From: Ostreococcus lucimarinus
Lineage: Eukaryota
NCBI GenBank assembly: GCA_000092065.1
Contig: CP000592.1
Length of the DNA stretch: 64,000 nucleotides
Strand: one strand, 5' to 3'
In this document: positions 1 through 64,000 of the stretch, one piece after another
Position numbering within the stretch: position 1 is the first letter of the stretch
Layout: every line of letters starts with the position of its first letter
Made by a program: the position numbers and the translations under genes
The notes under the pieces: generated by a model
What the model was told of the DNA's origin: nothing
The model's database searches: none
What the model saw: the letters and a program-made list of their open reading frames with translations, nothing else

Positions 1-2
1 CG

Positions 3-467
3 ATGGCGGCCGAGTTACCGTGCGATCAGGGGTCGTTGATACTGTACCCGGCGAGCAAGAAGGCGGCGACGACGCTGCAGGATGGATTAGAAGCGCGCGG
101 GGCGACGGTGGTGCGCCTGAACACGTACTCGACCGAGCGCGTCGAGCGACTGAGCCCCGAGGACGTCGCCGCCGCCGTGCGCGCCGACGTCGTCACTTTC
201 GGAAGCCCCAGCGCCGTTCGCGCCTGGGTCGAGCTCTGCGGCGACGCCCTGTACGAGCGTCTCACCGCCGACGCGCGCGCGCTCCAGCCCGCCTACGTGT
301 GCATCGGCGAAACCTCCGCCGAGGCGTGCGCCAACTGCGAGCTCCCCGACGTCTTCTACCCCGAGCTCCCCGGCATCGAGGGCTGGGCCGAAACCGTGTT
401 CCTAGCCCTGGACATGCCCGTCGACGACCGTTGGGACGGCGTCGATCTCACGCGCTACCGCGCCTAG
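3..467 (+). CDS. Uroporphyrinogen-III synthase (HemD-like), C-terminal part; the 5' end probably lies outside the window
   Basis: The translation LILYPASKKAATTLQDGLEARGATVVRLNTYST..VVTFGSPSAVRAWVEL matches the C-terminal repeat of HemD/UROS. The ORF ends at a TAG at 465-467. The ATG at position 3 may be an internal Met. Confidence 0.45.
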   Translation: MAAELPCDQGSLILYPASKKAATTLQDGLEARGATVVRLNTYSTERVERLSPEDVAAAVRADVVTFGSPSAVRAWVELCGDALYERLTADARALQPAYVCIGETSAEACANCELPDVFYPELPGIEGWAETVFLALDMPVDDRWDGVDLTRYRA

Positions 468-485
468 CGTTCGCCTCCGTAGCCG

Positions 486-821
486 ATGTCGCCGCGAGCC
501 GCACTTCAGCGCGCCATGTTCGCCCTCGCGTCCGCCGTCGCCCCCCCGATCGCGCGCTTCCGCATCAACCGCGCCCATTCCCGCGCCGTTCGCTGTCGCG
601 CGGCGTCCTACGACGCGCTCTCGGGCTATCAAAAGAACCGCATGGCGCAGGCCAAGACGGATGCCGATTGGGCCGCCATCGAAAAAGACGTCCCCGGCGC
701 GCGCGCGATGCACGCCGCGGCGCAGAGAACGACCCAGGCGCAGAGCACGACCAAGACCGATCCCATGGACCAGCTCTGCGCCGACGATCCGGGCGCGATC
801 GAGTGCAAGGCGTTCGATTGA
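486..821 (+). CDS. Hypothetical small ORF (111 aa) with a hydrophobic N-terminus; it could instead be BRO1 promoter/5' region
   Basis: ATG at 486. Third codon positions are strongly G/C, which is typical of coding sequence in this genome. No recognisable domain. Confidence 0.2.
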   Translation: MSPRAALQRAMFALASAVAPPIARFRINRAHSRAVRCRAASYDALSGYQKNRMAQAKTDADWAAIEKDVPGARAMHAAAQRTTQAQSTTKTDPMDQLCADDPGAIECKAFD

Positions 822-1043
822 TTCGATCGATGCGATCGCGTCGAGGCGCCAGCGCTGGCGTCGATCATCGTGATTTTTATTATTATTATACGGAGCATGC
901 GCGCACACGAGACGGTTACGAAGAATTATAATGTTATTGCTACTGTTTGTACATAGCTCCGTTTGTCCGAAATTCGTTACACGGCGCGCCGGTGCCCATC
1001 GCGACGACCGCGATCCGCCGCACTCCGCGGCGCGACGTCGACG

Positions 1044-3501
1044 ATGTACTACGGCGCGCCGTCGAAGCGGGTGCGCGGACGCGCGCGCGACGACGACGCG
1101 CGACGACGCGCGAACGAACGCGCGAACGGGACGAGCGTCGACTGACCGAGATACGAACGACGCGCAGGGCGTCCCGACGGACATCGCGAGCGCGCTGCAC
1201 GCGCACGCGAGCGAAGCGCTCTCGCCCGACGACGCCGACGGCGCGGCGGGAGATTTCGCGGAGACGCAGCGGCTGCGCGACGCGGCGACGACGAGCGCGA
1301 ACGAAGGGAGCGAAGACGTCGAGGCGTTCGCGGAGTATTATCGCGCGCTGCGAGCGTTGGAGTCGAGGATACCGATATCCGAGGGCGCGGGACACGCGAG
1401 GGTGGAGTTTGAGTGGTTCGACGTCGGTCGAGGGGTGAAGGCGGCGCCGGGGACGATCGCGTCGAGGGACGCGGAGTACGAAAAGTGCGCGGTGTTGTAC
1501 AATTACGCGGCGGCGTTGTCCAGGCGAGGGGCGCGAGAGGCGAACGCGGGAAGGTCGGATGAGGGGATAAAGCGCGCGTGTGCGGCGTTTCAGCAGTCCG
1601 CGGGAGCGTTTGAGATGTTGGCGGATGTGAGCGAGCGAAAGCTCGGGCAGTTTGCGGCGAGCGCCGACGTCGGGCGAGATTTTTGTGAGACGATGATCAA
1701 GCTTCACTTGGGGCAAGCGCAAGAGTGCTTTTACGAAAAGGCAAAGGCAAAGAAGAGCAGTCACGCTATAGTCTCGAAGTTGGCGCAACAGGCGCGAGTG
1801 TACTACGAAGACGCGTTGGAGGGGGCGGGGAAATTGGTTGGGTACTTGGACGAAGACTTGACGCAATACTTGAACTTCAAGCGCGCGTACGTCGGTGCGG
1901 AGGCGTTTCGACTCGCCGGAAAGATCGTGTTAGACGCCGACGAAACAAACGTCGGACCCGCTGTCGCGAGATTGCGTCAAGCGCGAGATTTACTCGCGCA
2001 GACGATTCGAGACGCGCGCGTCGTGTCGAGCGACGCTGAACTCGAGCGAACGAAAAAATTTATAGACGAAGTCATCGCGCCCGAACTCAAGGCTGTCGAG
2101 CGCGATAACGAGTGCGTGTACATGGAACGCGTGCCAAAGTTTGAGGATTTGCCCGCGCTCGCGGCAGCGAACATGGTGAAACCAATTCAACCGCCCGCCG
2201 AACATCTCTCTCCAGTCGACGTGAAGCTCTTCCAAAGCATCGTTCCCGACAGCGGCGCCAAGGCACTGAGTCGGTACACCGAGATGGTGGATGAATTGAT
2301 TCGAAACGAAACCGACACGCTCGCTATGGCTAGTGACGAAGCCCGCGTGGCTTTGCGCGAGATGGAGCTTCCCGAAACTCTCATCGCTTTGTCGACGCCC
2401 GTACCGCTCGGCGGCGATTTAGAAGAACGAGTCGGCGCATTCCGCTCATCCGGGGGCGCGGGTGCGTTATCGGCAAGTCTCTCTCGCGTGGACGAGCTCA
2501 ATCGTCAATGCTCAAATATCGTGCAAACAATTCGTGAGACTTTGGACACAGAGGCCGCGGAAGATGCCGCATCGCGCGCTGTCCACGGCGAAGGCGCGTG
2601 GCGTCGGGAAGCGTCGTCGTCCAAAAATAGAGAAATGATGCAAGTGTTGAAGCGCTACGAGGTCGATTTAGAAGTCGCGACGAAGAGCGATACCCAACTT
2701 AAAGAACGCCTTGAAGGCGCTGGAGGCGTGCTGGAGGTGCTTTCTGAGGAGAACATCAAGAATAACGCGCCGACGTTGACTCAACCCTTGGCGCTCTTGG
2801 AGGATGACGCCTCCGTGGCGTCGGAAATGCAAGCAACTTTGGAAGATCTCGAAGCCATCGGAAACGAGCGAGCTGGGATCGAAGAGTTGATGCGTAAGAC
2901 AAAGTCGGAAGACAACATCCTCACAAAGCTCATGGCGCAATCGGGCGAAAGTCTCGACGCTCTTTTCAAAGAAGAGATGAAGAAATACGACCAAAGTAAG
3001 GATGGCGTTATGCTCAACATTTCAAAGCAAGCGGACGCGCTCTCTCGTTTGCGCACGTTGCACGAAAAGTTCGTCACGATTTACGACATTGAAGCACTAC
3101 GACGGGATGTTGAATCGCACGAGCATAGCGTACGCCACGCATTGTCTATTGTCGGCGATTTGCGCTCAGGAATGGAGCAAGGCGTTCGATTCTATTCGGG
3201 ATTTCTTGACGCAGCGCGTCGCACGCTGACGGACGTTCAAGAGTACGCGAGTGCGCGTCGACTGGAAAAAGAAGCGATCGCCGAAGAGCTGCGCGTTCAA
3301 AAAGCACGCGCTGACGAGCGTGCGGCGCAGATGGCTACTCAAATGAACCAGATGCACTTTCACCAGCCGCCGCCTCCGCCGCAACAGTACTACCATCCTT
3401 CGGCCCCCGCGTATCCTTCGCCCGCCTATGGCGCTCAACCCCCGCCTCCTCATTGGCAAAACCAGCCAGGAAGGTATGCGAACTGGGAAAATCAATCTTG
3501 A
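1044..3501 (+). CDS. BRO1-domain protein (ALIX/PDCD6IP/Bro1-like) with a Pro/Tyr-rich C-terminus; proposed exons 1044..1070 and 1168..3501
   Basis: The BRO1 domain aligns to ALIX (CAVLYNYAAALS, GAFEMLAD, KLHLGQAQECFYEKA). The C-terminal PPPPPQQYYHPSAPAYPSPAYGAQPPPP resembles the ALIX proline-rich region. The ORF-track ATG at 931 gives a non-BRO1 N-terminus. A 27-nt first exon (ATG at 1044, donor GTGCGC at 1071, CTGAC at 1142, CAG at 1165-1167) joins in frame and yields MYYGAPSKR|GVPTDIASAL, which matches the ALIX N-terminus LKKTSEVDLAKPL. Confidence 0.8.
1071..1167 (+). other. Predicted intron 1 of the BRO1 gene (97 nt)
   Basis: Donor GTGCGC, branch-point CTGAC at 1142-1146, acceptor CAG at 1165-1167. 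Exon 2 starts in frame with the long ORF. Confidence 0.5.
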
Positions 3502-3591
3502 TTACGAAACGCAGCATTGTACAATGTTTACAGTCTCTACGAATCTCGTCTAAAAAAGCTAGCGTAAAGTAGCGTTGTGAGAATCTCATCT

Positions 3592-6500
3592 TTAGGAGAG
3601 ATCAAAGCTTCCTTGCCCCTCGCTCATCGCGTAAGTTAAACGTTCCAGCATGATTTCCTTGCATGAGTACGGCGGAAGCTTTAAGTAACTCGCGCAAGTC
3701 ATCGCAGAAGGCAAGTCGCCGTCCGCCAGCGGCGTTCCGGCCGCGACGGGAGCAGAGTCGATGGATGACAAACCAACCGTTGAGGAAGGTTGCTTGCAAA
3801 CCACAGTGAGACGCGGTTGAAGTGACGCTAGGCCGCCAGGAGGAAGCCTCGGTGCACCAGTGACGAATCGCATGAATGACCGTTGTTGATTCGGCGTGAA
3901 AGCACTGAGAATGTCACAGAAGTTCTTGATCGGCGGAGAAAGCGCATTGTAGCCGTGATCAAAAGTAATGCACTCGGTGAGCATTTCTGGCGTCCACTGT
4001 TCACCTTGTCCGCAAATGACTGCTTCCAGTTCGCTTTCGTTGAACATCTGCAGCCTAGCGAGAGGAACGACTTGTTCCAAACCAGTACGAACTGATTCAA
4101 AATAAGCCGCGACGCCAGATCCTACGCACGCGTCGACGATGGTGTCCACGTACTCTCGCAAGTTGACCTCGTTCACGCCAACTTCCGAACCACCCTTGAT
4201 GAGTTCCATGGAAGCTCCCGGGATGACAAACGTGAGACACAGGTCTTCGATATTCACTCCGTCAACAGTGACGTTTCTCCATTCACTTTCGGGTCGACCT
4301 TCGCGCTTCATGGTCTCGATCTCATTCGCGGCTGCGTCGAGTCGTCGCAACGTGTTTCCGAGACCAGGATCAATTTCGATGAGATCGTGGAGTCCCAGCG
4401 ATCGCCCGAGAAGCATTCGATAAAACGCCGGCGCCAGAGGTAAATCTAGCATTCGACCATCTTGTAAAACTTTGCCTATCGATTGACCAAGAAGTTTGAA
4501 GTTCTTCAGACGACTTGCGTGAGTCTTGCCGCCGAGCCGAGGCGGGGTGATTGGCGCCGGGAACAAACCGTGAGGAGCTACGACGAGATCATCCTCGTTT
4601 GCCACACCAGAGTCCCGCCAGAGATTCAACTTGCGACGCTTGAACTGCTTCGATAGCAAGGTGAAGAACTCAAGCGTTGGTCCAGTACCAGTGCCCACCT
4701 CTTCGAAAAACTCGACCTCTAGCACCATCTTGAGCGTGTTTGGAATGTCGAACACCTTCTTTGCGCTTTCGAAGATTTGCCCTCGATTCACTCGGACTTT
4801 TTGTCGCTGTAAACGACCGATTCGAATTTCGCGTCCACCATCTGTAGTTACCGCCCCACTATCGCTCCCATTGCCATGGAGGTGATGGAGCGTGCGAGAC
4901 AGAGAAAAGGAGACGCATTTGAAGAGCTTGTGACGAAGCTCGAAAGGGAACAACCAAGGGCAGACTCGAGCGAGTGCAGTGCACCACGTCGGCGTCGCTG
5001 ACCCGCAAAGCGTCAAAGTATCTTGCAACTGACGCGCGAGCTTTCCAGTGAGCTTTCCATGAATGAACGATTCTTCAGGCAACGAAACATTGCGAGCCGT
5101 AACGAGCGGTTCGTCGCCGTCCAAGAGTAAAATGCGAGACGCTGAAGTGCTCATTTCGTGCAAGACGCTCAAGACGACGAGAAGGTCATTGAACTGCGGA
5201 GACGCATCTTCGTTCGCCACGGCAACTTTCAACCTATCGCAGAGAGCGGGAACAAGAGAGCCAAGCGCCGCTCTGTATTCGCTATTGCCTAACTCAGCAA
5301 TGGTTTCATTCATCTTCGTCGCGTCGTCCTTTGAGTCGTCCACCACGCCGCCGAGTTGCAGAGGCATGGGAACGATATCCGAGGACTTTGCGGCCCGATA
5401 CACAATCGTATTTGTCTTTTCCCAGTTCGTTTCAGTCATCGTCATTCCTTCCTTGCGCGCGATCGTGGAGATAGCTTGCAGCAGCGTCGTCGCCGAGTTC
5501 AACTCTTCGCCATTCACTGAGAACACGAGTCGATTTGTCTCGTTTGCAGCGGCAGCTCGAGCTGCGAAAGAGTCTGATCGATTCGGTTCCTGCGCATCAT
5601 CTTCCAGTTGTGGATCTTCCTGTTGAATATCTTCGTTCGTCAAATCCAATTCTCGACCATCTGCCTCTCCATCGTCTCCCAAAACGGCATCCTCGTCGTC
5701 CTCGCTCATTTCCTCATCCTCGTCGTCATCCTCGTCATCCTCGTCGTCGTCATGCTCCATCTCTGGCGGGGGCGATAACCGAGACGACCTTCGAGGTGGC
5801 GCAGGAGCACCTCTCAATTTATACACACGAGGATACAAGAAGTCTTCAATCGCGCTCAGCGTCGCGAATGGCTCCACCAACACGACGTTGTTTGAGTAAT
5901 CGGTGAAATTCTCCGCGCCCTGATTCGCGCGCTTGAATCTCACCTTGAACGGTCGGACTAAGCCAGCAAGATTGGAGTCATCTCCGGAGCTATCGCGACC
6001 ACGTCGAGCGAACGACGGTTGAATCGTCGTCACAGCGATCGACAAGTCTTCGCACGATGCCAAAGCGTCTGAAAGATGCCTAATCAGGCTTGCAAACGCG
6101 CCTGTATTTTTTGTACGTCCGGCTGCCTTGATGAATGTCGCATACCTTCTCACGAGCGCTCGCGTATCCTTCCAATCTCGCGGAACAAGATACTCTCTAA
6201 GTGCGGTAACGGCATCGCTCTCTAAAAGCTCGAACGTACTGGCATTGGAGACAGACTCTAAGAACTCAACCACAGAGGTGGCGTCGCCAGTCATTCGCAG
6301 GGTCGCGCTTGCTCGTCGTAGACGATCCACACTTGGATCTTCCGCGTCAGCTAACTGCTCCGCATTGACGAAAAACTTTTCATACACTTGCCTTGCACGT
6401 GCCAGTGCTTCTCGATATTCCGGACCATCCGTCGTCATAGCCGCCGCGCGCGCGGCGATGCCTCGCGAGCCACCGCCGAGCGCTGGAACGAGTCCAACGG

Positions 6501-8871
6501 GAGTCTTTGTCGTATCTCTTGCTCGTTCTTTTGTAGATGTGGACTTGTCCATGACGTCTGAGAGTCGTTCGTACTCTTCGGATAGTTTCTTCAACGCGTG
6601 TACGGCGCCCTCCTTTCGGAGTAATTTGGCCATGTCTACCATCTTTTTTCCCATCCCAGATTCCACGAGGTCCAAGCAGCCTTGAATTCGCTGCGCATCC
6701 TTGCACGAGAGCTGAGCGGAGCAAAAGGCCGCGAAAGAAGTCGTCTCTAAGACATTCTTGAAAGAATCGTCCGTCGAAAGCTGCGTCCACTTCGTGAGAG
6801 CGGATAAACACTTCACCTTGACTGCCTGAGGCACGCTAGAGTCAACCGCTTGCATCAAGACGTTCGTCAGGTGCTTCGCGTACTTGACCAATAACTCTGG
6901 TTCTTGCTTGGTCAACACTGGAACATTCTTCTCGCACAGTGACGCATCCTTCTCGCGCTTATTCCCAGAACGCGGTGACGATCGCATCCGTGGACCAACA
7001 GCCGGTAACAAAGCATCGGCGAGCGTGGCAACCTCGAGCAACTGCTCCGAAGTCACGATTGGCGAAGCCAAACCGCTGCTCGCGGGAGACGCTGACGATG
7101 GACCAGTGTTCATCGTCGTGAGAACCTTGCATCCAGATAGTGCGACAGATAAAGTTTCTGGTAAACCTTGTCGAAGAAGTTCGATGGCGACATCGGGATT
7201 GTGCACTGTGCAAACGTTCAGTAGCTTGATGAGCGAGTGATGCGTCGCCGGATTGACTGAACGCACCGAGTGCGGGGCGATGAGATTCACGACGTTCGCC
7301 ACGACACCGCTCTCACACAAACGAACGATTCGAGTTTCAGAATCTTTCGCCATTTTCGCAGCCAAATTCGTCAAGCATGTGCACGCGCAGTCTACCAGAC
7401 GAGGATCGTCGTGAGATAAAAGGTTTGCTAAGATTGGCACGGCGTCCATAGCACCGTCCAAGGCTGAGCTCGGAAGCTGTCGACAAATGTTCGCCGCAGT
7501 CTGCAAGCTTACACGTTGCATGCCGATGGAGAAAAAGTCCAAATACGACAAGCAAGCGATCAGAGCGCCTTGTCGCGCGCATTCTGCGCCGTAATCTTGA
7601 CTCAGCTTTTCCAACGCCTGCAGTGACTGCTCGGCGAGATCGATGTACTCAATTGTGAGCAAACGCGAGCAAAACTGGGGCAACGCGCCGTGATGAACGA
7701 TGGCTCCTCGTGAGGGAGGCATCACGTCCGCCATCGTCGTCAGTGCGCGTGCGGCGAGGAGCATAATGTCTGGCATATACTCCATCGTCATCAACTCGAT
7801 CAAAGCCGGAACAAAGGAATCGAGGGGCATGCTCATCATCAACTCCTCCCCCGAAATCACCAAGACCTCGTTGAGCTCGCTCAAAGCCGCCATTTGCGCC
7901 GAGGGATCGTCCATTTGTTTCAAACCGCGTAAGATCTCTTTCAATTTGCTCGAACTTTGACGAAACAATCCTCCACCCGCCCCGCTGGCGGCCGCCGCGT
8001 TGCCCAGACGCCGCAAGAGCGCTCGCAAGCCAGCCTCTGGGTCGTCTCGGTCCATGGCGTCTCGTAACTCGTCCATATCATCATCCATCTCGTGATCCAT
8101 ATCCTCGTCGTCCTCGTCGTCTTCTTCGTCGTCTTCATCATCGCTCTCGTCCTCGCCATCCCCAGATTCATCTTCAGAGTCGTTCTCGGAGTCGTCGCCG
8201 TCGTCGTAGTCGTCGTCGTCCTCGTAAAACCCGTCCCAGGCCCCGTCGCCGCCCTCGCCCTCTCCCGCGTCCTGTCCACCTCGACCCTCGCGATTCGCGC
8301 GTCCATCGCGTCCACAATTATTTTCAGACGTCTTCTTCGCTCCTCGACCATCGTGTCCATCGCTAACGCGCGTCGGCTTCCCCCCTCGTTCGCCCCTTTC
8401 GCCGCCACCGCGCTCTCTCGCCTTCCCGCTCGTCGACGTCGTCTCCACCCCCCGACCGATCGACTCGACGTTCTGCTCGATCTTATCCTTCTTTTTTGTC
8501 TCACTTTTCGTTTTCACCCTCTTCGTCTTCGCTCGCGCGCCGCGCTCGTTCGCCGTCGCGTTCGCTCGTTCGCCGTCGCCGCGTTCGCCGTCGCCGCGCC
8601 GAGAGATCTTCTTCTTTTGCCCATCGCGACTTTTCTTCCGCGTCCGCGTCTTCGCCAGCACCGCGCGCTCATTTTCTGCGGTCTTGACGTCTTTCGCGCG
8701 CTTGCGTTTCCCCACCACGGCTTGCACGTCCGCGTTCGCGTCGAGCGCGCGCGTTTTCGTCGCGCTCGGCGATGCGTCGGCACGCCGCGCGCGCGACGTT
8801 TTCGACGATTTACGCGTCGCCGGGGACGCCGCGAGCGGCAACAGCGCGTCCAGAGGGACGTGTGAAGACAT
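3592..8871 (-). CDS. HECT-type E3 ubiquitin ligase with N-terminal armadillo repeats (UPL3/KAKTUS/TRIP12-like)
   Basis: The C-terminal HECT domain is clear (FVTGAPRLPPGGLASLQP, TCASYLKLPPYSCKEIMLERLTYAMSEGQGSFDLS). ARM-like repeats and long D/E tracts lie further N-terminal. The first ATG is at 8869-8871; the ORF-track start at 8874 is a GTG. Confidence 0.9.
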   Translation of the reverse strand: MSSHVPLDALLPLAASPATRKSSKTSRARRADASPSATKTRALDANADVQAVVGKRKRAKDVKTAENERAVLAKTRTRKKSRDGQKKKISRRGDGERGDGERANATANERGARAKTKRVKTKSETKKKDKIEQNVESIGRGVETTSTSGKARERGGGERGERGGKPTRVSDGHDGRGAKKTSENNCGRDGRANREGRGGQDAGEGEGGDGAWDGFYEDDDDYDDGDDSENDSEDESGDGEDESDDEDDEEDDEDDEDMDHEMDDDMDELRDAMDRDDPEAGLRALLRRLGNAAAASGAGGGLFRQSSSKLKEILRGLKQMDDPSAQMAALSELNEVLVISGEELMMSMPLDSFVPALIELMTMEYMPDIMLLAARALTTMADVMPPSRGAIVHHGALPQFCSRLLTIEYIDLAEQSLQALEKLSQDYGAECARQGALIACLSYLDFFSIGMQRVSLQTAANICRQLPSSALDGAMDAVPILANLLSHDDPRLVDCACTCLTNLAAKMAKDSETRIVRLCESGVVANVVNLIAPHSVRSVNPATHHSLIKLLNVCTVHNPDVAIELLRQGLPETLSVALSGCKVLTTMNTGPSSASPASSGLASPIVTSEQLLEVATLADALLPAVGPRMRSSPRSGNKREKDASLCEKNVPVLTKQEPELLVKYAKHLTNVLMQAVDSSVPQAVKVKCLSALTKWTQLSTDDSFKNVLETTSFAAFCSAQLSCKDAQRIQGCLDLVESGMGKKMVDMAKLLRKEGAVHALKKLSEEYERLSDVMDKSTSTKERARDTTKTPVGLVPALGGGSRGIAARAAAMTTDGPEYREALARARQVYEKFFVNAEQLADAEDPSVDRLRRASATLRMTGDATSVVEFLESVSNASTFELLESDAVTALREYLVPRDWKDTRALVRRYATFIKAAGRTKNTGAFASLIRHLSDALASCEDLSIAVTTIQPSFARRGRDSSGDDSNLAGLVRPFKVRFKRANQGAENFTDYSNNVVLVEPFATLSAIEDFLYPRVYKLRGAPAPPRRSSRLSPPPEMEHDDDEDDEDDDEDEEMSEDDEDAVLGDDGEADGRELDLTNEDIQQEDPQLEDDAQEPNRSDSFAARAAAANETNRLVFSVNGEELNSATTLLQAISTIARKEGMTMTETNWEKTNTIVYRAAKSSDIVPMPLQLGGVVDDSKDDATKMNETIAELGNSEYRAALGSLVPALCDRLKVAVANEDASPQFNDLLVVLSVLHEMSTSASRILLLDGDEPLVTARNVSLPEESFIHGKLTGKLARQLQDTLTLCGSATPTWCTALARVCPWLFPFELRHKLFKCVSFSLSRTLHHLHGNGSDSGAVTTDGGREIRIGRLQRQKVRVNRGQIFESAKKVFDIPNTLKMVLEVEFFEEVGTGTGPTLEFFTLLSKQFKRRKLNLWRDSGVANEDDLVVAPHGLFPAPITPPRLGGKTHASRLKNFKLLGQSIGKVLQDGRMLDLPLAPAFYRMLLGRSLGLHDLIEIDPGLGNTLRRLDAAANEIETMKREGRPESEWRNVTVDGVNIEDLCLTFVIPGASMELIKGGSEVGVNEVNLREYVDTIVDACVGSGVAAYFESVRTGLEQVVPLARLQMFNESELEAVICGQGEQWTPEMLTECITFDHGYNALSPPIKNFCDILSAFTPNQQRSFMRFVTGAPRLPPGGLASLQPRLTVVCKQPSSTVGLSSIDSAPVAAGTPLADGDLPSAMTCASYLKLPPYSCKEIMLERLTYAMSEGQGSFDLS

Positions 8872-9081
8872 CACGCGCGATCGCGCGCCGAGACGTGCGA
8901 ACGCTCGTGCGCGCGCGATGCGTGCGCGCGAAGTTGTGCGGCGCGAGGCGGCGACGAGGCGGCGACGAGGTCGCGAGGCGACGACTCGTTAAAACGCGCG
9001 AAAGCGAAGTCTTCAACGCGAACTCATCGGCGATGATGGGTCACAAAACAAAATCTACGCGATTCGCGATTCGAAGCGAAA

Positions 9082-9840
9082 TCAAAGCACGCCGGACTTG
9101 ACGATCTTGACCTCCTTGACCGGGCGGTCGCCGCGCGCCGTCGGGTTGGCTTCGATGGCGCGGACCACGTCCATCCCCTCCACGACGTTCCCGAACACGA
9201 CGTGCTTGCCGTTTAACCACGGCGTCGCCGCGGTGGTGATAAAAAATTGCGAACCGTTCGTGTTCGGGCCGGCGTTGGCCATCGACAGCACCCCCGGTCC
9301 GACGTGCGGAATCGCGAACGTCTCGTCCTCGAACTTGCCGCCGTAAATCGAATAGCCGCCGCGGCCGTCGCCGCGTTGGAAATCCCCACCCTGCAGCATG
9401 AAATTCGGGATCACGCGATGGAAGATTGAATTCTCGTACCCGAATCCCTTCTCTCCCGTCGCGAGCGCTTTGAAATTCGCCACCGTCTTCGGCGCTTCTT
9501 CGCCGAACAAACCGATGACGACGCGTCCCGCCGGCGCGTCGCCGATGGTGACGTCAAAGTACACCTTATCCGTCACGTTCAGCGCGCACAGCAGCGGCGC
9601 GGTGTCTTTAGTCGCGCATGTCTTCTGCTCGTCCTCGGCGCGCGCGCCGCGCGACGCGAGGGACGCCGCGGCGAGCGTCGTCGTCGACAGCACAAAGTCA
9701 CGGCGGTTTCGCGACGCGTTCGCGTCGTCGCCCGCGCGCGCGCGCGTCGCGGTCGCGCGTCGGCGCGTCGTGGACGTCGCGATCGGCGTCTTCGGCGTCG
9801 CGCGCGGGCTCGCGGCGGCGCGCGCGACGAGGCAAGGCAT
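9082..9840 (-). CDS. Cyclophilin-type peptidyl-prolyl isomerase with a twin-arginine thylakoid-lumen targeting signal (CYP20-2/TLP20-like)
   Basis: The cyclophilin core is clear ([30 protein letters not shown]). The N-terminal extension contains [23 protein letters not shown], with an RRxFL motif, a hydrophobic stretch and an AxA cleavage site. ATG at 9838-9840. Confidence 0.88.
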
Positions 9841-9882
9841 GTCGAGCGTTGGAATGACGTCACAAGGCGACGCGCGTCGACG

Positions 9883-11265
9883 ATGAGATCCTTCACCGTG
9901 CGCGCGGAGAGCGCGTCTCGAGGCGCGGCGAACGAGCTGCGACGAAGCCCGGGCTCGCGCCGAGGGCCGAAGCGCAAGATCGTGCCCATACCGAGCGCGA
10001 GCGCGGCGAAAACGGCGGACGAGGACGAGGACGAGGACGGAGGTCTGGAGTACGAGCGTGATTTTCGCGCGGAAGCGCCGCGCGGAGGCGAACGAAGCGC
10101 GAGCCTGACGTCGGCGACGGCGAGGGCGAAAGCGGACGCGACGCACGTGCCGTTCGTGGCGCCGAGACTGGCGATCGGGATCGCGAGCGATGTGCTGGAA
10201 CGGCTGTCGCGCGGGCCCGAGGACGGGTTCCGGGACGTCGCGGATTTCGCTCGGAAGCTCGGAAGCTCGAACGACGTGCTGGGTGACATTCAGAGGCGCA
10301 CGGAGGAAGAGATCGATCGGTTGGAGGCGATCGGGGTGAAGGCGACGGCGCCGGTGCGGGAGATGGTGAAGGGGACGCTGCCGGAGGAGGTGTACGAAAA
10401 GTATCTCGCGCCGGCGGTGGAGTACGCGGAGCGCGAAGGATCGACGGAACGCGCGCGAGGCGAGGGCGAGGGCGAGGGCGTGAGTCACGATGATGAATTC
10501 AACGATGATGCGGTGAACGCGGCGGCGGATGCGGTGGCGGCGGCGATGGCGGGGATGGACGTCGGCGAGACGGACGCCGCGAGCGCGTCCGCGAGCGCGT
10601 CCGCGTCCGCCGCCAAGGCGGAACCGAGCGCGGAAGAAAACTTCGAAAACATGGCTGCCGATGCGATAATGTCTAGCAGCACGATGTCGGCGTCGTACAC
10701 GGCGCCAGAGACGACGTACGGCGCCCAGGCTCCGGACGTGCCCAAGCGCGCGCCGACCCCGGTGCCCGTGCCCGTCGAACCCGTCGCCGCGACGCCAGCG
10801 GCGTCCGAGCCGATCTCCACCGAAGCTTTCGACAAAACCGTGGGTTACTGGCGCAAAATCTCCGCCGAGTGCCCCGACGAAGAGCCTTTGATGGACATCA
10901 TGGACATGAACGTCGTCTTCCGTCAAGCCGCCGGTTTGCTCAACTACCTGCGCGTCTCCCGCCCGACGCCCACGTCCTGGTCCGTCGCCTCCAACGCCGG
11001 CATCATCTCCATCGAAGAGTCGTACCCGATCGACGGCACCCCGACCGCGACCCCTCGTCGGGACTTGCGCTCGGGCGACCAAACCGGCGTCGTCTCCGCC
11101 GACGCCGACGTCGTCGTCCTCTCCATCGCCTGGTCCGACCCTCTCGCCGGTCGCCAGACGGAAACCTTCCGCGTCGACGACGACGGCGCGCTCGTCCGCG
11201 ACGTCCGCGTCACCCTCGACGGCGGCGACGAGTGGTCCGGCGTCTATCGCTACGCGCGCGCGTAG
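9883..11265 (+). CDS. Hypothetical protein (460 aa), possibly organelle-targeted; the middle is acidic and Ala/Ser-rich
   Basis: ATG at 9883. The translation looks protein-like ([36 protein letters not shown]). The overlapping 739-aa minus-strand ORF is real only over its cyclophilin part. Confidence 0.55.
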
Positions 11266-11531
11266 CCGCGCAGCCGCGCCGCCGCCGCGCGTCAATATCA
11301 TAGTCCAATCGCCTGTTAACTACGCACCCAACCCTCGAATCGTGATTCGTCCGACCCCCCCCCGACGCGCGCGCGCGCCACACCCCACGGGTCTCGCGGT
11401 TTTCCCACTCATGGGCTCACGCGTCACTAAATGCGCAGAAAACGACGCAAAGTTTTCGCACCGCGCGACACTGTGACGTTGTCCCGACTGAGGTTTCGCG
11501 ATTCGCGCGCCGCACACGCGCTCGCGTCGCC

Positions 11532-13064
11532 ATGTCGACGCCGCTCTCGACGCGCGCGCGCGCGCCGACGCGCGCGGAATCTCGGACGCGGCGTCGCGAC
11601 CGCCGAAAGACGCGCGCGACGCGAACGACGCCGCGGTCGATCGCGGAACCGTCGGAAACCGGAACCGGCGGCGCCGACGCGGCGAGCGATTCGCGACGGA
11701 AGCGCGTCTCGATGGTCAGCCTGGGGTGCCCGAAGAACACGGTGGACGGGGAGGTGATGCTGGGGGATCTGCACGGCGCGGGATTCGACGTGACGGACGA
11801 TCACGAGAGCGCGGACGCGATCGTCATCAACTCGTGCGGATTCGTGGAGGACGCGAAGAACGAGAGCGTGGAGGCGATCCTGGAGGCGTCGCAGCTGGCG
11901 AACGGGAGCAAGAAGATCATCGTGACGGGATGCTTGGCGCAGCGGTACGCGAACGATCTGGCGAACGAGCTGCCGGAGGCGGACGTGATCGTGGGGTTTG
12001 AGAATTACGCCAATCTGCCGAAAACCGTGGGGGGGTTGCTCGGCGTGGAGACGAACGGGTTGATCGCGCCGCAGCAAGCGCGGGTGCAGGTGGGAGGGGC
12101 GAGCCCGCCGTTTAGAGAAGAGATAAAACGGTTGAGGATCACGCCGAGACACACGGCGTATCTGAGAGTGGCGGAAGGGTGCGATCACAAGTGCACTTTT
12201 TGCGCGATTCCGAGCTTTCGCGGGAGGTTTCGGTCCAAGCCGTGGCAGTCAATCATCGACGAAGCGAAGGCGTTGGCGGATTCGGGAGTTCGTGAGCTTA
12301 ACTTGATCGCAGAAGATACGAATCAGTGGGGCATCGACTTGAGAGCGAGCGATGGACGCGGGTTGGCCGAGCTCTTGTACGCGCTCGCCGAGGTCGAGGG
12401 CATCGAGTGGATGCGCATCCTGTACGCGTATCCGTCGTACTTTTCCGACGAGCTCATCCGAGCCATCGCGGATGTTCCGCAAGTGTGCAAATATATCGAT
12501 ATTCCGCTTCAGCACATCACAAACTTGTCGCTATTGCGAATGAATAGGCCGCCTCGGCAGCACACGGAGGATTTGTTGTACAAGCTGCGAGACCGAATTC
12601 CGGATTTAGCGCTTCGCACAACCTTCATCAGCGGATTCCCGGGAGAAACCGAGGAAGAACACGAAGAACTAATGCAATTTTGCCGTGATTTCAAATTTGA
12701 ACGACTCGGTGCGTTTGCGTACAGCGAAGAGGATGGTACGCCGGCGATGGAATACCCGGACCAAGTTCCGGAGGAAATTCGCGCGATTCGTCGCGACCAG
12801 CTCGTGTCGCAACAGCAAGAGATCAGCGAAGACTTTGCGATGAGCCGCGTCGGAAAGGACGTGGATGTGTTAATAGATAATTGGGACGAAGATATGCAGG
12901 CGTTCATCGGGCGTACCACGCTCGAGGCGCCGGATATTGACCCCGTGGTTTTCGTCACCGAGGACAAGTCCAAGGGCTTGCCTCCGATCGAACCGGGACA
13001 AATGCGAAGGTGCAACGTCATCGGATCGAGTCTTTTCGATCTCGAGGCGCAACCCATCATGTAA
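11532..13064 (+). CDS. rimO: Ribosomal protein S12 methylthiotransferase RimO (radical-SAM MiaB family) with an N-terminal organellar presequence
   Basis: The MTTase N-domain (VSMVSLGCPKNTVDGE), the radical-SAM CxxxCxxC motif (CDHKCTFCAIP) and a C-terminal TRAM domain are all present. ATG at 11532. Confidence 0.9.
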   Translation: MSTPLSTRARAPTRAESRTRRRDRRKTRATRTTPRSIAEPSETGTGGADAASDSRRKRVSMVSLGCPKNTVDGEVMLGDLHGAGFDVTDDHESADAIVINSCGFVEDAKNESVEAILEASQLANGSKKIIVTGCLAQRYANDLANELPEADVIVGFENYANLPKTVGGLLGVETNGLIAPQQARVQVGGASPPFREEIKRLRITPRHTAYLRVAEGCDHKCTFCAIPSFRGRFRSKPWQSIIDEAKALADSGVRELNLIAEDTNQWGIDLRASDGRGLAELLYALAEVEGIEWMRILYAYPSYFSDELIRAIADVPQVCKYIDIPLQHITNLSLLRMNRPPRQHTEDLLYKLRDRIPDLALRTTFISGFPGETEEEHEELMQFCRDFKFERLGAFAYSEEDGTPAMEYPDQVPEEIRAIRRDQLVSQQQEISEDFAMSRVGKDVDVLIDNWDEDMQAFIGRTTLEAPDIDPVVFVTEDKSKGLPPIEPGQMRRCNVIGSSLFDLEAQPIM

Positions 13065-13272
13065 ATTGTTTCTTCAACGCATAACTACGCGCAGGCTTCA
13101 TTTTAATCCTTCATTTACCAACACGTTTAGCTTTACATCACGTCACATTTATCAACGCGACGCGGCGGCGTTCGCTCTCACCGCTTAACGATCATCTGAA
13201 ACAAGTGAAAGTGTACATTTAATATGCTAAACACACGCGGGCTGCTAAAATTATCTACACGACGCTTCTCCG

Positions 13273-14283
13273 TCAACGCGTAAAGTTGAAAATGGACCAG
13301 TTTGAGTCGCCGTCTTCGTCGTCGCCGCGCCTAGTCGTCGCCCCGACGTCGTCGTCGTCGATGGATAGACGCAGCTCCCCCTTGGGCACAGATCTCGGCG
13401 CAGGGAGCGTGGCTTTTGCTAATTTGCCAACCTCCCCTCGAATGTTTGGCGTCTCGGAGATGAGCTTGTTGCGCAGGCGAACGTACTCTTGAAACGATTC
13501 AATCAACCAAGGAATGCGCGTGTTCTGCACATCCTTAAAATTCGGTCGACGACCCTTGGCCTGCTCGAATCCATCGCTCCAGCTCGCGAGCTCGTTCCTG
13601 AGCCTGGTGTACGCGCTGAGTTCGTACGAAAACTGATTCACCTTGACAGTGGACGACGCAACCTTCTCCGCCCGCGTCGTCGACTTTTTCATCGCGATCA
13701 GCTTCGTCAGCTTCGCCGTGCGCTCCCTCTCCGCCGCTTGCTGTCTTTGCTGCGCCGTCCCCGCATTCTTCACGGTTGAACTCTCCGCGATCTCCGCCAA
13801 AGACGACGTCGCCGCCGCGCCCGCCGCCGCGCGCGCCGCGCGCCACCGCTCGCGCTGCGCCGCCGCGATCTTCTTCCTCGACTCCGCGCTCCGCCGTTCA
13901 CCCACCTTCGACGCCGCCATCGACGTCCGTCGCGCCTCCTCCTCCGCGCGCGTCTCCGCGGCCGTCTCCGCGCTCGCCTCCGCGTCGTCCTCGTCGTCGC
14001 CGCGCTTCGTCGCCCTCGTCCCGCCTCCTCCCGGCGTCGCGCCCTCCCCCCCGCTCGCCACGACCTCGGGAAACCGCACCTCGATCGTCGCCAGCAGTTC
14101 CCGCACCCCGTCCGCGTCGCCGCGCGCGATCTCCTTCCGCGGTCGCCCGCGCCGCGCCGTCCCGACGCCCGTCCCGCGCGCGTTCGTCGCGCGCGCGACC
14201 GCGCGCGTCGCGCGCGCGCGTCGCGTCGACGCGCGCGCCGTCGTCATCGCGCCTCGCGTCGCCGTCGCGCGCGCGTGCGCCAT
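13273..14283 (-). CDS. Hypothetical protein with an AT-hook-like GRPRK motif and a basic/Ala-rich N-terminus
   Basis: ATG at 14281-14283. The C-terminal half is not low-complexity (IPWLIESFQEYVRLRNKLISETPNIRGEVGKL). No confident family assignment. Confidence 0.5.
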   Translation of the reverse strand: MAHARATATRGAMTTARASTRRARATRAVARATNARGTGVGTARRGRPRKEIARGDADGVRELLATIEVRFPEVVASGGEGATPGGGGTRATKRGDDEDDAEASAETAAETRAEEEARRTSMAASKVGERRSAESRKKIAAAQRERWRAARAAAGAAATSSLAEIAESSTVKNAGTAQQRQQAAERERTAKLTKLIAMKKSTTRAEKVASSTVKVNQFSYELSAYTRLRNELASWSDGFEQAKGRRPNFKDVQNTRIPWLIESFQEYVRLRNKLISETPNIRGEVGKLAKATLPAPRSVPKGELRLSIDDDDVGATTRRGDDEDGDSNWSIFNFTR

Positions 14284-14585
14284 CGCGCGCGCGCGTGTGC
14301 GCGCGTCGCGCGCGCGTTATCCGATCGAGATCCCGCGGTCGAGGTCGCGTCGGGACTGTTTACCCATACGCGCGCGGTGTATCGACACATGCACAATCAA
14401 AGACGGGCCTTTATATCACCGCGCGATCTTTACATCCCGTTCGCGCGCGTTCGAATGCGAACCATCGACGCCGCGCCGCGACGCTAAATCCGGCGACGCT
14501 GACGCGGCCGGTCGCGCGCGCTTTTCGAATCGCGCGCGCGCGTCCGCGCGCGCGACACATCCACGCGCACGCACGCCCGACGAAA

Positions 14586-15414
14586 ATGTCCGCGATCTTC
14601 ACCACCTCCATGTCCGCCAAGGCCTCGGCCAAGGTGCGCGCGACGCGACGCGCGAGCGACGCGACGCGCGATCGGTCCGCGGACGCGCGCGAGTATCTCG
14701 CGGGTGTTCGAGGACGCGCGGGCGCGTCTCGCGCGCGCGGACGCGCGGACGCGCGATCGCGGACGCGCGAACGATGGGAAAGAATCGTTCGCGGCGGGCG
14801 GGCGCGCGATGCGGGAGGTCGCGCGGTCGCGGGACGAGCGGCGCGCGATCGCGCGCGCGCCGAGGGAACGGGCGGTGGATCGGGGTTGGGACGCGAGACG
14901 CGAGGGACTGACGAACGCGCGATCGCGCGCGCGCGCAGGTGCAATTCCGCGCTCGCCCGACGAAGGCGTTCGCGGCGCGCCCGGTGCAGTGCTCCGCGGT
15001 GAAGTTCTCCGTGAACGCGGCGGCGGTGCGTGCGAGCGAAGCGAAGGCAAACCTAGGCGTTTGAACGCTTCGGATAACGCGCGCGAGAGACGCGAGACGG
15101 GCGCGACGCGGCGATCGCGGACGCGTGATTCGGCGCGCAATGACTGACTGAGGTGGCGTTTGGTTTGTCCTTCGCGCGCGCAGAGCCAAGACACGCTCGA
15201 CAAGGTTCGCGGCATCATCTCCGAACAACTCGGCACGGAGCTCGACGCCGTCGCGGCGGACGCCAAGTTCGTCGACTTGGGCGCGGATTCTCTCGACACC
15301 GTCGAAATCATGATGGCGCTCGAAGAGCAATTCGAAATCACGCTCGATGAGGAAGGTGCCGAGAAGATCGCCACCGTTCAAGAAGCGGCGGACATGATCC
15401 AAGCGCAAATCTAA
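14586..15414 (+). CDS. ACP: Acyl carrier protein precursor; proposed three exons 14586..14633, 14939..15025 and 15184..15414 (122 aa)
   Basis: The last exon encodes a canonical ACP ([22 protein letters not shown]). The two upstream exons are all phase 0, use donors GTGCGC (14634) and GTGCGT (15026), CTGAC branch points and CAG acceptors. They give a transit peptide [16 protein letters not shown]|[29 protein letters not shown]|SQDTLDKV. Confidence 0.75.
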
Positions 15415-15696
15415 GTCTAAGTGGCGAGGTGTTTGGCGTTTTCGCCGACGCCGTCGTGTCTCTTAGCAAACATAAGATAATTCTTGTCAAAGACACACAG
15501 TTTTGACGCGCTCAATTTGAGAACCATTAAAGTCATCGTTCGCGCGTCGCGCTCGCGTCGCTCGCGTCCTCGTCCTTCGGAAAGGATGTGACTGATTAGA
15601 CTGACGTTCTCGAGATCCTCATCGCGCGGAGAACGACACACCGCATCGCGCGCGCGCGCGCTCAGACGCCCGCACTCGGTCGGGTGATAGAAAGCC

Positions 15697-17805
15697 ATGG
15701 CGCACGCGCGTAGGTACGCTCCACCGCGCGCGCACGGCGCTTTCAGCGCGCAAAACGGCGCGTATGGGATCCCGTTTCGCCTGTCCCGGTTGCCGCTCAT
15801 CGTGCTGATCGGCGCCGTGATCGCCGTGTCTGTGAGCATTTCGCGCTCGATCGCGCGAGAATCGATGCGATCGCTCGAGGTAAGCGAAATGCGGGCGAGC
15901 TTGGAGGCGATGAAGGCGCGAGCGCGGGAGTTGGAGGAGGAACTCGTGACGGCGACGGCGGCGACGGCCAAGGCGGTGGAGGAGACGGCGGCGCACGAAG
16001 AGACGCGAGCGCGATTAGCCGCGGCGAAGGCGGAAGCGTCCAGGGCTGAGGAAGAGAAAAGGCAGGCGGTGGAGGCGAGGGAAGCGATCGAGACGGATGT
16101 GCTGCTGGAAAAGGTGCAGGAGAAGGTGGCGATACCGGGGAGCGGTAAGACGAAGCGAGTCCCGACGGATACCGGCGCGAAGGAGGTGGAGGAAGTTTTC
16201 GGGGAGAAAGCCATGAGTGACGTCGCAGAAGTGGCCAAGGTTGTGGGTAAGAATAAAGCACGCATGGGTGAGGGTGATGAGGCGACGATGGACGATGAGG
16301 AGTCGAAGGAAATAGCAGACGGCGCCGACGAAGGGAGCGCGGCGAAAATCGACAATTCATCGAAAGATATCGCCGACGTACGTGTAAAGATCGCCACCGA
16401 TAGCGCCACAAACTCGGATCCGTTGCTTAAAAACTTGGCTCAATCATCCGTCAAGGCGACGAGTGAAGTATCGATGACGTGCAACGGGAAAGAGAACACC
16501 GAGCTTTGGGGCGGCGTAGTGAAAGATGGGAACGCTAATAAACAGCCAGACGCCGCTGCGTGCTGTGATTCGTGCGCAAAGATGAACGCGAATGGGGCGA
16601 ATCGATGTTCGGTGTGGGTTTACAGTGCGTCAAGCAAAGCGTGCTGGTTAAAGTTTGATGAAAATCCCGCCGCGGCGAAACCCGCCAACGAAGGACCGGG
16701 CGTGCCGTGGACGTCTGGTTGGTTTGATTTGCCGAAAAACACAATCGCGCCCAAGTATGAGTCCGCTACTGGGAAAACAGACTTGCCAAAGTGCTTGCAC
16801 GTCGTGATGACAAGCAACGGCAACGTGTACATGAACTGGCAATCACGAGTGATGTACTCGAGTTACCTCAGACACGCCGCCGAGGACGGGAGCATCATGA
16901 AGGCGTTTACTCGCATCTTGCACAAAGGACGGGAAGATGAGTTGATGCACGAGATTCCGACCATGCGATTCAATCCAGTTCAAGCGAAATGCGACGGATG
17001 GTGTGACTATCCCGTCGCCGATCGCTCCAAGGCTGTCGAGCAATGGTTGGAAACGGCAGACTCGGAGCGATGCTCGCACGTCGTTATGGTGGAGACGGAT
17101 CACATCATCGTGAAATCACCATCGCCCGAAATTTTGATGCCGCGCGGTCAAGCCATGGGCTTCAAGTTCGGGTACATGAACCCGCAACAATCGAGACTGA
17201 AGAAGATGTATCCTGAATATTTTGCGGATGGGAAAAAGATGCCCCCCACAGGCAACGCGCCGTCCGTCGTGAACACGGTCGATTTGAGGAAAATTGCACC
17301 GCTTTGGGCGCGCTTCGTGAACGAAACTGAATCTCCGGAGTCAGTTCGTAAAGAGTTAGGTTGGGTGCGCGACATGTACGCGTACGATCTCGCCGCATTA
17401 GCCACTGGCATCGAGCACGAGCTCTCGGAGTGCCCGGAGAGTCTCCTCATGGCGCAGCCGCCCGCCGACTTCGAGCTCGGTAACGCGTTCATCCTTCACT
17501 ACACGTGGGGGTCGGAGATCTACGACAAAAACGAAGAATTTATTTGGAAATTCGACAAGCGGTCGTACCTAGAAGGCCAATACGGTGAAGGTCCTTACAT
17601 TCTTCAAGAAATCCCCCCCCCGCCCGAGTGGGACGACGGTGCCAAGGGTCTTCAGCTGCAGACTTTCTTCAAACCTCGTGCGTTGACCGAAAAGCGACTC
17701 GGTCTCATCAAAACATTGATCGACGAGTTCAATCATGCCGTGCGTTCGCTATCAAAAATTCCGAAAGGCTACGCGACGATCGAGGAGGCGCGTTTATACG
17801 TGTAG
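15697..17805 (+). CDS. Type II membrane glycosyltransferase, HPAT/SGT1-like (peptidyl-Hyp/Ser O-glycosyltransferase family), with a coiled-coil stem and a PAN/apple-like Cys module
   Basis: There is an N-terminal TM helix (LPLIVLIGAVIAVSV) and a coiled-coil acidic stem. A Cys-rich module reads CCDSCAKMN..CSVWVY..CWLKF. The catalytic region carries motifs I recall from plant HPATs (LHVVMTSNGNVYMNWQSRVMY, LGWVRDMYAY, KFDKRSY). Confidence 0.6.
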   Translation: MAHARRYAPPRAHGAFSAQNGAYGIPFRLSRLPLIVLIGAVIAVSVSISRSIARESMRSLEVSEMRASLEAMKARARELEEELVTATAATAKAVEETAAHEETRARLAAAKAEASRAEEEKRQAVEAREAIETDVLLEKVQEKVAIPGSGKTKRVPTDTGAKEVEEVFGEKAMSDVAEVAKVVGKNKARMGEGDEATMDDEESKEIADGADEGSAAKIDNSSKDIADVRVKIATDSATNSDPLLKNLAQSSVKATSEVSMTCNGKENTELWGGVVKDGNANKQPDAAACCDSCAKMNANGANRCSVWVYSASSKACWLKFDENPAAAKPANEGPGVPWTSGWFDLPKNTIAPKYESATGKTDLPKCLHVVMTSNGNVYMNWQSRVMYSSYLRHAAEDGSIMKAFTRILHKGREDELMHEIPTMRFNPVQAKCDGWCDYPVADRSKAVEQWLETADSERCSHVVMVETDHIIVKSPSPEILMPRGQAMGFKFGYMNPQQSRLKKMYPEYFADGKKMPPTGNAPSVVNTVDLRKIAPLWARFVNETESPESVRKELGWVRDMYAYDLAALATGIEHELSECPESLLMAQPPADFELGNAFILHYTWGSEIYDKNEEFIWKFDKRSYLEGQYGEGPYILQEIPPPPEWDDGAKGLQLQTFFKPRALTEKRLGLIKTLIDEFNHAVRSLSKIPKGYATIEEARLYV

Positions 17806-17974
17806 AGCGCGACTCGTAAAATTCTGTGTAGTGCATTACATCTGTTGTTATTCATCCCTTCGAGGCGTTACCCGAGCGATAGACGCCTCGTTTCATTGGC
17901 GCCGCGCGCGTGTGTGCACGTCGAGGCGAGGCTGGAGACGAGGCTGGAAGAGATTGTTTAGTGTTACACGACGA

Positions 17975-18790
17975 CTACTGGAGCAGGAACAAGATGAGCA
18001 CGATGAGCGACACCAAAACTGCGATGACGATGCAGATCAGGCGATTTCTCGCCGCGCGCTGCGACTTGTCCGCCTTGGTGAGTTCTTTTTGCGCGTCCTT
18101 TGTGCGCACCGCCGTGCTCACAATGTTCGCCTCGATGTCGTCAATCATCGACCCTTGTTCGTTCACCAACACCGCGAGGTCTTGAAATATCTCATTTACT
18201 TCTCCGATCTGTTGCTGAATCTCCATGATCCCTCGTTCGCGCTCTTCGATCAACGCGTTATTATACTCGAGCTCGCCGTCCACCTGCGCAAAGTCGCTTC
18301 GCTGTTGCTGCTGCTGCATCAATTGCTGCGTATCCTGATACGCCGCCTCGCCCTCGCCCGACTCCTCGTCCATGGTACCGTAACTCGTCTTTCCCTTGCC
18401 CTTTTGCGGTAAGAACGTCGACTCTCGCTCCGCGCACGTCCTCTGCGCCTTTTGAAAATCCTTTAAAACGGCGTGAAAATCCTTCACCAACTTTTGATGC
18501 TTCGCCACGTGCTCCGCCTTATCCTCATCGTCCACGTCCACCGCGTTCGTGACCGCCTGCGCCAATCGCTTCACCGCTAACGACGCGTCTCGCGCCATGA
18601 CGCCCAGTTTTTCCCGCTGTTCGTGTAATTTCGCCCGCAATTCTCGCGTGTCCTTGCCCGTGCCCAGGACGTCGACGGCGCGCTTGAAGGCGCTCACGTG
18701 CGTCGTCATCTGGAAGATGAGTCCGCTGACGTTGCGGGACTCGGCGTCGAGGTCGTCGGCGGCGGCATCGCTCGTGGAGGCGCGGGACAT
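17975..18790 (-). CDS. Syntaxin (Qa-SNARE, PEP12/SYP2-like) with a C-terminal TM anchor
   Basis: The SNARE motif (IFQDLAVLVNEQGSMIDDIEANI) is followed by a tail anchor (LICIVIAVLVSLIVLILFLLQ). ATG at 18788-18790. Confidence 0.85.
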   Translation of the reverse strand: MSRASTSDAAADDLDAESRNVSGLIFQMTTHVSAFKRAVDVLGTGKDTRELRAKLHEQREKLGVMARDASLAVKRLAQAVTNAVDVDDEDKAEHVAKHQKLVKDFHAVLKDFQKAQRTCAERESTFLPQKGKGKTSYGTMDEESGEGEAAYQDTQQLMQQQQQRSDFAQVDGELEYNNALIEERERGIMEIQQQIGEVNEIFQDLAVLVNEQGSMIDDIEANIVSTAVRTKDAQKELTKADKSQRAARNRLICIVIAVLVSLIVLILFLLQ

Positions 18791-18937
18791 GGCGCGCGCG
18801 CGCGCGGATCTGCGGCATCGTCTTTCTTCACCTGGGTGTTGCGCTCCAAGGGTCGTGATTGGCGGATTTGGTCGCGGCGCGCGAGCGGCGACGGAGGCGG
18901 GTCTAGATTGGTTGGGTTACGATTACTGAAGAACGAA

Positions 18938-20290
18938 TCACGCTGCGCGCTGCGCGGAGACACCGGCGCGCTGCAGCGCGGCGGTGTGCAGGGCCTGGAG
19001 TAATTTATACGTGAACACGGGCATGTCGGTGGTGTCGAAATCCATGGGCTCGGCGAGGAAGCTCGGCACGAGACCTTCGATGTTGCCGAAACCGAGCGGC
19101 ACGCACGCGACCTCGTCGGCGACGCGACGACCGGGTTTCGGCGGACGCATAGGATCCTCGCCCGTGGGTTCGCCGTCTTCGCCCTCGGCGGCGCTGAGTC
19201 GGAAGGTGAAGCCGGTGCCGATGTGCGTGAAGTGGTGCACGCCTTGAGACTTTTCTTGCCATCGCAAGCCGGTGAGCGCCTCGAGTTCGAACGCGCCAAA
19301 ATCACCATCGCGGCCGCTCCCACCGGCACGTCCACTCGCACCCGCGCGCGTGGCTTCGAGCTCTTCTTCCATGCGAAGCATCTTCCCTTGGTACGCCAAA
19401 ACGGTTTCGCGCAACTCGGCGTTTTCGCGCTCGAGCGCGTACACCTTTTCGCTCGCGCCCTCGGCGCGAGAGGCAATGTCTCGCTGACGATCGGCTTCGG
19501 TGCGCAAGTGATGCACTAACTCATCCGCCTTGCGCTCGTGATCCATCAACACTCCTTGCTGTCGCTCGGCCTCATTCATGAGATCTTGAAGCTTCTTCGC
19601 CTTGAGCTGGTCGTACTTGGTTTGCAGCTTCTCGTACGCGCTTTGAAGCATGCGGTACGCCCCACCCCACGCCGTAGACTGCGGCATGTGCGCTTCGTTG
19701 ACGTTCACGACTCCATTCGCTCGATTCGCCGCGTCTGCCGCCGCCGCTGCCGCCTTGCCGAGTTTGGAGCTGTTCGGCGGCCGCCCTCGCCCGCGCGACG
19801 GCGTCCTCGCCCCAGGCGTCTTAACTTGACGCAAAAATTCAGGACTATCGATATCGGATCCCGGTGAAGACACCGAGGCTAATTTTGCGGCTTTATTCCT
19901 TCCCGAATCCGATCGCTCGTTCGCCTCGAAGTACTTCGCCGGTCGCTTCAAACCTTCCTTGGCGATGGCCGCCGCCTTGGCCATGGCGCTCACCTTTCTC
20001 GAGACGCCCGCCGCCTTTCCAGCCTTCTTCCCACCATCGTCCCCGGTTCTCTTCGCCATCGCCGCTTTCGTCGTCCCAACCGGTCGTCCTCGTCCACGCT
20101 TCGCCGCGGGCGCCGTTTCACCCTCCTTCCCCGTCGCGTTCCCCCCGCGCGCCGGCGTCGTCTTCGTCGGCGTCTTCTTCGTCGGCGTCTTCTTCCCCGC
20201 CTCCTCCCCCGACGACTTCTCTCGCCGTTTCCGCGCCTTCTCCGGCTCCTTCGTGAACGCTTTCGTCGATTTCTGTTTCACGCCGCGCAC
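18938..20290 (-). CDS. Lys-rich AT-hook (RGRGRP x2) and coiled-coil protein with a conserved-looking C-terminal domain; the start is uncertain
   Basis: Two RGRGRP AT-hooks, a central coiled coil and a C-terminal WQEKSQGVHHFTHIGTGFTF block. The ORF-track start at 20290 is a GTG; the first in-frame ATG is at 20057-20059 (Met78). Confidence 0.55.
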   Translation of the reverse strand: MRGVKQKSTKAFTKEPEKARKRREKSSGEEAGKKTPTKKTPTKTTPARGGNATGKEGETAPAAKRGRGRPVGTTKAAMAKRTGDDGGKKAGKAAGVSRKVSAMAKAAAIAKEGLKRPAKYFEANERSDSGRNKAAKLASVSSPGSDIDSPEFLRQVKTPGARTPSRGRGRPPNSSKLGKAAAAAADAANRANGVVNVNEAHMPQSTAWGGAYRMLQSAYEKLQTKYDQLKAKKLQDLMNEAERQQGVLMDHERKADELVHHLRTEADRQRDIASRAEGASEKVYALERENAELRETVLAYQGKMLRMEEELEATRAGASGRAGGSGRDGDFGAFELEALTGLRWQEKSQGVHHFTHIGTGFTFRLSAAEGEDGEPTGEDPMRPPKPGRRVADEVACVPLGFGNIEGLVPSFLAEPMDFDTTDMPVFTYKLLQALHTAALQRAGVSAQRAA

Positions 20291-20573
20291 GATTCGCGCG
20301 TCATCGTCAATCTCTCGTCCATCACCTTCCCTCGCGTCTCGTCCGCCGCGTTCGCCCTCGCGGGGGACTTAGCGTTCGTCCCTCGCGTCGTCCCTCGCTC
20401 GCCCGCCGTCGTCGCCGTCGCCGTCCCGTCGCCGCGCGCTCGCGCCGTCGACCGACGCGCTTCACGACGCGCGTCCCTCGTCGCTCTCGTCGGTCGCTTT
20501 CGTCGCTTTCGTCGTCCCGAACCGACGATCGAATTCGAATTCGCATTCAAACGTCCGTTGGTTTCTCGAACGG

Positions 20574-20623
20574 TCGCGTTCGCGTCGCGTCGCGTCGCGT
20601 CGCGTCGCGTCGCGTCGCGTCGT
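20574..20623. repeat. (TCGCG)n microsatellite, about 9 copies
   Basis: tcgcgtcgcgtcgcg... lies in the intergenic region between the PH-domain gene 3' end and the AT-hook gene 5' end. Confidence 0.9.
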
Positions 20624-20871
20624 CGCGCGCACCATCCACGCGGGCGTGCTCGAACCGCTGTCGGCGTACGAGACCGGGTCGCGCGCGCGCGTTTCGCGCG
20701 GCATGACGACGATCGATGGGCGCGTCGCGGTGTGGCGAGCGATCGACCCGCGCGGCGCGGAGGCGAGCGCGGAGGCGAGACGCGCGCGAGGGATCGACGA
20801 CGACGCGCGATGACGACGATCGAATCGTTAACGATGATGGTGATCGCGATGAATTACGAGACCACGGCGCG

Positions 20872-21273
20872 TCAGGACGCGGCGCGGGACGCGCGCGCGA
20901 TGCACGCGCCGACGGAGGAGAGCCACTCGTCTTTTTCGCGCTCGGACGCGGCGACGAAGACGTGGGACTCGCCCATGCAGGTGATTTCGAACGAAGCCTC
21001 GTCGCCGGTTTTCTCGAACGCGGACGTCGATGATAAACAGTATTTCATGTCGATCACGCCTCGGGTCTTGCTGCTCGAGGTGACGTTGGAGTCGAGAAAC
21101 CAGAACAGTTTGCCGTCCTTGAGGACGAACCATCGTCGGCGCCAGGTGCGAACGACGTCGCCGCGTTTCATCAACCACCCCGCGCGCGCGGGTTCGCGCC
21201 AGAATTCTACGCCACCGGTGTCGTGAACTTTTCCTATTTGGCTGAGATTGGCTAAGATCGCGCCGAACACCAT
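20872..21273 (-). CDS. Small PH-domain protein, AtPH1-like
   Basis: GVEFWREPARAGWLMKRGDVVRTWRRRWFVLKDGKLFWF closely matches Arabidopsis PH1. ATG at 21271-21273. Confidence 0.8.
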   Translation of the reverse strand: MVFGAILANLSQIGKVHDTGGVEFWREPARAGWLMKRGDVVRTWRRRWFVLKDGKLFWFLDSNVTSSSKTRGVIDMKYCLSSTSAFEKTGDEASFEITCMGESHVFVAASEREKDEWLSSVGACIARASRAAS

Positions 21274-21299
21274 CTTCGCCGCTTGAAATGAAATCGAAA

Positions 21300-21701
21300 T
21301 CACGCCACGCCCTCGACGTACTTTGGGTGCGTCTTCGACAGCGGCGCCACGTTGATCAACTTCCTCCCCCTGTGCTTATCCGTGCTGAAACAAACCTTCC
21401 CTTGCACCAGCGCGAACAACGTATGATCTTTCCCGATCCCACAATTCGTCCCCGGATGCCACTTCGTCCCTCGCTGCCGCGCCAAGACGTGTCCCGGCCG
21501 CACGACTTCGCCGTCGCCGCGCTTCAACCCCAAAAACTTTGGATTCGAGTCTCGCCCGTTGCTCGACGACCCGCCCTGTTTCTTCGACGCGAACCGCACG
21601 AATATCGTCTGCGTCGCCGCGCGCCACGCCCGCGCGCCCTCCTCCGCGATCGTCGCGCGCGCGGTCGACGACGCGAGCGCGCGCGCGCGCGCGCGAAGCA
21701 T
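21300..21701 (-). CDS. Organellar ribosomal protein L27 (bL27) with a presequence
   Basis: [61 protein letters not shown] is canonical bL27. ATG at 21699-21701 ([12 protein letters not shown]). The longer ORF upstream of that looks non-coding. Confidence 0.8.
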
Positions 21702-22107
21702 GAACCGCGCCTCGCGCGCGCGTCCGCGTCCGCGCCTCGCGCGCGCGACCGCCGCCTTCGTTCGCGCGCGCGCGCCTTCGCACGCGCGACGCCGCGACGG
21801 TCGACCGACCGACGATCGCGCGTCGCGTCGTCCCGCGTCGCGTCGGCGCGCGACGCGACGGCGACCGGCGATCCGCGACCCGCGGTTTACACACGCCTCG
21901 AGAGATCCGCTTCGATGGGCGAAACGGGGACTCGTATACGGAGCGGAGGCCCGCGCGCGCGCGGCGACCGCCCGAGGCGCGGGCTGGACCCCGCGCGCGC
22001 GTGGGTGCCGCACACATAGGTTTAAAAATCACTGAATACGTAGAAAACCGTTCCAGGTGCGTCGACCCCGCGGCCCGGCCATCGCAATCCACCCCCCCTG
22101 TTTTTGA

Positions 22108-23756
<1,649 letters not shown>

Positions 23757-24044
23757 ATACTTACATTTAGTCCCACGTCCGCTTCGGCGATCTCCGCCGC
23801 GTTTGCTATTCTGAAAAGATTTCTGCGGGCGAGGCGTTGAGAACGTGAAGCGCTTCAGCAGACGAACGACACGAAAGATGTACCGATTCTTGTTTTAGCC
23901 ATTACCATTACCATACACACATGTAACGACAGTACCAAAAGCTGTACGCCACTTTATGTTCCTAATCACGTCTTATCGAATCCTCGAGCGCGAGAGGTGC
24001 GCGAGCGCGCTCCGTCCCGCCCTTCACACGCGGCCCCGCGAGTC

Positions 24045-24371
24045 ATGTCGTCTTCGACACCACTCGACCCATCGACGCCGATTACGCTCGTATCGAGCCA
24101 AGGGGATGAATTCGTGGTCGAGTACGATCTTCTGCGCGCCAGTGGTGTGCTTAAACGTCTGTTCGCGTCGAGCGAGGCGGCGGATTTCGAGGAACAACGA
24201 AGCAAGGTGGTCAAGCTTCGCGACATCTCCACCGCGATTTTGCGGAAAATAATAGACTATTGCGAATACAAGCGCGCGCACGAGCATTCGTCGAAAGCAC
24301 CACCTCGATTTCAAATCGACGAAGAGGACGCCATCGAACTCTTGATGGCGGCAAACTTTTTGGACATTTAG
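24045..24371 (+). CDS. Elongin C (SKP1-like BTB/POZ fold)
   Basis: The C-terminus (EDAIELLMAANFLDI) and overall pattern match Elongin C (human LELLMAANFLDC). ATG at 24045; the ORF-track start at 23997 is a GTG. Confidence 0.8.
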   Translation: MSSSTPLDPSTPITLVSSQGDEFVVEYDLLRASGVLKRLFASSEAADFEEQRSKVVKLRDISTAILRKIIDYCEYKRAHEHSSKAPPRFQIDEEDAIELLMAANFLDI

Positions 24372-24465
24372 CGGCGAGGCGAACGAGTGTGAAGTCGAAC
24401 GAATGAGTAGAAATCTAGCTAGTGATTGTGTATGATACGTATAGAATATAGCTTACACCGGATGT

Positions 24466-25383
24466 CTACTCTTCCCTCATGCGATTGAGCATGCCACTGT
24501 CGCACAGTTGCGCCTCGCACGTGGCGAGCACGTCTTCGCCGAGCGGCGCCGACGGATCCGTCAGCCTCGCCGTGGTCCAGATTCGCAGCCCGTGCGATTG
24601 CACTTCTTTAATTTGCACCTGGATTTTGACGGTGTGATGAAGGGGAAGCGGTTTCTTGATCTTGACGTTCATTTCGATGGTGACGCAGCAGGGTGCTCGC
24701 CAACATTTGACCAGCTCGGCTGTCGCTTCGTCAAGAATCGTTTCGATGCAGCCTCCGTGGGCGAGATTATACGTCTGAATGCCGATCGCACCCGTATCAC
24801 CCACGCGCGCAACACCGACGAGCTCTGGATACTCGCTCGATCCCGTCCTCGCGCGCTCTCGGTAAAAATATCTCAAATCAAGACCTCTTTTCGCCGCGTC
24901 GTCGCCGACGGCCCACGATTCGCAAGTCACGAATACCCCTCGCCCGAGCCCAGGAGTCGCCTTTTGAAACGCTCGAAGCGAATTATCGCGACTCAACTCC
25001 ATCAACAACGCATCCCGCATCGGAAACAATCCGTGCTTTCGGAACGGGATCCCCGTCTTGAAGACGTGTCTTCGATAATCCGCCGCAGCGTCCTCGTGCT
25101 TATTCAGCATCGCCCGCTCCTTCGCGTCCCCCAGCGCGCTCGCTCGCCCATCGTTCACCTCGCGCCCACCGCCCGCTTGTTCGCATCGTCTCTCCCGCAC
25201 CCCCACCGGCACGTCGCGCCCACCGCTCTCGTAATACGCTCTGATTTCTTCCTCCCCGCACGCGCGCAACTCCTCGTCCTCCAGTTCCCGCGCCTCCGCG
25301 TGCGCCTCCGCGAGCACCACGGACAGGTTCAGCATTCGATGATAATTCATCCCGTCGTCCGCCGTCGCCGTCACCGTCGCCAT
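24466..25383 (-). CDS. Hotdog-fold thioesterase-domain protein (PaaI/4HBT/ACOT13-like C-terminal domain)
   Basis: C-terminal region: GGCIETILDEATAELVKCW..VTIEMNVKIKKPL..VKIQVQIKEV. ATG at 25381-25383. Confidence 0.6.
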   Translation of the reverse strand: MATVTATADDGMNYHRMLNLSVVLAEAHAEARELEDEELRACGEEEIRAYYESGGRDVPVGVRERRCEQAGGGREVNDGRASALGDAKERAMLNKHEDAAADYRRHVFKTGIPFRKHGLFPMRDALLMELSRDNSLRAFQKATPGLGRGVFVTCESWAVGDDAAKRGLDLRYFYRERARTGSSEYPELVGVARVGDTGAIGIQTYNLAHGGCIETILDEATAELVKCWRAPCCVTIEMNVKIKKPLPLHHTVKIQVQIKEVQSHGLRIWTTARLTDPSAPLGEDVLATCEAQLCDSGMLNRMREE

Positions 25384-25880
25384 CGCGCCGCGACGTGCCG
25401 CGTCGGCGAAAACTCAAATTCCAAAATTCCATAAACGCTCGAAAAACGCTCGCCGCGATCGCGCACCGACGGGTGCCCGGAACCGACCGCAGACGACGAC
25501 GCGCGACGACGACGACGCGATCGACGACGCGACGACGCGGCGCGGCGCGACGCGCGAACGACCCGACCGACGCGCGCGTCGAACGACGCGACGAGGGACG
25601 ACGCGCGCGCGATGACGGCGACGTCGGCGCTCGCGGTGCGTCGGTGCGGTGTTTCTCGGAACGCGCGACGGCGTCGAGGGCGACGCGCGAGAGCGACGCG
25701 CGAGAGCGACGCGCGCGCGCGCGATCGGACGACGCGATCGGGACGCGCGGCACGGCCGCGATGCGCGCGCGAGGCGCGAAGAGAAGACTGACGACGCGCG
25801 CGTCGGGGATCGATTCGTTTGTATAGGGCGCGGTCGAGACGCGCGCGCGCGGTCGAGGCGACGATTCGTTGTTGAAGGTT

Positions 25881-28641
25881 ATGCGCGCGGCGAGCGAAAA
25901 GGCGAAGCGAGAGTTCATGAGCAGTGATCGAGGCGTGGTGTCCGTGTGCTCGTGTTTGTTGAAGGTGCGTTCGGGGAAGGAAACTCGGATTGCGTCGGGT
26001 TGCGTCGGGCCGCGTCGACGCGTCGACGATTGAGATCGGCGATTGAACGAGACTGACTGACTCGCTCGTTTTCGATGCTCAGGAGCTCGAGGGCACGAGC
26101 GTGGATTGGTCCGTGGACGTCATCGGCGCGATGACGAATTTAATGGTGCAGTTCTCAGACTTAGATTGCGTGGACGTCGATCGCGTGCGAGATAAGTTGA
26201 TCGATGCGTTTGAACGCTTGGTCGATTACGCGCAGACGGCGGCGGAGAGCAATTTCTCTTCCATGTCCAAGGATATGCGCGATGTTTATGTGGATATCGT
26301 GTGGATTATTACTGAGTTGGTGAATGGTGCGGATGCGAAAGAAAAAGCGGATTGGGAGCGATTCGTCAACACCGCTACTAACGCGATTCTCATCGAAAAT
26401 TTGCCCCCTCTGATGCGACGGGAAACGCTTCTCTGTTTGAAATCGGTCACGCAAGGATGTGTGGACACGTCGACCGCACTTAAAGATGCGATTTATCCGA
26501 ACGCTAACGTCAAAAGAAGTAGACGCGGTGACTCGAACTCCAAGCTCGGTTTACTTAGGCAAGTGTTTTTGAAGTGCGGCGATTTCAACGCCCAAAAGCA
26601 CATCGCCGAGATTTTGTTCCGTCTCGTCAAGGCGAACCTTCTCGAACAAGACGTCGCGTCTACCATCTTCAAGCACGTGACGTCACAGTTTAAGGATTTA
26701 TTCAGGATTCAAGATACCGCGCAGATGTTCAAATCGCTCAAGACTTTGGTTCGACACTTCAACGCCGCGCAAGGCAGCGCTGCCTCGGTCAAGTCTTTTG
26801 AAGCCAAAAATTTACGTCTAGTTGACTTGCAAGTGCACGATAAATGGGTCAATTTCGGTCAAGAAATGCTCACCGTGCACGTGGTCATGGAAGACGATGG
26901 TAGTATTGAGCCGGTGGATATCTTGTACTCGAACATTCGCGCGTTTTCTATGCCCAAGAAAAACGTCGCGCACATCGGCATTCGCGAGAAACCTCTTGGC
27001 TTGGCGGCGGAAGATCCTTTTGATATCGAAGACGACGAGTGGATTCAAATCGAATTCCATGATCAAAATGTTCCGGCTGTGATTGAACAGCTGTTTCGAA
27101 TCGGTAAGCAAAACGACATCGTCGAAATGTACATCACGAATGCAAACTTGGTGCCGAGCAAAAAAATGTCCGCGGGCATCTTAGACGTCGAATTGAACTC
27201 TGAGTCTGAATCTTTGGAACATGATGCGCCCGCGGTGAAACCGACGCCCGTCGTGCTCAAATCGAAGTCGAAGCCGAAGCCGAAGAAAGCGCCTCGGAAG
27301 ACTCGTGAGAAAACTGCCGCTCTAGTGGTCTCCGAAACAGAATCCGATTCTGAGGAAGTGCCGAAAGCCGTCAAGCCGACGCAAGCGTCTCGACAGCTTC
27401 CGAAGCGTAAAGCGAAGCAAGATGGTATCAAAAAGTTAAACCAGCAGCTCAATGATATTTTAGAGACTTCCGATCTCGCCGAAGAGCCTGAACCGTCGCT
27501 GTCTCCTCCACCGGCAAAGCGCACCTCGCCTCCGCAACGACTTCAACCTGTTCGTCAGCTTGAGTATTCTCCGCGACGCGAAATGGAGGACGATGAGGAC
27601 AACGACAACGACGACGACGACGCGCAAGAAGATGAATGGACTCATGAAGATATTCCTGCTCTCGTGAAGATGATCAAGGCGAAAGGTACGACGAAGAAGC
27701 AGCGCGAGGAATACCAGCGCGTCGTCGATCGATTGAAGCAAAGCGAATCTCGCGATGTTTCTTTGGGGAAGTCATTGTTTAAAACGCCCGCGCCGTCGCT
27801 TCAAGCGCCGAAGACCGGACCACGACCTGGCATACTCAAGTCCCCCGACGCTAAGCGTTTGAAAACCGGTCCTTATGATAGCGTCGTGGATTGGCGCAAG
27901 CGTCTCGCCCCAGTTCAAACGACAAAGAAGCCCGCTCGAACGACTACGACGGCGACTACGACTACGACGGACTTGAACTTTGACGACGATGAAGACGATG
28001 AAGACACTGGTGGTGGTACTTTAACCCCTCTGTCAAACTTTCTCAACGCATCTGACGATGTCTCGCCGTTACTGAGCGACGAAAAAGCGAAGAAGAAGTC
28101 TAAAACTCGCCGCTCGGCGCCCGCGGACGTCGCCGCCATGGGCGACGACATGGTTGGATTCCAGCAAATGATGCAATCTCTCGCCGAACGCAATCGACGA
28201 ATCGCGCGCGAGCGCATCGAGTCACTCGTGAACGAGTTCAGAGTCGAGTCCGAGGCCGCGAGTCGTAAGTTCATCTCTCAAGCCGAACAAGATTACGAAA
28301 CGTTCGCGCGCGCCGCCGGGCGCCAAGCCGCCGAGCGTTCGCGAGAGTCCAAAACCATCGCCTCTCGCGTCGAAGCCCTCACTCGCGAGTACAAATCCGC
28401 GCTCCGCGTCGCCTACGAAGATTTTACCGCCAACAAGCGCGCCATCGTCGCCGACACCGCCCGCATCACCGACGATCTCGCGCAAATCGACGCCAAGCAC
28501 GCCGCCGCCGCCAAGCGGCTCCTCGAAAAGCTCGACGCCAAGCGCCGCAAGGTCGCCACCGACGTCGACACCGCCGCTCGCGCCGCCCACACCAACGACG
28601 GCGTTAAATCCATGCTCTTAGAGCTCGCTCGCAAGATGTGA
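25881..28641 (+). CDS. Hypothetical protein with an N-terminal helical domain, a PH-like beta domain, a long K/E/S/T-rich disordered middle and a C-terminal coiled coil; a candidate SYCP2/Red1/ASY3-like axial-element protein; proposed exons 25881..25964 and 26083..28641
   Basis: The long ORF begins at a GTG (26101). Upstream there is an ATG exon (25881) with donor GTGCGT at 25965, CTGACTGAC at 26053-26061 and acceptor CAG at 26080-26082, all phase 0. The domain order and the coiled coil at the very C-terminus fit SYCP2/ASY3. Homology could not be confirmed by eye. Confidence 0.65.
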
Positions 28642-28699
28642 GCGCGTCTCGCGTCTCCGATACGTCCGCCCGATACGTCCGCCCTCGTCCGTCTTATCT

Positions 28700-28736
28700 A
28701 AAAAAAAAAAGACCAAGATGGTCTTTGTCGTCGCAC
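28700..28736. terminator. A10 tract followed by a 7-bp inverted repeat (aaagacc aagat ggtcttt) between the upstream gene's stop and the ABC1K ATG
   Basis: Seen directly. It could mark the 3' end of the upstream transcript. The ATG at 28718 lies inside the hairpin. Confidence 0.25.
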
Positions 28737-31479
28737 CCTTTTTCTCGACGTCACCACGTTTCCGAGTCCCCCGAACGACCGTTCGCGACCCATCGGCTGA
28801 TCTTTTTCGCTCCAGCGTGGCGGCGACCGGGACGAATGCGCGTGCCGTCGTCGCGTCGTCGCGCGCGCGCGTCGCGTCACATCGACGCGTGCGCGCACAC
28901 CGACGACCGGTAGACATGATCGCACACACGGCGACGTCGCGCGTCGTGCGCGCGCGCGCCGCGACGCGCGGACGCGGGACGACGACGACGACGACGCGGA
29001 GAATTATCCAAACGCGCGGCGCCGCGCGCGAAGACGCGCGCTGGGCGACGCCGCGATGCGTCCCGGCGCCCGGCGCGCGAGCGATGGTGAACGTCGGAGG
29101 ACGACACGCGCGCGCCGCGGGGGGCGGACGGATGGATCGACGACGCAACGCGGCGACGAGGACGACGAGCGCGAGCAAGGGCGAAGGGGACAACGCGGCG
29201 AGCACGGAGGAGATTGAAAAGTGCCTCGAGGATGAGGAGTGCAAGAGCGAGACGCTGATGACGTTGGAAAACGCGCTCGCGAGCGTGGACAGCGACGTCG
29301 TGGGTGACGCGGATGGTGGAGTTGTGGTGAAGAAGGAGACGACGCCGAAGGCGTTCGTCAACGCGAAAACCATCGACGAGTCGGATTTCGAGGACGTGGT
29401 GGTTTCTGAACCGCCGTTGAACATTGAACGATTGAAATCAGTAGGAACGATCGCTCGATCGTTCGAGATTTGGAGCTTTGTCGTGGCGTTCGTGTTCAGA
29501 CGGGTTTTCATAGGGGTGAAGTGGTCGTACAAGGGCGGATACACCGAGGAGAAGCGCATCGCGAGGCTCGAGCGTTTGGCGAGCTGGTTGCGCAAGGGGC
29601 TGCTTCGACTTGGACCGACGTTCATCAAGGTTGGTCAGCAGTTCTCTACTCGTGTTGATGTGTTGAGCCCGCAATTCATTCGAGAGCTCGAAAAGTTGCA
29701 AGATCGCGTCCCGCCGTTTCCGACCAAGCTCGCCAAGGAAATCCTCGACGAAGAGCTCGGTGGTCCGGTTGAATCGTTCTTCGACAATTTCGAAGACACT
29801 CCGCTCGCGGCGGCGTCCTTGGGTCAGGTCCACCGCGCGCAAATGAAGGCGACGGGCGAGCAAGTCATCATCAAGGTGCAACGCCCGGGCTTGAAGGAGA
29901 TTTTCGACATTGACCTTAAAAACTTGCGCGTCATCGCCAAGTGGTTGCAAAAGGTCGATCCGAAGAACGACGGCGCCAAGCGCGATTGGGTGGCGATTTT
30001 CGATGAAACGGCGCGCGTGCTGTACGATGAAGTCGACTACACCAACGAGGCGAAGAACGCGGAAGAGTTCAAGAAGCAGTTCACCGGCGACGACTGGATA
30101 AAGGTTCCTCGCATTTACTGGGAATTCACCAAGCGTCGTACGTTGTGCATGGAGTACGCGCCGGCGACGAAGATCAACGATGTGGAGGCCATTAAGGCGA
30201 TGGGAATCGATCCCGATCGCATGGCTCGCCTCGCCGTCGAGGCTTACTTGCAGCAAGTGTTGCGATTTGGTTTCTTCCACGCGGATCCGCACCCTGGTAA
30301 CGTCGCCGTCGACAAGGGTGATCCGGAAGGCAAGGGGCGATTAGTTGTGTATGATTACGGTATGATGGGTCGCATTCCCAGCCAAACTCGTGATGGATTG
30401 TTAGATTTGTTCTATGCGACGTACGAAGGTCAAAGCGACAGCGCCGTGAAGGCGTTGATGAAGATGGGCGTGCTCGTGGACACGGGCGCCGATCTCACCG
30501 CGGTGAAGCGTACGGCGGATTTCTTTTTGACGCAATTCGATGCTCGCATCAACGCGCAAAAGAAGGCTCGCGAAACGAACAAGGAAGAGTTTGAGGCTGA
30601 GTTCAAGGCGCCGCGCACCAAGGAGGAGAAACAGCAAGTTCGCAAGCGCATTTTGTCCAACATCGGCGAAGATTTGCTCGTCGTGAGCAAGGATCAACCG
30701 TTCCGATTCCCGGCTGAATTTACATTTGTGGTGGTAAGTACTCGCTCGCTCGCTCGCTCATCGACAGTGGCACTTTGCAGATCGTTTGCGATGATGAGAC
30801 AACGCTATCTAGATACACTTTCTCGATGAATGTTTCTGGGTTTCGGCTCGGCGCAGTGTTGATTACTTTACAGCAATGTGGTTTCTCTGAGCATACGCAC
30901 TCGGCTCGTCGACCAAAGCGTCATCTCGCGAACGCACTGAAACTGACCTATAAAATTTCTTCCCTCTCACAGCGAGCCTTCTCCGTGTTAGACGGAATCG
31001 GTAAGACGCTCAACAAGAAGTTTGACATTTCCGAAATCGCGGCGCCGTACGCGCGCAACTTGCTCATTGAAGCGAACCCGAACTCGTTGCCGCCGCAAGT
31101 CGTGACGGCTCAGCGCGACTGGTTGCGTCGCGCCGATGCTCAAACGAAGGCCATCGTCAACTTGTTCAAGGGTCCGGATGCCATTTATGACATTGCGGAC
31201 ACCATGCGTCGCATCGAAACGGGCAAGTTGAAGATTCGCGTCCGCGCTCTCGAAGCCGAACGCGCGCTTGATCGCATGGCCATCATGCAAGGCGTTACGA
31301 TTCAAGCTCTTCTCGCGGCCTGCGCGACGAACATTGGTGTTGTGTTGTACGTGAGTAGCTTGACATTGTACGCGCAATGCGCGTTTGGCGCCGCCGGTTT
31401 GCTCGCGTTCAAGGCGCTCACGGGCCAACTCAAGGTTGCCAAGCTCTTGAAGAAGGAGAACTCCATCCTCGGAGCTTAG
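28718..31479 (+). CDS. ABC1/UbiB-family atypical kinase (plastid ABC1K-like); exons 28718..30733 and 30973..31479
   Basis: LRLGPTFIKVGQQFSTRVDVLSPQFI..AAASLGQVHRA..FFHADPHPGNVAV. The intron has donor GTAAGT at 30734, CTGAC at 30943 and acceptor CAG at 30970-30972. The junction FTFVV|RAFSVLDGIG restores the conserved ABC1K motif. The start may be at 28718 or at the ATG at 28916. Confidence 0.88.
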
Positions 31480-31624
31480 ACGCGCGGAGGAAACGTACGA
31501 CGAACGTAGAGATACATATGTGGCATTTAATGCAACGCTCAAAATTCATTATTAAAATTATAAACACCTCACGACGACGAATTGATGAGTGAAGCCGCGT
31601 TAAAAATATGAGCCGGCGGCGACG

Positions 31625-32899
31625 CTAAAAATCGCAGTCAGTGCGGAACGAGTGATTCTCTTCTCCACCCTGCATGACGCCTGCTTTCTGGTACTGATCC
31701 ACGCGATGTTCGAAAAAGTTTGCCTTGCCTTGGAGCGAAATGAGCTCCATCCAATCAAACGGATTGACCGCGTTGTAAAGCTTCGACACGCCCAACTGAA
31801 GGAGAAGTCGGTCGGCGACAAACTCGATGTACGTGCTCATCATGTTTGCATTCATACCGACGAGGGAACAGCTCAGAGCGTCGCACACGAACTCTTTCTC
31901 TATTGTCACCGCATCTCCAACGAGTTGGTGTAGAACCTTCTCCGATAATGGATTCTCCAGCATGCTATACAACAGACACGCAAAGTCGCAGTGTAATCCT
32001 TCGTCGCGGCTTATGAGCTCGTTGGAAAATGTCAAACCACGCATCAATCCTCGCTTTTTCAACCAGAAGATGGCGCAGAAAGATCCGCTGAAGAAAATTC
32101 CCTCCACGCACGCGAAACCGACGAGACGCTCGGCGAAACTCGCGTCGCTACCGATCCATTTGAGCGCCCAATCCGCCTTCTTTGCCACGGTGGGCACCGT
32201 GTGAATCGCCCGAAACAAGTCGGATTTCTTCTTTGGATCCTTAATGTACGTGTCCAAGAGCAACGAATACATCTCGCTGTGAATGTTTTCGATCGCGAGC
32301 TGAAAGCCATAAAACGATCGAGCCTCCGGGAGCTGCACATCCGTCATGAACCGAGAGCATAAATTCTCCAACACGATGCCGTCGCTCGCGGCGAAAAACG
32401 CCAACACGTGCGATATAAAGTGTTGCTCGTTATCGTTCAATGTGATCCAATCTCTGTAATCGTACGTCAAGTCGACCTCCTCCGCCGTCCAAAAACTCGC
32501 CTCCGCCTTCTTATACATCTCCCAAACCTTCGCGTGCTTGATCGGAAACAAACAAAACCGATCGGGATTGTCTCGCAACAGCGGCTCCGCCGCGTCTCGC
32601 TCCCGCGACGCCGTCGCCCGCGCCCTCGCCGCCTCCTGATCCGCCCTCGCCGCCCACGGCGACATCGCCGCTATGCGTTCCGCCACCTCCTCCAGCTCCA
32701 AGTGCGTGCTCGACGCGCTCAGCGATTCGCTGCTCGACGTCCTTCGCGCGCGTCTCGCCGCCGCCTCTTCGCCGTCGCCCCCCCCTTTCGCCGCGTCCTC
32801 GCCCACCGCCGCGTCTCCCGTCCCGTCCGCGCGCGCCTTCCCGCGCAACCACGTCCTCGGGTGCAAGTCCTCCACCGAATCCTTCACGTTCGTCATCAT
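31625..32899 (-). CDS. RNR2: Ribonucleotide reductase small subunit (R2/RRM2)
   Basis: [18 protein letters not shown], the di-iron ligands ([32 protein letters not shown]) and a C-terminal F. ATG-ATG at 32894-32899. An alternative start is the Met of MSPWAARAD, about 80 aa downstream. Confidence 0.9.
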
Positions 32900-33351
32900 C
32901 GCAAGCCTCGCGCGCGTTCGCCCCGTGCCCGCGCGTTCGATCGTCGCGCGCGAATCCCGTCGGAATTCCCTCCCGTCGCGCCGCCTCGCCGCGCGATCGC
33001 GACGCCGGTCGCGCGGATTCGCGTCGCGATCGCGTCGTCGTCGCGCGCTCTCGCGTCGTCGCGTCGCGTCGTCGCGTCGCGTCGTCGGCCGTCGAGGAAT
33101 CGCGACGACGACGGACGCGACGACGCGAATCGTCGACGCCGCGCGCGATCGCCGTCATAAATGGGTCTTTCGTGTGCCGAAATACGTACATCGATCCCTT
33201 GTCGAATCGTGACTCGAGAGAAGTCCCCCGGGCCGTCTCATGGTCCGTGTGCGTCTGACCGCACGCGAGTGAGACCGCGCGCGATCGCGAACGCGCGATC
33301 GCCGCGATCGACGCGCGCGACGTCTCGACGCGCCTCGATCGCGGCGTCGAC

Positions 33352-33818
33352 ATGGCGAAGGTCCCCGCGCGACTGCGAAGCGTGACGTACAGCCTGTCGC
33401 CCATGCGCACGGGCGTCATGCACGGCCTGTTCAAGGATTGGGCGTCGGGCATGGCGACGCGCGTCAAGGAGAACGCGGTCGACGCGGGCGTGTTCTGCGC
33501 GCTGCCGCTCGGCGCGACGGTGTGGTGCGTCGAAGCGAGACGACGACGACGCGAAACGGTGACGCGACGACGACGCGCGACGACGACGCGACAAAACGGG
33601 ACGGGACGGATGAGGGATCGCGGGGCAGAGGCGTAGGGTCGCCGGAGCGCGACGACGGGGGGGGCGAGCGAGAAGACACGACCGCGAACGATCGGTCAGG
33701 GCGCGTCGAGGGGGTGGTGCGCGCGAACGCGTGACTGACGAACGCGCGTTCGATCGCGATCGAACGCAGGTACGCGTTGAATTACAAGGAAAATGAAAAG
33801 TTGGAGCACCGATATTAA
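33352..33818 (+). CDS. QCR8: Cytochrome bc1 complex subunit 8 (QCR8/UQCRQ, ubiquinone-binding protein QP-C), 73 aa; exons 33352..33524 and 33770..33818
   Basis: Exon 1 MAKVPARLRSVTYSLSPMRTGVMHGLFKDWASGMATRVKENAV..PLGATV matches plant QCR8 (MGKQPVRLKAVVYALSPFQQKVMPGLWKDL..VSENW). Donor GTGCGT at 33525, CTGAC at 33735, acceptor CAG at 33767-33769. Exon 2 encodes WYALNYKENEKLEHRY*, matching the plant C-terminus ..YVQHFLEKEKLEHRY. It is absent from the ORF track as a single ORF. Confidence 0.8.
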
Positions 33819-34040
33819 ATTCGAGCGGCGCGCGCGAGCGAAGGGGTCGAGCGAACGACCGACGTCGCTCGCGCGGTAGAGCGCGTCTTAATTTAGAATT
33901 GTAACGTTTAGAAGGACGCGCGCGCGCGCGGTGGTCGCGACGTCGCGCGCGTGATCGAACCGCGGCGCGAGGGACCCTCGAGCGCGCGGCGCGCGCGGCG
34001 CGCGCCGAGCCGCACTCGCCGGCGCGCGTCGACGTCCCGG

Positions 34041-36218
34041 ATGTCGGACTCGGTCGCGCCCGGTAAGGATGACGACGACGCCGATGGGTTCTACGAGGAA
34101 GCGCCGCGCGAAGGCGGCGTCGGCGACGTCGCGCGCGAGGAAAACGGCGAGCGAAACCGCGCGTGGCCCGGTGTTGACGTGCAACAGCTCTCGCAAGCCT
34201 TCGCGCGCGTCGCGGGGTCGTTCGGGCGAGACACGATGGGCGTGCGTAGCCCGCAGTTCAGCGAGGAAGCGCACGAGGCGGCGTACGCGGCGGCGCGGGC
34301 GGATTATCAGGACGAACGGTTCGAGGCTGACCTGGCGCGCGCGATAAGCGCGTCGCTTGGGGACGAACAGCGCGACGCGCGGACGTCCACCGGCAGCGCG
34401 AACGAGAAAGGCGGGGATGAAGAGGCAGCCTTATTGCTCGAGGCGCGGCGACAGAGCTTGCGAGAGCGTTTCAGTGGGAGCGCGATGGCGGAACGGTTTT
34501 GGTCGACGTACTCGCTCAACTTTAGCGAGCGATTGGCCGACGGCTTTTTCTACCCGCATCCGAGCGATTGGGGGACGTTGAACGCCAAGGGGGGGAGATT
34601 ACCGAAATTCGAGTCGTTGCGCGCGGTGGAGGATTACCAGGGAGATCGCGAGGTGGTCATCGTTGATCGATGCGGCGACGTCTCGTTGGAAGAGTTTATG
34701 GCGTATTGTTTTGACGAAATTGGCCACATCGAGGATAGGTGTGACGCATCGCCTGAGCTCGCACGCCTCGTCGCCGAGCGCATGGGGGGCGCCGCGGAAA
34801 GCGACGACGCGCTGCGAGAGACCTGGGAAAGCGAGCGAGCGCGTTTGATCGAGGAACACGGTAGCTTGATTTTTCCAGTGGGATCAATGAAAGTGGGTTT
34901 GCAACGACATCGCGCCATTTTGTTCAAAGCCGTGGCAGACTTCCTTGAAATTCCTTCGCAGCTGTTGCGTGGGAAATTTTATTGCGGAGACGAGGAGGCG
35001 GTGATGATCATTGTGATGTGCGGTGGTATGAAGCGAATGCTTAATTTGATGCATGAGCCGGGTCGTATGCAGACTCCGTACAACTCAGATTCGACGCCGC
35101 CATCGAACGCTGGATCGACGTACGCGCCTACCGACAGCGGTCGAGAGTCACCAGACGTATTGGTGACACCATCTCGAGCGGAGGATACTAGAGAAGGCCA
35201 ACGTTTCGGCGTGATGTCTCCGGAAGACTTGCAAACGCCAGAGCAACCGAAGACTCCTTTGCGCCTCCAAGTCGCGGTCGATCTCACCATTGATCCGTCA
35301 CAAATTTTACTCGGAGAGCGCATCGGGATAGGTTCTTTCGGCGAAGTTCACCGAGCACTCTGGCGCGGTACAGAGGTTGCGGTGAAGAGATTTCTCGACC
35401 AGGATATTTCAAAAAATCTCCTCGACGACGTGACGTTTGAGGTAGACATCATGCGACGTCTGCGACATCCGAACGTCATCTTACTCATGGGCGCGGTCAC
35501 AGTACCTGGAAACCTATCCATCGTTACCGAGTTTTTGCACCGTGGATCACTTTTCAAACTTTTACATCGCGAACAAAGTCCAGCGCTGAAAGCGGCATTG
35601 GACAACCGTCGCAGGATGAGGATGGTCATGGATGTCATTCGCGGCATGCACTACTTGCACTCGTTTGAGCCGATGATAGTGCATCGCGACTTGAAGTCTC
35701 CAAACCTTCTCGTCGATAAGAGTTTTGTCGTGAAAGTGTGTGACTTTGGTTTATCGAGAATGAAGCGTAACACGTATCTCAGCTCAAAGACAAATGCGGG
35801 CACGCCGGAGTGGATGGCGCCCGAGGTGCTACGAAATGATGACAGCGACGAAAAGGCGGACATCTATTCGTTTGGGGTAATTTTATGGGAACTTGCCACG
35901 ATGCAAGAGCCTTGGTCAGGCTTGAATCCGATGCAAGTTGTCGGAGCGGTCGGTTTTGCGGGTAAGCAGCTCGAGATTCCAGCGGATATGGACGAAGTCA
36001 TCGCGAAGATGTGCCGCGATTGTTGGAAGACCAATCCTCGTGAGCGCCCGAGCTTTGAAGATTTGGCGACAGAAATGCGATCTGTACCCAAAGCTCCTAG
36101 TTTAGCGCAGAGCGATTCGAACGGAGCTATTAAGGAGCGAAGTCGACTCTCCGTGCCTCCGGTGCCGGTGTCCGAGCCACGGGGCGACTGGGAAGACGAG
36201 CGGTCGCGTGGTTGGTAA
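34041..36218 (+). CDS. Raf-like MAPKKK of the EDR1/CTR1 family (N-terminal EDR1 domain plus C-terminal Ser/Thr kinase)
   Basis: EDR1-type N-domain (FWSTYSLNFSERLADGFFYPH..LPKFESLRAVED..VVIVDRCGD). Kinase domain GIGSFGEVHRALWRGTEVAVKRF..HRDLKSPNLLVD..DFGLSR..GTPEWMAPE. ATG at 34041; the ORF-track start at 33951 is a GTG. Confidence 0.9.
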   Translation: MSDSVAPGKDDDDADGFYEEAPREGGVGDVAREENGERNRAWPGVDVQQLSQAFARVAGSFGRDTMGVRSPQFSEEAHEAAYAAARADYQDERFEADLARAISASLGDEQRDARTSTGSANEKGGDEEAALLLEARRQSLRERFSGSAMAERFWSTYSLNFSERLADGFFYPHPSDWGTLNAKGGRLPKFESLRAVEDYQGDREVVIVDRCGDVSLEEFMAYCFDEIGHIEDRCDASPELARLVAERMGGAAESDDALRETWESERARLIEEHGSLIFPVGSMKVGLQRHRAILFKAVADFLEIPSQLLRGKFYCGDEEAVMIIVMCGGMKRMLNLMHEPGRMQTPYNSDSTPPSNAGSTYAPTDSGRESPDVLVTPSRAEDTREGQRFGVMSPEDLQTPEQPKTPLRLQVAVDLTIDPSQILLGERIGIGSFGEVHRALWRGTEVAVKRFLDQDISKNLLDDVTFEVDIMRRLRHPNVILLMGAVTVPGNLSIVTEFLHRGSLFKLLHREQSPALKAALDNRRRMRMVMDVIRGMHYLHSFEPMIVHRDLKSPNLLVDKSFVVKVCDFGLSRMKRNTYLSSKTNAGTPEWMAPEVLRNDDSDEKADIYSFGVILWELATMQEPWSGLNPMQVVGAVGFAGKQLEIPADMDEVIAKMCRDCWKTNPRERPSFEDLATEMRSVPKAPSLAQSDSNGAIKERSRLSVPPVPVSEPRGDWEDERSRGW

Positions 36219-36243
36219 TTGTACAGTGATATTGTAACACGTT

Positions 36244-38001
36244 CTAGTAATCAATGTATTTCGCTTGTTGCGCCTCGACGACCCAATGTTGCATTTCTTT
36301 TTGAAACTCTTCATCGTTCATCGTTTCGAGCTTTGCGTTTGTGGGCATGAGTGGTGAAAAGGCCTCGTTGAAGAGGAGTTTTTTGATAAGCAACAAGCCC
36401 GTCTGCGGTCGAAACTGCGGCACCATGTGACCAGAGCCGTGCACGGTCGCAAAGGACAGGTTGTTTTCGTAGTCAATGACGTGACCGGCAAACTGCGGCC
36501 CAGCGTCTCTCGTGGCGAGGTTCGGACCATATAGTAACGGCTTTTCTTCGAGAAGAAATGCGGGTACGCCCGAGGCGTTCACGAAGTAGGCTCGCTGAGA
36601 GCCACCCTCGAGCTCTTTGAATCCGAGCTTGATTATGGCTGCGCGCGTACCTTCATACGATACGCACGGGTCGGTATCGCCGTTGAAAACGATCGTTCGT
36701 TCGAGTCTCGGCGCGAGCGTGCGGTAGAAATCAATCATGCTCGGCGTGTGTTTGTCCGCGCCCTCGTTACACGCCGCCCATACGCTGCTATACGACCAAT
36801 TTTCAGTTGGACCGGGCCAAGCTTTGGCGGGAGATTTCTCAACGTTGAGCGCTTTGCGGACATCATCACGCATCATCCATTGTGTCATCATATAATCAAG
36901 CGTGCCTGGAACGAACTCTCCGCCCTCTGCCATGGCTGCCGGCCCGAACAACGTGAGATCGTTCAGCCACGCGTAACGCCAGTCCTGAGAAAAGCCGTTG
37001 CTCGTTTGCCATAGAAACTTACGATGCGCGACGAGACACTCGGGCGAGCCTTTTCCCTTAGAGACCTCATCCGCGAAAATCTCTAGCAAAGACGTCGACT
37101 TGCGCTTCGCGGCGCCGCTCCATTCGCCGCGCATCAACGGCGACGCGTATCGATGTTCGCACTGATGCCAGAGCAAGTCGAACTCCTTGTCCGGGACGAA
37201 CCCATACTTGTGCCCGTACCACAACATAGACATTGAATTCCTCTGTGAATCGTTATCCGTGCACGGATCCCCCGTAGCGATGCCCGCGAGCGGAATCTTT
37301 GCGTCGTCGCTCGTCTGCGCGTCGTTGAAATCCAACAGTTCCCGCGCCAATGTCGGCACGTACACCCCCGCATACGACTCACCGGTGACGTAAAACTTAT
37401 TTGACCGTAGCTCTGGAAATTTTCGATGGAAGAAATCCACCACCGCCGCCGCCGCGTCTCGCGCCGCGCTCACGTCGTCGTTCGAGCAGTCGCCGCCAAC
37501 CGTCATCTCTTGGCAATAGCTCCATCCCACCCCCGCGGGCGACTCCAACGCCACCAAATTCGCATACTTCGTCCAAGCGAACGGATTTTCCATCAACCCA
37601 CCGCTCGCGTTCACCAACAGCGGGCCTTGTTCTTGCAGAAATCCGAGAATTGAGCTCGATCCCGGGCCTCCGTTCATCCACAACAGCGTGGGCGCGCGCG
37701 TCCAGTCGCCGTCGCGCTTCGCGGCGAACCAGTAGTGCAGCGCCGTCCCCGGCGTCGACGCCGACGCATCGAGAAATCCAGAATACTGCGTCGACGGCGG
37801 CGCGCCGTATCCCGGCAGCGTCGTCACCGCGTCGCCGTCGCGCGCCATCGCTCCTCCGCGCTCTTCGCGCCGTAATTCGACGCTCGCGCGCGTCCCTCGC
37901 GTCGTCGCGCGCGCGTCGCACGCCCCCGGCGCGACGACCGCGCACGCGAAGAGCGCCACCGCCGTCGCGCGCGTCGCGCGCGCGCGTCGCGTCGTCGTCA
38001 T
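36244..38001 (-). CDS. Serine carboxypeptidase (S10 family) with a signal peptide
   Basis: WMNGGPGSSS, GESYAG and ATVHGSGHMVPQ (the catalytic Ser/His context). The N-terminal signal is MTTTRRARATRATAVALFACAVVAPGACDA. ATG at 37999-38001. Confidence 0.9.
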   Translation of the reverse strand: MTTTRRARATRATAVALFACAVVAPGACDARATTRGTRASVELRREERGGAMARDGDAVTTLPGYGAPPSTQYSGFLDASASTPGTALHYWFAAKRDGDWTRAPTLLWMNGGPGSSSILGFLQEQGPLLVNASGGLMENPFAWTKYANLVALESPAGVGWSYCQEMTVGGDCSNDDVSAARDAAAAVVDFFHRKFPELRSNKFYVTGESYAGVYVPTLARELLDFNDAQTSDDAKIPLAGIATGDPCTDNDSQRNSMSMLWYGHKYGFVPDKEFDLLWHQCEHRYASPLMRGEWSGAAKRKSTSLLEIFADEVSKGKGSPECLVAHRKFLWQTSNGFSQDWRYAWLNDLTLFGPAAMAEGGEFVPGTLDYMMTQWMMRDDVRKALNVEKSPAKAWPGPTENWSYSSVWAACNEGADKHTPSMIDFYRTLAPRLERTIVFNGDTDPCVSYEGTRAAIIKLGFKELEGGSQRAYFVNASGVPAFLLEEKPLLYGPNLATRDAGPQFAGHVIDYENNLSFATVHGSGHMVPQFRPQTGLLLIKKLLFNEAFSPLMPTNAKLETMNDEEFQKEMQHWVVEAQQAKYIDY

Positions 38002-38118
38002 GCCGCTCGAAGACGCGAAGTGACGCGATGCGGCGACGCGTCAGACGCCGACGCGCGAACCGACGCGCGCGCGCGAACGCACGCGCGCGAACGCACGCGC
38101 GTCGCGCGCGCGCGCCCG

Positions 38119-41100
38119 ATGTCCGCGGACGAGGACGAGGCGCTGCGCCTGGCGCGCGCGCTGCCCGTGAGAGATCGCGTCGCGCACGCGCACTGGAAGG
38201 CTCGAGTCGAATGTTACGACGCGATTGCGCAGCGATGCGCGCGCGCGAGAGCGATGGAGGACGACGCGGACGTCGTCGCGTTCGGTGCGTGCGCGATGCG
38301 ACGTCGATGGGCGCGGGAGCGCGCGCGGAGACGGTGTCGCGGGAGCGATGAAGCGCGGAGGGGGATTTAAACAGCGACTGACAGCTGGAAAACGCGAACG
38401 TCGACGAACGCAGGAGATTGTGCGGTGAAAGCGTGCGCCGATGGGAACGCGGCGGCGCTCGACGCGGGCTTAGATGCCGTGCGAGCGATGCTGACGATCG
38501 CGGACGTGAGCTACGCGGAGAAGGTGGCCGAGGACATGCTGGGGAATTTGACGACGAAGGGTCTGGGCGGACGACCGAAGGCGGCGGAGCGAGCGACGGA
38601 GTGTTGCATGCTGTTGATTGAGTTGGAACAGTGCGATGCGGTGTTGGACGCGTTATTAAAGGCGAGCTTGAATAGGATACCGAAACTCGCGCTCGCGGCG
38701 ACGAACGCGGTGTTGATGGCGGTGACGTCGTTTGGCACGCCAAAGGTGGTGCCGGCGAGCGCGATTTTGAAGGGGCTGACGCCGTTGTTCGACGCCAAGG
38801 ATGCCAAGGTTCGCTCGACGGCGAAAGATATCACGGTGGAGATGACGAAATGGTTAGGAGCGCAAGCGGTGAAGCGCGATTTGATAGATAAGATGCGGGA
38901 GGCTATGCAAGCAGACGTGAACAAAGCCATCTCGAGCGTCGAGGCGAACGCTCGACCGACGCGATTTTTGCGCAAAGATCAAGCGGCGCAAGATTCCGCG
39001 ATGGCTTCCACATCCGGCGACGATGGGAGCGCTGTCGTGGTACAAAAGCCCTCACAGGACACAGAGACGACGACGACGACGGCGCCGGTTGCTGCACCTG
39101 ACGCGTACGATTATTCCGAACCGGAGAGCATTCTTCCGCTTCTCGAGAAACCGGCCGAAGGGGAAAATCCAAAGTTTTGGGACGGCATAGTCAGTAAGAA
39201 GTGGCAGGAACGTCTCTATGCGCTTCAAACGCTCACGAAACTCGCGAGCGCGCCGAAGTTGTCGTCGGGCGATTACGGAGACGTATCCAAAGCTTTGAAG
39301 CAAGTCATCACAAAAGATAGCAACGTGGCGTGCATCGCCGAGGCCGCGAGAGCCGCTGCAGCGCTGGCAAAGGGCGCACGAAAAGAATGGACCCGAGACG
39401 CTCGTATACTTTTACCCGGTATGCTCGATAAGTTGAAAGACAAGACTGCAGCCGTCATCGCGGCCATTCAGGATGCACTGAGTGAGTCTGTCAAGTATTG
39501 TTTTGAGCTCGCAGAGATTGTCGACGAAGTGTGCGCGGCGCTGGCGCACAAAGTTCCCAAAGTTCAGATCGAAACGCTCAAGTGGCTGGAGAGAACGTTC
39601 GAGTATATGACTCGCTCTTCATTGAGTAGTTTGCACAAGGTTATTGTCCCTCCCATTGTGAAATGCACGAGTGCGTCGAACGCGGATGCGAGAAACGGCG
39701 CGCTGCAGACGCTCGCAACTTGCGCGAAAGCGAGTGGTGGTATGAAGTCGATCGAGTTCTTATTGATGGATATCGATGCTGGAAAAAAGTCTAAAATCGA
39801 AGAATTGATGTCGGGTGCGCCGAAAGCTGGTGTATTGGCGCCGAATCCACCGTCTGTGCAACAATCGAGTATGATTGGAAAAGTAGCGCCGCCGGCGAGC
39901 GGCAGCGTCGAGCGCGCGATGAGCGTGAAGCCATCAGATATGACGGGCACAGCGAAGAGACAAACCATCGCTGTCAAAGCTTCCACTGAGGAAGTTATCG
40001 TTGAATTAGCGCCAACAATATCGAAAGATGATGCCGAAGCGCGCATTGTCGCGCTTTTGAGTGAGGAAGTCATACACAACTTGAAGAGCGCGGATTGGAA
40101 AGCTCGACTTGCGGGAATGTCGTCTGTCGTCGAAATAGTGACAACACTGAAAGACACGTCTGGTGACGCGTGTGATGCGCTCGTGATTGGTCTTGCATCG
40201 TTCCCTGGATGGAGCGATAGCAACTTCCAAGTCATGGATAAAATGTTTGAGACTCTAAAAATTTTGAGCGCTCAGCCTTGCTTCGAGTACAGGCACGTTG
40301 CGGCCGCGCTTGACGTTCTCGGCGAAAAACTTAGCTGTTTTAAGCTCGGTACTCGAGCGAGTGACAGTTTGCTGGCGTTTTCAGAGGCTTTAGGACCGCG
40401 GATCATCATGTCACGTCTTCGAGAGAAGACTGGAAATTCCAAGGCTCCAAAAGTCGTTGTCGGCGCTTTGAACTGGGCAAGTTCGACTGTGGAAGAGTTC
40501 GGCGTGGAGTGTTTAGACACGGATATGATGGTAGCCTGGGGTCGAGATGCGCTAGAAACGCCAAATCCCATGATAAAAGGCGGTGGGGCGAAGCTGCTTG
40601 GCGCCTTACACGCGGGCATCGGTCCGAGCGTTAAGGACTCGCTTGCCGGCTTGAAAGACGCACAGTTGCGTAGTTTAGAAGTGGAGTTTGCGCGTAATCC
40701 GTTCGAAGGTGAGATAAAGGCAAAGAGGCAAGTCAGAATGCCGTCATCTGTACCATGTGCGTCGCGTGCCGCTTCGATACCTAGTACTACGAATGCGCCA
40801 CCGCCGAACGCGGCGGTCGTTGAAGCTCCGCGAGCCGACATAAGCGCGAAAATCAACGACAGCTTTCTGAGCAACATGAATGATTCCAACTGGAAGACCC
40901 GCGCGGCGGCTTTGGAAGAACTTGGAAACATTTTGAGAGGCGCAAATAATCGCATTACACCGACCGGAGGCGATTTGTTCAAGGCGCTCAACGCGCGGTT
41001 TGCAGATTCCAATAGAATGCTCGCCGTCACGGCGCTCAACATCGCCGGCGAGCTCGCTCTCGCTATCGGATCGCCCATCGATAAAGTTGGTCGAGGAACT

Positions 41101-44100
41101 TTATGTGACATCGTCAAGTACTTTGGTGACAGCAAGAAAAACGTGCGCGAGGCAGCGTTGAAAGCGTGCACGTGTTGGGTAACTTCGGCGGGGCTTGCAA
41201 AAGTTTTACCAACGATGGCGGAAAAGTTTCAAGAGTACTCTGCGAAAATCACAGCCGAGGGTAAAAAAGAAGCGATAGAGTGGTGCATGGAAACGTATGG
41301 CCGAGACCAATGCGCTGACGATGTGATTCACTGCAGTGCTGTGCACTTTGCCGCTGTTGGATTGAATGACAAGGCGACGGAATCAAGAAAGGCGAGCGCG
41401 GCGTTGATGGAAGCCATCTCGTCAAAAGTCGACGCCGACAAAGTGCTCACCATGGCGAAATCGCTCGGTAAGGAATTGAAAATCGCGCTCGAAGCGCACT
41501 TAAATCGTTCCAAACCGGCGACGAATATGAAAAGTGCAGCCATGGCGGTCATGGCGACGAATGCGTTGAAAGGGTCAGCGGCTGCCAGGAATGCGGCGCG
41601 TAAAGCCGCCGCGCTGGGTGGCGGCGTCGCAAAGTCAACCGATGCCCCCGTCATGGTACAAAGTGGTCCTGTTTTCCTCATCGACGCCGACAAAGCAGTT
41701 CGTATTCGCAAGTATCCGCGCAAGGCGATGAAGTTTGAGACTTTACGTGACGAGGATCTGATGTTATTGTCTGAGGACGTGAAATCTGCGAGTCGAGCGT
41801 ACTTTCGAGCCGACGTGCATAAAATGATGTTCACGAACGATGTCAAAGCGCGACTCGCGGCGCTCGACTCTATCGATGAGGCAATCAAGTCCGATGAAGC
41901 TGAATTGGTCAACAGCTTTGACTTATTACTTCGTTGGCTCATGCTACTCATCAGCGAGGCGAGTCCAAACACGCAAGTAATGAATCGAGTCCTCGACGTG
42001 GTTTTAGATTCACTTCACGCCGCGAGCGATTTGGATTACAAGATCGTCGAACAGGAAGCTGCCATATTACTTCCAGTGATCGTAGAGAAGTCTGGTCACA
42101 GTATTGAGAGCGTTCGTGAAAAGTTTCGATCGATTTATCGCGCCGTTCCGACTGTGTACTTGGCGTCAAAATTTGTCGGCTACCTCACCACGGGTGTCGT
42201 GGAAACGAAGAGCTCGCGGACGCGCGCCGAATGCCTCGAAGAAATAGGCCGACTCATTGAGCGTCATGGTTTATTGGTGTGTCTCAGAGAGGATAAGACA
42301 TTACAGGAAGTTGCCAAGTTAGTCGAGACTCGTGATATGAGTCTGAGAAACTGCGCTTTGAATTGCCTCGCTTCGGCGTACAAAGTCGCCGGCGACGGCG
42401 TCTGGAAACGCGTCGGCAAAGTCTCTAACGAGCAAGTTAAGGACGTCATAAGCGACAAGTTTGCTAGAGTTGCTCGGGAAATGAGTCTCAGTAACGAAGG
42501 TACTCCCGGAGATTGGCTCAAGTTTGATCCAATTCCAATCGCGAGCGCGTTGGATGGCGCGTCGTTGAGTAAAAGCGTCGATGCGTCCACTTTTGCCACG
42601 GCAAAACTCGCCGACATGATGTCTTCTGCGTCGATTCGCGAGAACTATTCTACATTTCAGGAAGGAAAAAGTTTGGTGTCGCAATCTATGCACGTATTAC
42701 CCTCACGAACGCCTTTTGCTTTGCGTCAGGAAGAGACGACGCCGGATGTCGAAATGTCGAGCGCCCCCGCACCCGTCGTCCCCGACGTGTTCGTTGGCGC
42801 AAACACGCCAAAGGCGCCGTCTAAGCCCGTCGTCTCTATCACAAAAGATCTCAACGAGTCGACTTGGTCTAAAGCGTTGAAGAGAGTGAATGACGTCGAC
42901 GAAAGCGTCGCCGTTGAAGCAATGAAGAGTGTGTGCCACGAGATCGTGAGGGCAAAAGAGGACGTCGTCGCGCACGCAGCCATGGTCGGTGACATTGACG
43001 GATTGGTGCATTCCTTGGCTAAGCGCATAGAGCATGTGTTCGTTACTGCCATCGCATCGCCGGCGAAGGGTACGCGTGCGTGCAGATACATTCTGAATGC
43101 ATTGATGCAAGTCCATCAAGATAGAGCCTTCGCGACGGCGATCACTGAACCCACGCAGCGTGCGTTCATCAAGCAATTATTGCTCATTCTTCTCGACGAA
43201 CGCGTTTTGACGCTCGAAGACGGAGAATCCTTGATCAAGGCTGCAAATATGTTGATGATTGCGATGATGGAGAACTGCACGCGGTCGTATTCCTTCGTAG
43301 CGTTCTTGACGTTGCTGCACGATCGCCCGCTCAACGTCCCGGCGCATTTCGACGGGTTACTCGTAAAGTGTCTCATCAAACTCACTCGGTCGATGCAACT
43401 ATCGTTCGACAACGTACATATCCCGACAGTACTTGGAGGCATTCATACATATCTGGTAGCGATCGGTATCGATGAAATCAACGCGCGCGCCAAGGTAGAG
43501 GACCAAGGTTTGCGCGCGGTGAAGACGTTGCTGCACACGATCACCACGCGCGTCGGAGAAGATGTCTTCAAATACTGCACCAGCGTTCCGCCTCGCTCCG
43601 CTGTGCCGTCGCCGATGATTTACTCCTTCATCGACGTCAACTTGATGGCGCCCAAGTCGAACGCCACGCCGTCCGCGAAGTCATCTAGCAAGTTGCAAAC
43701 GAGCCCTGGGGTGAATGCAAAGAGTCGGTTGGTGGCCATCTTTAAAAAGATTGGTGAAAAGCAAACCACGAGTCAAGGCTTGGAAGAGCTGTATTTGTTC
43801 ACTCAAGAACATCCCGAGGAGGACTTAACGCCTCAGCTCGAGCGCACGAGTGAAGCGTTTCAGATGTACATCAAGCGTGGCTTACAAAAAGTCGAAGCAG
43901 CGCGTTTACGAAAGAGTCCGTCAAACCTCGCGGGGGCGGCGCCGATTCCGTCTCCGGTGGCGGAGGCGAAATCGAGCGCCGCAGCGTATCGAGAACGTCT
44001 CGCGCAGATCCAAGATAACGTTGGTGCCGACGTCGCGGCGCCGACAAAAGTCGTCGACGTGGACGAAGCCATGACAGATCTCCAACGTTTGCGGCAAAGA

Positions 44101-44139
44101 ATGAATTCAATCAACGCCAAAGCCGCGGGGACGATGTAA
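38119..44139 (+). CDS. XMAP215/MOR1/ch-TOG family microtubule polymerase (multiple TOG/HEAT arrays, about 1963 aa); exons 38119..38284 and 38414..44139
   Basis: The N-terminus MSADEDEALRLARALPVRDRVAHAHWKARVECYDAI matches XMAP215 (KLWKARLSGYEEAL). The intron has donor GTGCGT at 38285, CTGAC at 38388 and acceptor CAG at 38411-38413. The junction ..VVAFG|DCAVKACADGNAAALDAGLDA aligns to [23 protein letters not shown]. TOG motifs such as KKWQERLYALQTL recur. Confidence 0.9.
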
Positions 44140-44266
44140 AGCCCATCGAACGATGTGTAATAATAATTAGATTTTCGATTTGATGCTTAAAATCTTGTGC
44201 CGTCGCATTACAATGTGCACACGCCGTGTGTTACGCGTCATCGCAGGCGTCGTCTAAAATTTGCCA

Positions 44267-45313
44267 TTAGTTCTTTCTGTTTTGAATGTAATCCGCCAAA
44301 CCGATGAGCGGCTTGACCTTCACCGGGTCAAAGCCCTCTAACTCTTGCTTTGCCTTACTAATGAGATCCGCCGCGATGCGCTTGGACTCTTCCATGCCGA
44401 CCAGACTGGGATAGGTGGACTTGCCGACGGCCATATCCTTACCCGCGGTCTTCCCGAGCTCTTCGCTCGTCGCCGTGCAGTCGAGAATGTCGTCGACGAC
44501 TTGAAACGCCAAACCAATGTTTTGCGCGTATCGCTCCAGCTTCCCGATCTGCTCTTCGCTCGCCCCCCCGAGAATGGCACCAGCCGTGACGCTCACCTCG
44601 AGCAACGCTCCCGTCTTGTGTGCGTGAATGTACTTCAAGGTATCAATCGTCACCGTGCCCTCGTCCGCGCCCTCGGACATGATATCCACGACTTGTCCGC
44701 CGACCAACCCCTCGCTCCCGACGCACTTTCCGACGTCGACGATCACTCGAAGCACTTTATCCGCGCTCACCCCTTTCGTTTCTCTTCCGATGTACTCAAA
44801 CGCGTGACTCAACAGCGCGTCACCGGCCAAAATCGCCATCTCCTCTCCGTACACCTTGTGATTCGTCGGCTTGCCGCGGCGAAAGTCGTCGTTATCCATG
44901 CTCGGCAAATCGTCGTGGATCAGCGACATGGTGTGAATCATCTCCAGCGCGCACGCCGTCGGCATCGCCACCTCCATCGTCCCCCCCACGAGTTCGCACG
45001 CCGCCAAGCACAGCGCCGGTCGAATCCTTTTCCCTCCCGCCAGCAGCGAATATCGCATGCTCTCGCTCAGGCGTTCCGGATAATGCATCGGCACCGACGC
45101 GTCCAGCGCGCGTTCGATCTCCGCGTTCACGTTCTTGATGTACGCGTTAAATTCTTGTTCGCTCGACACGTCCGGCGTCGCGCTCACCGCGCGCACGCGT
45201 CCCATCACCCGTCCGCGCGCGCCCGCGCGATCGCCGCGCGTCGGTCGCGCCCCGCGCGAGGGCGCGACGCGCGCGCGCCCCCCCATCGCGCGCGTCGCCG
45301 CCGTCGTCGTCAT
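44267..45313 (-). CDS. GGPS: Geranylgeranyl diphosphate synthase (short-chain trans-prenyltransferase) with a plastid transit peptide
   Basis: FARM and SARM motifs ([17 protein letters not shown]; FQVVDDILD) and a GGPPS-type chain-length region. ATG at 45311-45313. Confidence 0.9.
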
Positions 45314-45580
45314 CCCCTAACCGCCCGTTCGCGAGCGCGCTTTGAGATTAAAAATATTCCCCTCGAACGCGCGCCGCCGTCGTCGCGCGCGTCGCGAATT
45401 CGCGTCGCCCGTCGTCGCGCGCGTCGCGTCGTCGCGCGTCCGACGCCGCCCTCGCGTCGCCCGGCGCGTCGTCGCGTCGCCCGGCGCGGGTTTTTTTTGA
45501 CGGCCCGTCGACCCCCTCGGCGCTGAGTCACGACCCGTCACGCGGGGCGCGATCGACGCCTTATCTGACGCACCGTTGTA

Positions 45581-45648
45581 CCAGCTCGTATCAGCTCGTA
45601 TCAGCTCGTATCAGCTCGTATCAGCTCGTATCAGCTCGTATCAGCTGG
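45581..45648. repeat. 10-bp tandem repeat (CAGCTCGTAT), about 7 copies
   Basis: One variant copy ccagctcgta plus five perfect copies of tcagctcgta plus a partial copy. It sits in the GGPPS/PurD bidirectional promoter. Confidence 0.95.
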
Positions 45649-45691
45649 TCACTACTGTTTACCCATACGATTGGCACGTTCGGACATTCGG

Positions 45692-45742
45692 CTGATACCG
45701 TACTAGTACGCTGATACGGTATCAGGAAACTGCCGATACCGG
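45692..45742. promoter_or_regulatory. Nested palindromes: an 11-bp inverted repeat (ctgataccgta/tacggtatcag) flanking the perfect 10-bp palindrome gtactagtac, with a third GATACCG copy downstream
   Basis: Seen directly. The arms lie at 45692-45702 and 45715-45725 and enclose ctagtacgctga. The GATACCG motif occurs three times within 50 bp, in the divergent promoter. Confidence 0.5.
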
Positions 45743-45794
45743 ATTCAAGCACCCCTAATCTGACGCCTCGATCGCGCGATCGACGGCGCGATCG

Positions 45795-45894
45795 ATGGGA
45801 TACGGCGCGCGATCGAGGATGGGGTTTCGTACTTTCGCACGCGCGCGCGGCGGTTCGAACGGCGCGCGCGACGGACCGCGGCGCGCGCGGCCGA

Positions 45895-45933
<39 letters not shown>

Positions 45934-47435
45934 TGACGACGGCGATGGGTTCGGCGCGGTGCGCGGTGCTGGGACGCGCGCGCGCGACGACGCGCGCGAC
46001 GATGACGACGACGACGACGGCGCGGACGCGCGCGGGACGAGGGACGCGAGCGACGCGGACGGCGCGGACGACGCGCGTCGTGCGGTTCGTCGCGACGCGG
46101 GCGACGCGGGACGGCGTCGCGCGGGCGTCGAGCGCGAAGACGAACGTGCTCGTCGTGGGGGGGGGGGGGAGGGAGCACGCGCTGTGCTGGAGGTTGGCGT
46201 CGAGCGCGAGCGCGGGGACGCTGTATTGCGCGCCGGGAAACGCGGGGATCGCGCGCGAGCGCGGCGTGGAGACGGTGACGCTGAATGAGAGCGATCACGC
46301 GGCGGTGGTGGGGTTCTGTCGAGAGCGATCGATCGGGCTGGTGGTGGTCGGACCCGAGGCGCCGCTCGTGGACGGGTTGGCGGACGCGCTCGCGGCGGCG
46401 GGCGTGCCGGTGTTCGGGCCGAGCAAGAGCGCGGCGCGGTTGGAGGGATCGAAGGCGTTTATGAAGGATTTGTGCGCCAAGTATAAGATTCCGACCGCGG
46501 AGTACGCCAAGTTTACGGACGCGGCGAAGGCGAAGGCGTACATCGAGTCCAAGGGCGCGCCCATCGTCGTCAAGACGGATGGCTTAGCCGCGGGTAAGGG
46601 CGTGATCGTGGCCATGGAGATCGAAGACGCGTTGAACGCGGTCGATGATATGCTTTCGGGCGCCATGTTCGGCAGCGCCGGCGAGGAAATCGTCGTGGAG
46701 GAGTTTTTGGACGGCGAGGAGGCGTCCTTTTTCGCCGTCGTCGGCGGCGGCAAAGCCGTGGCGCTGGCGAGCGCGCAAGACCACAAGCGCGTGGGCGACG
46801 GCGATACCGGCTTGAACACGGGTGGTATGGGTGCGTACTCTCCCGCTCCCGTCGTCACGCCCGAGATCACGGACGTGGTGATGCGAGACATCATCAAGCC
46901 GACGGTGGACGGCATGGCTGCCGAAGGGTGCCCGTTCACGGGTGTCATTTTCGCCGGATTGATGATCTCCAAGGATGGCACGGTGAAACTTTTGGAGCAC
47001 AACATCAGATTCGGTGATCCCGAGTGCCAAGTTTTGATGGCGCGACTCACGAGCGACCTGACGGCGCTCCTTCTCGCCGCCGCCACGGGGACGCTCGAAA
47101 ACGCCGAGGTGACGTGGTCCGACGACTCCGCCGTCGTCGTCGTCATGGCTGCCGAAGGCTATCCGGGCTCGTACGCCAAGGGCGAAAAAATCACCAACCT
47201 CGACGCCGCGGGCGCGATCGACGGGGTGAAAGTCCTTCACGCCGGCACCGCTTCCGACGCCGACGGCGACGTCGTCTCCAGCGGCGGACGCGTCCTCGGC
47301 GTCACCGCCTACGGATCCTCCATCACCGAAGCCGCCGAGCGCGCGTACGAGGCCGTGGACGTCATCGAATGGCCGGGCGGTTTCACTCGCAGAGACATCG
47401 GCTGGCGCGCCATCGCCCGCGAAAAGGCTCGATAA
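45795..47435 (+). CDS. purD: Phosphoribosylamine--glycine ligase (GAR synthetase, PurD) with a transit peptide
   Basis: [15 protein letters not shown], the ATP-grasp region and a C-terminus [18 protein letters not shown] that matches bacterial PurD ends. ATG at 45795. The N-terminal 110 aa are T/A/R-rich. Confidence 0.9.
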
Positions 47436-47483
47436 TATCAATAATTAAACGCCTCCCTCGCGTAACCGACGCGTCCGCAGAGC

Positions 47484-48062
47484 ATGACGTCGCGCCGCGC
47501 CGCCGCCGCCGTCGTCGTCTCTCATCCCGCCGTCTCCCGGCGCGCGCGCCGCGGCGGCGAATCTGCGACCGCGCGTCGCGCGTCCACGGCCTCGCGCGCG
47601 TCGCGCGTCGGCGTCGAGCGCATCGCCGCGCTCACGTCGCTGTCCGCGGAAACGCTCGAGCGGCTCGACGCCGAATCGCTCGACGCTCGACGCATCGTCG
47701 CTCGGCTCGTGCTGCTGCGCGCGCTCGTGGGCGACGAGAGCGACGTCTCGCACATGATCGCCGTCGAGCCGCGCTTGCTGTCGCAGCGCGCGAACGACGA
47801 GGATTTTGAGCGCAGGGCGCGGGACGCGTTGGAGGCGCTGGAGCGGCGCGTGCGCTGGGACAACGTGCGGAAGTTTTTGATCGAACGCGAGCCCGGGCTG
47901 CTGTTGGGAGACGGCGGACGTCCGCGACTGGACGAAATTAGGGACTTTGCGAGCGAGCACGAGGCGAATCTGAGCGCCATCGCGGGCGACGGAACGTCGT
48001 GGCTCGACGTCGGCGGACAAAGGTTCGTGGAGAATTTTCTCGTGAGCCACTACTACGATTGA
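47484..48062 (+). CDS. Hypothetical protein (192 aa) with a presequence-like N-terminus
   Basis: ATG at 47484, only 49 bp after the purD stop. The sequence looks protein-like (WDNVRKFLIEREPGLLLGDGGRPRLDEIRDFA). The overlapping minus-strand ORF looks like antisense noise. Confidence 0.45.
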   Translation: MTSRRAAAAVVVSHPAVSRRARRGGESATARRASTASRASRVGVERIAALTSLSAETLERLDAESLDARRIVARLVLLRALVGDESDVSHMIAVEPRLLSQRANDEDFERRARDALEALERRVRWDNVRKFLIEREPGLLLGDGGRPRLDEIRDFASEHEANLSAIAGDGTSWLDVGGQRFVENFLVSHYYD

Positions 48063-48117
48063 TGTCATCTCGTGTACTACATACAAGCTAGCGTATACAA
48101 ACAAATCCCCCTCCCTC

Positions 48118-49890
48118 CTAAAATTCTTCCATCTTTCGCACCGTTCTGTCGCGTTTCGCGCGTGCCTCGATGAATTCGGCGCGCGCGCGCGCGAGCGCGG
48201 AATTGACGCTGTTCAAACCGTTGAATTGACGGGCGCCGCGCGGCGAATCGGCCACCATGAAGGGACTGTTCGGCGCCGTCGCCGAACGCCGGCGAATGAC
48301 GACGAATTCTTCGCCATCCGATTCTTCGTCCGAGACTTCGTGAACGTGCAGTTTTTTCGTGCTCGTCGACGCGCCGTTCGCGCGCGCGAAGCGCGAGGAG
48401 ACCCTGGGCGGCGTGCGCGCGACGTGCTCGAGCATCGCGTGTTCGCGAACGCTGTTGCGTCTCGCGTCTTGCTCGAGCAACGCGTTGATCTCGCCCGTGA
48501 GCTCGTTCGAGCGTTTTTCAGTCTCTTGAAGCCTGACGCGCGCGTCCTTTTCGCGCGCGTACGCTCGATCCAACTCGCGTCGCAGCGCGTTTCTCTCTTC
48601 CTCCAGCGCCCCGAGGCGCGAGTCGAGCGACTCGATGTACGCCTCGGCTTCCGCCTGCTTGGCTCGCATCTCCTGCAAGCTGCGCTGATGCGCCTCGGAC
48701 GCGCTCGCCATGGCGTTGCTCACGTGCATGGAGGCTTGCGCCGACGCCGCGTCCATGGCGTCAATCTCTTGGAGCAAACCTTCGACGCGCGCTTCGCTCG
48801 CCGCGAGCTGTTCCTCGAGCTTGTCTTTGAGCTGACGCTGTTTATCGAGCGTTTCGTTCAAGCGCGCGCCTTCGGACGCGAGGTCCTCCGCGCGACGCTT
48901 CAGCGTCGCGATTTCCGCGTCCTTCTCTCGCGCGGACAGGGAGAGACGACGCGTCTCCTGATCCGCGTCTTCTTGAGATCGCTCGAGTCGTCGCAGCTCG
49001 ACTTCCAGCTTGTTGACCACGACGCTGCGCTCCTCTAAAACCGTCTCCATCTCGGCGCGAAGCTCCGCGGACTCTCGCCGCGACGCGTTCAACTGCTCGC
49101 GCAGCTCGCTTTCGATCGCGTCGCTGCTTTCGGCGAGCGTGTGCATCCGCCTTTGCACCTCGGCCAACGTCTCCTGTAACTCGCGTCGCTCGGCTTCAAT
49201 CTCGCGCATCTCGGCGCCTCGGCTTCGTCCGCTCTTCACGTCCGGCGTCCTGTAGAGCTTTTTACCACCGCTGCTCGGCGACGAGCGCTCGAGCGCCATG
49301 TCTTCGAGCAATCGCTCCACCTCCGCCCGCAGCCGCGCTTCGTACGCCTCGACGTCATCCGACGACGGCGGTCGCGCCCTCGCGTACGCCAACTTTGTCT
49401 CGTAATCCGCGCACGCCGCGACGTGCGCGTCCAAAACCGCCGTCAGCAAATCCCCCACGCGCTCCCGCGTCGTCCCATCGCGCTCGATCCAAATCATCGG
49501 ATCGTTCTCCGCCGCGCGCGCGACGTCCGCCTCCACCAATCCGCGCTCGGCGCACGCCGTCGCGAACGCCGTCGCCGCGCGACACACGTCCTCCAGCGCT
49601 CCCTCCGCCGTCGCGCACCGCGCTAACGCTTCCGCCTCGCGCGCCGACGCGCGCTCGCGCTCTTCCGCTGACCGTTCACCGTCCGCGCGCGCCCGCGCGA
49701 GGCGCTCGCCCGCGGCCTCGGCGTCGTCCCTCGCCGCGTCGCGCTCGAGCGCCCTGGCGCGTCGCTCGAGCGCGAGCGCGCGCTCGAGCTCGTCCGCGCG
49801 CGTCGTCGCGCGCGCCCGCGTCGTCGGCGGGTCCGCGGCGACCGTCGCGTCGACGCGGTCGCCGCGACGCCGCGTCGACGGCCATCGCAT
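48118..49890 (-). CDS. Long coiled-coil protein (structural or tethering-type), function unknown
   Basis: Heptad-rich E/R/A/L sequence throughout. The chosen start ATG (49888-49890, MRWPSTRRR) is the first Met that does not overlap tubulin exon 1. The listed ORF extends antisense across alpha-tubulin exon 1, and that part is rejected. Confidence 0.55.
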
Positions 49891-50123
49891 CGCGACGCGA
49901 TGTGCGGGCGCGGCCTCAATCGACGGGTCGTGACTCAGCGACGAGGGACTCGAGGGGGACCACCGCGACTTCGAACGGCCCGCGAACGCCTCGAGCGGCA
50001 CTTCTCGAAGCGCGTCATCGCCGCAGCGACCTCGAATCGCTCGCCGACGACCGCGTGCGCCTCGACGAATCGGTCGGTGACGCGAATTTACGCGCGCGTG
50101 CGACGGACCGAACGACCGACGCC

Positions 50124-51659
<1,536 letters not shown>

Positions 51660-51902
51660 TCGCCGCCGCCCCGTCGCGTGGCGGCGCTCGCTGGCGGCGC
51701 CGTCGCGGTAACGCGAGTCAGCGCCGCCTACCGCACTCGATACGATGATACGATGACCCGAAACAATGTCGGGCATAACAAAACGAGCACGACGCTCGCG
51801 AGATCCGCGCGACCGCGTCGATGTAACGCTACAATTTCACTCACCTTTACCTCGCGAGGTCGCCGTCCGGGTTCGTCCCACTAAAAATTTCAGACATTTT
51901 CC

Positions 51903-51928
51903 CATCCCACTACAAGCGTAGTGGGATG
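51903..51928. promoter_or_regulatory. Perfect 11-bp inverted repeat (catcccactac aagc gtagtgggatg) overlapping the ATG of the downstream ORF
   Basis: Seen directly. The motif tcccacta also occurs at 51868-51875. Confidence 0.4.
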
Positions 51929-53395
51929 AATCAGACACTTTCGAAAATCGCGCGCCACGACGCGACGCGCGCGCCGAACGTGCTCAAACCGTTCGTCTCC
52001 ATCGTTTCACGCCGTCCTCGAACCCCGCCGGAGTTCGTCGTCAGATTTTCCGGACAGATTTTCCGGACGGGTCTCCGCACAGCGCGCGTCATCGGCGCCC
52101 ATCGCGCGATGACGCTCGCCGACGCCGCGCGCGCGTGCGTCCCGACGCCCGCCGACGCCTCGTCCGACGACTTCGCGTCGGCCGCGTTCGACCGTCTGCG
52201 CGCGCTGCGCGACGGCGCGCGCGATTTGGAACCGGCGCGCGCGTCGGCGATTCGTCGGATGCCGACGAATCGCGAAGCCTCCGGATCGGCGCGGCTCGTG
52301 GAAGAGATCTCGTCCGACGACGTCGCGCCGACGTCCGAGTCCGAGTCCGCGCTCGCGCTGCTCGCGTGCGCGGCGCACGGCGCGCTCGGCGACGGCGACG
52401 TCCCGAGGTGGTCGAACGCGCGACTGAGCGCGCTCGCGGCGGAGACGTACGACGACGGATTCAAAGCCAGAGGTCCCGACGCCGTGATCGATAGTTTTTT
52501 GGAGGCGTACGGGCGCGCGGACGCGCCGGCGGCGCCGGCGGCGTCGTTCGGGGCGAACGCGGAGTCGGACGCGCGCGCCGCGGAGATCGCGGCGCGGCAA
52601 CTGTCGTGGTGCTTGGAGCGAGACGAGTTGTATCTGGGAAGCCCGTCGAGGACGCGCGAGGTCGTGGCGGTCGCGATGCCGCGCGTGTTGAGAGCGTTGG
52701 ATTACCCGTCGGAAGGGGTGAGGACGAGCGGCGCGATGTCTGCGAGGGCGCTGTCGAGGCGCGCGACGGGATTCGATTGGCGCGCGGGACCGGGCGCCGT
52801 GTTGCTCGACGCGTGTCGGTCCGCATTGATAGGCGCGAGCGCGGAGGTTTGGCCGCACGCCTTGGACGTCGCGTGCGCGTTGACGGGCGTCGTCGCGAGG
52901 GACGCGGGAATCGAGGAATATCGCAAGACGTTCTCGCGAGCCATCGACTGCGCGCGCTTGCGCGGGACGGAGACGGCGTACGCCGCGCCGCTGCTCGCGT
53001 CGTTTCCGAATTTGATTCGCGACGCGAAGGCGTGCGTCGCGGTGCACCTCGATCGTTTGCTCCCGCTTTTGTGCGCGTACATGCAATCGCACAAGGACGA
53101 CGTCGCCGTCGGCGCGGCGTCGCTCGTCGCGCTCGTCGTCGAAAACGCCTGGCCGCGCGCGCGCGCGCACTGCGAGTCGATGTGGCCGCACGTGAAGCGC
53201 GCGTACGCCGAAGCGGACGGTCGATCAGCGGTGAGCTGCGATAAATTACGCGCCGAGCTCGAACGCGTCGTCGAACTCGTGCAACTCGCGGCGGGGGGGG
53301 AATTCACGCGAGTGTGGAAGAGCGACGAAGACGTTCCGGCGCACGCCGTCGGTTTGGTTCGATTCCTCGCCGCGCTCCCGGCGACGCGCGCGTAG
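51926..53395 (+). CDS. Hypothetical alpha-helical protein (489 aa)
   Basis: A long ORF with a real ATG and protein-like composition. No family recognised. The real start may be a downstream Met (MTLADAARA). Confidence 0.5.
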   Translation: MNQTLSKIARHDATRAPNVLKPFVSIVSRRPRTPPEFVVRFSGQIFRTGLRTARVIGAHRAMTLADAARACVPTPADASSDDFASAAFDRLRALRDGARDLEPARASAIRRMPTNREASGSARLVEEISSDDVAPTSESESALALLACAAHGALGDGDVPRWSNARLSALAAETYDDGFKARGPDAVIDSFLEAYGRADAPAAPAASFGANAESDARAAEIAARQLSWCLERDELYLGSPSRTREVVAVAMPRVLRALDYPSEGVRTSGAMSARALSRRATGFDWRAGPGAVLLDACRSALIGASAEVWPHALDVACALTGVVARDAGIEEYRKTFSRAIDCARLRGTETAYAAPLLASFPNLIRDAKACVAVHLDRLLPLLCAYMQSHKDDVAVGAASLVALVVENAWPRARAHCESMWPHVKRAYAEADGRSAVSCDKLRAELERVVELVQLAAGGEFTRVWKSDEDVPAHAVGLVRFLAALPATRA

Positions 53396-53520
53396 CTCAG
53401 ACGAACCACCACCACCGCCCTGTACATCATACTGTAACATACTACTAGCGCGTACAAGTGTAATTACAACTGCCCGACTGATTGCCGGTGAAACGGGGGC
53501 GCTCGATTCGACGCGTCGCG

Positions 53521-54930
53521 TCACTCGTGCAGCAATTTCAAGTTTAAATTCGGAAATCCGCTCGCGCCCTTGTGCTTTGCGAACAAGCGCGCCACCTCGC
53601 GGTAATACGCCGCGTGAGCGATCTCAACGTCGCTCTCCCTCGCTCGTCCCGCGTCATCGGGCTCGGGAAGCGACATCGGGTCGCCGACGACGAACGTGAG
53701 CGGCACTCGGGCCGGAATCGGGAGAATGCCGAGGTAGCCCACCGCTAAAAGCGGCGTCGCGACGCGAAAGCGTCTGTACAAATATCGACCGGGGTGCCGC
53801 AAGAGATTGCGCCAGCTGCTACTCTCGCCGAAACACACGACGGGCACGAGACGCGCTTTTTCTTCGATGGCGAGTCGAACGAACCCGCGATGTTTCGTGC
53901 AGAGCGTGATGGTCTCCTCCTTCAATCCGCCGACGTGCTCGCACATCTCGCCCTGACCGCCCGGACACACGACGACCGCGCGCTCGTGACGAAGCGTCGA
54001 ACGAAATATTTCTTGCGACACGCTGCGCACGCCCAACCACGCGGCGAGCTCTCGCACGAACGGCGGCTTGAAAAGAACGCTCGCGGCCAACGTCACGGGC
54101 TTGACGTTTTCAAAGCGACGACCAAACTGAGGTAAAAAGTGAAACCACACGGCGCCCGCCGGAATGAGCGAGTGCGGGTGATAGGCAAAGACGAGAGGCG
54201 TCGAGCCCGCGCCGTGCGCGCCGTCGTGAATCATGCGCACGCTCCCGTGCCACGCCTTCGCCGCGCCCTCTATCCATCGCGACGACCACGCTCGAAACGC
54301 GTCCCACTTCCGGCGCCCGCGCTCGAGATCGCGCTGCAAGAAATACGTGCTCGCGTACAGAACAACGATGGACGCCAGCGCTCCCGACGACCCGAGCGCG
54401 TACACCGTCGCCAGCGTCGCGAAAATCACCGCGTGCGGCGCGTGCAACACGTGCGCGATGGACAACAGCGTCGCGACGCGCGCGACGTCTCTAAAATCCA
54501 AACCTTCCCTTCCCCTCGCCGCGCCTCGCCCCGCCTCGCCCTCGTCCTGGACGTCGAAGAACGCCAGCGACGCCGCCACCGCCGCCTCGCTCGCGACGCT
54601 CAGTCCCAGGCTCGTCCAACTCAGCGCCGCCACCGCCAGTCGCCGCTCGCGCGTCCCGTCGTCCCTCGCGTCCCTCGCGTCTCGCCACACCAGCGTCCCG
54701 CACGCCATCACGCACGCCAGCGACGCGCTCGCCAGCGTCCATCCGATCGCTTGCGCCAGCGTGAACCTCCACGATCGTCCTCGCGCGAACGGTTGCCACG
54801 CGCGCCATCCTCGTCCTCCGAACAGCGCGCCACCGACGCCAAAGTTCGTGATCGCCACCGCGAGCAGGCACGCGAGCGCGCCCGCGGACGGCGCGCGCCA
54901 ATCGATCGCCGCGTCCGCGGGCGCGCGCAT
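53521..54930 (-). CDS. Diacylglycerol acyltransferase type 2 (DGAT2/MGAT family)
   Basis: N-terminal TM helices, a YHPHS motif (the HPHG-box equivalent), and FVRLAIEEKARLVPVVCFGE..PLTFVVGDP typical of DGAT2. ATG at 54928-54930. Confidence 0.8.
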   Translation of the reverse strand: MRAPADAAIDWRAPSAGALACLLAVAITNFGVGGALFGGRGWRAWQPFARGRSWRFTLAQAIGWTLASASLACVMACGTLVWRDARDARDDGTRERRLAVAALSWTSLGLSVASEAAVAASLAFFDVQDEGEAGRGAARGREGLDFRDVARVATLLSIAHVLHAPHAVIFATLATVYALGSSGALASIVVLYASTYFLQRDLERGRRKWDAFRAWSSRWIEGAAKAWHGSVRMIHDGAHGAGSTPLVFAYHPHSLIPAGAVWFHFLPQFGRRFENVKPVTLAASVLFKPPFVRELAAWLGVRSVSQEIFRSTLRHERAVVVCPGGQGEMCEHVGGLKEETITLCTKHRGFVRLAIEEKARLVPVVCFGESSSWRNLLRHPGRYLYRRFRVATPLLAVGYLGILPIPARVPLTFVVGDPMSLPEPDDAGRARESDVEIAHAAYYREVARLFAKHKGASGFPNLNLKLLHE

Positions 54931-54960
54931 CGACCGCTCGCGCGTCGACGTGTGCGCGGC

Positions 54961-55008
54961 GTTCCGATTCCGATTCGATTCCGATTCGATTCGATTCGAT
55001 TCGATTCG
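54961..55008. repeat. (GATTC/CGATTC)n microsatellite
   Basis: gttccgattccgattcgattccgattcgattcgattcgattcgattcgcg fills much of the 165-bp divergent DGAT2/SENP promoter. Confidence 0.9.
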
Positions 55009-55095
55009 CGCGCGTCGCGTCGCGACGGACGCACACGGCGCCGCGCGGGCGCGCCGCGCGGGCGCGACGGCGACGACCTCGCGCGCGATCGCGCG

Positions 55096-57681
55096 ATGGC
55101 CGTCGACGAGGACGACGACGAGGACGCGCGCGACGAGGACGGATCGATCGCGAACTCGGACGCGCTCGAGACGCGACGACGGAGGACGCGCGACGACGAC
55201 GACGGGACGACGACGACGAGGACGACGACGACGATGGACGCGCGGATGCGGCGCGCGAGGCGCGAGCACGAGAAAATCGCGCGAACGTACGCGGAGGCGC
55301 ACGAGAACGTGGGGACGAGGGAAAACGGGACGACGCGCGACGCCGACGCGCTGCGAAGGGAACGCGTCAAGACGAGTCATCTGATAGCCAAGGTGAACGA
55401 AACGAAAGTCGGCGCGAACGCGACGCTGGTGAGAAGGAAGGAGTATTTAGACCGGATGATCGCGAACGCGGAGGAACGGGAGGCGTTGATGGAGGACGGC
55501 GGATCGGAGGCGCGAGGCGGAGGCGCGGCGACGACGACGACGCGCCGGGACGCGCCGCAGGAATGGACGACGATGGGGCAGATGGCGGAGAGAAAGTCGC
55601 CGGCGAAGTCGCTGAGGGAGCGCGATGCGAGAGATTTCCAGCCGGAAAAGTATAGATTTGACGACGAAAAGGCGTCGCCGAGCGCGGCGGAGGCTGTCAA
55701 CGGGTTGAGCAGAGCGTTGGACGACATAGACGGAGATTTAGGGTCGATGTCGTCTCTGTCGCCCGATAGATATCCAGGACGAAAAGAAACGGCGAGTTGG
55801 GACACGTTAGCGCGACAACCGACGTCGCACGGCAGTAGACAGTTGGACGCCGCGCTCGGGCGCGCGGGGGCTCCCGAGGCGAAGTCGACGCCGACGACGA
55901 TTTCGACGTACTTTAAGAAGAGCGCGGGTGCGACGCAGCCGACGACGACGACCGCCGCTGTGGACGATTTCGCCGCTGCTGCGACCGACAAGAGTCGCGA
56001 GCGTCTGCCGATGTCGCCGCCGCCGCCCAAGCGTCGAGCGAAGTCGACGCGCGGCGACCCGGCGTCTCCCATGGTGGTGGATCTTCTGGAGACGAGCGAC
56101 GAGGAGAACCCGTTGGAGAACGAGTCAAGAGGGGTGCAAAGCTTGGATCCAGTGAGTCTTACGAGCGAGAATGGTGAAATTCGCCGATCGACGCGCTCGA
56201 GTAGGTATCGCTCGCTGCAGAACACCGTCGGCAACTTGGCGACGGATTACCCAGACTCGAAGACGAAGGGGTCGGTGCAAATCACTCTCGGCGACTTGGA
56301 GCACCTCAGAGACGGCGAGATGCTGAACGATCAGTGCGTGGACTTTTATTTGAAGTACATTCAAGTGGAAATGTTGGGCGCGAACGCGTTTGAGATATTA
56401 GACAAGGTGCACATTTTTAACAGCTTTTTCTATCAAAAGCTCGCGCAAAAGCACGATAGAGATCGAAGCAACGTCGACGCCGCGACGGCATCGCACGCAC
56501 GCGTGAAGAATTGGACCAAGGGTGTGGATATCTTTACGAAAAGCTTTCTCATGATTCCCGTGCACAGCAATTTGCATTGGTCTTTAGTCATCGTTTGCTA
56601 TCCAAACGGTACTGATGAGCGCCAACCGATGATGCTCCATCTCGACAGCATGACGCAACATGGCGGGCACAACTCAGAAGTCGTGTCGAAGACGGTCCGG
56701 CGTTACCTGAGCAAAGAATGGAAAACGCAAAAGGGCGACGACACTGAATCAAAATTCGACGCTCGATACATGCCAACGTATCGCGTCAATGTTCCGAGAC
56801 AAAACAATGGTTGCGACTGCGGCGTTTTCATTTTGGCCTTTCTCGAAAAGTTTTTAACCGAACAACCCGAGATTTTGAAGAAGAGCGATGTTCAACGCGC
56901 GGCGCAAAAGCGCTCGTTTGGAATGGACGATGCGGGCAAGTTTCTACGAAAGAACTGGTTTCCCAACGAGTTCGTGGACGAATTGCGCGCCAAGTTGAGT
57001 CTCCTCGTCATCCAGCGCATTCAGGCTTCGCTCGCGGAAAACGACGCGTCAAAGCTCATTCTCAACGCGGCAAATGAAGAGCAAATGAAAGACTATGAGC
57101 ATCGGCAGTGGCGAACGAAACAAGCGGTTTCAAAGGCTGAGCGTGACCGTAAGAAGAGAATGGAAGCCATGGAAGCGGAGCGAAGACGCAAGCTCGAGCC
57201 GCAAGACCTCTCTGACGACGACGACGCCAAAACCAAAGCCTCCGACGCCAAGGATGTAGACTTTGAGATTTCTCGCGAAGTCAGGGTGAAGAAACAGCCG
57301 ACGAAGACTAGGCAGACGCAGATATTCTCGGGATCCCACTGGAACAAGGCGAGAGAGAAAGAACCCGTGCGCGAGGAGACTCGCGACGAGAAGCCATTCG
57401 AACCCTTCGCGGGCCCGTCGTACAAAATCGGGCGACACACGCGCGCGCGTGCGCCTTCTCCGAGCGCTGATTGGACGAGCGGAACGACCCGTCCCAAGTA
57501 TGGTAACGCCAACCTTTTGAAACGAGCGGAACGATCGCGAGCGAAGCAAAACGGGGAAGAGGAACGGAGCGCCGCCGACGACGAATCCCCGGGCCAGGCC
57601 AAGGCGAAGCTCAACGACGCGAATGAAAAACTTTCCGAGAGAATCAAGGGGATGACGTCTCGAGTGTTCTCGACGAAATAG
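55096..57681 (+). CDS. Ulp1/SENP-type SUMO-specific protease (peptidase C48)
   Basis: The C-terminal C48 domain is clear (MLNDQCVDFYLKY..KSFLMIPVHSNLHWSLVIV..QNNGCDCGVFILAFLEKF), with catalytic His, Asp and Cys. The N-terminus is low-complexity and acidic. The first ATG that does not overlap DGAT2 is at 55096. Confidence 0.8.
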   Translation: MAVDEDDDEDARDEDGSIANSDALETRRRRTRDDDDGTTTTRTTTTMDARMRRARREHEKIARTYAEAHENVGTRENGTTRDADALRRERVKTSHLIAKVNETKVGANATLVRRKEYLDRMIANAEEREALMEDGGSEARGGGAATTTTRRDAPQEWTTMGQMAERKSPAKSLRERDARDFQPEKYRFDDEKASPSAAEAVNGLSRALDDIDGDLGSMSSLSPDRYPGRKETASWDTLARQPTSHGSRQLDAALGRAGAPEAKSTPTTISTYFKKSAGATQPTTTTAAVDDFAAAATDKSRERLPMSPPPPKRRAKSTRGDPASPMVVDLLETSDEENPLENESRGVQSLDPVSLTSENGEIRRSTRSSRYRSLQNTVGNLATDYPDSKTKGSVQITLGDLEHLRDGEMLNDQCVDFYLKYIQVEMLGANAFEILDKVHIFNSFFYQKLAQKHDRDRSNVDAATASHARVKNWTKGVDIFTKSFLMIPVHSNLHWSLVIVCYPNGTDERQPMMLHLDSMTQHGGHNSEVVSKTVRRYLSKEWKTQKGDDTESKFDARYMPTYRVNVPRQNNGCDCGVFILAFLEKFLTEQPEILKKSDVQRAAQKRSFGMDDAGKFLRKNWFPNEFVDELRAKLSLLVIQRIQASLAENDASKLILNAANEEQMKDYEHRQWRTKQAVSKAERDRKKRMEAMEAERRRKLEPQDLSDDDDAKTKASDAKDVDFEISREVRVKKQPTKTRQTQIFSGSHWNKAREKEPVREETRDEKPFEPFAGPSYKIGRHTRARAPSPSADWTSGTTRPKYGNANLLKRAERSRAKQNGEEERSAADDESPGQAKAKLNDANEKLSERIKGMTSRVFSTK

Positions 57682-57799
57682 AAAGAAACGCGCGCCAAGC
57701 ATTCAGCGAGCGATGTTTACGCGGCGCTCGTCCTAGCGATAGATATGTGATTGATGATTGACGTTGTTTGACGCGACGCCCGCCACACGTCGCCTCGCC

Positions 57800-58189
57800 A
57801 TGCGCGCCGTCCTCCAACGCCTCGCGTCTCGCGCGATCCTCCGCGCCGGACCCGCGCGCAGGCCGCTCGATCGTGCGCTCGCATCGTCATCGTCCTCAGA
57901 CGATCCCGCGCGCGCGATGCGCCCCATGCCCGAAGGCGCCGCGCCCGTCGTCGACGAAGACATGCCCAAACAGGATGAGGAAGAACTTCGACGACGACGC
58001 GCGCAGGCGCTGAAATCGTGGCTGGAGGATGAGTTGGGAACCGAGAAGACGGCGCTCATGGCGGTGTTGGCGAAACACCGGGTGCAGATACCCGGAGGGG
58101 GGGACGAGGCGAAGGCGCTGCTGGAGGAGTTGTTGGAGTGGAAAGCCGAGGGCGTCGTAAACGCGCGTTCGACGGACGCCGCGGATTAG
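57800..58189 (+). CDS. Hypothetical small protein (129 aa) with a mitochondrial-type presequence
   Basis: ATG at 57800 (MRAVLQRLASRAILRAG..). The acidic helical C-terminus reads KSWLEDELGTEKTALMAVLAKH. No family recognised. Confidence 0.35.
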   Translation: MRAVLQRLASRAILRAGPARRPLDRALASSSSSDDPARAMRPMPEGAAPVVDEDMPKQDEEELRRRRAQALKSWLEDELGTEKTALMAVLAKHRVQIPGGGDEAKALLEELLEWKAEGVVNARSTDAAD

Positions 58190-58253
58190 ACTTGATTAGG
58201 AGTTGTGAATTGATTAGCTAGTGACTCTACATACAATCTACGACGATCGCGTC

Positions 58254-60779
58254 CTACGCGATCGATGGGTGCTCGACGCGATGTTGGGGTGCGTGAGCGT
58301 ACAAGGTGGTGCGTTGAAGCGGAACGCGGCCGGCGGCTTCGATGATTCGACGCATTTCGCGCGCGTCGATTTCTTGCCCAAACGTCGCACCAGCGGCGCG
58401 AGTGATGGATTCATTCATGAGTGTACCGCCCATATCGTTGCATCCAGCGTGCAGGAGAAGTGAGGCGAGCTCGGGACCCATTTTTACCCAGCTCGCCTGA
58501 ATGTTCGTGATTCCCGCCGGTCCCAGCACGAGACGCGCGACGGCGTGCATCAGGATGCACTCGCGCAGCGTTGGACCTTTCCGAGACGCGCCGAAACGAT
58601 ACGTCGGCGCCTCGAAATGCACGAAAGGTAGTGGTACGAACTCCGTGAATCCACCCGTCTTGAGATGCAAATCGCGAATGGAGACGAGATGTCGCGCCCA
58701 CGCGCGCGGGCCGTCGGCGTCAATGTGACCGAACATGATGGTGCTCGTCGTTGGCACGCCCACAAAGTGAGCGTCTTCGACGACATCGAGCCATTCTTTC
58801 GCGGTGAGTTTATCTGGACAGAGTGTTTCGCGAACTTGGTCGTCCAAAACCTCGGCAGCAGTACCTGGGAGCGATCCCAGCCCTGCATCCTTGAGTTTAC
58901 GCAAGTATTCGCGAGCGCTCAGACCGAGAGTCTGCGCTCCGTGAGCGATTTCGAGCGGTGAAAAGGCGTGAATGTGTATGTCCGGTGCCCCTCGTTTCGC
59001 AGCTCCGATAAAAGCCATATAATCTTCGCCTGTGAACGAGGGATGAATGCCGCCTTGCATGCAGACTTCGCTCGCACCACGCTCCCAAGCCTCGGCCGTT
59101 CGCCTTGCGACTTCGTCCAAGTCGAGCAGGTACGGCGAACCGCGAAGTTCTTCTGCAGCCTTTCCCTTGGAAAACGAACAAAACGTGCACGCCAACGTGC
59201 AGATATTCGTATAGTTAATGTTTCTATTGTTCACAAACGTAACGGTATCACCACACTGCTGCTCTCGCAAAGTATTCGCGGCCTCGCACACCTTGTCGAA
59301 ATCGGCGCCTCTCGCTTGTAAGCACGTCACGATGTCGTCCAACTCATAGTTTCCGTCCACTATGGCGGCTATGGCGGCCAGAACTTCGCTCGATATACGC
59401 CTCTTGGTACCACGACAAGGAACAGAGCCATTCACGCCGACGATATCCACAAACTCTTTCTTTTCATCATCCGGACGTCCTGGCGACCATGTCGTACCGC
59501 GAACGAGAAACTCGCTGTCGGCGAGTTTGCGAAGATACGGCGAAACTTTGTCGTCAAGCCAAACTGCGGATCCCCCGACGCTCACTCGATCATCGTCTAC
59601 CCTCAAGTACTTAGGGTGCACTGGCAGTCTCGGGACGAGCGCGAAACCTTCATCGGCGCACACGGTGGCGAGCTCTTCTATGTGCGGCCATGGCGCCTCG
59701 GCGTTGACGTGGTCCGGCGTGACGCCCGGCGAGATTCCTCCCCAATCATTCGCACCGGCGCGCAAAAGGGCGCGCCAGCCAGCCTCTTCGCCTGGTGTAA
59801 GATTCGGTGGCGCCTGTATAATCATGTCTGCGCCAAAAATTAGGCGAGCTGCGCTCACCGTCCACGTCAACTCTTCCAGCGGAGGATTTGGAAAATCAGC
59901 CATCGCGGTGCCGGGTTTCGATAAGAAATTCTGTATGATGAGCTCTTGAATGTGTCCGTGCTTGGCATGTACATCGCGAAGCGCCAGAAGTGCATCGATA
60001 CGCTCTTCGCGAGTCTCGCCGATCCCAATCAATAATCCAGACGTGAACGGGATGCGCTCCTCTCCCGCGAGCTCGATGCACCGCAGGCGCGTCTTCGGTC
60101 GCTTTGTCTCACACCCGTCGTGCGCCATTCCCGGCCCCAATAACCGCTCGCTCGTCGTCTCCAACATCAACCCTTGCGACGCGCTCACGCGTCGTAGCAT
60201 CCTCAACTCGTCTCTCGTCAACACACCCGCGTTTACGTGCGGCAACAACCCCGTCTCTCGCAACACCGCCTCGCACGCCTTTGCCGCGTACTCCGCCGTG
60301 CTCGCGCATCCCAACTCCCTCAATCCCTCTCGCGCATCCTCCCGCGTCGCCTCGGGTCGATCACCAAACGTCAACAAACACTCCGTCGCCCCCGCCGCCG
60401 CGCCTCGTCGCGCCACGTCGACGATTTCCTCGAGCGTCATGTACACGCGCTTTCCAGCCGCGCTCGGTTCGTAGTCGACGAACGCGCAGTATCCGCACGA
60501 GTCCCGACACGCGCGCGTGAGCGGAACGAACACCTTGGGCGAGTACGTCACGACGTTTGCATTCGTCGTTCGCGGCGACGACGACGACGCGTCCCGGTTG
60601 AGGCGTCGGACGTCGTCGAGTAAATCATCAGCCGACTTTGTCACCAAGGCGTAGGCGGCGACGTCGTCGAGGACGGCGACGCGCGCGACGGCTGCGCGAG
60701 GACGGTGATGCGCGCGTTGGACGCGCGCGCGTGCGCGCCACGCGCGAGGACGCGCGACGTCGGCGAGCGTCTCGCGCAT
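58254..60779 (-). CDS. fbiC: Bifunctional FO synthase (7,8-didemethyl-8-hydroxy-5-deazariboflavin synthase), a CofG+CofH fusion of FbiC type
   Basis: Two radical-SAM halves each carry a CxxxCxxC motif (CRDSCGYCAF; CTLACTFCSF), with CofG-like and CofH-like sequence throughout. 841 aa. ATG at 60777-60779. Confidence 0.88.
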   Translation of the reverse strand: MRETLADVARPRAWRARARVQRAHHRPRAAVARVAVLDDVAAYALVTKSADDLLDDVRRLNRDASSSSPRTTNANVVTYSPKVFVPLTRACRDSCGYCAFVDYEPSAAGKRVYMTLEEIVDVARRGAAAGATECLLTFGDRPEATREDAREGLRELGCASTAEYAAKACEAVLRETGLLPHVNAGVLTRDELRMLRRVSASQGLMLETTSERLLGPGMAHDGCETKRPKTRLRCIELAGEERIPFTSGLLIGIGETREERIDALLALRDVHAKHGHIQELIIQNFLSKPGTAMADFPNPPLEELTWTVSAARLIFGADMIIQAPPNLTPGEEAGWRALLRAGANDWGGISPGVTPDHVNAEAPWPHIEELATVCADEGFALVPRLPVHPKYLRVDDDRVSVGGSAVWLDDKVSPYLRKLADSEFLVRGTTWSPGRPDDEKKEFVDIVGVNGSVPCRGTKRRISSEVLAAIAAIVDGNYELDDIVTCLQARGADFDKVCEAANTLREQQCGDTVTFVNNRNINYTNICTLACTFCSFSKGKAAEELRGSPYLLDLDEVARRTAEAWERGASEVCMQGGIHPSFTGEDYMAFIGAAKRGAPDIHIHAFSPLEIAHGAQTLGLSAREYLRKLKDAGLGSLPGTAAEVLDDQVRETLCPDKLTAKEWLDVVEDAHFVGVPTTSTIMFGHIDADGPRAWARHLVSIRDLHLKTGGFTEFVPLPFVHFEAPTYRFGASRKGPTLRECILMHAVARLVLGPAGITNIQASWVKMGPELASLLLHAGCNDMGGTLMNESITRAAGATFGQEIDAREMRRIIEAAGRVPLQRTTLYAHAPQHRVEHPSIA

Positions 60780-60872
60780 GAAGACGACGACGCGCGGCGG
60801 TCTGGCGCCCGGGCTTCGGGCGAGTCGGACGCCGGCGCGCCGGCGCGGGCTCGAAAATGTGTAAATGTACAG

Positions 60873-62144
60873 TTACAACCCTTCGAGGGCGATGGACGCG
60901 CGCGACGCCACTTCGATGGCTTCGCCTAATCCTTTCGTCGTCTTCATCAGATCCATGGCTTTGCGCACGAGCTCGTGGGCGGTAAATTTTCGGGCTGGAA
61001 GCTTTCGAGCGACGAGCTGCATCAAGTCGTCGTTCTTTTTGCACGCCATGACCTGCGAACGCATGCTCACCAAAGCCGCGGCGACGACGTGTAGGAACAG
61101 TCTCGCGCCACCTCCTGCGAGTGTGCCGTTGGCTCTGGATGTGGGTTCGTGATCGCCGCCGGCAATCAACATGTCCCACAAAAGACCAATCTCGGCGTCG
61201 GCGAGTTCTCGCGACATCAACACGACGACGGGTCTAAAAGCAAACATGCACTCCTGCGCGTTGAGAAACTTCAAGTGCTTATGCAGAGGTGGATCTGCAA
61301 TTCTAATTATCTCACTCAGCACTCGCAATCGATCGCTCACGCCCTCTTGACCTTTCGACGCCGACGGCGCGCTCTCGTGCGGATTGATGAGAAAGTGACA
61401 TCGATACGAACCTCCCATAAATTTCGCAAAGCACCAAAACGCCTCGGACTCGTTACTAATATCGCGAAGAAATACCGCGGCTAAATCGTTCATTCCTTGC
61501 GTATAGCCTATCACTGGATCCAAAATAGCGTACGCCTCCAGAATTCTCGTCAAGCGTTGACGTTGCGCCAGTCTCCATTCCATCTTCAATTCGTCTTCGT
61601 CGTCGCCGCTCAGGATCCCGCTCTCCCAATCCCGCGCGAACGTACCGTAGGTGAACGTCGTCCGCGGCGCGTCTGCAGCGATGATCCTCGACGCCTCAGT
61701 GAACGATGCGAGATCGCTCGGCAAATTCGCCAATCCTTTGACCGGTTTTGTAAGCCACCCCTCCAGCTCTGCGCATCGCCTTAGAAACTCGCCGTATTGC
61801 TCGCGTCTCGATCGTTTCCCTTGCTCGTGCTCCACGCTCGTGTTCGAGCATTTCCGCACCCCAAGCAACACCGGCCACACCTCCGCTCGCAACGAGTGCG
61901 GAATTCCTCCATCGAGCGCGCCTTTGCGCACTTCCGCGAGCGACGCGATGCGTCCGTCTTGGTCCGTCGCCGCGTACCACGTCTCGTGCGCGAGCTTTTT
62001 CTTCTTCATCGATCCACCGCGCGCGTCTCGGGCAAAGTAAGACGCGTACACCGACGCGCTCGCGAGGGCGAGAGCGAGACCAGTGCTCGCGACGGCGGCA
62101 CTCGCGAGCGCAACCTTCAAGGCGCGCGAATCTTCGGACGCCAT
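60873..62144 (-). CDS. TBC-domain Rab GTPase-activating protein
   Basis: IPHSLRAEVWPVLLGV (Arg-finger region) and YTQGMNDLAAVFL (Gln-finger YxQ) motifs. ATG at 62142-62144. Confidence 0.85.
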   Translation of the reverse strand: MASEDSRALKVALASAAVASTGLALALASASVYASYFARDARGGSMKKKKLAHETWYAATDQDGRIASLAEVRKGALDGGIPHSLRAEVWPVLLGVRKCSNTSVEHEQGKRSRREQYGEFLRRCAELEGWLTKPVKGLANLPSDLASFTEASRIIAADAPRTTFTYGTFARDWESGILSGDDEDELKMEWRLAQRQRLTRILEAYAILDPVIGYTQGMNDLAAVFLRDISNESEAFWCFAKFMGGSYRCHFLINPHESAPSASKGQEGVSDRLRVLSEIIRIADPPLHKHLKFLNAQECMFAFRPVVVLMSRELADAEIGLLWDMLIAGGDHEPTSRANGTLAGGGARLFLHVVAAALVSMRSQVMACKKNDDLMQLVARKLPARKFTAHELVRKAMDLMKTTKGLGEAIEVASRASIALEGL

Positions 62145-62350
62145 GGCGACGGTGGTGGATTACCGTTGGCGACACAAACTTTTGCGATGACGCGAGCGTG
62201 GGGGCGCGCGCGACGCGATGCGACGCGCGAGGTCGATGTGGCGATGACCTCGACGCCTCAAAGCGCTTCTCGGTGTCCAGCGTCGAGGGAAGGCGTCGAT
62301 ATGTGCGGCGACGGCTCGCGGTACGTTCTGTCAAGTACAGCGCTAGACTA

Positions 62351-63580
62351 CTACGTTCTACGCATCGGTTCGGCGTCGAGAGGACAGCTTAAAGATTGAT
62401 TGGATTGACCCGTAACGCGAATACCGCCGCGCATCGGTCCGGGCTCGACGGTGCCGAAGCGTTCCGCGAATATTTCGGGAAGCGGCATGGCGCCGACGCG
62501 CTCGTTCGGGGAAACCCACATTCGGACGAGGTGCCTCGGCTCGGCGCCTTCGTTTTTGAAGGCGCTTCGAGCGTGTAAAGTGGTGTGATTATGAAGCCAT
62601 TGAATATCACCCGGTTCAAGGGTCATGTCCAGACGCAATTCGTCCGAACACGCGAGCGCGTCCAAATGATCGAGCGCCGCGGTTTGCGTTTTACTCAACT
62701 CAACGCCCGTCAGCGCCACCGCGGAGTTGATGAATGAACGGTCGTATATTGCCGCGCACCTGCCTTCGTGCGCGTGAAAAATAGGTATTTTATACGTCGC
62801 TTCCTTGCCGACCGGAACTTCTCCTTTGCGCGAGACGACGAACTCTTTTTGAAGCGTGGCCGCGCTTTCTGGAAAGCGCTCGACGAGAGCGTTCCAAATC
62901 GCCACCGAAGACGTCACCTGACTGTGCCCCCCTTCCGTCGCTTGACTCAGACAAAGTAATCCCACGATATCCGCAGAATCAGTGTGATACGGTTGCGCTG
63001 CACTCGTCGTGTATAAACGCGTGAGCGGATCGTTCGGATCGCCCCCAAGGTCTTTCACGTGGCCCACGACGTGCCCCAGTTTGTTTTGCGGCACGCACGT
63101 GCCCATGTACCGACCCATGGCGTAAAACGCCGCGCAGCGCTCCCAACTAGAATATCTATGCACGGGAAAATTTCGCATCAGGGCAAAACCTCGCCCGTGG
63201 ACGAGCTCTCGTCCCATGTCTTCGAGCGTCGGCCCGAGCGTCGGCAGAGAAAAGTTTTCTGGACCGAGTTCGACGATTTCCCGCACCCCGTTCGCCTTGG
63301 TGCGCGCTAAGGCGTCGTCAATCTCCCGCACGTGTTCATGCGAAAGCTCAATCGTCCACTCGTACGACCGCTGCGCCATATCGGGCCCGCGCCACGCCCC
63401 ATCGAACGTTTCGAGTGCGCTCGCCGATGGTTCAGCTAACGCCGAGGCGCGACTTTCGAGGCGCCTACGCGCGAAACGCGATCGCGTCGGTGGTCTCGCG
63501 GCGACGAATGACGATGAATTACTTGTCGTCGTCGTCGTCGTCGTCCGCGCACACGAGCGCATATCGCACGCGACGCGCAT
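62351..63580 (-). CDS. TauD/TfdA-family Fe(II)/2-oxoglutarate dioxygenase (clavaminate-synthase-like) with an N-terminal transit peptide
   Basis: HTDSADIV (HxD) and a later HNHTTLHARSAF region. ATG at 63578-63580. Confidence 0.7.
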   Translation of the reverse strand: MRVACDMRSCARTTTTTTTSNSSSFVAARPPTRSRFARRRLESRASALAEPSASALETFDGAWRGPDMAQRSYEWTIELSHEHVREIDDALARTKANGVREIVELGPENFSLPTLGPTLEDMGRELVHGRGFALMRNFPVHRYSSWERCAAFYAMGRYMGTCVPQNKLGHVVGHVKDLGGDPNDPLTRLYTTSAAQPYHTDSADIVGLLCLSQATEGGHSQVTSSVAIWNALVERFPESAATLQKEFVVSRKGEVPVGKEATYKIPIFHAHEGRCAAIYDRSFINSAVALTGVELSKTQTAALDHLDALACSDELRLDMTLEPGDIQWLHNHTTLHARSAFKNEGAEPRHLVRMWVSPNERVGAMPLPEIFAERFGTVEPGPMRGGIRVTGQSNQSLSCPLDAEPMRRT

Positions 63581-63801
63581 TCCTCAGTCGAGGGGCGGCG
63601 AGGCGCGCTCTGTCGACGGAACCGCGCGCGACGCGACGAGTCATTTCGACGAGCGGTGATTTAACCAAACAAATATCCATTTGTCACATTTGCACTAATT
63701 CCACTCACTACGCGGTTCTCTCGACGCACGTCGCCCATCGCGGTTCTAAACCGAGAGGCGCTACGCCTGTCCCAAACGCCCCAAAAGTCGACTGAACGAC
63801 C

Positions 63802-64000
63802 TTACGCCTCCGTCGCGACAGCGGTCGTGTAGATGTGCTGCTTGGAGTGAAGGACGAGCGGCTTGATCAAACCCTTCGCCAAAAGGATGGCGATACCCTT
63901 GCGCGCGAGGGAGCACGTGATGCGAAGGCGATCGCACAAGATGGAAATAGTAATCATCTTGTACTTCGGCACCTCGGCGAGGAGCTTGTCGTACGTGGAC
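63802..64000 (-). CDS. RPS25: 40S ribosomal protein S25 (eS25), C-terminal part; the gene continues beyond the window
   Basis: The reverse translation ..TYDKLLAEVPKYKMITISILCDRLRITCSLARKGIAILLAKGLIKPLVLHSKQHIYTTAVATEA* matches eS25 ([40 protein letters not shown]). Stop at 63802-63804. Confidence 0.8.
   Translation of the reverse strand, partial: STYDKLLAEVPKYKMITISILCDRLRITCSLARKGIAILLAKGLIKPLVLHSKQHIYTTAVATEA

What the first reader, a model, noticed from the sequence alone, without database searches (positions are those of the whole stretch)
15697..17805. HPAT/SGT1-like O-glycosyltransferase with a PAN/apple-like module and a coiled-coil stem in a presumably wall-less picoalga
The catalytic region resembles the plant hydroxyproline O-arabinosyltransferase family and the related Chlamydomonas peptidyl-Ser galactosyltransferase. 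Those enzymes decorate extensin-type cell-wall proteins. Mamiellophyceae such as Ostreococcus have no cell wall, so the substrates here are an open question. The long acidic coiled-coil stem and the Cys-rich PAN-like insert are not features of the Arabidopsis HPATs.
Basis: partly seen in the sequence, partly recalled or inferred. Interest (0 to 1): 0.5.

Follow-up and report, generated by a model that had tools for sequence, protein, structure and literature searches.

The report
Ostreococcus HPAT-type glycosyltransferase with PAN domain
This is an intact, conserved gene of the naked picoalga Ostreococcus lucimarinus for a membrane-anchored glycosyltransferase of the plant hydroxyproline O-arabinosyltransferase family (GT95) with an extra PAN/apple domain; it is an uncharacterised but unsurprising family member, because GT95 genes and hydroxyproline arabinosides are already reported for Ostreococcus.

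Summary
Window 15697-17805 (+) is one 702-aa ORF with a short basic tail, a single N-terminal TM, a helix of about 90 aa, an acidic disordered linker of about 115 aa, a six-Cys PAN/apple module and a GT-A catalytic domain that matches Pfam HPAT (E=6.6e-57).

The Pfam model also matches SGT1, so I tested the subfamily separately. A land-plant HPAT-type HMM scores 175 bits, against 39 and 28 bits for the two SGT1 domains. The protein has the HPAT-type E-x-D motif (VETD), not the SGT1 D-A-D. It keeps 22 of 22 family-conserved residues and 9 of 9 HPAT-versus-SGT1 discriminating residues. Its type II topology also fits HPAT. It is GT95-type, not GT96.

"Coiled coil" is only partly supported: a long helix is predicted, but heptad periodicity is not significant.

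The window is O. lucimarinus CCE9901 or a near-identical strain. Published work already lists 3 GT95, 2 GT96 and 8 GT77 genes there, reports Hyp-Araf3 in O. tauri (an unpublished observation) and lists four long chimeric extensin-like proteins in O. lucimarinus. The PAN-HPAT fusion is absent from land-plant HPATs and from SGT1, but it occurs in roughly 27-31% of 70 diverse HPAT-type representatives.

Verdict: real, correctly read, modest interest.

The parts
15697..17805 (+). Complete CDS, 702 aa plus stop: PAN-domain HPAT-type (GT95) glycosyltransferase
   Evidence: ORF. The identical 702-aa product is called on independent metagenome contigs. Orthologs are 58-65% identical over the full length by BLASTP and 76-83% identical over the PAN plus catalytic part.
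15697..15786 (+). Cytoplasmic tail, aa 1-30: basic (net +4), with an N-terminal dibasic 'RRY' motif
   Evidence: Composition. 'RRY' or 'RRH' recurs at the N-terminus of several orthologs (alignment A2). A role as an ER-export or Golgi-targeting signal is inference.
15787..15855 (+). Single transmembrane signal anchor, about aa 31-53 (type II topology)
   Evidence: It is the only strong hydropathy peak (19-aa windows starting at aa 30-35, mean KD about 2.2). It is helical in the full-length model.
15856..16125 (+). Helical stem, aa 54-143: free of Pro and Gly, rich in Ala, Glu, Lys and Arg
   Evidence: AlphaFold predicts a helix at aa 32-143, pLDDT about 70-79. Heptad periodicity is not significant. 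The sequence is poorly conserved among orthologs.
16126..16470 (+). Acidic disordered linker, aa 144-258, ending in a conserved 'SDPLLxNLA' motif
   Evidence: pLDDT is below 50 over aa 142-240 and 246-258. Length and sequence vary among orthologs, apart from SDPLL-NLA.
16471..16731 (+). PAN/apple-like module, aa 259-345: Cys262, 289, 290, 293, 304, 316, and the motifs WG..V, CCxxC and CWLK
16765..17802 (+). GT-A catalytic domain of HPAT (GT95) type, aa 357-702
17092..17100 (+). E466-T467-D468, the E-x-D counterpart of the GT-A DxD motif, at the end of beta-strand HVVMV
   Evidence: E466 and D468 are invariant in 47 homologs. E-x-D is found in 254 of 336 HPAT-type sequences, whereas all 120 SGT1 sequences have D-A-D. 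A strand at aa 461-465 precedes it. A role in metal and nucleotide-sugar binding is inferred from GT-A enzymes in general.

Best explanation
The gene encodes a type II membrane-anchored, lumen-facing GT-A glycosyltransferase of the hydroxyproline O-arabinosyltransferase family (CAZy GT95). It is probably Golgi-resident.

The most likely activity is that of plant HPATs: transfer of the first L-arabinofuranose from UDP-beta-L-Araf onto 4-hydroxyproline of secreted or surface proteins. That would start the Hyp-arabinoside chains that GT77 enzymes extend.

In a naked alga the acceptors would be Hyp-containing surface or secreted glycoproteins, such as the long chimeric SPn-repeat proteins reported in this species, rather than a wall.

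The N-terminal tail and TM anchor the enzyme. The helix of about 90 aa and the acidic disordered linker hold the catalytic unit away from the membrane. The PAN/apple module, packed next to the GT-A domain, probably acts as an accessory binding module for the acceptor polypeptide or its glycans.

Shown here: gene integrity and conservation, domain architecture, fold, GT95-type rather than GT96-type sequence signature, and predicted type II topology. Inferred: donor and acceptor specificity, Golgi location, the role of the PAN module, and any oligomerisation of the stem. The confidence of 0.7 is for the statement as a whole; GT95-type family membership alone I put at about 0.9.
For: The ORF is intact and is called identically elsewhere. 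Pfam HPAT scores E=6.6e-57 and PAN_4 passes its cutoff. An exhaustive search hits the land-plant HPAT-type representative P0311 (Avena, 365 aa) at E=2.8e-43 and 38% identity, and no SGT1 appears in the top 150. Subfamily HMMs score 174.8 bits for HPAT-type against 39.2 and 27.8 bits for the SGT1 domains. BLASTP against a real Arabidopsis-type SGT1 (P0139) gives only 22-24% identity and 60 bits. The E-x-D motif separates the two families cleanly. The protein keeps 22 of 22 conserved residues and 9 of 9 discriminating residues. There is a single N-terminal TM with the catalytic domain C-terminal, as in type II HPATs (topology of the ArafTs from PMC8012813). The model is confident (pLDDT 90.6, pTM 0.87) with a GT-A fold closest to retaining GT8, GT6 and GT24 enzymes; this agrees with the published statement that HPATs are related to GT8 (PMC4908140). 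The pathway context is published for the genus: GT95=3, GT96=2, GT77=8 and GT47=3 in O. lucimarinus, Hyp-Araf3 detected in O. tauri, and SPn-repeat proteins present.
Against: No biochemical data exist for any Mamiellophyceae GT95. Identity to land-plant HPAT-type proteins is only about 37-38%, and donor or acceptor specificity cannot be read from sequence. Ostreococcus has three GT95 paralogs, which may not all share one activity. The Hyp-Araf3 report for O. tauri is an unpublished observation cited in a review. No substrate, P4H or GT77 gene lies in the window, although eukaryotic genes are not expected to cluster. The function of the PAN module and any stem dimerisation are untested.
Confidence: 0.7

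Rival explanations
1. It is a GT95-fold enzyme whose specificity has diverged from plant HPATs. It might use a different nucleotide sugar, or a different acceptor such as a non-Hyp residue or a glycan. The PAN module would direct it to a lineage-specific substrate.
For: Identity to land-plant HPAT-type proteins is only about 37-38%. There are several GT95 paralogs per Mamiellophyceae genome. The family is large and diverse, with 973 representatives and weak deep tree nodes. The added PAN domain is absent from the characterised enzymes.
Against: All 22 family-wide conserved residues, including the E-x-D motif, are retained. Hyp-arabinosides are reported in O. tauri and something must initiate them. 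The HPAT-type HMM score is high.
Confidence: 0.2
2. It is an SGT1-type peptidyl-serine alpha-galactosyltransferase (GT96).
For: Pfam PF23452 also matches every SGT1 retrieved, so the Pfam hit alone does not exclude this. The two families are related (PMC8012813).
Against: SGT1 HMMs score 39 and 28 bits against 175 bits for HPAT-type. Identity to SGT1 is 22-24%. The protein has E-x-D instead of the D-A-D found in all 120 SGT1 sequences. It carries the HPAT-type residue at 9 of 9 discriminating positions. SGT1 (P0139) has a signal peptide, two tandem GT domains and a C-terminal TM. This protein has one GT domain and an N-terminal TM. Ostreococcus has separate GT96 genes.
Confidence: 0.04
3. It is a catalytically inactive, lectin-like or scaffolding protein that merely retains a GT-A fold.
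For: There is no direct evidence of activity. Accessory PAN domains are binding modules.
Against: The E-x-D motif and every family-conserved residue are intact. The catalytic part is 76-83% conserved among orthologs, compared with 58-65% over the full length.
Confidence: 0.03

Closest known systems
Arabidopsis HPAT1-3 (CAZy GT95), hydroxyproline O-beta-L-arabinofuranosyltransferases (Ogawa-Ohnishi et al. 2013, as cited in PMC8012813 and PMC4908140)
   Same: Both have a type II topology and a C-terminal GT-A catalytic domain. The family motifs line up: FTR(I/V)LH, E-x-D-H-I-(I/V)-VK, GW(V/L)R/E-MYAY, QPP, HYTxG and FDKRSY. The protein keeps 22 of 22 conserved residues and scores 175 bits against a land-plant HPAT-type HMM.
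   Different: Identity is only about 37-38%. The window protein is twice as long (702 aa against about 365 aa). It adds a helical stem of about 90 aa, an acidic disordered linker of about 115 aa and a six-Cys PAN/apple module, none of which is present in land-plant HPAT-type proteins. It reads E-T-D where land plants read E-P-D. Its activity is untested.
SGT1 / SRGT1 (CAZy GT96), peptidyl-serine alpha-galactosyltransferase (Saito et al. 2014, as cited in PMC4908140)
   Same: Both belong to the same Pfam superfamily (PF23452) and share the GT-A fold. Thirteen of the 22 HPAT-conserved residues are shared.
   Different: SGT1 has a signal peptide, two tandem GT domains and a C-terminal TM, and it carries a D-A-D motif and no PAN signature. 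The window protein has the opposite topology, one GT domain, E-x-D and a PAN module. Identity is 22-24%.
Retaining GT-A enzymes of GT8, GT6 and GT24 (LgtC 1g9r, glycogenin 1zcu, UGGT catalytic domain 6fsn)
   Different: Sequence identity is only 7-13%. They are relatives by fold only, and there is no family membership.
PAN/apple domains (plasma kallikrein and factor XI apple domains; Pfam PAN_4)
   Different: The Pfam score is marginal. Here the module is fused to a glycosyltransferase, and its ligand is unknown.
Glycosyltransferases with accessory domains, such as ExAD (GT47) with N-terminal EGF-like domains, also present in the prasinophyte homologs (PMC5371791)
   Same: Both are extensin-pathway GTs carrying an extra Cys-rich extracellular-type module N-terminal to the catalytic domain.
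   Different: The module type differs (EGF-like versus PAN) and so does the GT family. The analogy is an inference about function, not homology.

Membership tests
HPAT/SGT1 superfamily (Pfam PF23452) | Score above the curated gathering threshold of the family HMM | tested here: met
   193.6 bits against a cutoff of 23.9, E=6.6e-57, aa 368-628 covering profile positions 2-272 of 307.
GT95 (HPAT) | Closer in sequence to HPAT-type than to SGT1-type proteins | tested here: met
   The land-plant HPAT-type HMM scores 174.8 bits against SGT1 domain HMMs at 39.2 and 27.8 bits. phmmer E=2.8e-43 to the Avena HPAT-type representative P0311. BLASTP to SGT1 P0139 gives only 60 bits.
GT95 (HPAT) | Family-conserved catalytic-domain residues, including the E-x-D motif | tested here: met
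   It keeps 22 of 22 columns that are at least 93% conserved in 77 HPAT-type sequences, and it has the HPAT-type residue at all 9 positions that differ from SGT1. E-x-D is present.
GT95 (HPAT) | Type II membrane protein with N-terminal signal anchor and luminal C-terminal catalytic domain | tested here: met
   There is a single hydrophobic segment at about aa 31-53, and a positive N-terminal tail. It is helical in the model. This is an in-silico result only.
GT95 (HPAT) | GT-A fold related to GT8 | tested here: met
GT95 (HPAT) | UDP-beta-L-Araf:peptidyl-Hyp beta-L-arabinofuranosyltransferase activity | not testable with these tools
   This needs an enzyme assay or a mutant glycan analysis.
GT95 (HPAT) | Golgi localisation | not testable with these tools
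   Only the topology and a dibasic N-terminal motif are suggestive.
GT96 (SGT1) | Architecture: signal peptide, two tandem GT domains, C-terminal TM | tested here: not met
   The reference P0139 shows that layout. The window protein has one GT domain, an N-terminal TM and no C-terminal TM.
GT96 (SGT1) | D-A-D ('ILDADMI') motif | tested here: not met
   All 120 SGT1 sequences have D-x-D and none has E-x-D. The window protein has VETD.
PAN/apple domain | Pfam PAN_4 above the gathering score, plus a conserved Cys framework | tested here: met
   28.6 bits against a cutoff of 27. Six Cys are conserved across orthologs and distant relatives.
PAN/apple domain | Apple-domain fold | tested here: met
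PAN/apple domain | Binds a protein or carbohydrate ligand | not testable with these tools
   No ligand information is available.
Coiled-coil stem | Significant heptad (a/d) hydrophobic periodicity | tested here: inconclusive
   For aa 56-90 the best register has an a/d hydrophobic fraction of 0.60 against 0.12 elsewhere, with p about 0.065 against shuffles. For aa 91-145 there is no periodicity (p about 0.99). This was a home-made test, not a calibrated coiled-coil predictor.
Coiled-coil stem | Long uninterrupted alpha-helix | tested here: met
   AlphaFold predicts a helix at aa 32-143, pLDDT about 70-79.

The most novel reading that the evidence does not exclude
PAN-HPAT may be the ancestral green-algal form of GT95, later lost in land plants. 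In this reading the PAN module is a lectin-like or peptide-binding domain that selects or processively tracks Hyp-rich surface glycoproteins. In a wall-less picoalga this enzyme would then shape the cell-surface glycocalyx, and so possibly cell-cell or virus recognition, rather than a wall.
Probability: 0.2. Interest if true: 0.5.

Novelty: new member of a known kind. Interest (0 to 1): 0.25.

Why it matters
The gene shows that the first committed step of Hyp-O-arabinosylation is encoded and strongly conserved in an alga that has neither wall nor scales. This supports the published view that the O-glycosylation machinery predates extensin-based walls.

The practical value is modest. It provides a well-defined candidate, with domain boundaries, an E-x-D motif to mutate and a separable PAN module, for testing what Hyp-arabinosylation does on a naked cell surface. 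O. tauri is genetically tractable (my own knowledge, not tested here).

It also gives a clean sequence rule for separating GT95 from GT96 when the Pfam model hits both: E-x-D versus D-A-D, plus eight other positions.

Tried and rejected
- NCBIfam and a PDB sequence search gave nothing useful. No HPAT structure appears to be solved.
I therefore obtained named plant proteins indirectly, using a probe written from memory of Arabidopsis HPAT1 and SGT1 purely to fish. It returned genuine SGT1 proteins. A local BLAST then identified genuine land-plant HPAT-type representatives among the exhaustive-search hits. The remembered HPAT1 sequence itself is only a lead.
- The Saito et al. 2014 SGT1 paper is not held.
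- I looked for pathway partners or substrates in the window. The neighbours are unrelated housekeeping genes. The only SPPP-rich ORF (15797-16360, minus strand) is an antisense shadow of the stem.
- I looked for viral homologs, given that prasinoviruses carry many GTs. No viral contig encodes a relative, and BFVD matches are generic GT-A folds at 7-14% identity.
- The coiled-coil claim failed a heptad shuffle test.
- The first tree attempt timed out. The NJ tree that ran has weak deep nodes, so I make no strong claim about whether PAN is ancestral.

Full report

Yes. Window 15697..17805 (+) is a single 702-aa ORF from ATG to stop. Gene callers on Tara Oceans and other metagenome contigs report the identical 702-aa product, flanked as here by an acyl carrier protein gene and a syntaxin gene. 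Its codon-position GC (GC1 0.57, GC2 0.44, GC3 0.69) matches Pfam-confirmed neighbours.

Pfam finds PF23452 'HPAT' (193.6 bits, E=6.6e-57, aa 368-628) and PF14295 'PAN_4' (28.6 bits against a cutoff of 27, aa 268-319). NCBIfam and a PDB sequence search find nothing.

**2. Organism and context**

The adjacent syntaxin (17978-18790, minus strand) is 100% identical to XP_001420774.1 of Ostreococcus lucimarinus CCE9901. The GGPP synthase cluster also contains a CCE9901 entry. Mean GC of the window is 0.60, against 60.44% published for that genome.

The neighbours are unrelated nuclear housekeeping genes: ALIX/BRO1, a HECT E3 ligase, cyclophilin, a radical-SAM enzyme, ACP, syntaxin, an ABC1 kinase, the RNR small subunit, a CTR1-like kinase, an S10 carboxypeptidase, a TOG protein, GGPP synthase, GARS and tubulin. 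No P4H, GT77 or Hyp-rich protein gene is nearby. The only SPPP-rich ORF (15797-16360, minus strand) is an antisense shadow of the stem region.

**3. Anatomy**

- aa 1-30 form a basic tail (net +4) with an N-terminal RRY motif that recurs in orthologs.
- aa 31-53 or so form the only hydrophobic segment.
- The full-length AlphaFold model predicts one uninterrupted helix over aa 32-143 (pLDDT about 70-79). Residues 142-258 are disordered (pLDDT below 50), and the folded PAN and GT-A domains follow.
- The stem (aa 56-260) has a net charge of -14. It varies in length and sequence among orthologs, except for an 'SDPLLxNLA' motif just before the PAN module.
- A heptad shuffle test gives p of about 0.07 for aa 56-90 and no signal for aa 91-145. 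'Coiled coil' is therefore a possibility, not a finding.
- The PAN module has six Cys (262, 289, 290, 293, 304, 316) in a WG...CCxxC...C.WV...CWLK framework, conserved in all full-length orthologs and in more distant relatives.

**4. Which family: GT95 or GT96?**

The Pfam hit cannot decide this. Every SGT1 retrieved carries PF23452 too. I therefore tested the question directly, in five ways.

- **Pairwise comparison.** BLASTP against a genuine Arabidopsis-type SGT1 (P0139, 802 aa) gives 22-24% identity and 60 bits.
- **Exhaustive search.** A phmmer search of 1.84 billion representatives returns 973 relatives. They include land-plant HPAT-type representatives from Avena (P0311, 365 aa, E=2.8e-43, 38% identity), Glycine and Adiantum. 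No SGT1 appears in the top 150.
- **Subfamily HMMs.** HMMs built here score 174.8 bits for the land-plant HPAT type, against 39.2 and 27.8 bits for the two SGT1 domains.
- **Motif.** HPAT-type proteins carry E-x-D after the beta-strand (254 of 336 sequences). All 120 SGT1 sequences carry D-A-D, and none carries E-x-D. The window protein reads HVVMV-E466-T-D468.
- **Conserved residues.** Of 22 columns at least 93% conserved in 77 HPAT-type sequences, the window protein keeps all 22. At the 9 columns where SGT1 differs, it always has the HPAT-type residue.

Topology agrees as well. SGT1 has a signal peptide, two tandem GT domains and a C-terminal TM. This protein has an N-terminal anchor and one C-terminal GT domain, like the type II HPATs (PMC8012813). 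The conclusion is GT95-type.

**5. How unusual is the architecture?**

Land-plant HPAT-type proteins (365-391 aa) and all 120 SGT1 sequences lack the PAN signature. However, Pfam finds PAN_4 in 19 and PAN_1 in 3 of 70 diverse, near-full-length HPAT-type representatives.

In an NJ tree the PAN-bearing forms are scattered, including in the group that holds the land-plant sequences. Deep nodes are weak. The window protein sits in an 82%-supported clade of PAN-bearing Mamiellales-type proteins. One of these clusters contains a transcript from Ostreococcus sp. RCC789.

The fusion is therefore a common algal variant of GT95, not a peculiarity of this gene. I found no paper that contains both 'PAN domain' and 'arabinosyltransferase'.

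**6. Mechanism: best explanation**

The protein is most likely a type II, probably Golgi-resident, retaining GT-A enzyme. It would transfer L-Araf from UDP-beta-L-Araf to Hyp on secreted or surface proteins and so initiate the chains that GT77 enzymes extend. E466 and D468 would serve the metal and nucleotide-sugar binding role of the GT-A DxD motif; this is inferred from GT-A enzymes in general.

The helix and acidic linker would act as a spacer. The PAN module would be an accessory acceptor- or glycan-binding domain, by analogy with the EGF-like domains of ExAD (PMC5371791).

The fold, family and topology are shown. Specificity, localisation and the PAN function are inferred.

**7. What is already known**

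- A 2026 paper tabulates GT95=3, GT96=2, GT77=8 and GT47=3 for O. lucimarinus CCE9901, and 3, 2, 8 and 2 for O. tauri (PMC13213038).
- Petersen et al. 2021 state that Hyp-Araf3 was detected in O. tauri, as an unpublished observation (PMC8012813).
- Moller et al. 2017 note repeated SP3-4 motifs in the O. tauri and M. pusilla genomes, and no Hyp-Araf4 in O. tauri (PMC5371791).
- Liu et al. 2016 list four 'long chimeric extensins' and no classical extensins in O. lucimarinus (PMC4769139).

So the paradox of a wall-less alga carrying this enzyme has been noticed, and candidate substrates have been named. What remains open is the biochemistry and the biological role.

**8. Negative side checks**

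No viral contig encodes a relative. Viral structure matches are generic GT-A folds.

**9. Verdict**

The finding is real and largely correctly interpreted. I sharpen it to GT95-type, correct the coiled-coil claim, and correct the implication that the PAN fusion and the wall-less context are new. It is an uncharacterised member of a known family, in a known pathway context. Interest is modest (0.25).

Noticed in passing
window 15160-17805; NCBI proteins MDA9599486.1 and MDA9599487.1: NCBI entries labelled '[bacterium]' (locus tag N9S31_01520) are this HPAT-type protein (690 aa, partial) and the adjacent ACP. An Ostreococcus contig appears to have been mis-binned into a bacterial MAG.
   Followed up: partly
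ortholog cluster P0007 (770 aa): JGI/IMG names members of this orthologous cluster 'Skp family chaperone for outer membrane proteins'. The name is spurious and was probably triggered by the helical, charged stem. Other clusters are named 'hydroxyproline O-arabinosyltransferase'.
   Followed up: no
window 15797-16360 (-): A Pro-rich ORF (28% Pro) with SPPP motifs lies antisense to the stem-coding region. Its GC2 of 0.75 and GC3 of 0.45 are the reverse of real genes here, so it is a shadow ORF and not an extensin-like gene.
   Followed up: yes
window 44270-45313 (-): The GGPP synthase ORF is 348 aa here and in many metagenome and MMETSP records. The NCBI model for O. lucimarinus CCE9901 (ABO99074.1 / XP_001420781.1) is 312 aa, so the reference model is probably truncated at the N-terminus.
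   Followed up: no
window 15160-15414 (+): The ACP ORF is only 84 aa and starts at a TTG in the mechanical ORF list. Related Micromonas entries are 124 aa. An organelle-targeting peptide, or an upstream start or exon, is probably missing from this ORF.
   Followed up: no
window 45795-47432 (+) and 36247-38001 (-): The exact GARS and S10 carboxypeptidase ORF translations are not in the protein collection, although other neighbours are. The published or called gene models probably differ in start codon or introns.
   Followed up: no
window-wide, 2-kb bins: GC content swings between 0.51 and 0.68 over adjacent 2-kb bins around a mean of 0.60. This probably reflects gene-by-gene composition differences. 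I did not examine it.
   Followed up: no
window 26101-28641 (+), 48118-50313 (-), 51926-53395 (+), 18938-20290 (-), 13273-14283 (-): Five long ORFs (336-846 aa) have no Pfam match at E<=1e-3. They are uncharacterised Ostreococcus proteins.
   Followed up: no
P0259 (748 aa): This transcriptome-derived representative (source eukprot) has two HPAT-type stretches in one protein. It is a tandem-domain GT95-type protein, reminiscent of the SGT1 duplication.
   Followed up: no

What the first reader, a model, noticed from the sequence alone, without database searches (positions are those of the whole stretch)
25881..28641. Candidate meiotic axial-element (SYCP2/Red1/ASY3-like) protein with a spliced 5' exon
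The architecture is an N-terminal helical domain of about 170 aa, then a PH/Spt16M-like beta domain, then a K/E/S/T-rich region of about 350 aa with acidic runs and phosphosite-like motifs, then a coiled coil at the extreme C-terminus. That is the arrangement of SYCP2, Red1 and ASY3, whose primary sequences diverge too fast for by-eye homology. The gene is also noticeably less GC-rich than its neighbours. If the assignment is correct, it would be evidence for a meiosis and synaptonemal-complex toolkit in a picoalga in which sex has not been observed. The spliced 5' exon (25881-25964; donor GTGCGT, CTGACTGAC, acceptor CAG at 26080-26082; phase 0) is needed to supply an ATG start.
Basis: inference. 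Interest (0 to 1): 0.55.

Follow-up and report, generated by a model that had tools for sequence, protein, structure and literature searches.

The report
Ostreococcus meiotic chromosome-axis core protein
This gene of the tiny marine green alga Ostreococcus lucimarinus, listed in databases only as an "uncharacterized protein", belongs to the SYCP2/ASY3/Red1 family that builds the meiotic chromosome axis, adding a structural piece to the known meiosis gene set of an alga never seen to have sex.

Summary
A two-exon gene (25881-25964 and 26083-28641, + strand) encodes an 880-aa protein. That protein is letter-for-letter RefSeq XP_001420614.1, "predicted protein" of Ostreococcus lucimarinus CCE9901.

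- **N-terminal domain, sequence.** A family profile hits the 5IWZ sequence at E 4.7e-23.
- **Link to ASY3.** The same N-domain profile finds lycophyte and liverwort proteins that carry Pfam "ASY3-like" at their C-terminus.
- **Rest of the protein.** About 316 residues are predicted disordered, followed by one 151-residue amphipathic helix at the C-terminus. That helix aligns weakly but end to end with plant ASY3 coiled coils.
- **5' exon and intron.** Both are confirmed by comparison with four related lineages.

Not shown: binding to HORMAD proteins or cohesin, filament formation, and expression during meiosis.

Verdict: a new member of a known family. The gene model is already annotated, and meiosis genes were already known in Ostreococcus. 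Interest is moderate.

The parts
25881..25964 (+). Exon 1 (28 codons, MRAASEKAKREFMSSDRGVVSVCSCLLK), starting at the first in-frame ATG
   Evidence: The spliced product equals XP_001420614.1. Homologous peptides lie upstream of the orthologues in L002, L003 and L005, and are fused in frame in L001.
25965..26082 (+). Intron, 118 nt, phase 0, GTGCGT ... CTGACTGAC ... CAG
   Evidence: The position and the GT/CTGAC/CAG signals are the same in three related lineages; the intron is absent in a fourth.
26083..28641 (+). Exon 2 (852 codons plus TGA stop)
   Evidence: Orthologues of 811-893 aa at 46-64% identity align along the whole length.
26113..26781 (+). ARM-like helical repeat domain (residues 39-261), including the family motif FLKCGDFNAQKHIAEILFRL
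26791..27129 (+). PH-like / Spt16M-like beta domain (residues 265-377): seven strands plus a capping helix
   Evidence: AF2 secondary structure. The profile alignment to 5IWZ chain residues 96-365 covers this domain.
27139..27192 (+). Candidate HORMAD-binding closure motif (residues 381-398, NANLVPSKKMSAGILDVE). Inferred, not tested.
   Evidence: P386, K388, K389, S391 and G393 are invariant in all 15 sequences. The region is predicted disordered. It lies directly after the folded domain, as the closure motifs of Red1 and SYCP2 do (PMC6349405). Similar K-x-S-x-G-[ILV] cores occur after the PH domain of the plant and Bathycoccus relatives.
27193..28140 (+). Predicted disordered linker (residues 399-714), rich in K/D/P/T/S/E, with acidic runs and conserved short motifs
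   Evidence: pLDDT is below 50 over most of it. Composition and motifs; conserved columns.
27409..27471 (+). Conserved basic patch KRKAK followed by a short amphipathic helix (residues 471-491). Candidate nuclear-import signal and/or cohesin-interacting motif. Inferred.
   Evidence: AF2 helix at pLDDT 60-72. P468, R470, K471, A472, K473, Q474, G476, K479 and Q483 are invariant. L480, L484, I487 and L488 have the i, i+4, i+7, i+8 spacing of the A. thaliana ASY3 REC8-binding residues L196, L200, I203 and L204 (bioRxiv 10.64898/2026.01.19.700424).
27643..27768 (+). Conserved helix-turn-helix island in the linker (residues 549-590, core WTxDDIPALMKMIKAKGTSKKQRE). Function unknown.
   Evidence: AF2 helices at pLDDT about 90; invariant columns W547-Q568. 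Not found outside the close orthologues.
28141..28638 (+). C-terminal long amphipathic helix / coiled-coil domain (residues 715-880)
   Evidence: One 151-residue helix at pLDDT 91-97. Hydrophobic period 3.62, the same as in plant ASY3 C-termini. Collinear hhalign match to plant ASY3 C-termini at P 8.8e-4, reached by 0 of 90 shuffles.

Best explanation
The gene encodes the Ostreococcus lucimarinus orthologue of the meiotic 'axis core' protein family: SYCP2 in animals, Red1/Rec10 in fungi, ASY3 in plants.

Proposed mechanism, by analogy with characterised members:
1. The C-terminal 165-residue amphipathic helix assembles into helical-bundle tetramers, which join end to end into filaments along the chromosome.
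2. The conserved short motif directly after the folded N-terminal domain (residues 381-398) is captured by the HORMA domain of the alga's Hop1/ASY1 orthologue.
3. One of the conserved helical motifs in the disordered linker may dock the protein onto Rec8 cohesin.
4. The ARM-PH module is a further protein-interaction surface.

Shown here: the gene model, family membership of the N-terminal domain by both sequence profile and fold, and the overall architecture.

Inferred: every binding step, oligomerisation, and meiosis-specific use.
For: - **Sequence.** Profile A4 hits the SYCP2 chain 5iwz_A at E 4.7e-23; the next hit is 0.038.
- **Link to ASY3.** A profile built only from the close orthologues, searched against 1.84 billion proteins, finds Diphasiastrum KAJ7558258.1 (E 8e-12) and a Calypogeia protein (E 4e-7). 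Both carry PF20435 ASY3-like above the cut-off (47.8 and 46.3 bits against 25.7). A Selaginella relative is named 'Meiosis-specific pro...' by UniRef.
- **Architecture.** ARM-PH domain, then a conserved motif, then a disordered linker, then a C-terminal long helix. This equals the family definition in PMC6349405 and bioRxiv 10.64898/2026.01.19.700424.
- **C-terminal helix.** It aligns end to end with plant ASY3 C-termini (P 8.8e-4; 0/30 column shuffles and 0/60 heptad-block shuffles reach it). It also shares their 3.62-residue hydrophobic period.
- **A real, conserved gene.** It is present at the same syntenic position in at least five lineages.
- **Expected partners.** Hop1, PCH2, Dmc1 and Spo11 are reported in the sister species O. 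tauri (PMC2488364; bioRxiv 10.64898/2026.08.19.745701).
Against: - No Pfam model (SYCP2_ARLD, SYCP2_SLD, ASY3-like) hits the protein itself at E<=1.
- The profile of close orthologues alone finds nothing in the PDB. The sequence link to SYCP2 is therefore transitive, passing through distant relatives.
- Similarity of the C-terminal domain to ASY3 is weak (hhalign probability 23%). Its best PDB sequence match is apolipoprotein A-IV.
- No expression, localisation or interaction data are available here.
- Meiosis has never been observed in this alga.
- No SYCP3/ASY4-like partner was found.
- The family is known to have been put to a non-meiotic use once, as KKT17/18 in kinetoplastids (PMC8131943).
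Confidence: 0.8

Rival explanations
1. The protein is a true SYCP2-family member that has been put to a non-meiotic or additional use. One possibility is a role at mitotic chromosomes or kinetochores, as happened with KKT17/KKT18 in kinetoplastids.
For: There is a precedent for repurposing of this family (PMC8131943). Sex has never been observed in this alga. The gene is kept intact and syntenic in every lineage sampled, and is common in metagenomes (clusters of 189 and 220 members). That shows sustained selection, though not what for.
Against: Other meiosis-specific genes (Hop1, Dmc1, Spo11, PCH2) are retained in Ostreococcus (PMC2488364; bioRxiv 10.64898/2026.08.19.745701), so the ordinary partners are present. 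The kinetoplastid repurposing came with gene duplication and loss of canonical kinetochores; only one copy per lineage is seen here. Nothing in the sequence points to a kinetochore role.
Confidence: 0.1
2. The protein is an unrelated ARM-plus-PH scaffold (for example a cohesin regulator or trafficking adaptor) that only resembles SYCP2 by convergence of common folds.
For: ARM repeats and PH domains are both very common. Sequence identity to 5IWZ in the structural alignments is only 11-12%. Pfam SYCP2 models do not hit the protein.
Confidence: 0.03
3. The protein is a decaying relic of a lost sexual cycle: a family member that is no longer functional.
For: GC content and GC3 are at the low end for this window, as expected for a weakly expressed gene. 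Sex has not been observed.
Against: The reading frame is intact at 811-893 aa in all lineages, at 46-64% identity. There are 150+ invariant columns, including short motifs inside the disordered linker. Splice signals are conserved. This pattern indicates purifying selection.
Confidence: 0.04

Closest known systems
ASY3 (ASYNAPTIC3 / rice PAIR3), the plant axis core protein, in the form kept by non-seed plants
   Same: Same lineage (green plants). Both have an N-terminal ARM-PH domain with the KCGDFxxQxxIAEILYRL motif, a long disordered linker, and a C-terminal amphipathic helix of about 165 residues that ends at the C-terminus with a G-[VLF]-K-x-[MLI]-L motif and has a 3.62-residue period.
   Different: Seed-plant ASY3, the only form studied experimentally, has lost the ARM-PH domain (PMC8131943). 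The Pfam ASY3-like model does not score this protein. The linker motifs are not shared. No ASY4-like partner was found here.
SYCP2 (mammalian synaptonemal complex protein 2), N-terminal ARLD+SLD domain, PDB 5IWZ
   Different: SYCP2 is about 1500 aa, works with SYCP3, and shows no Rec8-binding motif (bioRxiv 10.64898/2026.01.19.700424). Identity is only 11-12%. The Pfam SYCP2_ARLD and SYCP2_SLD models do not hit this protein.
Red1 (budding yeast) / Rec10 (fission yeast)
   Same: Similar size (about 830 aa for Red1, from my own knowledge). Same order of parts: ARM-PH, closure motif, disordered linker with a cohesin-interacting helix, C-terminal coiled coil (PMC6349405; bioRxiv 10.64898/2026.01.19.700424). 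Red1 also has no separate small coiled-coil partner, which may be the case here.
   Different: No detectable sequence similarity was obtained here to any fungal member. The Red1 coiled coil is shorter (about 90 residues).
KKT17/KKT18 (kinetoplastid kinetochore proteins)
   Same: Members of the same SYCP2-type family, with ARM-PH plus a C-terminal coiled coil whose best profile match is an apolipoprotein (PMC8131943). The same apolipoprotein match was obtained here.
   Different: They are duplicated and act at kinetochores in a lineage that lacks canonical kinetochores. Nothing suggests this for Ostreococcus.

Membership tests
SYCP2 / Red1 / ASY3 axis core proteins | Folded N-terminal domain made of tightly packed ARM-like and PH (Spt16M-like) subdomains | tested here: met
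SYCP2 / Red1 / ASY3 axis core proteins | HORMAD-binding closure motif, placed directly after the N-terminal domain in Red1 and SYCP2 | not testable with these tools
   A candidate exists at residues 381-398: invariant P-x-KK-x-S-x-G, predicted disordered, in the right position.
SYCP2 / Red1 / ASY3 axis core proteins | Long disordered central region | tested here: met
   Residues 399-714 are mostly below pLDDT 50 and 57% K/E/S/T/D/P.
SYCP2 / Red1 / ASY3 axis core proteins | C-terminal coiled-coil domain at the very end of the protein | tested here: met
   A single helix 715-865 plus 868-879 at pLDDT 91-97, with a strong amphipathic period of 3.62 (8 of 500 shuffles reach the peak). The period is not the canonical 3.5, but plant ASY3 shows the same value.
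SYCP2 / Red1 / ASY3 axis core proteins | The coiled coil forms tetramers that assemble into filaments, alone or with a SYCP3/ASY4-type partner | not testable with these tools
   Only monomer prediction is available. No short paralogue was found, but the sensitivity of those searches is limited.
SYCP2 / Red1 / ASY3 axis core proteins | Meiosis-specific expression and localisation to chromosome axes | not testable with these tools
   No expression data can be reached for this gene. Meiosis has not been observed in the organism.
Pfam PF20435 ASY3-like (C-terminal part) | Score at or above the gathering threshold (25.7 bits) | tested here: not met
   No hit at E<=10 for the window protein or any close orthologue. 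Only the three plant members of A5 match. Profile-profile comparison gives a collinear match over 159 columns with P 8.8e-4 but probability only 23%.
Pfam SYCP2_ARLD / SYCP2_SLD | A hit by the Pfam models of the SYCP2 N-terminal subdomains (their presence in the local Pfam copy is assumed from my own knowledge and was not checked) | tested here: not met
   No Pfam hit at E<=1 apart from a chance DUF1048 match. As far as I know these models are built mainly from animal sequences. Homology is nevertheless shown by the family profile.
Plant/fungal axis core proteins with a cohesin-interacting motif (CIM) | [quoted passage not shown] | tested here: inconclusive
   Two conserved helical islands exist (471-491 and 549-590). 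The first has the L-x3-L-x2-I-L spacing of the A. thaliana ASY3 CIM, but positions 487/488 vary among orthologues, and the motif overlaps a KRKAK basic patch.

The most novel reading that the evidence does not exclude
In Mamiellophyceae the axis core protein works without any SYCP3/ASY4-type partner. It would form homo-oligomeric filaments, as Red1 does, through a non-heptad (about 3.6-residue) helical bundle, while keeping the ancestral ARM-PH domain that seed plants lost. That would make Ostreococcus the smallest and simplest green-lineage model of the ancestral chromosome axis. A bolder variant, also not excluded, is that the protein additionally organises chromosomes outside meiosis in this alga.
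Probability: 0.15. Interest if true: 0.65.

Novelty: new member of a known kind. Interest (0 to 1): 0.42.

Why it matters
- **A name for an unnamed protein.** It gives a function to a conserved "uncharacterized protein" found throughout Ostreococcus and Bathycoccus and common in ocean metagenomes.
- **A structural component for the meiosis gene set.** It adds the chromosome-axis core to the recombination genes already known in these picoalgae. This strengthens the case that they undergo a conventional meiosis with an organised axis.
- **Evolution of the family in the green lineage.** It shows that the green lineage ancestrally had the full ARM-PH form of ASY3. The form survives in prasinophyte algae, liverworts and lycophytes and was lost in seed plants.
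- **A practical marker.** The gene could be used to look for the elusive sexual stage, in culture and in metatranscriptomes.

Tried and rejected
- **Single-sequence searches.** Pfam and PDB searches with the protein alone found nothing meaningful.
- **Close-orthologue profile.** The N-domain profile of the close orthologues found nothing in the PDB even at E<=10. Distant relatives had to be added first.
- **Word-indexed homologue search.** It returned only 14 close orthologues and only 4 plant relatives.
- **AlphaFold-database fold search.** The library was not available.
- **C-terminal profile against the PDB.** It gave apolipoprotein A-IV and haemagglutinin HA2, which are generic long-helix matches. 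No SYCP3 was found.
- **Search for a short SYCP3/ASY4-like paralogue.** The C-terminal profile found only fragments of the same gene. P0159 is the C-terminal piece of an orthologue that is split in contig L007.
- **Linker motifs in distant relatives.** HMMs of the five conserved linker motifs found only FKTPAxxxxxPKT in Bathycoccus. The others are clade-specific.
- **Published closure-motif sequences.** A literature search for ASY3 closure-motif sequences, to compare with the candidate here, found none in the text. My recollection that seed-plant ASY3/PAIR3 carry an 'RK[IV]S[IV]GV' core is from memory only and was not used as evidence.
- **Rfam.** Nothing was found in the window.
- **Low GC as a sign of foreign origin.** Rejected. 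The value is shared by other long ORFs in the window and comes mainly from amino-acid composition (GC2 0.395) and a slightly low GC3.
Full report
**1. What is in the sequence**

The + strand carries an ORF from 26101 to 28641. Its frame stays open back to a stop at 26044-26046. CTGACTGAC ... CAG, phase 0) and gives 880 aa.

An exact-sequence look-up shows that these 880 aa are identical to XP_001420614.1 / ABO98907.1 / UniRef100_A4S5I5, 'predicted protein' or 'Uncharacterized protein' of Ostreococcus lucimarinus CCE9901. The gene upstream is XP_001420778.1 of the same strain. The window is therefore O. lucimarinus. The gene model was already in RefSeq; its function was not.

**2. The 5' exon and intron**

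Fourteen orthologues of 811-893 aa at 46-64% identity were found, most of them called by prokaryote-style gene finders on metagenome contigs.

- In one clade (P0008-P0010, P0012; locus L001) the reading frame runs without interruption through LRAASDKAKREFAKSAEGVGKLCACVKY|ELERSF. This aligns without gaps to exon 1 | exon 2 of the window.
- In three other lineages (L002, L003, L005) a peptide 57-75% identical to exon 1 lies upstream. In each it is followed by GT[AG][CT]GT ... CTGAC ... CAG and then GAG-[CT]T[CG]-[AG]AG (E-L-E or E-L-K).

So the intron is old, sits at a fixed position, and was lost once.

Residues 29-44, which lie between the acceptor site and the internal ATG at 26131, are conserved in all orthologues. 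No ATG lies between the stop at 26044 and 26131. The upstream exon is therefore genuinely needed.

One detail: in L003 and L005 the protein starts 16-21 codons further upstream (METRA[RK]G...). The window keeps that peptide in frame (GAVETRARG...), but with GTG at 25833-25835 and a stop at 25824-25826. ATG 25881 is therefore the first usable start.

**3. Architecture**

An AlphaFold2 model of residues 29-404 was built with 10 sequences (mean pLDDT 73.7, pTM 0.75). It shows twelve helices spanning residues 39-261, then seven strands and a capping helix at 265-377, then a disordered tail.

A second model, of residues 369-880, is disordered (pLDDT below 50) except for:
- a helix at 471-491 (pLDDT 60-72)
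- a helix pair at 549-560 and 566-590 (pLDDT about 90)
- one uninterrupted helix at 715-865 (pLDDT 91-97), plus a short one at 868-879

The linker (399-714) is 57% K/E/S/T/D/P. It has acidic runs at 530-541 and 662-669, eight SP/TP sites and three basic clusters.

The 'coiled coil' is also not a canonical heptad one: its hydrophobic period is 3.62-3.64, whereas a canonical heptad coiled coil would give 3.5.

**4. What the N-terminal domain is**

*By fold.*
- Foldseek against the PDB gives one significant match, 5IWZ, the N-terminal domain of mouse SYCP2: E 5.5e-6, probability 1.00, TM 0.56/0.57 over 375 columns. The next match has E 0.034 and TM 0.18.

*By sequence.*
- A profile of the close orthologues alone, run against 1.84 billion representative proteins, finds 34 proteins at E<=1e-3.
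- They include Bathycoccus prasinos CAL6423308.1, Diphasiastrum complanatum KAJ7558258.1, a Calypogeia fissa protein and a heterolobosean protein.
- The lycophyte and liverwort proteins carry Pfam PF20435 'Meiosis-specific protein ASY3-like' at their C-termini, well above the gathering score.
- A Selaginella relative is named 'Meiosis-specific pro...' by UniRef.
- A profile that adds these distant relatives (A4) hits the SYCP2 chain of 5IWZ at E 4.7e-23, over profile positions 38-295 and chain residues 96-365. The next PDB sequence scores 0.038.
- The shared signature is GD[FY]xxQxxIxE[IA]LxR[LM] near the end of the ARM part, and NxxxGxxxxVxSF ... W[VI]DFG at the start of the PH part.

The domain is therefore homologous to the SYCP2 ARLD-SLD module by fold and, through intermediates, by sequence.

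**5. The C-terminal domain**

A profile of the last ~170 residues of this family plus Bathycoccus was aligned to a profile of the last ~185 residues of the four plant ASY3 orthologues.

- The alignment covers 159 columns from end to end (P 8.8e-4, probability 23%).
- Reversing the plant alignment gives P 0.44. None of 30 column shuffles and none of 60 shuffles of 7-column blocks reaches the observed value; the best was 0.024.
- Both sets have their hydrophobic peak at 3.62 residues.
- Both end with G-[VLF]-K-x-[MLI]-L a few residues before the C-terminus.
- The Pfam ASY3-like model does not score the alga's sequence.
- The best PDB sequence match of the joint profile is apolipoprotein A-IV. 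Tromer et al. reported the same odd match for SYCP2/3-type coiled coils (PMC8131943).

I read this as probable but unproven homology of the C-terminal domains.

**6. Short motifs (inference only)**

- *Candidate closure motif.* Directly after the PH domain lies NLxPxKKxSxGILD[LV], with five invariant residues (381-398). It is predicted disordered. The HORMAD closure motifs of Red1 and SYCP2 sit at this position (PMC6349405). Plant and Bathycoccus relatives have K-x-S-x-G-[ILV]-like cores after their PH domains.
- *Candidate cohesin-interacting motif.* Helix 471-491 follows an invariant PKRKAKQ patch. Its L480/L484/I487/L488 have the spacing of the REC8-binding residues of A. thaliana ASY3 (bioRxiv 10.64898/2026.01.19.700424). 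However, two of the four positions vary among orthologues, and the patch could simply be a nuclear-import signal.
- *Unassigned island.* Helices 549-590 (WTxDDIPALMKMIKAKGTSKKQRE) are the best-conserved part of the linker and have no assigned role.

Apart from FKTPAxxxxxPKT, which is shared with Bathycoccus, these motifs are clade-specific.

**7. Context**

The order of genes is polyubiquitin, Skp1-like, thioesterase-domain gene (minus strand), this gene, ABC1 kinase, ribonucleotide reductase small subunit. Most of this order recurs in all the related loci examined: the thioesterase-size gene upstream and the ABC1 kinase downstream in every one, the other neighbours in some. Nothing in the neighbourhood is meiosis-related.

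The CDS GC (0.536) is the lowest in the window, but it is matched by two other long ORFs. It reflects a K/D/E/S-rich composition (GC2 0.395) and a somewhat low GC3 (0.63). That is compatible with weak expression but is not diagnostic.

**8. Comparison with what is known**

- The N-terminal domain, the linker and the position and helical nature of the C-terminal domain were tested here and met.
- Binding and assembly could not be tested.

Tromer et al. (PMC8131943) showed that the family is pan-eukaryotic and that seed plants lost the ARM-PH part of ASY3. The present protein, together with the lycophyte and liverwort relatives, fits that picture.

Full-text searches found no paper that mentions Ostreococcus together with ASY3 or SYCP2, and none that cites the accession numbers. 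Supplementary tables of PMC8131943 were not available, so an earlier listing there cannot be excluded.

Meiosis genes in Ostreococcus are long known: Spo11, Hop1, Hop2, Mnd1, Dmc1 and Msh5 (PMC2488364, citing Derelle 2006), and PCH2, DMC1 and SPO22, which are marked by H3K27me3 in vegetative O. tauri (bioRxiv 10.64898/2026.08.19.745701).

**9. Verdict**

The protein is the prasinophyte member of the SYCP2/ASY3/Red1 axis core family.

- Confidence in family membership: about 0.9.
- Confidence that it acts as a meiotic axis core in the way described: about 0.8.

It is a new member of a known kind. It is useful for annotation and as a marker for the undiscovered sexual stage, but not a surprise to specialists.

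Noticed in passing
window 25827-25880: The in-frame peptide GAVETRARGRGDDSLLKV upstream of the annotated start is homologous to the true N-termini (METRA[RK]G...) of orthologues in L003 and L005. The window has GTG at 25833-25835 where they have ATG, and a stop at 25824-25826. The start codon seems to have moved 16 codons downstream in O. lucimarinus; L002 also has V at that position.
   Followed up: partly
L001 2379-5048 (JGI 3300033183): In this lineage (orthologue about 50% identical, locus GC 0.54) the intron is absent and exon 1 and exon 2 are fused in frame. This is a clean example of precise intron loss.
   Followed up: partly
window 28141-28638 and plant ASY3 C-termini (P0021, P0036, P0126, P0127): The 'coiled coil' has a hydrophobic period of 3.62 residues rather than 3.5, both in this family and in plant ASY3. 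The joint profile's best PDB sequence hit is apolipoprotein A-IV. This suggests an 11/18-residue-type helical bundle rather than a canonical heptad coiled coil.
   Followed up: partly
window 27643-27768: Residues 547-590 (WTxDDIPALMKMIKAKGTSKKQREELQRVV) are a strongly conserved island inside the disordered linker, confidently predicted as helix-turn-helix (pLDDT about 90). No counterpart was found outside the close orthologues and no function is known.
   Followed up: partly
P0021, P0036, P0126, P0127: The precomputed Pfam list for the plant ASY3 orthologues includes PF26290.1. It did not appear in my own Pfam scan of two of these proteins, so it may be missing from the local copy. Its name and extent could not be checked; it may be a model of the ARM-PH part.
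   Followed up: no
window 22114-23756: A polyubiquitin gene with at least four full head-to-tail ubiquitin repeats (22737-23756). A further ubiquitin-like N-terminal fragment ([11 protein letters not shown]...QDKEG) lies in another frame at about 22260-22360, which suggests an intron-split first repeat.
   Followed up: no
window 28718-31479: The ABC1-kinase gene downstream appears to continue past the end of its long ORF (30829) in another frame (30775-31479), which suggests a 3' intron. The first ~150 codons of the ORF are Arg/Thr/Ala-rich and look like GC-rich 5' leader or transit peptide rather than conserved coding sequence.
   Followed up: no
window, whole (for example 25000-26000, 32500-34500): Intergenic and 5' regions are markedly more GC-rich (0.65-0.70, with CGACG-type repeats) than coding regions (0.53-0.60). 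As a result, long spurious ORFs appear on both strands across them.
   Followed up: no
L007 1643-3964 (ENA ERZ1283806 k141_914798): In this contig the orthologue is split into 506-aa and 234-aa gene calls. The cause is probably a frameshift or assembly error, not a short ASY4-like paralogue.
   Followed up: partly

What the first reader, a model, noticed from the sequence alone, without database searches (positions are those of the whole stretch)
33352..33818. Hidden two-exon QCR8 (bc1 complex subunit 8) gene that the ORF track misses
Exon 1 (57 codons) ends at a GTGCGT donor. A 49-nt second exon lies 245 nt downstream and encodes WYALNYKENEKLEHRY*. The joined 73-aa product aligns along its whole length with plant QCR8 (72 aa), including the diagnostic C-terminal EKEKLEHRY. 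The second exon is too short for any ORF-based gene finder to report on its own, so this gene would be missed.
Basis: partly seen in the sequence, partly recalled or inferred. Interest (0 to 1): 0.6.

Follow-up and report, generated by a model that had tools for sequence, protein, structure and literature searches.

The report
Two-exon QCR8 gene, already annotated

Summary
Exon 1 is 33352-33524, a 245-nt GT-AG intron is 33525-33769, and exon 2 is 33770-33818. Spliced, they encode a 73-aa protein that matches Pfam PF10890 (cytochrome b-c1 complex subunit 8, plant type) end to end (E 6.7e-34) and the QCR8 chains of solved plant complex III structures. The same 173 + 49 nt structure, intron phase, GT[AG]CGT donor, CTGAC branch motif and YAG acceptor occur in O. 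tauri and three other Ostreococcus-like lineages. The exons are under purifying selection and the intron is diverged to background. A public Logan contig lacks exactly these 245 nt and carries the predicted junction. The "hidden/missed" claim fails. The exact 73-aa product is already deposited as XP_001420616.1 / UniProt A4S5I8 (Ostreococcus lucimarinus CCE9901), and the O. tauri ortholog is annotated by name. The ORF list also reports exon 1 as a 94-aa ORF that hits PF10890 by itself. Only prokaryote-style gene callers on metagenomes mis-call it, as read-through proteins. Verdict: real, correctly modelled, already known, low interest.

The parts
33352..33524 (+). QCR8 exon 1: ATG, 57 codons and the first two bases (TG) of codon 58. 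It encodes MAKVPARLRS...LPLGATV(W).
   Evidence: It matches PF10890 positions 1 to about 58. It is 72-93% identical across five lineages, with mostly synonymous codon differences.
33525..33769 (+). Phase-2 spliceosomal intron of 245 nt, GTGCGT...CAG.
   Evidence: The position and phase are the same in O. tauri (212 nt) and three other lineages (222-263 nt). Identity between lineages is 50-66%, against 53% for shuffled sequence. Exactly these bases are absent from Logan contig L019. It is not a repeated element in the window.
33735..33739 (+). Branch-point-like CTGAC motif, starting 35 nt before the end of the intron.
   Evidence: CTGAC lies 31-42 nt upstream of the acceptor in all five lineages although the surrounding intron has diverged. 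Its role as a branch point is inferred from the CTRAY consensus.
33770..33818 (+). QCR8 exon 2: 49 nt. Its first G completes Trp58, then YALNYKENEKLEHRY and the TAA stop (33816-33818).
   Evidence: It adds 30 bits to the PF10890 match and aligns with the C-termini of Arabidopsis, Vigna and other QCR8 chains in the PDB. It is conserved in every locus examined, with synonymous changes.
33900..33905 (+). Candidate polyadenylation signal TGTAAC in an AT-rich island 82 nt after the stop codon.
   Evidence: TGTAAC occurs 80-130 nt downstream of the stop codon in all five lineages, within otherwise unalignable sequence. Its function is inferred from the TGTAA signal known in green algae (my own knowledge) and was not tested.

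Best explanation
This is the nuclear gene for subunit 8 (QCR8/UQCRQ type, plant-type family PF10890) of the mitochondrial cytochrome bc1 complex of Ostreococcus lucimarinus or a nearly identical strain. The pre-mRNA carries one canonical GT-AG intron of 245 nt in phase 2, which splits codon 58 (Trp). Splicing joins a 173-nt exon to a 49-nt terminal exon. The product is a 73-aa protein with one hydrophobic helix (about residues 41-62) and the conserved C-terminal KE.EKL.HRY tail. By homology, this helix packs against cytochrome b in the inner membrane as a structural and assembly subunit of complex III. Shown here: the gene structure, its family membership by sequence, its conservation, and the existence of a molecule with the intron precisely removed. 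Inferred: incorporation into complex III, the branch point and the poly(A) signal.
For: The spliced product matches PF10890 over 1-72/72 at 116.6 bits (cutoff 24.3, E 6.7e-34). It aligns full length with Arabidopsis QCR8-1 (8bel_G, E 7.8e-14), Vigna 7jrg_G and 8zno_G, all 70-72 aa. It is 100% identical over 100% of its length to XP_001420616.1 / A4S5I8 of O. lucimarinus CCE9901. The O. tauri ortholog (84% identical) lies in the same order, RNR-small(-)/QCR8(+)/CTR1-like kinase(+), with identical 173 + 49 nt exons. Five lineages share the donor, CTGAC, the acceptor, the phase and a 73-aa product. The exons evolve mostly by synonymous change while the intron is at background identity and the read-through tails are unrelated. 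Logan contig SRR28369097_54772 joins window 33084-33526 directly to 33769 onward, with a junction sequence identical to the prediction. The only hydropathy peak is at residues 41-62.
Against: No RNA-seq reads could be examined. Two scans of the metagenome contig collection for the junction found nothing. The library type of the one intron-less contig could not be established, and that contig is chimeric or rearranged beyond about 37,900. Incorporation into complex III has not been shown for this organism.
Confidence: 0.97

Rival explanations
1. There is no splicing. The 94-aa read-through ORF (33352-33636) is the real product and the downstream 49-nt match is fortuitous.
For: The 94-aa ORF is open and by itself passes the PF10890 threshold at 86.3 bits. 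Many database entries have this read-through form.
Against: The read-through tails are unrelated in sequence and length between lineages, whereas the downstream mini-exon is conserved in all of them at a variable distance of 212-263 nt, with synonymous changes. The spliced form gains 30 bits and completes the profile. An intron-less molecule with the exact junction exists. The read-through entries come from metagenome and sequencing-run assemblies (JGI, ENA, Logan), where each is called as one continuous ORF running into the intron.
Confidence: 0.01
2. The gene model is right, but the intron-less Logan contig L019 comes from genomic DNA of a strain that has lost the intron by reverse-transcriptase-mediated intron loss. 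In that case it is not transcript evidence.
For: L019 spans three genes on both strands plus intergenic DNA over 5.2 kb and differs from the window by about 0.5%. The library type of the run is unknown.
Against: All eight 98-99.8% identical metagenomic contigs (L003-L010) retain the intron. Ostreococcus genes are so closely packed that unstranded transcript assemblies commonly merge neighbouring genes (inference). L019 leaves the genomic order right at the 5' end of the peptidase gene and runs into an unrelated Tim17 gene, as a transcript-assembly chimera would. Either way, precise excision at GT...AG confirms the splice sites.
Confidence: 0.12
3. The locus is a decaying or non-functional copy (a pseudogene) of QCR8.
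For: None found.
Against: The reading frame, start, stop and splice signals are intact. Synonymous codon differences outnumber or equal non-synonymous ones in every comparison between the five lineages. The position is syntenic and no second copy appears in the window.
Confidence: 0.01

Closest known systems
Ostreococcus lucimarinus CCE9901 XP_001420616.1 / ABO98909.1 / UniProt A4S5I8 (Cytochrome b-c1 complex subunit 8)
   Same: It is identical in sequence over all 73 residues, so the annotated gene model uses the same two exons.
   Different: Nothing detectable. NCBI calls it only 'predicted protein', while UniProt gives the functional name.
Ostreococcus tauri 'Cytochrome b-c1 complex subunit 8, plants' (P0002; CAID01000012.2)
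   Same: It is 84% identical and 73 aa long, with 173 + 49 nt exons, the same intron phase, the same CTGAC and CGAACGCAG|GTACGCG acceptor context, and the same neighbouring genes.
   Different: Its intron is 212 nt rather than 245 nt and is diverged nearly to background. Its donor is GTACGC rather than GTGCGT.
Land-plant QCR8 (Arabidopsis QCR8-1, PDB 8bel chain G; Vigna radiata 7jrg chain G)
   Same: The length is similar (72 against 73 aa) and the alignment is collinear end to end. It includes SLSP/ALSP, GL[FW]KD, EN and the C-terminal KE.EKL.HR[YF].
   Different: Identity is well below that of the Ostreococcus orthologs (54.6 bits against 129-160 bits). Whether the intron position is shared with plants could not be tested, because no plant genomic DNA is available in these tools.
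Fungal/animal UcrQ family (PF02939; yeast Qcr8, bovine UQCRQ)
   Same: A weak, collinear match covers the core and the helix (24.4 bits, just under the 25.2 cutoff; S. pombe-type chain 8q1b_H at E 0.0036).
   Different: The match falls below the Pfam gathering score. The N- and C-terminal extensions differ and the plant-type EKL.HRY tail is absent.

Membership tests
Plant-type cytochrome b-c1 complex subunit 8 (Pfam PF10890, Cyt_b-c1_8) | Full-length match to the family profile above the curated gathering score | tested here: met
   116.6 bits against a cutoff of 24.3. Residues 1-73 cover profile positions 1-72 of 72.
Plant-type cytochrome b-c1 complex subunit 8 (Pfam PF10890, Cyt_b-c1_8) | Small protein of about 70-73 aa, collinear with QCR8 chains seen in solved plant complex III structures | tested here: met
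   73 aa. Full-length alignments to 8bel_G (72 aa, E 7.8e-14), 7jrg_G (72 aa) and 8zno_G (70 aa).
Plant-type cytochrome b-c1 complex subunit 8 (Pfam PF10890, Cyt_b-c1_8) | Conserved C-terminal KE.EKL.HR[YF] tail | tested here: met
   KENEKLEHRY aligns with KEQEKLEHRF, LEKEKLHHRY and QEKEKLSHRY. It is conserved in all Ostreococcus-like lineages.
Plant-type cytochrome b-c1 complex subunit 8 (Pfam PF10890, Cyt_b-c1_8) | Single hydrophobic (transmembrane) helix in the C-terminal half | tested here: met
   The only Kyte-Doolittle peak above 1.0 (15-residue window) spans residues 41-62. This is a hydropathy result only; no structure was modelled.
Plant-type cytochrome b-c1 complex subunit 8 (Pfam PF10890, Cyt_b-c1_8) | Physical presence as a subunit of mitochondrial complex III | not testable with these tools
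   This needs proteomics or a structure of Ostreococcus complex III.
Canonical U2-type GT-AG spliceosomal intron | GT donor, AG acceptor and a branch-point-like CTRAY motif 20-45 nt upstream of the acceptor | tested here: met
   GTGCGT...CTGAC(-35)...CAG. The same grammar is found in all five lineages.
Canonical U2-type GT-AG spliceosomal intron | Position and phase conserved among orthologs, while the intron's sequence and length evolve freely | tested here: met
   Exons of 173 + 49 nt everywhere. Introns are 212-263 nt and 50-66% identical, against 72-93% for exons. The donor is at the same codon in the more distant L015.
Canonical U2-type GT-AG spliceosomal intron | Precise removal observed in RNA | tested here: inconclusive
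   Contig L019 (Logan, SRR28369097) lacks exactly 33525-33769, but its RNA origin could not be verified. Junction scans of the metagenome contigs found nothing.

The most novel reading that the evidence does not exclude
The intron-less Logan contig could be genomic DNA rather than cDNA. The QCR8 intron would then be a presence/absence polymorphism in natural O. lucimarinus-like populations, that is, a recent precise intron loss caught segregating in the most compact free-living eukaryotic genome.
Probability: 0.1. Interest if true: 0.35.

Novelty: already known. Interest (0 to 1): 0.06.

Why it matters
For biology it matters little. QCR8 is an expected housekeeping subunit of complex III, and this exact gene model is already in the reference annotation. 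The practical lesson concerns annotation. Prokaryote-style gene calling on metagenome assemblies that contain picoeukaryote DNA systematically gives wrong C-termini for this gene, and sometimes an antisense ORF instead. Dozens of such read-through artefacts now sit in large protein collections. A reader working from raw sequence alone recovered the correct two-exon model, which speaks for the reading method, not for a new gene.

Tried and rejected
(1) I searched metagenome contigs for the spliced junction as DNA, once exactly and once with a degenerate pattern. Both gave 0 hits, which is uninformative because the collection appears to hold genomic assemblies. (2) look-up of encoding contigs for the exact reference protein P0001 returned 'not on record', so the window could not be placed on the reference chromosome directly. 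The source was inferred from exact protein identity for QCR8 and from 98-99.8% DNA identity to metagenomic contigs. The exact RNR and kinase proteins are also on public record, but without an organism name. (3) I tried to decide whether L019 is RNA-derived. (4) I tested whether the intron is an introner-like repeated element and rejected the idea: only low-complexity GACGACG tracts match elsewhere in the window. (5) I tested whether the 37% GC of exon 2 reflects a conserved unusual codon choice, such as a splicing enhancer or regulatory overlay, and rejected it. The low GC follows from the Lys/Glu/Asn/Tyr-rich composition. GC3 is 0.60 here, like the neighbouring genes (0.64-0.73), and 0.80 in the other four lineages. 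(6) The 200- and 219-aa members of the cluster that holds the spliced K36 variant looked like possible intron-less genomic alleles. They are read-through calls from a further lineage. (7) I did not run structure prediction, because the sequence evidence was already decisive.

Full report
**1. The observation**

Every coordinate in the finding is correct.
- An ATG at 33352 opens a frame of 57 complete codons plus TG, ending at 33524.
- GTGCGT follows at 33525-33530, and the intron ends in CAG at 33769, so it is 245 nt long.
- Exon 2 is 33770-33818 (49 nt). Its first G completes a Trp codon and it continues YALNYKENEKLEHRY followed by TAA.
- The joined CDS is 222 nt and gives MAKVPARLRSVTYSLSPMRTGVMHGLFKDWASGMATRVKENAVDAGVFCALPLGATVWYALNYKENEKLEHRY (73 aa).
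- One detail of the title is wrong. The mechanical ORF list does report the locus, as a 94-aa ORF at 33352-33636 made of exon 1 plus a read-through tail.

**2. Identity of the product**

- The spliced protein matches Pfam PF10890 (cytochrome b-c1 complex subunit 8, plant type) over the entire 72-position profile. The score is 116.6 bits against a curated cutoff of 24.3 (E 6.7e-34).
- The unspliced ORF scores 86.3 bits and stops matching at profile position 68, so the 16 exon-2 residues contribute about 30 bits.
- The UcrQ family of fungi and animals (PF02939) matches just below its threshold.
- Against solved structures, the product aligns end to end with Arabidopsis QCR8-1 (8bel_G, 72 aa, E 7.8e-14), Vigna radiata QCR8 (7jrg_G, 72 aa) and 8zno_G (70 aa). 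The alignments include the C-terminal KE.EKL.HR[YF] tail.
- The only hydropathy peak is at residues 41-62, consistent with the single membrane helix of this subunit.

**3. Is it hidden? No**

- The exact 73-aa sequence is in NCBI and UniProt as XP_001420616.1 / ABO98909.1 / A4S5I8 from Ostreococcus lucimarinus CCE9901. UniProt names it cytochrome b-c1 complex subunit 8.
- The O. tauri ortholog (84% identical, 73 aa) is annotated as 'Cytochrome b-c1 complex subunit 8, plants'.
- The window's neighbours, a ribonucleotide reductase small subunit on the minus strand and a CTR1/EDR1-type kinase on the plus strand, are exact matches to public proteins. They sit in the same order around QCR8 in O. 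tauri.
- The window is 98-99.8% identical to eight marine metagenome contigs over 6-9 kb. It shares the Thr36 variant with the CCE9901 reference protein.

**4. Comparative test of the gene model**

- In O. tauri the annotated gene has exons of 173 and 49 nt, a 212-nt intron in the same phase, a GTACGC donor, CTGAC 31 nt before the acceptor and the same CGAACGCAG|GTACGCG acceptor context.
- Three further lineages recovered from metagenomes (L011, L012/L013, L014/L016/L017) have the same 173 + 49 nt architecture. Their introns are 222-263 nt, CTGAC lies 37-42 nt before a YAG acceptor, and the product is 73 aa.
- Between lineages, exon 1 is 72-93% identical and exon 2 is 69-92% identical. Synonymous codon differences outnumber or equal non-synonymous ones in every pair, and exon 2 considered alone also shows synonymous changes in every pair.
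- The intron aligns at only 50-66%, against 53% for shuffled sequence, and the read-through peptides are unrelated.
- A lower-GC relative (L015) has its donor at the same codon and a CTGAC near the end of the contig. The contig stops before exon 2.
- The intron is not a repeat family. Only low-complexity GACGACG tracts match elsewhere in the window.

**5. Junction evidence**

- Two scans of the metagenome contig collection for the spliced junction found nothing.
- An exact look-up of the Lys36 variant of the spliced protein found it as one uninterrupted 222-nt ORF on a Logan contig, SRR28369097_54772.
- That contig aligns to window 33084-33526 and then directly to 33769 onward. It therefore lacks precisely the predicted 245 nt, and the 50 nt around the junction are identical to the prediction.
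- A k-mer assembler cannot create this join by accident, because the two exon ends share only 2-3 bases. Real molecules with the junction were therefore sequenced (inference).
- Whether those molecules were cDNA or an intron-loss allele could not be settled.
- I judge cDNA much more likely, for two reasons. All eight near-identical genomic contigs keep the intron. The contig also leaves the genomic order right after the 5' end of the peptidase gene, near 37,900, and runs into an unrelated Tim17 gene, as a transcript-assembly chimera would.
- Either origin confirms the splice sites.

**6. Mechanism**

- Shown here: a nuclear two-exon gene under purifying selection whose spliced product belongs to the plant-type QCR8 family.
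- From established knowledge of complex III: subunit 8 is a single-helix subunit that packs against cytochrome b in the inner mitochondrial membrane and is needed for assembly and stability of the complex.
- Inferred only: CTGAC at 33735-33739 acts as the branch point, and TGTAAC at 33900-33905 acts as the poly(A) signal. That motif is conserved 80-130 nt after the stop codon in all lineages.
- The published EST study of O. lucimarinus reports introns in about 16-20% of transcripts or genes and an excess of introns in highly expressed genes (PMC2367439). An intron in a respiratory-chain subunit gene fits that pattern.

**7.

- Gene calls on metagenome assemblies of the same organism give a 94-aa read-through (L003, L007-L009), a 73-aa or 124-aa read-through variant (L006, L010), or no sense-strand QCR8 call with an antisense 105-aa ORF instead (L004, L005).
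- Of the 31 proteins returned by the homology search, every one I retrieved apart from the two reference-genome entries is such a read-through artefact (16 of the 31 were retrieved). So are all the other members of the cluster that holds the spliced Lys36 form.
- This is an annotation-quality point and not a biological discovery.

**8. Verdict**

The gene identity and structure are supported. The claim that the gene is hidden or missed is refuted for the source genome. The feature is an ordinary housekeeping gene that is already known, so interest is low.

Noticed in passing
L003-L010 (gene calls); proteins P0003-P0031, P0063-P0069: Metagenome gene callers turn this gene into read-through proteins of 73-219 aa with spurious Arg/Asp-rich tails. 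In L004 and L005 they call an antisense 105-aa ORF instead. These artefacts far outnumber the two correct entries in the protein collection.
   Followed up: yes
L019 4520-5257; window about 37,900-37,994: The intron-less Logan contig stops being collinear with the window just past the 5' end of the S10 peptidase gene. It continues into a 183-aa Tim17-family ORF that is not in the window, where the genome has a TOG/XMAP215 gene. This is probably an assembly chimera through GC-rich low-complexity sequence, and possibly a rearrangement.
   Followed up: partly
window 38119-38413 (+): The downstream TOG/XMAP215-domain gene seems to have a 166-nt first exon (ATG at 38119) and a 129-nt intron (38285-38413). 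The intron has the same grammar as the QCR8 intron: GTGCGT, CTGAC, ACGCAG. Splicing keeps the frame open into the long ORF.
   Followed up: partly
window 15026-15183, 25636-25826, 25965-26082, 50222-50413 (+); 6836-7266 (-): These are further matches to the pattern GT[AG]CGT ... CTGAC ... YAG with intron-like spacing. They are candidate introns and were not examined against any gene model.
   Followed up: no
window 33900-33905: TGTAAC sits in a short AT-rich island and is conserved 80-130 nt downstream of the QCR8 stop codon in all five lineages, while the flanking 3' sequence is unalignable. It is a candidate green-algal TGTAA-type polyadenylation signal.
   Followed up: partly
window 33458: Codon 36 is ACG (Thr) in the window, in the CCE9901 reference protein and in L005. 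It is AAG (Lys) in seven other near-identical environmental contigs (L003, L004, L006-L010), in the Logan contig and in the other lineages. Thr36 looks like a derived minority allele.
   Followed up: partly
window 33000-33140, 33535-33590; also 1086-1133, 20795-20818, 25492-25554, 55170-55350: CGA/CGT-rich microsatellite-like tracts (GACGACG/CGTCGTCG) recur in intergenic and intronic DNA. They account for the only intron-to-window similarities and probably break or mis-join short-read assemblies.
   Followed up: no
L015 841-1302: A lower-GC relative, probably another Mamiellophyceae lineage, has its QCR8 donor (TG|GTACGC) at the same codon, an intron longer than 288 nt and CTGAC near the end of the contig. 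The gene caller started at an internal Met and read into the intron.
   Followed up: partly

What the first reader, a model, noticed from the sequence alone, without database searches (positions are those of the whole stretch)
58254..60779. Fused CofG/CofH FO synthase (FbiC) in a eukaryotic nuclear genome
An 841-aa protein carries both radical-SAM halves needed to make the deazaflavin chromophore FO (8-HDF). In bacteria and archaea these are usually separate CofG and CofH, or a fused FbiC in actinobacteria. In green algae FO is known to serve as the light-harvesting antenna of photolyases and cryptochromes. The neighbouring genes are typical eukaryotic ones, so this is a resident nuclear gene, not contamination.
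Basis: partly seen in the sequence, partly recalled or inferred. Interest (0 to 1): 0.5.

Follow-up and report, generated by a model that had tools for sequence, protein, structure and literature searches.

The report
Known algal FO (deazaflavin) synthase gene
This is the nuclear gene of the marine green picoalga Ostreococcus lucimarinus for the two-domain radical-SAM enzyme that makes the deazaflavin FO (8-HDF), the light-harvesting pigment of photolyases; it is real and correctly read, but it is already annotated and the biology is already published, so it is ordinary.

Summary
An uninterrupted 841-aa ORF lies at 58254-60779 (-). Its N-terminal half passes the curated CofG models and its C-terminal half passes the CofH models. 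BioB, HydE, ThiH, MqnC and MqnE all fall below their cut-offs. Each half has a CxxxCxxC cluster motif (C91, C527). The AlphaFold model (pLDDT 86, pTM 0.90) shows two full-barrel radical-SAM domains.

The protein is 100% identical to Ostreococcus lucimarinus CCE9901 XP_001420784.1 (UniProt A4S5K0, "FO synthase"). Flanking genes are eukaryotic (Ulp1, RabGAP-TBC, DGAT, tubulin and others). Codon usage matches the neighbours. Related picoalgal contigs share the FbiC - small ORF - Ulp1 - DGAT order. It is therefore a resident nuclear gene.

Chlamydomonas PHR1 is a published bifunctional FO synthase required for photoreactivation, and reviews already list FbiC "in bacteria and eukaryotes".

One correction concerns origin. 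The closest bacterial relatives are already-fused proteins of Acidobacteriota, Chloroflexota, Proteobacteria and Gaiellales (51-57% identity). Classical actinomycete FbiC is only 43-46% identical. In my NJ trees the green clade never grouped specifically with classical actinomycetes (0% of bootstraps). The donor is unresolved, and named cyanobacterial sequences could not be included.

Interest is low.

The parts
58254..60779 (-). Complete intron-less CDS of FO synthase (fused CofG-CofH, FbiC-type), 841 aa plus stop codon
   Evidence: ORF listing. 100% identical to O. lucimarinus CCE9901 XP_001420784.1 / UniProt A4S5K0. NCBIfam and Pfam hits.
60660..60779 (-). N-terminal extension (about aa 1-40), Arg/Ala-rich, predicted disordered; a possible organelle-targeting peptide (inferred, not shown)
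   Evidence: 90 residues precede the first Cys motif, against 48-64 in named bacterial homologues; other green-lineage homologues have mostly 85-160. The first 40 aa contain 10 K+R and 10 Ala. pLDDT is below 50 for aa 1-33.
59601..60548 (-). CofG domain (aa 78-393): radical-SAM domain that cyclises and oxidises the CofH product to FO
   Evidence: TIGR03550 447.5 bits against 213.35; NF004884 410.6 against 209. Alternating beta/alpha elements in the model.
60486..60509 (-). First [4Fe-4S]/SAM-binding motif, C91-x3-C95-x2-C98 (CRDSCGYC)
   Evidence: Regex on the translation. C91, C95 and C98 are invariant in the 64-sequence alignment.
59340..59600 (-). Inter-domain linker (aa 394-480), about 20 residues longer than in bacterial fusions
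   Evidence: The two Cys motifs are 436 residues apart, against 410-419 in named bacteria. No family profile covers this stretch.
58296..59339 (-). CofH domain (aa 481-828): radical-SAM domain that joins the tyrosine-derived 4-hydroxybenzyl unit to 5-amino-6-ribitylamino-uracil; includes the CofH_C region (aa 710-829)
   Evidence: TIGR03551 511.9 bits against 374.1; NF005609 455.3 against 426; PF19288 CofH_C. 90 of 91 prokaryote-conserved columns are retained. Best structural match is MqnE 6xi9/6xig, TM 0.81-0.83 on the target.
59178..59201 (-). Second [4Fe-4S]/SAM-binding motif, C527-x3-C531-x2-C534 (CTLACTFC)
   Evidence: Regex on the translation. Invariant in the 64-sequence alignment.
60780..60872 (-). 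93-bp spacer between the stop codon of the upstream RabGAP-TBC gene and the FO-synthase ATG; presumed 5' UTR and core promoter (inferred only)
   Evidence: Sequence read and ORF coordinates.

Best explanation
The gene encodes the FO (7,8-didemethyl-8-hydroxy-5-deazariboflavin, 8-HDF) synthase of Ostreococcus lucimarinus. It is a single polypeptide made of two radical-SAM domains.

The mechanism below is taken from work on the bacterial and archaeal enzymes as summarised in PMC8498797; it is not shown here. The C-terminal CofH domain uses its [4Fe-4S] cluster and SAM to generate a 5'-deoxyadenosyl radical, fragments tyrosine, and attaches the hydroxybenzyl unit to the riboflavin-pathway intermediate 5-amino-6-ribitylamino-uracil. 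The product diffuses to the N-terminal CofG domain. A second 5'-deoxyadenosyl radical there drives cyclisation and oxidation to FO.

In the alga FO is most likely the end product rather than an F420 precursor. It would be loaded as the blue-light antenna onto CPF1-type (6-4) photolyase/cryptochrome and class II CPD photolyase, raising the efficiency of photoreactivation.

Shown here: gene integrity, domain identity, cluster motifs, fold, nuclear residency and orthology across green algae, liverworts and a fern. Inferred: catalytic activity, FO as the end product, the photolyase clients, and organelle targeting through the approximately 35-40-residue basic N-terminal extension.
For: Domain assignment is above the curated cut-offs for CofG and CofH, and below the cut-offs for all paralogous radical-SAM families. 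Both CxxxCxxC motifs are present and invariant. 172 of 183 columns that are at least 95% conserved in 49 prokaryotic homologues are retained, and the deviations I checked are shared across Mamiellophyceae rather than private to this genome. The two-domain model is confident, with pLDDT 86.4 and pTM 0.90, and has radical-SAM full-barrel neighbours MqnE, HydE, BioB, HydG and ThiH.

The protein is identical to an annotated O. lucimarinus protein that UniProt names FO synthase. Orthologues occur in Micromonas, Coccomyxa, Tetraselmis, Botryococcus, Marchantia, Riccia and Adiantum.

From the literature: Chlamydomonas PHR1 is a bifunctional FO synthase required for photoreactivation, and CraCRY binds 8-HDF (PMC6125616). 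8-HDF binding has been suggested for O. tauri CPF1 (PMC8591175). The FbiC fusion occurs 'in bacteria and eukaryotes', and there is no evidence of F420 in eukaryotes (PMC8498797).
Against: No enzymatic or genetic data exist for this particular protein. The full-length equivalog model NF006687 (bifunctional CofGH) scores 976.4 bits, just under its 1018 cut-off. The CofG half deviates at 10 of 92 prokaryote-conserved columns; among them, R145 is invariant in the 49 prokaryotic sequences but is Thr here. No CPF or photolyase gene lies in the window, so the client proteins rest on literature alone. Absence of cofC/cofD/cofE could only be checked within these 64 kb.
Confidence: 0.92

Rival explanations
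1. The gene is bacterial contamination or an assembly chimera, not a resident algal gene.
For: The closest non-plant relatives are bacterial at 51-57% identity. The gene has no introns.
Against: It sits between eukaryote-only gene types on one contiguous sequence: RabGAP-TBC 93 bp upstream, and Ulp1 and DGAT downstream. Its codon usage correlates at r=0.89 with the pooled neighbours, inside the 0.78-0.91 range of the other genes, and its GC3 of 0.66 is typical. Two related picoalgal contigs carry the orthologue in the same FbiC - small ORF - Ulp1 - DGAT order. Orthologues form a green-lineage clade. Long intron-less ORFs are the norm across this window.
Confidence: 0.01
2. The C-terminal half is a menaquinone (futalosine-pathway) enzyme of the MqnC/MqnE type, or the halves are BioB/HydE/ThiH-like enzymes, so the product is not FO.
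For: MqnC (366 bits) and MqnE (297 bits) give strong secondary hits. MqnE is the best sequence and structural match in the PDB.
Against: All of those scores are below the families' curated cut-offs: MqnC 428.1, MqnE 434.55, BioB 225, HydE 254.6, ThiH 380. CofH and CofG are well above theirs. MqnE ranks first in the PDB only because no CofG, CofH or FbiC structure has been solved.
Confidence: 0.02
3. The enzyme makes FO mainly as the precursor of the redox coenzyme F420, as it does in bacteria, and not as a photolyase antenna.
For: In bacteria fbiC lies next to cofC, cofD or npdG, so the ancestral context was F420 synthesis.
Against: None of the ORFs scanned in the window (the FbiC ORF plus 33 others) matches a CofC, CofD or CofE family. 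The F420 review states there is no evidence that eukaryotes synthesise F420 (PMC8498797). Loss of the Chlamydomonas FO-synthase gene PHR1 abolishes photoreactivation (PMC6125616).
Confidence: 0.04
4. The gene is intact but catalytically decayed in its CofG half, that is, a relic.
For: 10 of 92 highly conserved CofG columns differ. These include loss of the prokaryote-invariant R145 and relocation of C131 to position 134.
Against: The C131A/A134C, P224E and Q705H changes are shared by every Mamiellophyceae sequence examined, and residue 225 is Thr or Ser in all of them in place of the prokaryotic Asp. R145 is replaced in most green-lineage sequences examined (retained only in Calypogeia and Botryococcus), including Marchantia and Coccomyxa. 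The Cys triad and 82 other conserved columns are kept. The ORF is 73-82% identical among picoalgal relatives with no frameshifts. Near-identical copies are abundant in marine metagenomes: 224 cluster members.
Confidence: 0.02

Closest known systems
Chlamydomonas reinhardtii PHR1 (bifunctional FO synthase)
   Same: A green-algal, nuclear-encoded, single-polypeptide CofG-CofH fusion. It supplies 8-HDF to CPF proteins and is required for photoreactivation (PMC6125616). Chlorophyte orthologues are about 55-58% identical to the window protein.
   Different: The PHR1 sequence itself was not in my hit list, so identity to it was not measured. The Ostreococcus protein is shorter than most green-lineage homologues (841 aa against 812-941 for the named ones). 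It also carries Mamiellophyceae-specific substitutions in the CofG half.
Fused bacterial FO synthases of Acidobacteriota (Vicinamibacterales), Chloroflexota, Proteobacteria and Gaiellales
   Same: They have the same CofG-to-CofH domain order in one ORF (80 of 80 loci). They show the highest non-plant identity: 51-57% overall, up to 61% in the CofG half and 66% in the CofH half. They group with the green clade in 88-100% of concatenated NJ bootstraps.
   Different: The bacterial genes sit in F420 operons with cofC, cofD or npdG. They lack the N-terminal extension and have a linker about 20 residues shorter. R145 is invariant in them.
Classical actinomycete FbiC (Mycobacteriales and Micrococcales; the NF006687 / PRK09234 type)
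   Same: The same two-domain architecture and chemistry. This is the family from which the fusion was first described.
   Different: Only 43-46% identity. It has the largest corrected distance of any fused group, 0.81 against 0.54-0.61. It never grouped specifically with the green clade, 0% of bootstraps. The window protein scores just below this model's cut-off, 976 against 1018.
Split CofG + CofH of archaea, cyanobacteria and some other bacteria
   Same: The same two reactions, and each domain is homologous.
   Different: They are two separate genes. Haloarchaeal CofG and CofH are 33-39% identical, and split bacterial pairs about 50-55%. No genuine stand-alone CofG representative grouped with the green clade. 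Named cyanobacterial sequences could not be obtained.
MqnE aminofutalosine synthase (PDB 6xi9 / 6xig)
   Same: It is the closest solved structure to the CofH half: TM 0.81-0.83 on the target and 28-29% identity. It is also a full-barrel radical-SAM enzyme.
   Different: It has a different substrate and pathway (menaquinone). The window protein is below the MqnE cut-off.

Membership tests
FO synthase, fused CofG-CofH (FbiC-type) | N-terminal domain matching CofG above the curated cut-off | tested here: met
   TIGR03550 447.5 bits against 213.35; NF004884 410.6 against 209; aa 72-421.
FO synthase, fused CofG-CofH (FbiC-type) | C-terminal domain matching CofH above the curated cut-off and better than the MqnC/MqnE paralogues | tested here: met
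   TIGR03551 511.9 bits against 374.1; NF005609 455.3 against 426. MqnC scores 366 (below 428) and MqnE 297 (below 434). CofH_C PF19288 scores 69.7 against 27.
FO synthase, fused CofG-CofH (FbiC-type) | One CxxxCxxC radical-SAM [4Fe-4S] motif in each domain | tested here: met
   C91/C95/C98 and C527/C531/C534. All six are invariant in 64 homologues.
FO synthase, fused CofG-CofH (FbiC-type) | Both domains in one uninterrupted reading frame, in the order CofG then CofH | tested here: met
   A single 841-aa ORF. All 80 closest bacterial loci have the same arrangement.
FO synthase, fused CofG-CofH (FbiC-type) | Full-length match to the NCBIfam equivalog 'bifunctional FO biosynthesis protein CofGH' (NF006687) above its cut-off | tested here: not met
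   976.4 bits against a cut-off of 1018, a narrow miss. The plasmid genes annotated with this product name are from actinomycetes (Tsukamurella, Paenarthrobacter, Rhodococcus jostii), and the window protein is only 43-46% identical to classical actinomycete FbiC. This argues against membership of that actinomycete subfamily. It does not argue against FO-synthase function, because both domain-level equivalogs pass.
FO synthase, fused CofG-CofH (FbiC-type) | Catalyses FO formation from tyrosine and 5-amino-6-ribitylamino-uracil | not testable with these tools
   Needs heterologous expression and an assay. The activity is inferred from orthology to characterised enzymes (PMC8498797; PMC6125616).
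Radical-SAM full-barrel clade (BioB/HydE/ThiH/HydG/MqnE-like fold) | Beta/alpha-barrel fold resembling solved members of the clade | tested here: met
   AlphaFold model with pLDDT 86.4 and pTM 0.90. Foldseek finds MqnE at E=2e-23, HydE at 1e-16, and BioB, HydG and ThiH at about 1e-12.
Coenzyme F420 biosynthesis pathway | Co-occurrence with cofC/fbiD, cofD/fbiA and cofE/fbiB | tested here: inconclusive
   None of the ORFs scanned in the 64-kb window matches these families. Eukaryotic genes are not clustered, however, and the rest of the genome was not available. The literature reports no F420 in eukaryotes.
Organelle-targeted (plastid or mitochondrial) nuclear-encoded enzyme | Cleavable N-terminal targeting peptide | tested here: inconclusive
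   There is an Arg/Ala-rich, disordered extension of about 30-40 residues relative to bacteria. No targeting predictor or localisation data were available.
8-HDF-dependent photolyase/cryptochrome system | A CPF or class II photolyase with a conserved 8-HDF pocket in the same genome | not testable with these tools
   No CPF gene lies in the window. The literature reports OtCPF1 and OtCPF2 in O. tauri and a suggested 8-HDF site in OtCPF1.

The most novel reading that the evidence does not exclude
The green-lineage FO synthase may not derive from the cyanobacterial plastid ancestor, whose cofG and cofH are separate genes, and it does not appear to derive from classical actinomycetes. Instead, an ancestor of Viridiplantae may have acquired it once, already fused, from a bacterium of the Acidobacteriota / Chloroflexota / Proteobacteria FbiC radiation. 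It was then re-purposed from F420 synthesis to antenna-pigment supply, with relaxed constraint on CofG residue R145 across the green lineage and a Cys131-to-134 shift in Mamiellophyceae.
Probability: 0.4. Interest if true: 0.3.

Novelty: already known. Interest (0 to 1): 0.1.

Why it matters
FO (8-HDF) greatly increases the light-harvesting cross-section of photolyases and of bifunctional cryptochromes. An abundant surface-ocean picoalga therefore depends on this gene for efficient UV-damage repair, and possibly for light signalling. Algae and mosses are also described as the dietary source of 8-HDF for animals, which cannot make it (bioRxiv 10.64898/2026.02.17.706321). All of this is established knowledge. 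This window adds only a clean, intron-less example and a hint about which bacterial FbiC lineage the plant gene resembles.

Tried and rejected
1. Glas et al. 2009 (PMC2704855), the key paper on F0 in eukaryotes, is not held. One search was malformed and another returned nothing. Ney et al. 2017, the published CofG/CofH/FbiC phylogeny, is not in the library either.

2. I tried to bring named cyanobacterial CofG into the tree. I ran phmmer with the CofG half against the 50% representatives and used two cluster look-ups on 20 stand-alone-sized hits. These returned only Salinibacterium, Ca. Nealsonbacteria, Methanobacterium, Methanobrevibacter, Hodarchaeales and unnamed proteins. The cyanobacterial hypothesis was therefore tested only indirectly.

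3. CofG-only trees with added unnamed representatives are unresolved. In one NJ tree the green clade sits nearer the classical actinomycetes. I treat this as lack of signal or long-branch effects, because the concatenated and CofH-only analyses disagree with it and no bootstrap replicate supports the grouping.

4. Strict monophyly of all eukaryotic sequences drops to 17-50% once unnamed fused representatives are added. I therefore claim monophyly only for the 16 named or Mamiellophyceae sequences.

5. The MAFFT end-alignment was useless for measuring the N-terminal extension, so I replaced it with distance to the first Cys motif.

6. The Ulp1 codon-usage value (r=0.34) is an artefact of an out-of-frame slice and should be ignored.

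7. Rfam and tRNA scans of the window found nothing.

8. Contamination, MqnC/MqnE, BioB/HydE and pseudogene readings were considered and rejected; see the rival explanations.
Full report
OBSERVATION. The window holds an ATG-to-stop ORF of 841 codons at 58254..60779 on the minus strand, exactly as reported. The ATG is the first one after an in-frame stop, and the only other Met in the first 130 residues (M114) lies after the first Fe-S motif, so the start is secure. Pfam finds two Radical_SAM stretches plus the CofH/MqnC C-terminal region.

NCBIfam splits the protein cleanly into two halves. Residues 78-393 match CofG: TIGR03550 scores 447.5 bits against a cut-off of 213.35, and NF004884 scores 410.6 against 209. 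Residues 481-828 match CofH: TIGR03551 scores 511.9 against 374.1, and NF005609 scores 455.3 against 426.

BioB (82 bits, cut-off 225), HydE (48, cut-off 254.6), ThiH (36, cut-off 380), PylB, HmdB, and the closer paralogues MqnC (366, cut-off 428) and MqnE (297, cut-off 434.6) all fall below their curated thresholds. Each half has one CxxxCxxC motif, CRDSCGYC at C91 and CTLACTFC at C527, and all six cysteines are invariant in a 64-sequence alignment.

ORGANISM AND RESIDENCY. The translation is identical over all 841 residues to Ostreococcus lucimarinus CCE9901 XP_001420784.1 / ABO99077.1, which UniProt (A4S5K0) already names "FO synthase". JGI names near-identical metagenomic copies as the CofH/CofG synthase. 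The 90% cluster has 224 members.

The rest of the window is clearly eukaryotic and nuclear. It carries BRO1/ALIX, a HECT E3 ligase, a cyclophilin, a hydroxyproline O-arabinosyltransferase, a syntaxin, an ABC1 kinase, the RNR small subunit, a CTR1-like kinase, a serine carboxypeptidase, XMAP215, a polyprenyl synthase, GARS, tubulin, DGAT, Ulp1, RabGAP-TBC and a TauD-family dioxygenase. The upstream RabGAP gene ends 93 bp before the FO-synthase ATG.

Codon usage of the gene correlates at r=0.89 with the pooled neighbours; the other genes range from 0.78 to 0.91. Its GC3 of 0.66 is typical. Two related picoalgal contigs, whose orthologues are 78% and 82% identical, keep the order FO synthase, small opposite-strand ORF, Ulp1, DGAT. 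Their upstream side differs. Contamination is excluded.

ANATOMY AND LIKELY MECHANISM. An AlphaFold2 model built on 64 homologues is confident, with mean pLDDT 86.4 and pTM 0.90. It shows two domains of alternating strands and helices, and residues 1-33 are disordered.

Foldseek against the PDB returns MqnE first (6xi9/6xig, TM 0.81-0.83 on the target, 28-29% identity). HydE, BioB, HydG, the tyrosine lyase ThiH, PylB and NosL follow, which is the full-barrel radical-SAM clade. No CofG, CofH or FbiC structure has been solved.

The chemistry follows established work as summarised in PMC8498797. CofH uses a 5'-deoxyadenosyl radical to fragment tyrosine and couple it to 5-amino-6-ribitylamino-uracil. 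CofG uses a second radical to cyclise and oxidise the product to FO. In FbiC the two domains act independently, with the intermediate diffusing between them. These steps are inferred for the alga, not shown.

Relative to bacteria, the protein has about 30-40 extra N-terminal residues. 90 residues precede the first Cys motif, against 48-64 in named bacterial homologues. The extension is Arg/Ala-rich and disordered. The inter-domain linker is about 20 residues longer. Most green-lineage homologues have even longer N-termini, 85-160 residues before the motif. This fits an organelle-targeting peptide but was not tested.

CONSERVATION. Of the columns that are at least 95% conserved in 49 prokaryotic homologues, the CofH half keeps 90 of 91 and the CofG half keeps 82 of 92.

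The deviations I checked are lineage-wide, not private to this genome. All Mamiellophyceae examined share C131A with A134C, so the cysteine moves three positions. They also share P224E and Q705H, and residue 225 is Thr or Ser in all of them in place of the prokaryotic Asp.

R145 is invariant in the 49 prokaryotic sequences but is replaced in most green-lineage sequences, including liverworts and Coccomyxa; only Calypogeia and Botryococcus retain it. Gene decay in this genome is therefore unlikely. The relaxed R145 is a small unexplained curiosity.

BIOLOGICAL ROLE. The window has no CPF or photolyase gene, so the client proteins rest on the literature.

In Chlamydomonas the PHR1 gene encodes a bifunctional FO synthase. 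[quoted passage not shown] 8-HDF binding was proposed for O. tauri CPF1 on structural grounds (PMC8591175).

The F420 review lists FbiC as occurring "in bacteria and eukaryotes" and says there is no evidence that eukaryotes make F420 (PMC8498797). In contrast, bacterial fbiC genes sit next to cofC, cofD or npdG. FO as the end product and antenna pigment is therefore the best-supported role.

A scan of one genome per prokaryotic species returned 598 relatives. The best 80 are all single-ORF fusions at 51-57% identity, from Acidobacteriota (Vicinamibacterales are closest, up to 61% in the CofG half), Chloroflexota, Alpha-, Beta- and Gammaproteobacteria, and Gaiellales.

Other groups are more distant:
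- Classical actinomycete FbiC (Rhodococcus, Tsukamurella, Nocardia, Paenarthrobacter): 43-46% identity.
- Split bacterial pairs (Leisingera, Thermomicrobium, Miltoncostaea): about 50-55%.
- Haloarchaeal CofG and CofH: 33-39%.

I built neighbour-joining trees with Kimura-corrected distances, 200 bootstraps and an archaeal root. The 16 green-lineage sequences are monophyletic in 90% of replicates (CofG), 81% (CofH) and 100% (concatenated). They fall inside the non-mycobacterial fused-bacterial group in 100% of concatenated replicates.

When 19 unnamed fused representatives are added, that last figure is 88% for the concatenation and 70% for CofH alone. CofG alone is unresolved, and strict eukaryote monophyly becomes weak. 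A specific grouping with classical actinomycetes appeared in 0% of replicates in every analysis.

No genuine stand-alone CofG among the best 150 representatives groups with the green clade. The one apparent exception, P0212, starts mid-domain and looks like a gene fragment. Cyanobacteria have split genes (PMC9178010), so this result gives no support to a plastid origin. It does not exclude one either, because I could not obtain named cyanobacterial sequences.

The bacterial sister group is unresolved, and these are distance trees, not likelihood analyses.

COMPARISON WITH KNOWN FAMILIES. The protein works like FbiC / CofG+CofH, and it is a member of that family at the domain-equivalog level. 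It narrowly misses the full-length equivalog NF006687 (976 against 1018 bits). That fits its distance from classical actinomycete FbiC.

VERDICT. The gene is already annotated, its counterpart in another green alga is genetically characterised, and reviews already note the eukaryotic fusion. Novelty is "already known" and interest is low. The only mildly new points are the affinity to non-actinomycete fused bacterial FbiC and the lineage-specific CofG substitutions. Both need proper phylogenetic or biochemical follow-up.

Noticed in passing
window 57926-58189 (+), within the listed ORF 57758-58189: A small ORF lies convergent with the 3' end of the FO-synthase gene, 64 bp away. It is conserved at 58-71% identity over about 70 residues in two related picoalgal contigs, where it is called as a 74-79-aa gene in the same position between FbiC and Ulp1. 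It has no Pfam match and its function is unknown.
   Followed up: partly
window 54139-57681 (+) versus 53521-55380 (-): The '1180-aa' Ulp1 ORF overlaps the DGAT gene on the opposite strand for about 1.2 kb. Its N-terminal third is Arg-rich and low-complexity. In relatives Ulp1 is 828-890 aa, so the true start is probably well downstream of 54139. Long spurious overlapping ORFs are common across this GC-rich window.
   Followed up: partly
window 60873-63580 (-) compared with L094 1-5808 and L095 1-4126: There is a synteny breakpoint immediately upstream of the FO-synthase gene. This genome has RabGAP-TBC and a TauD-family dioxygenase there. The related picoalgae have a PaO/VanA-type Rieske oxygenase, an FTO-domain protein (FTO_NTD + FTO_CTD) and a Myb protein.
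   Followed up: no
window 59601-60548 (-), protein residues 131-146, 224-225 and 705: Lineage-specific changes occur at positions that are nearly invariant in prokaryotes. C131A with A134C, P224E and Q705H are shared by all Mamiellophyceae examined, and residue 225 is Thr or Ser in all of them. R145 is invariant in the 49 prokaryotic sequences but is replaced in most green-lineage sequences (retained only in Calypogeia and Botryococcus). The functional meaning is unknown.
   Followed up: partly
window 11532-13064 (+): A second, unrelated radical-SAM gene lies in the same window. Its UPF0004 + Radical_SAM + TRAM architecture is that of a MiaB/CDKAL1-type tRNA methylthiotransferase.
   Followed up: no
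window 26101-28641 (+), 48118-50313 (-), 51926-53395 (+): Three long ORFs (846, 731 and 489 aa) have no Pfam match at E<=1e-4. They are either lineage-specific proteins or, in part, spurious GC-rich ORFs.
   Followed up: no
whole window, 2-kb bins: There is marked GC heterogeneity, from 0.514 to 0.681 between adjacent 2-kb bins. GC3 of the genes ranges from about 0.60 (HECT, XMAP215) to 0.85 (GARS, tubulin).
   Followed up: no
P0153 (1035 aa), P0176 (993 aa), P0248 (1017 aa), P0175, P0159, P0165, P0167: Unnamed fused representatives, several of them unusually long, cluster with the green-lineage clade in my NJ trees. They may be FO synthases of further eukaryotic lineages. Their source organisms were not identified.
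   Followed up: no
L083, L086, L092, L093 (plasmid loci): FO-synthase genes are carried on plasmids and megaplasmids of many bacteria (74 PLSDB records, 18 predicted conjugative), usually next to cofC, cofD or npdG. This shows that the fused gene is mobile among bacteria.
   Followed up: partly
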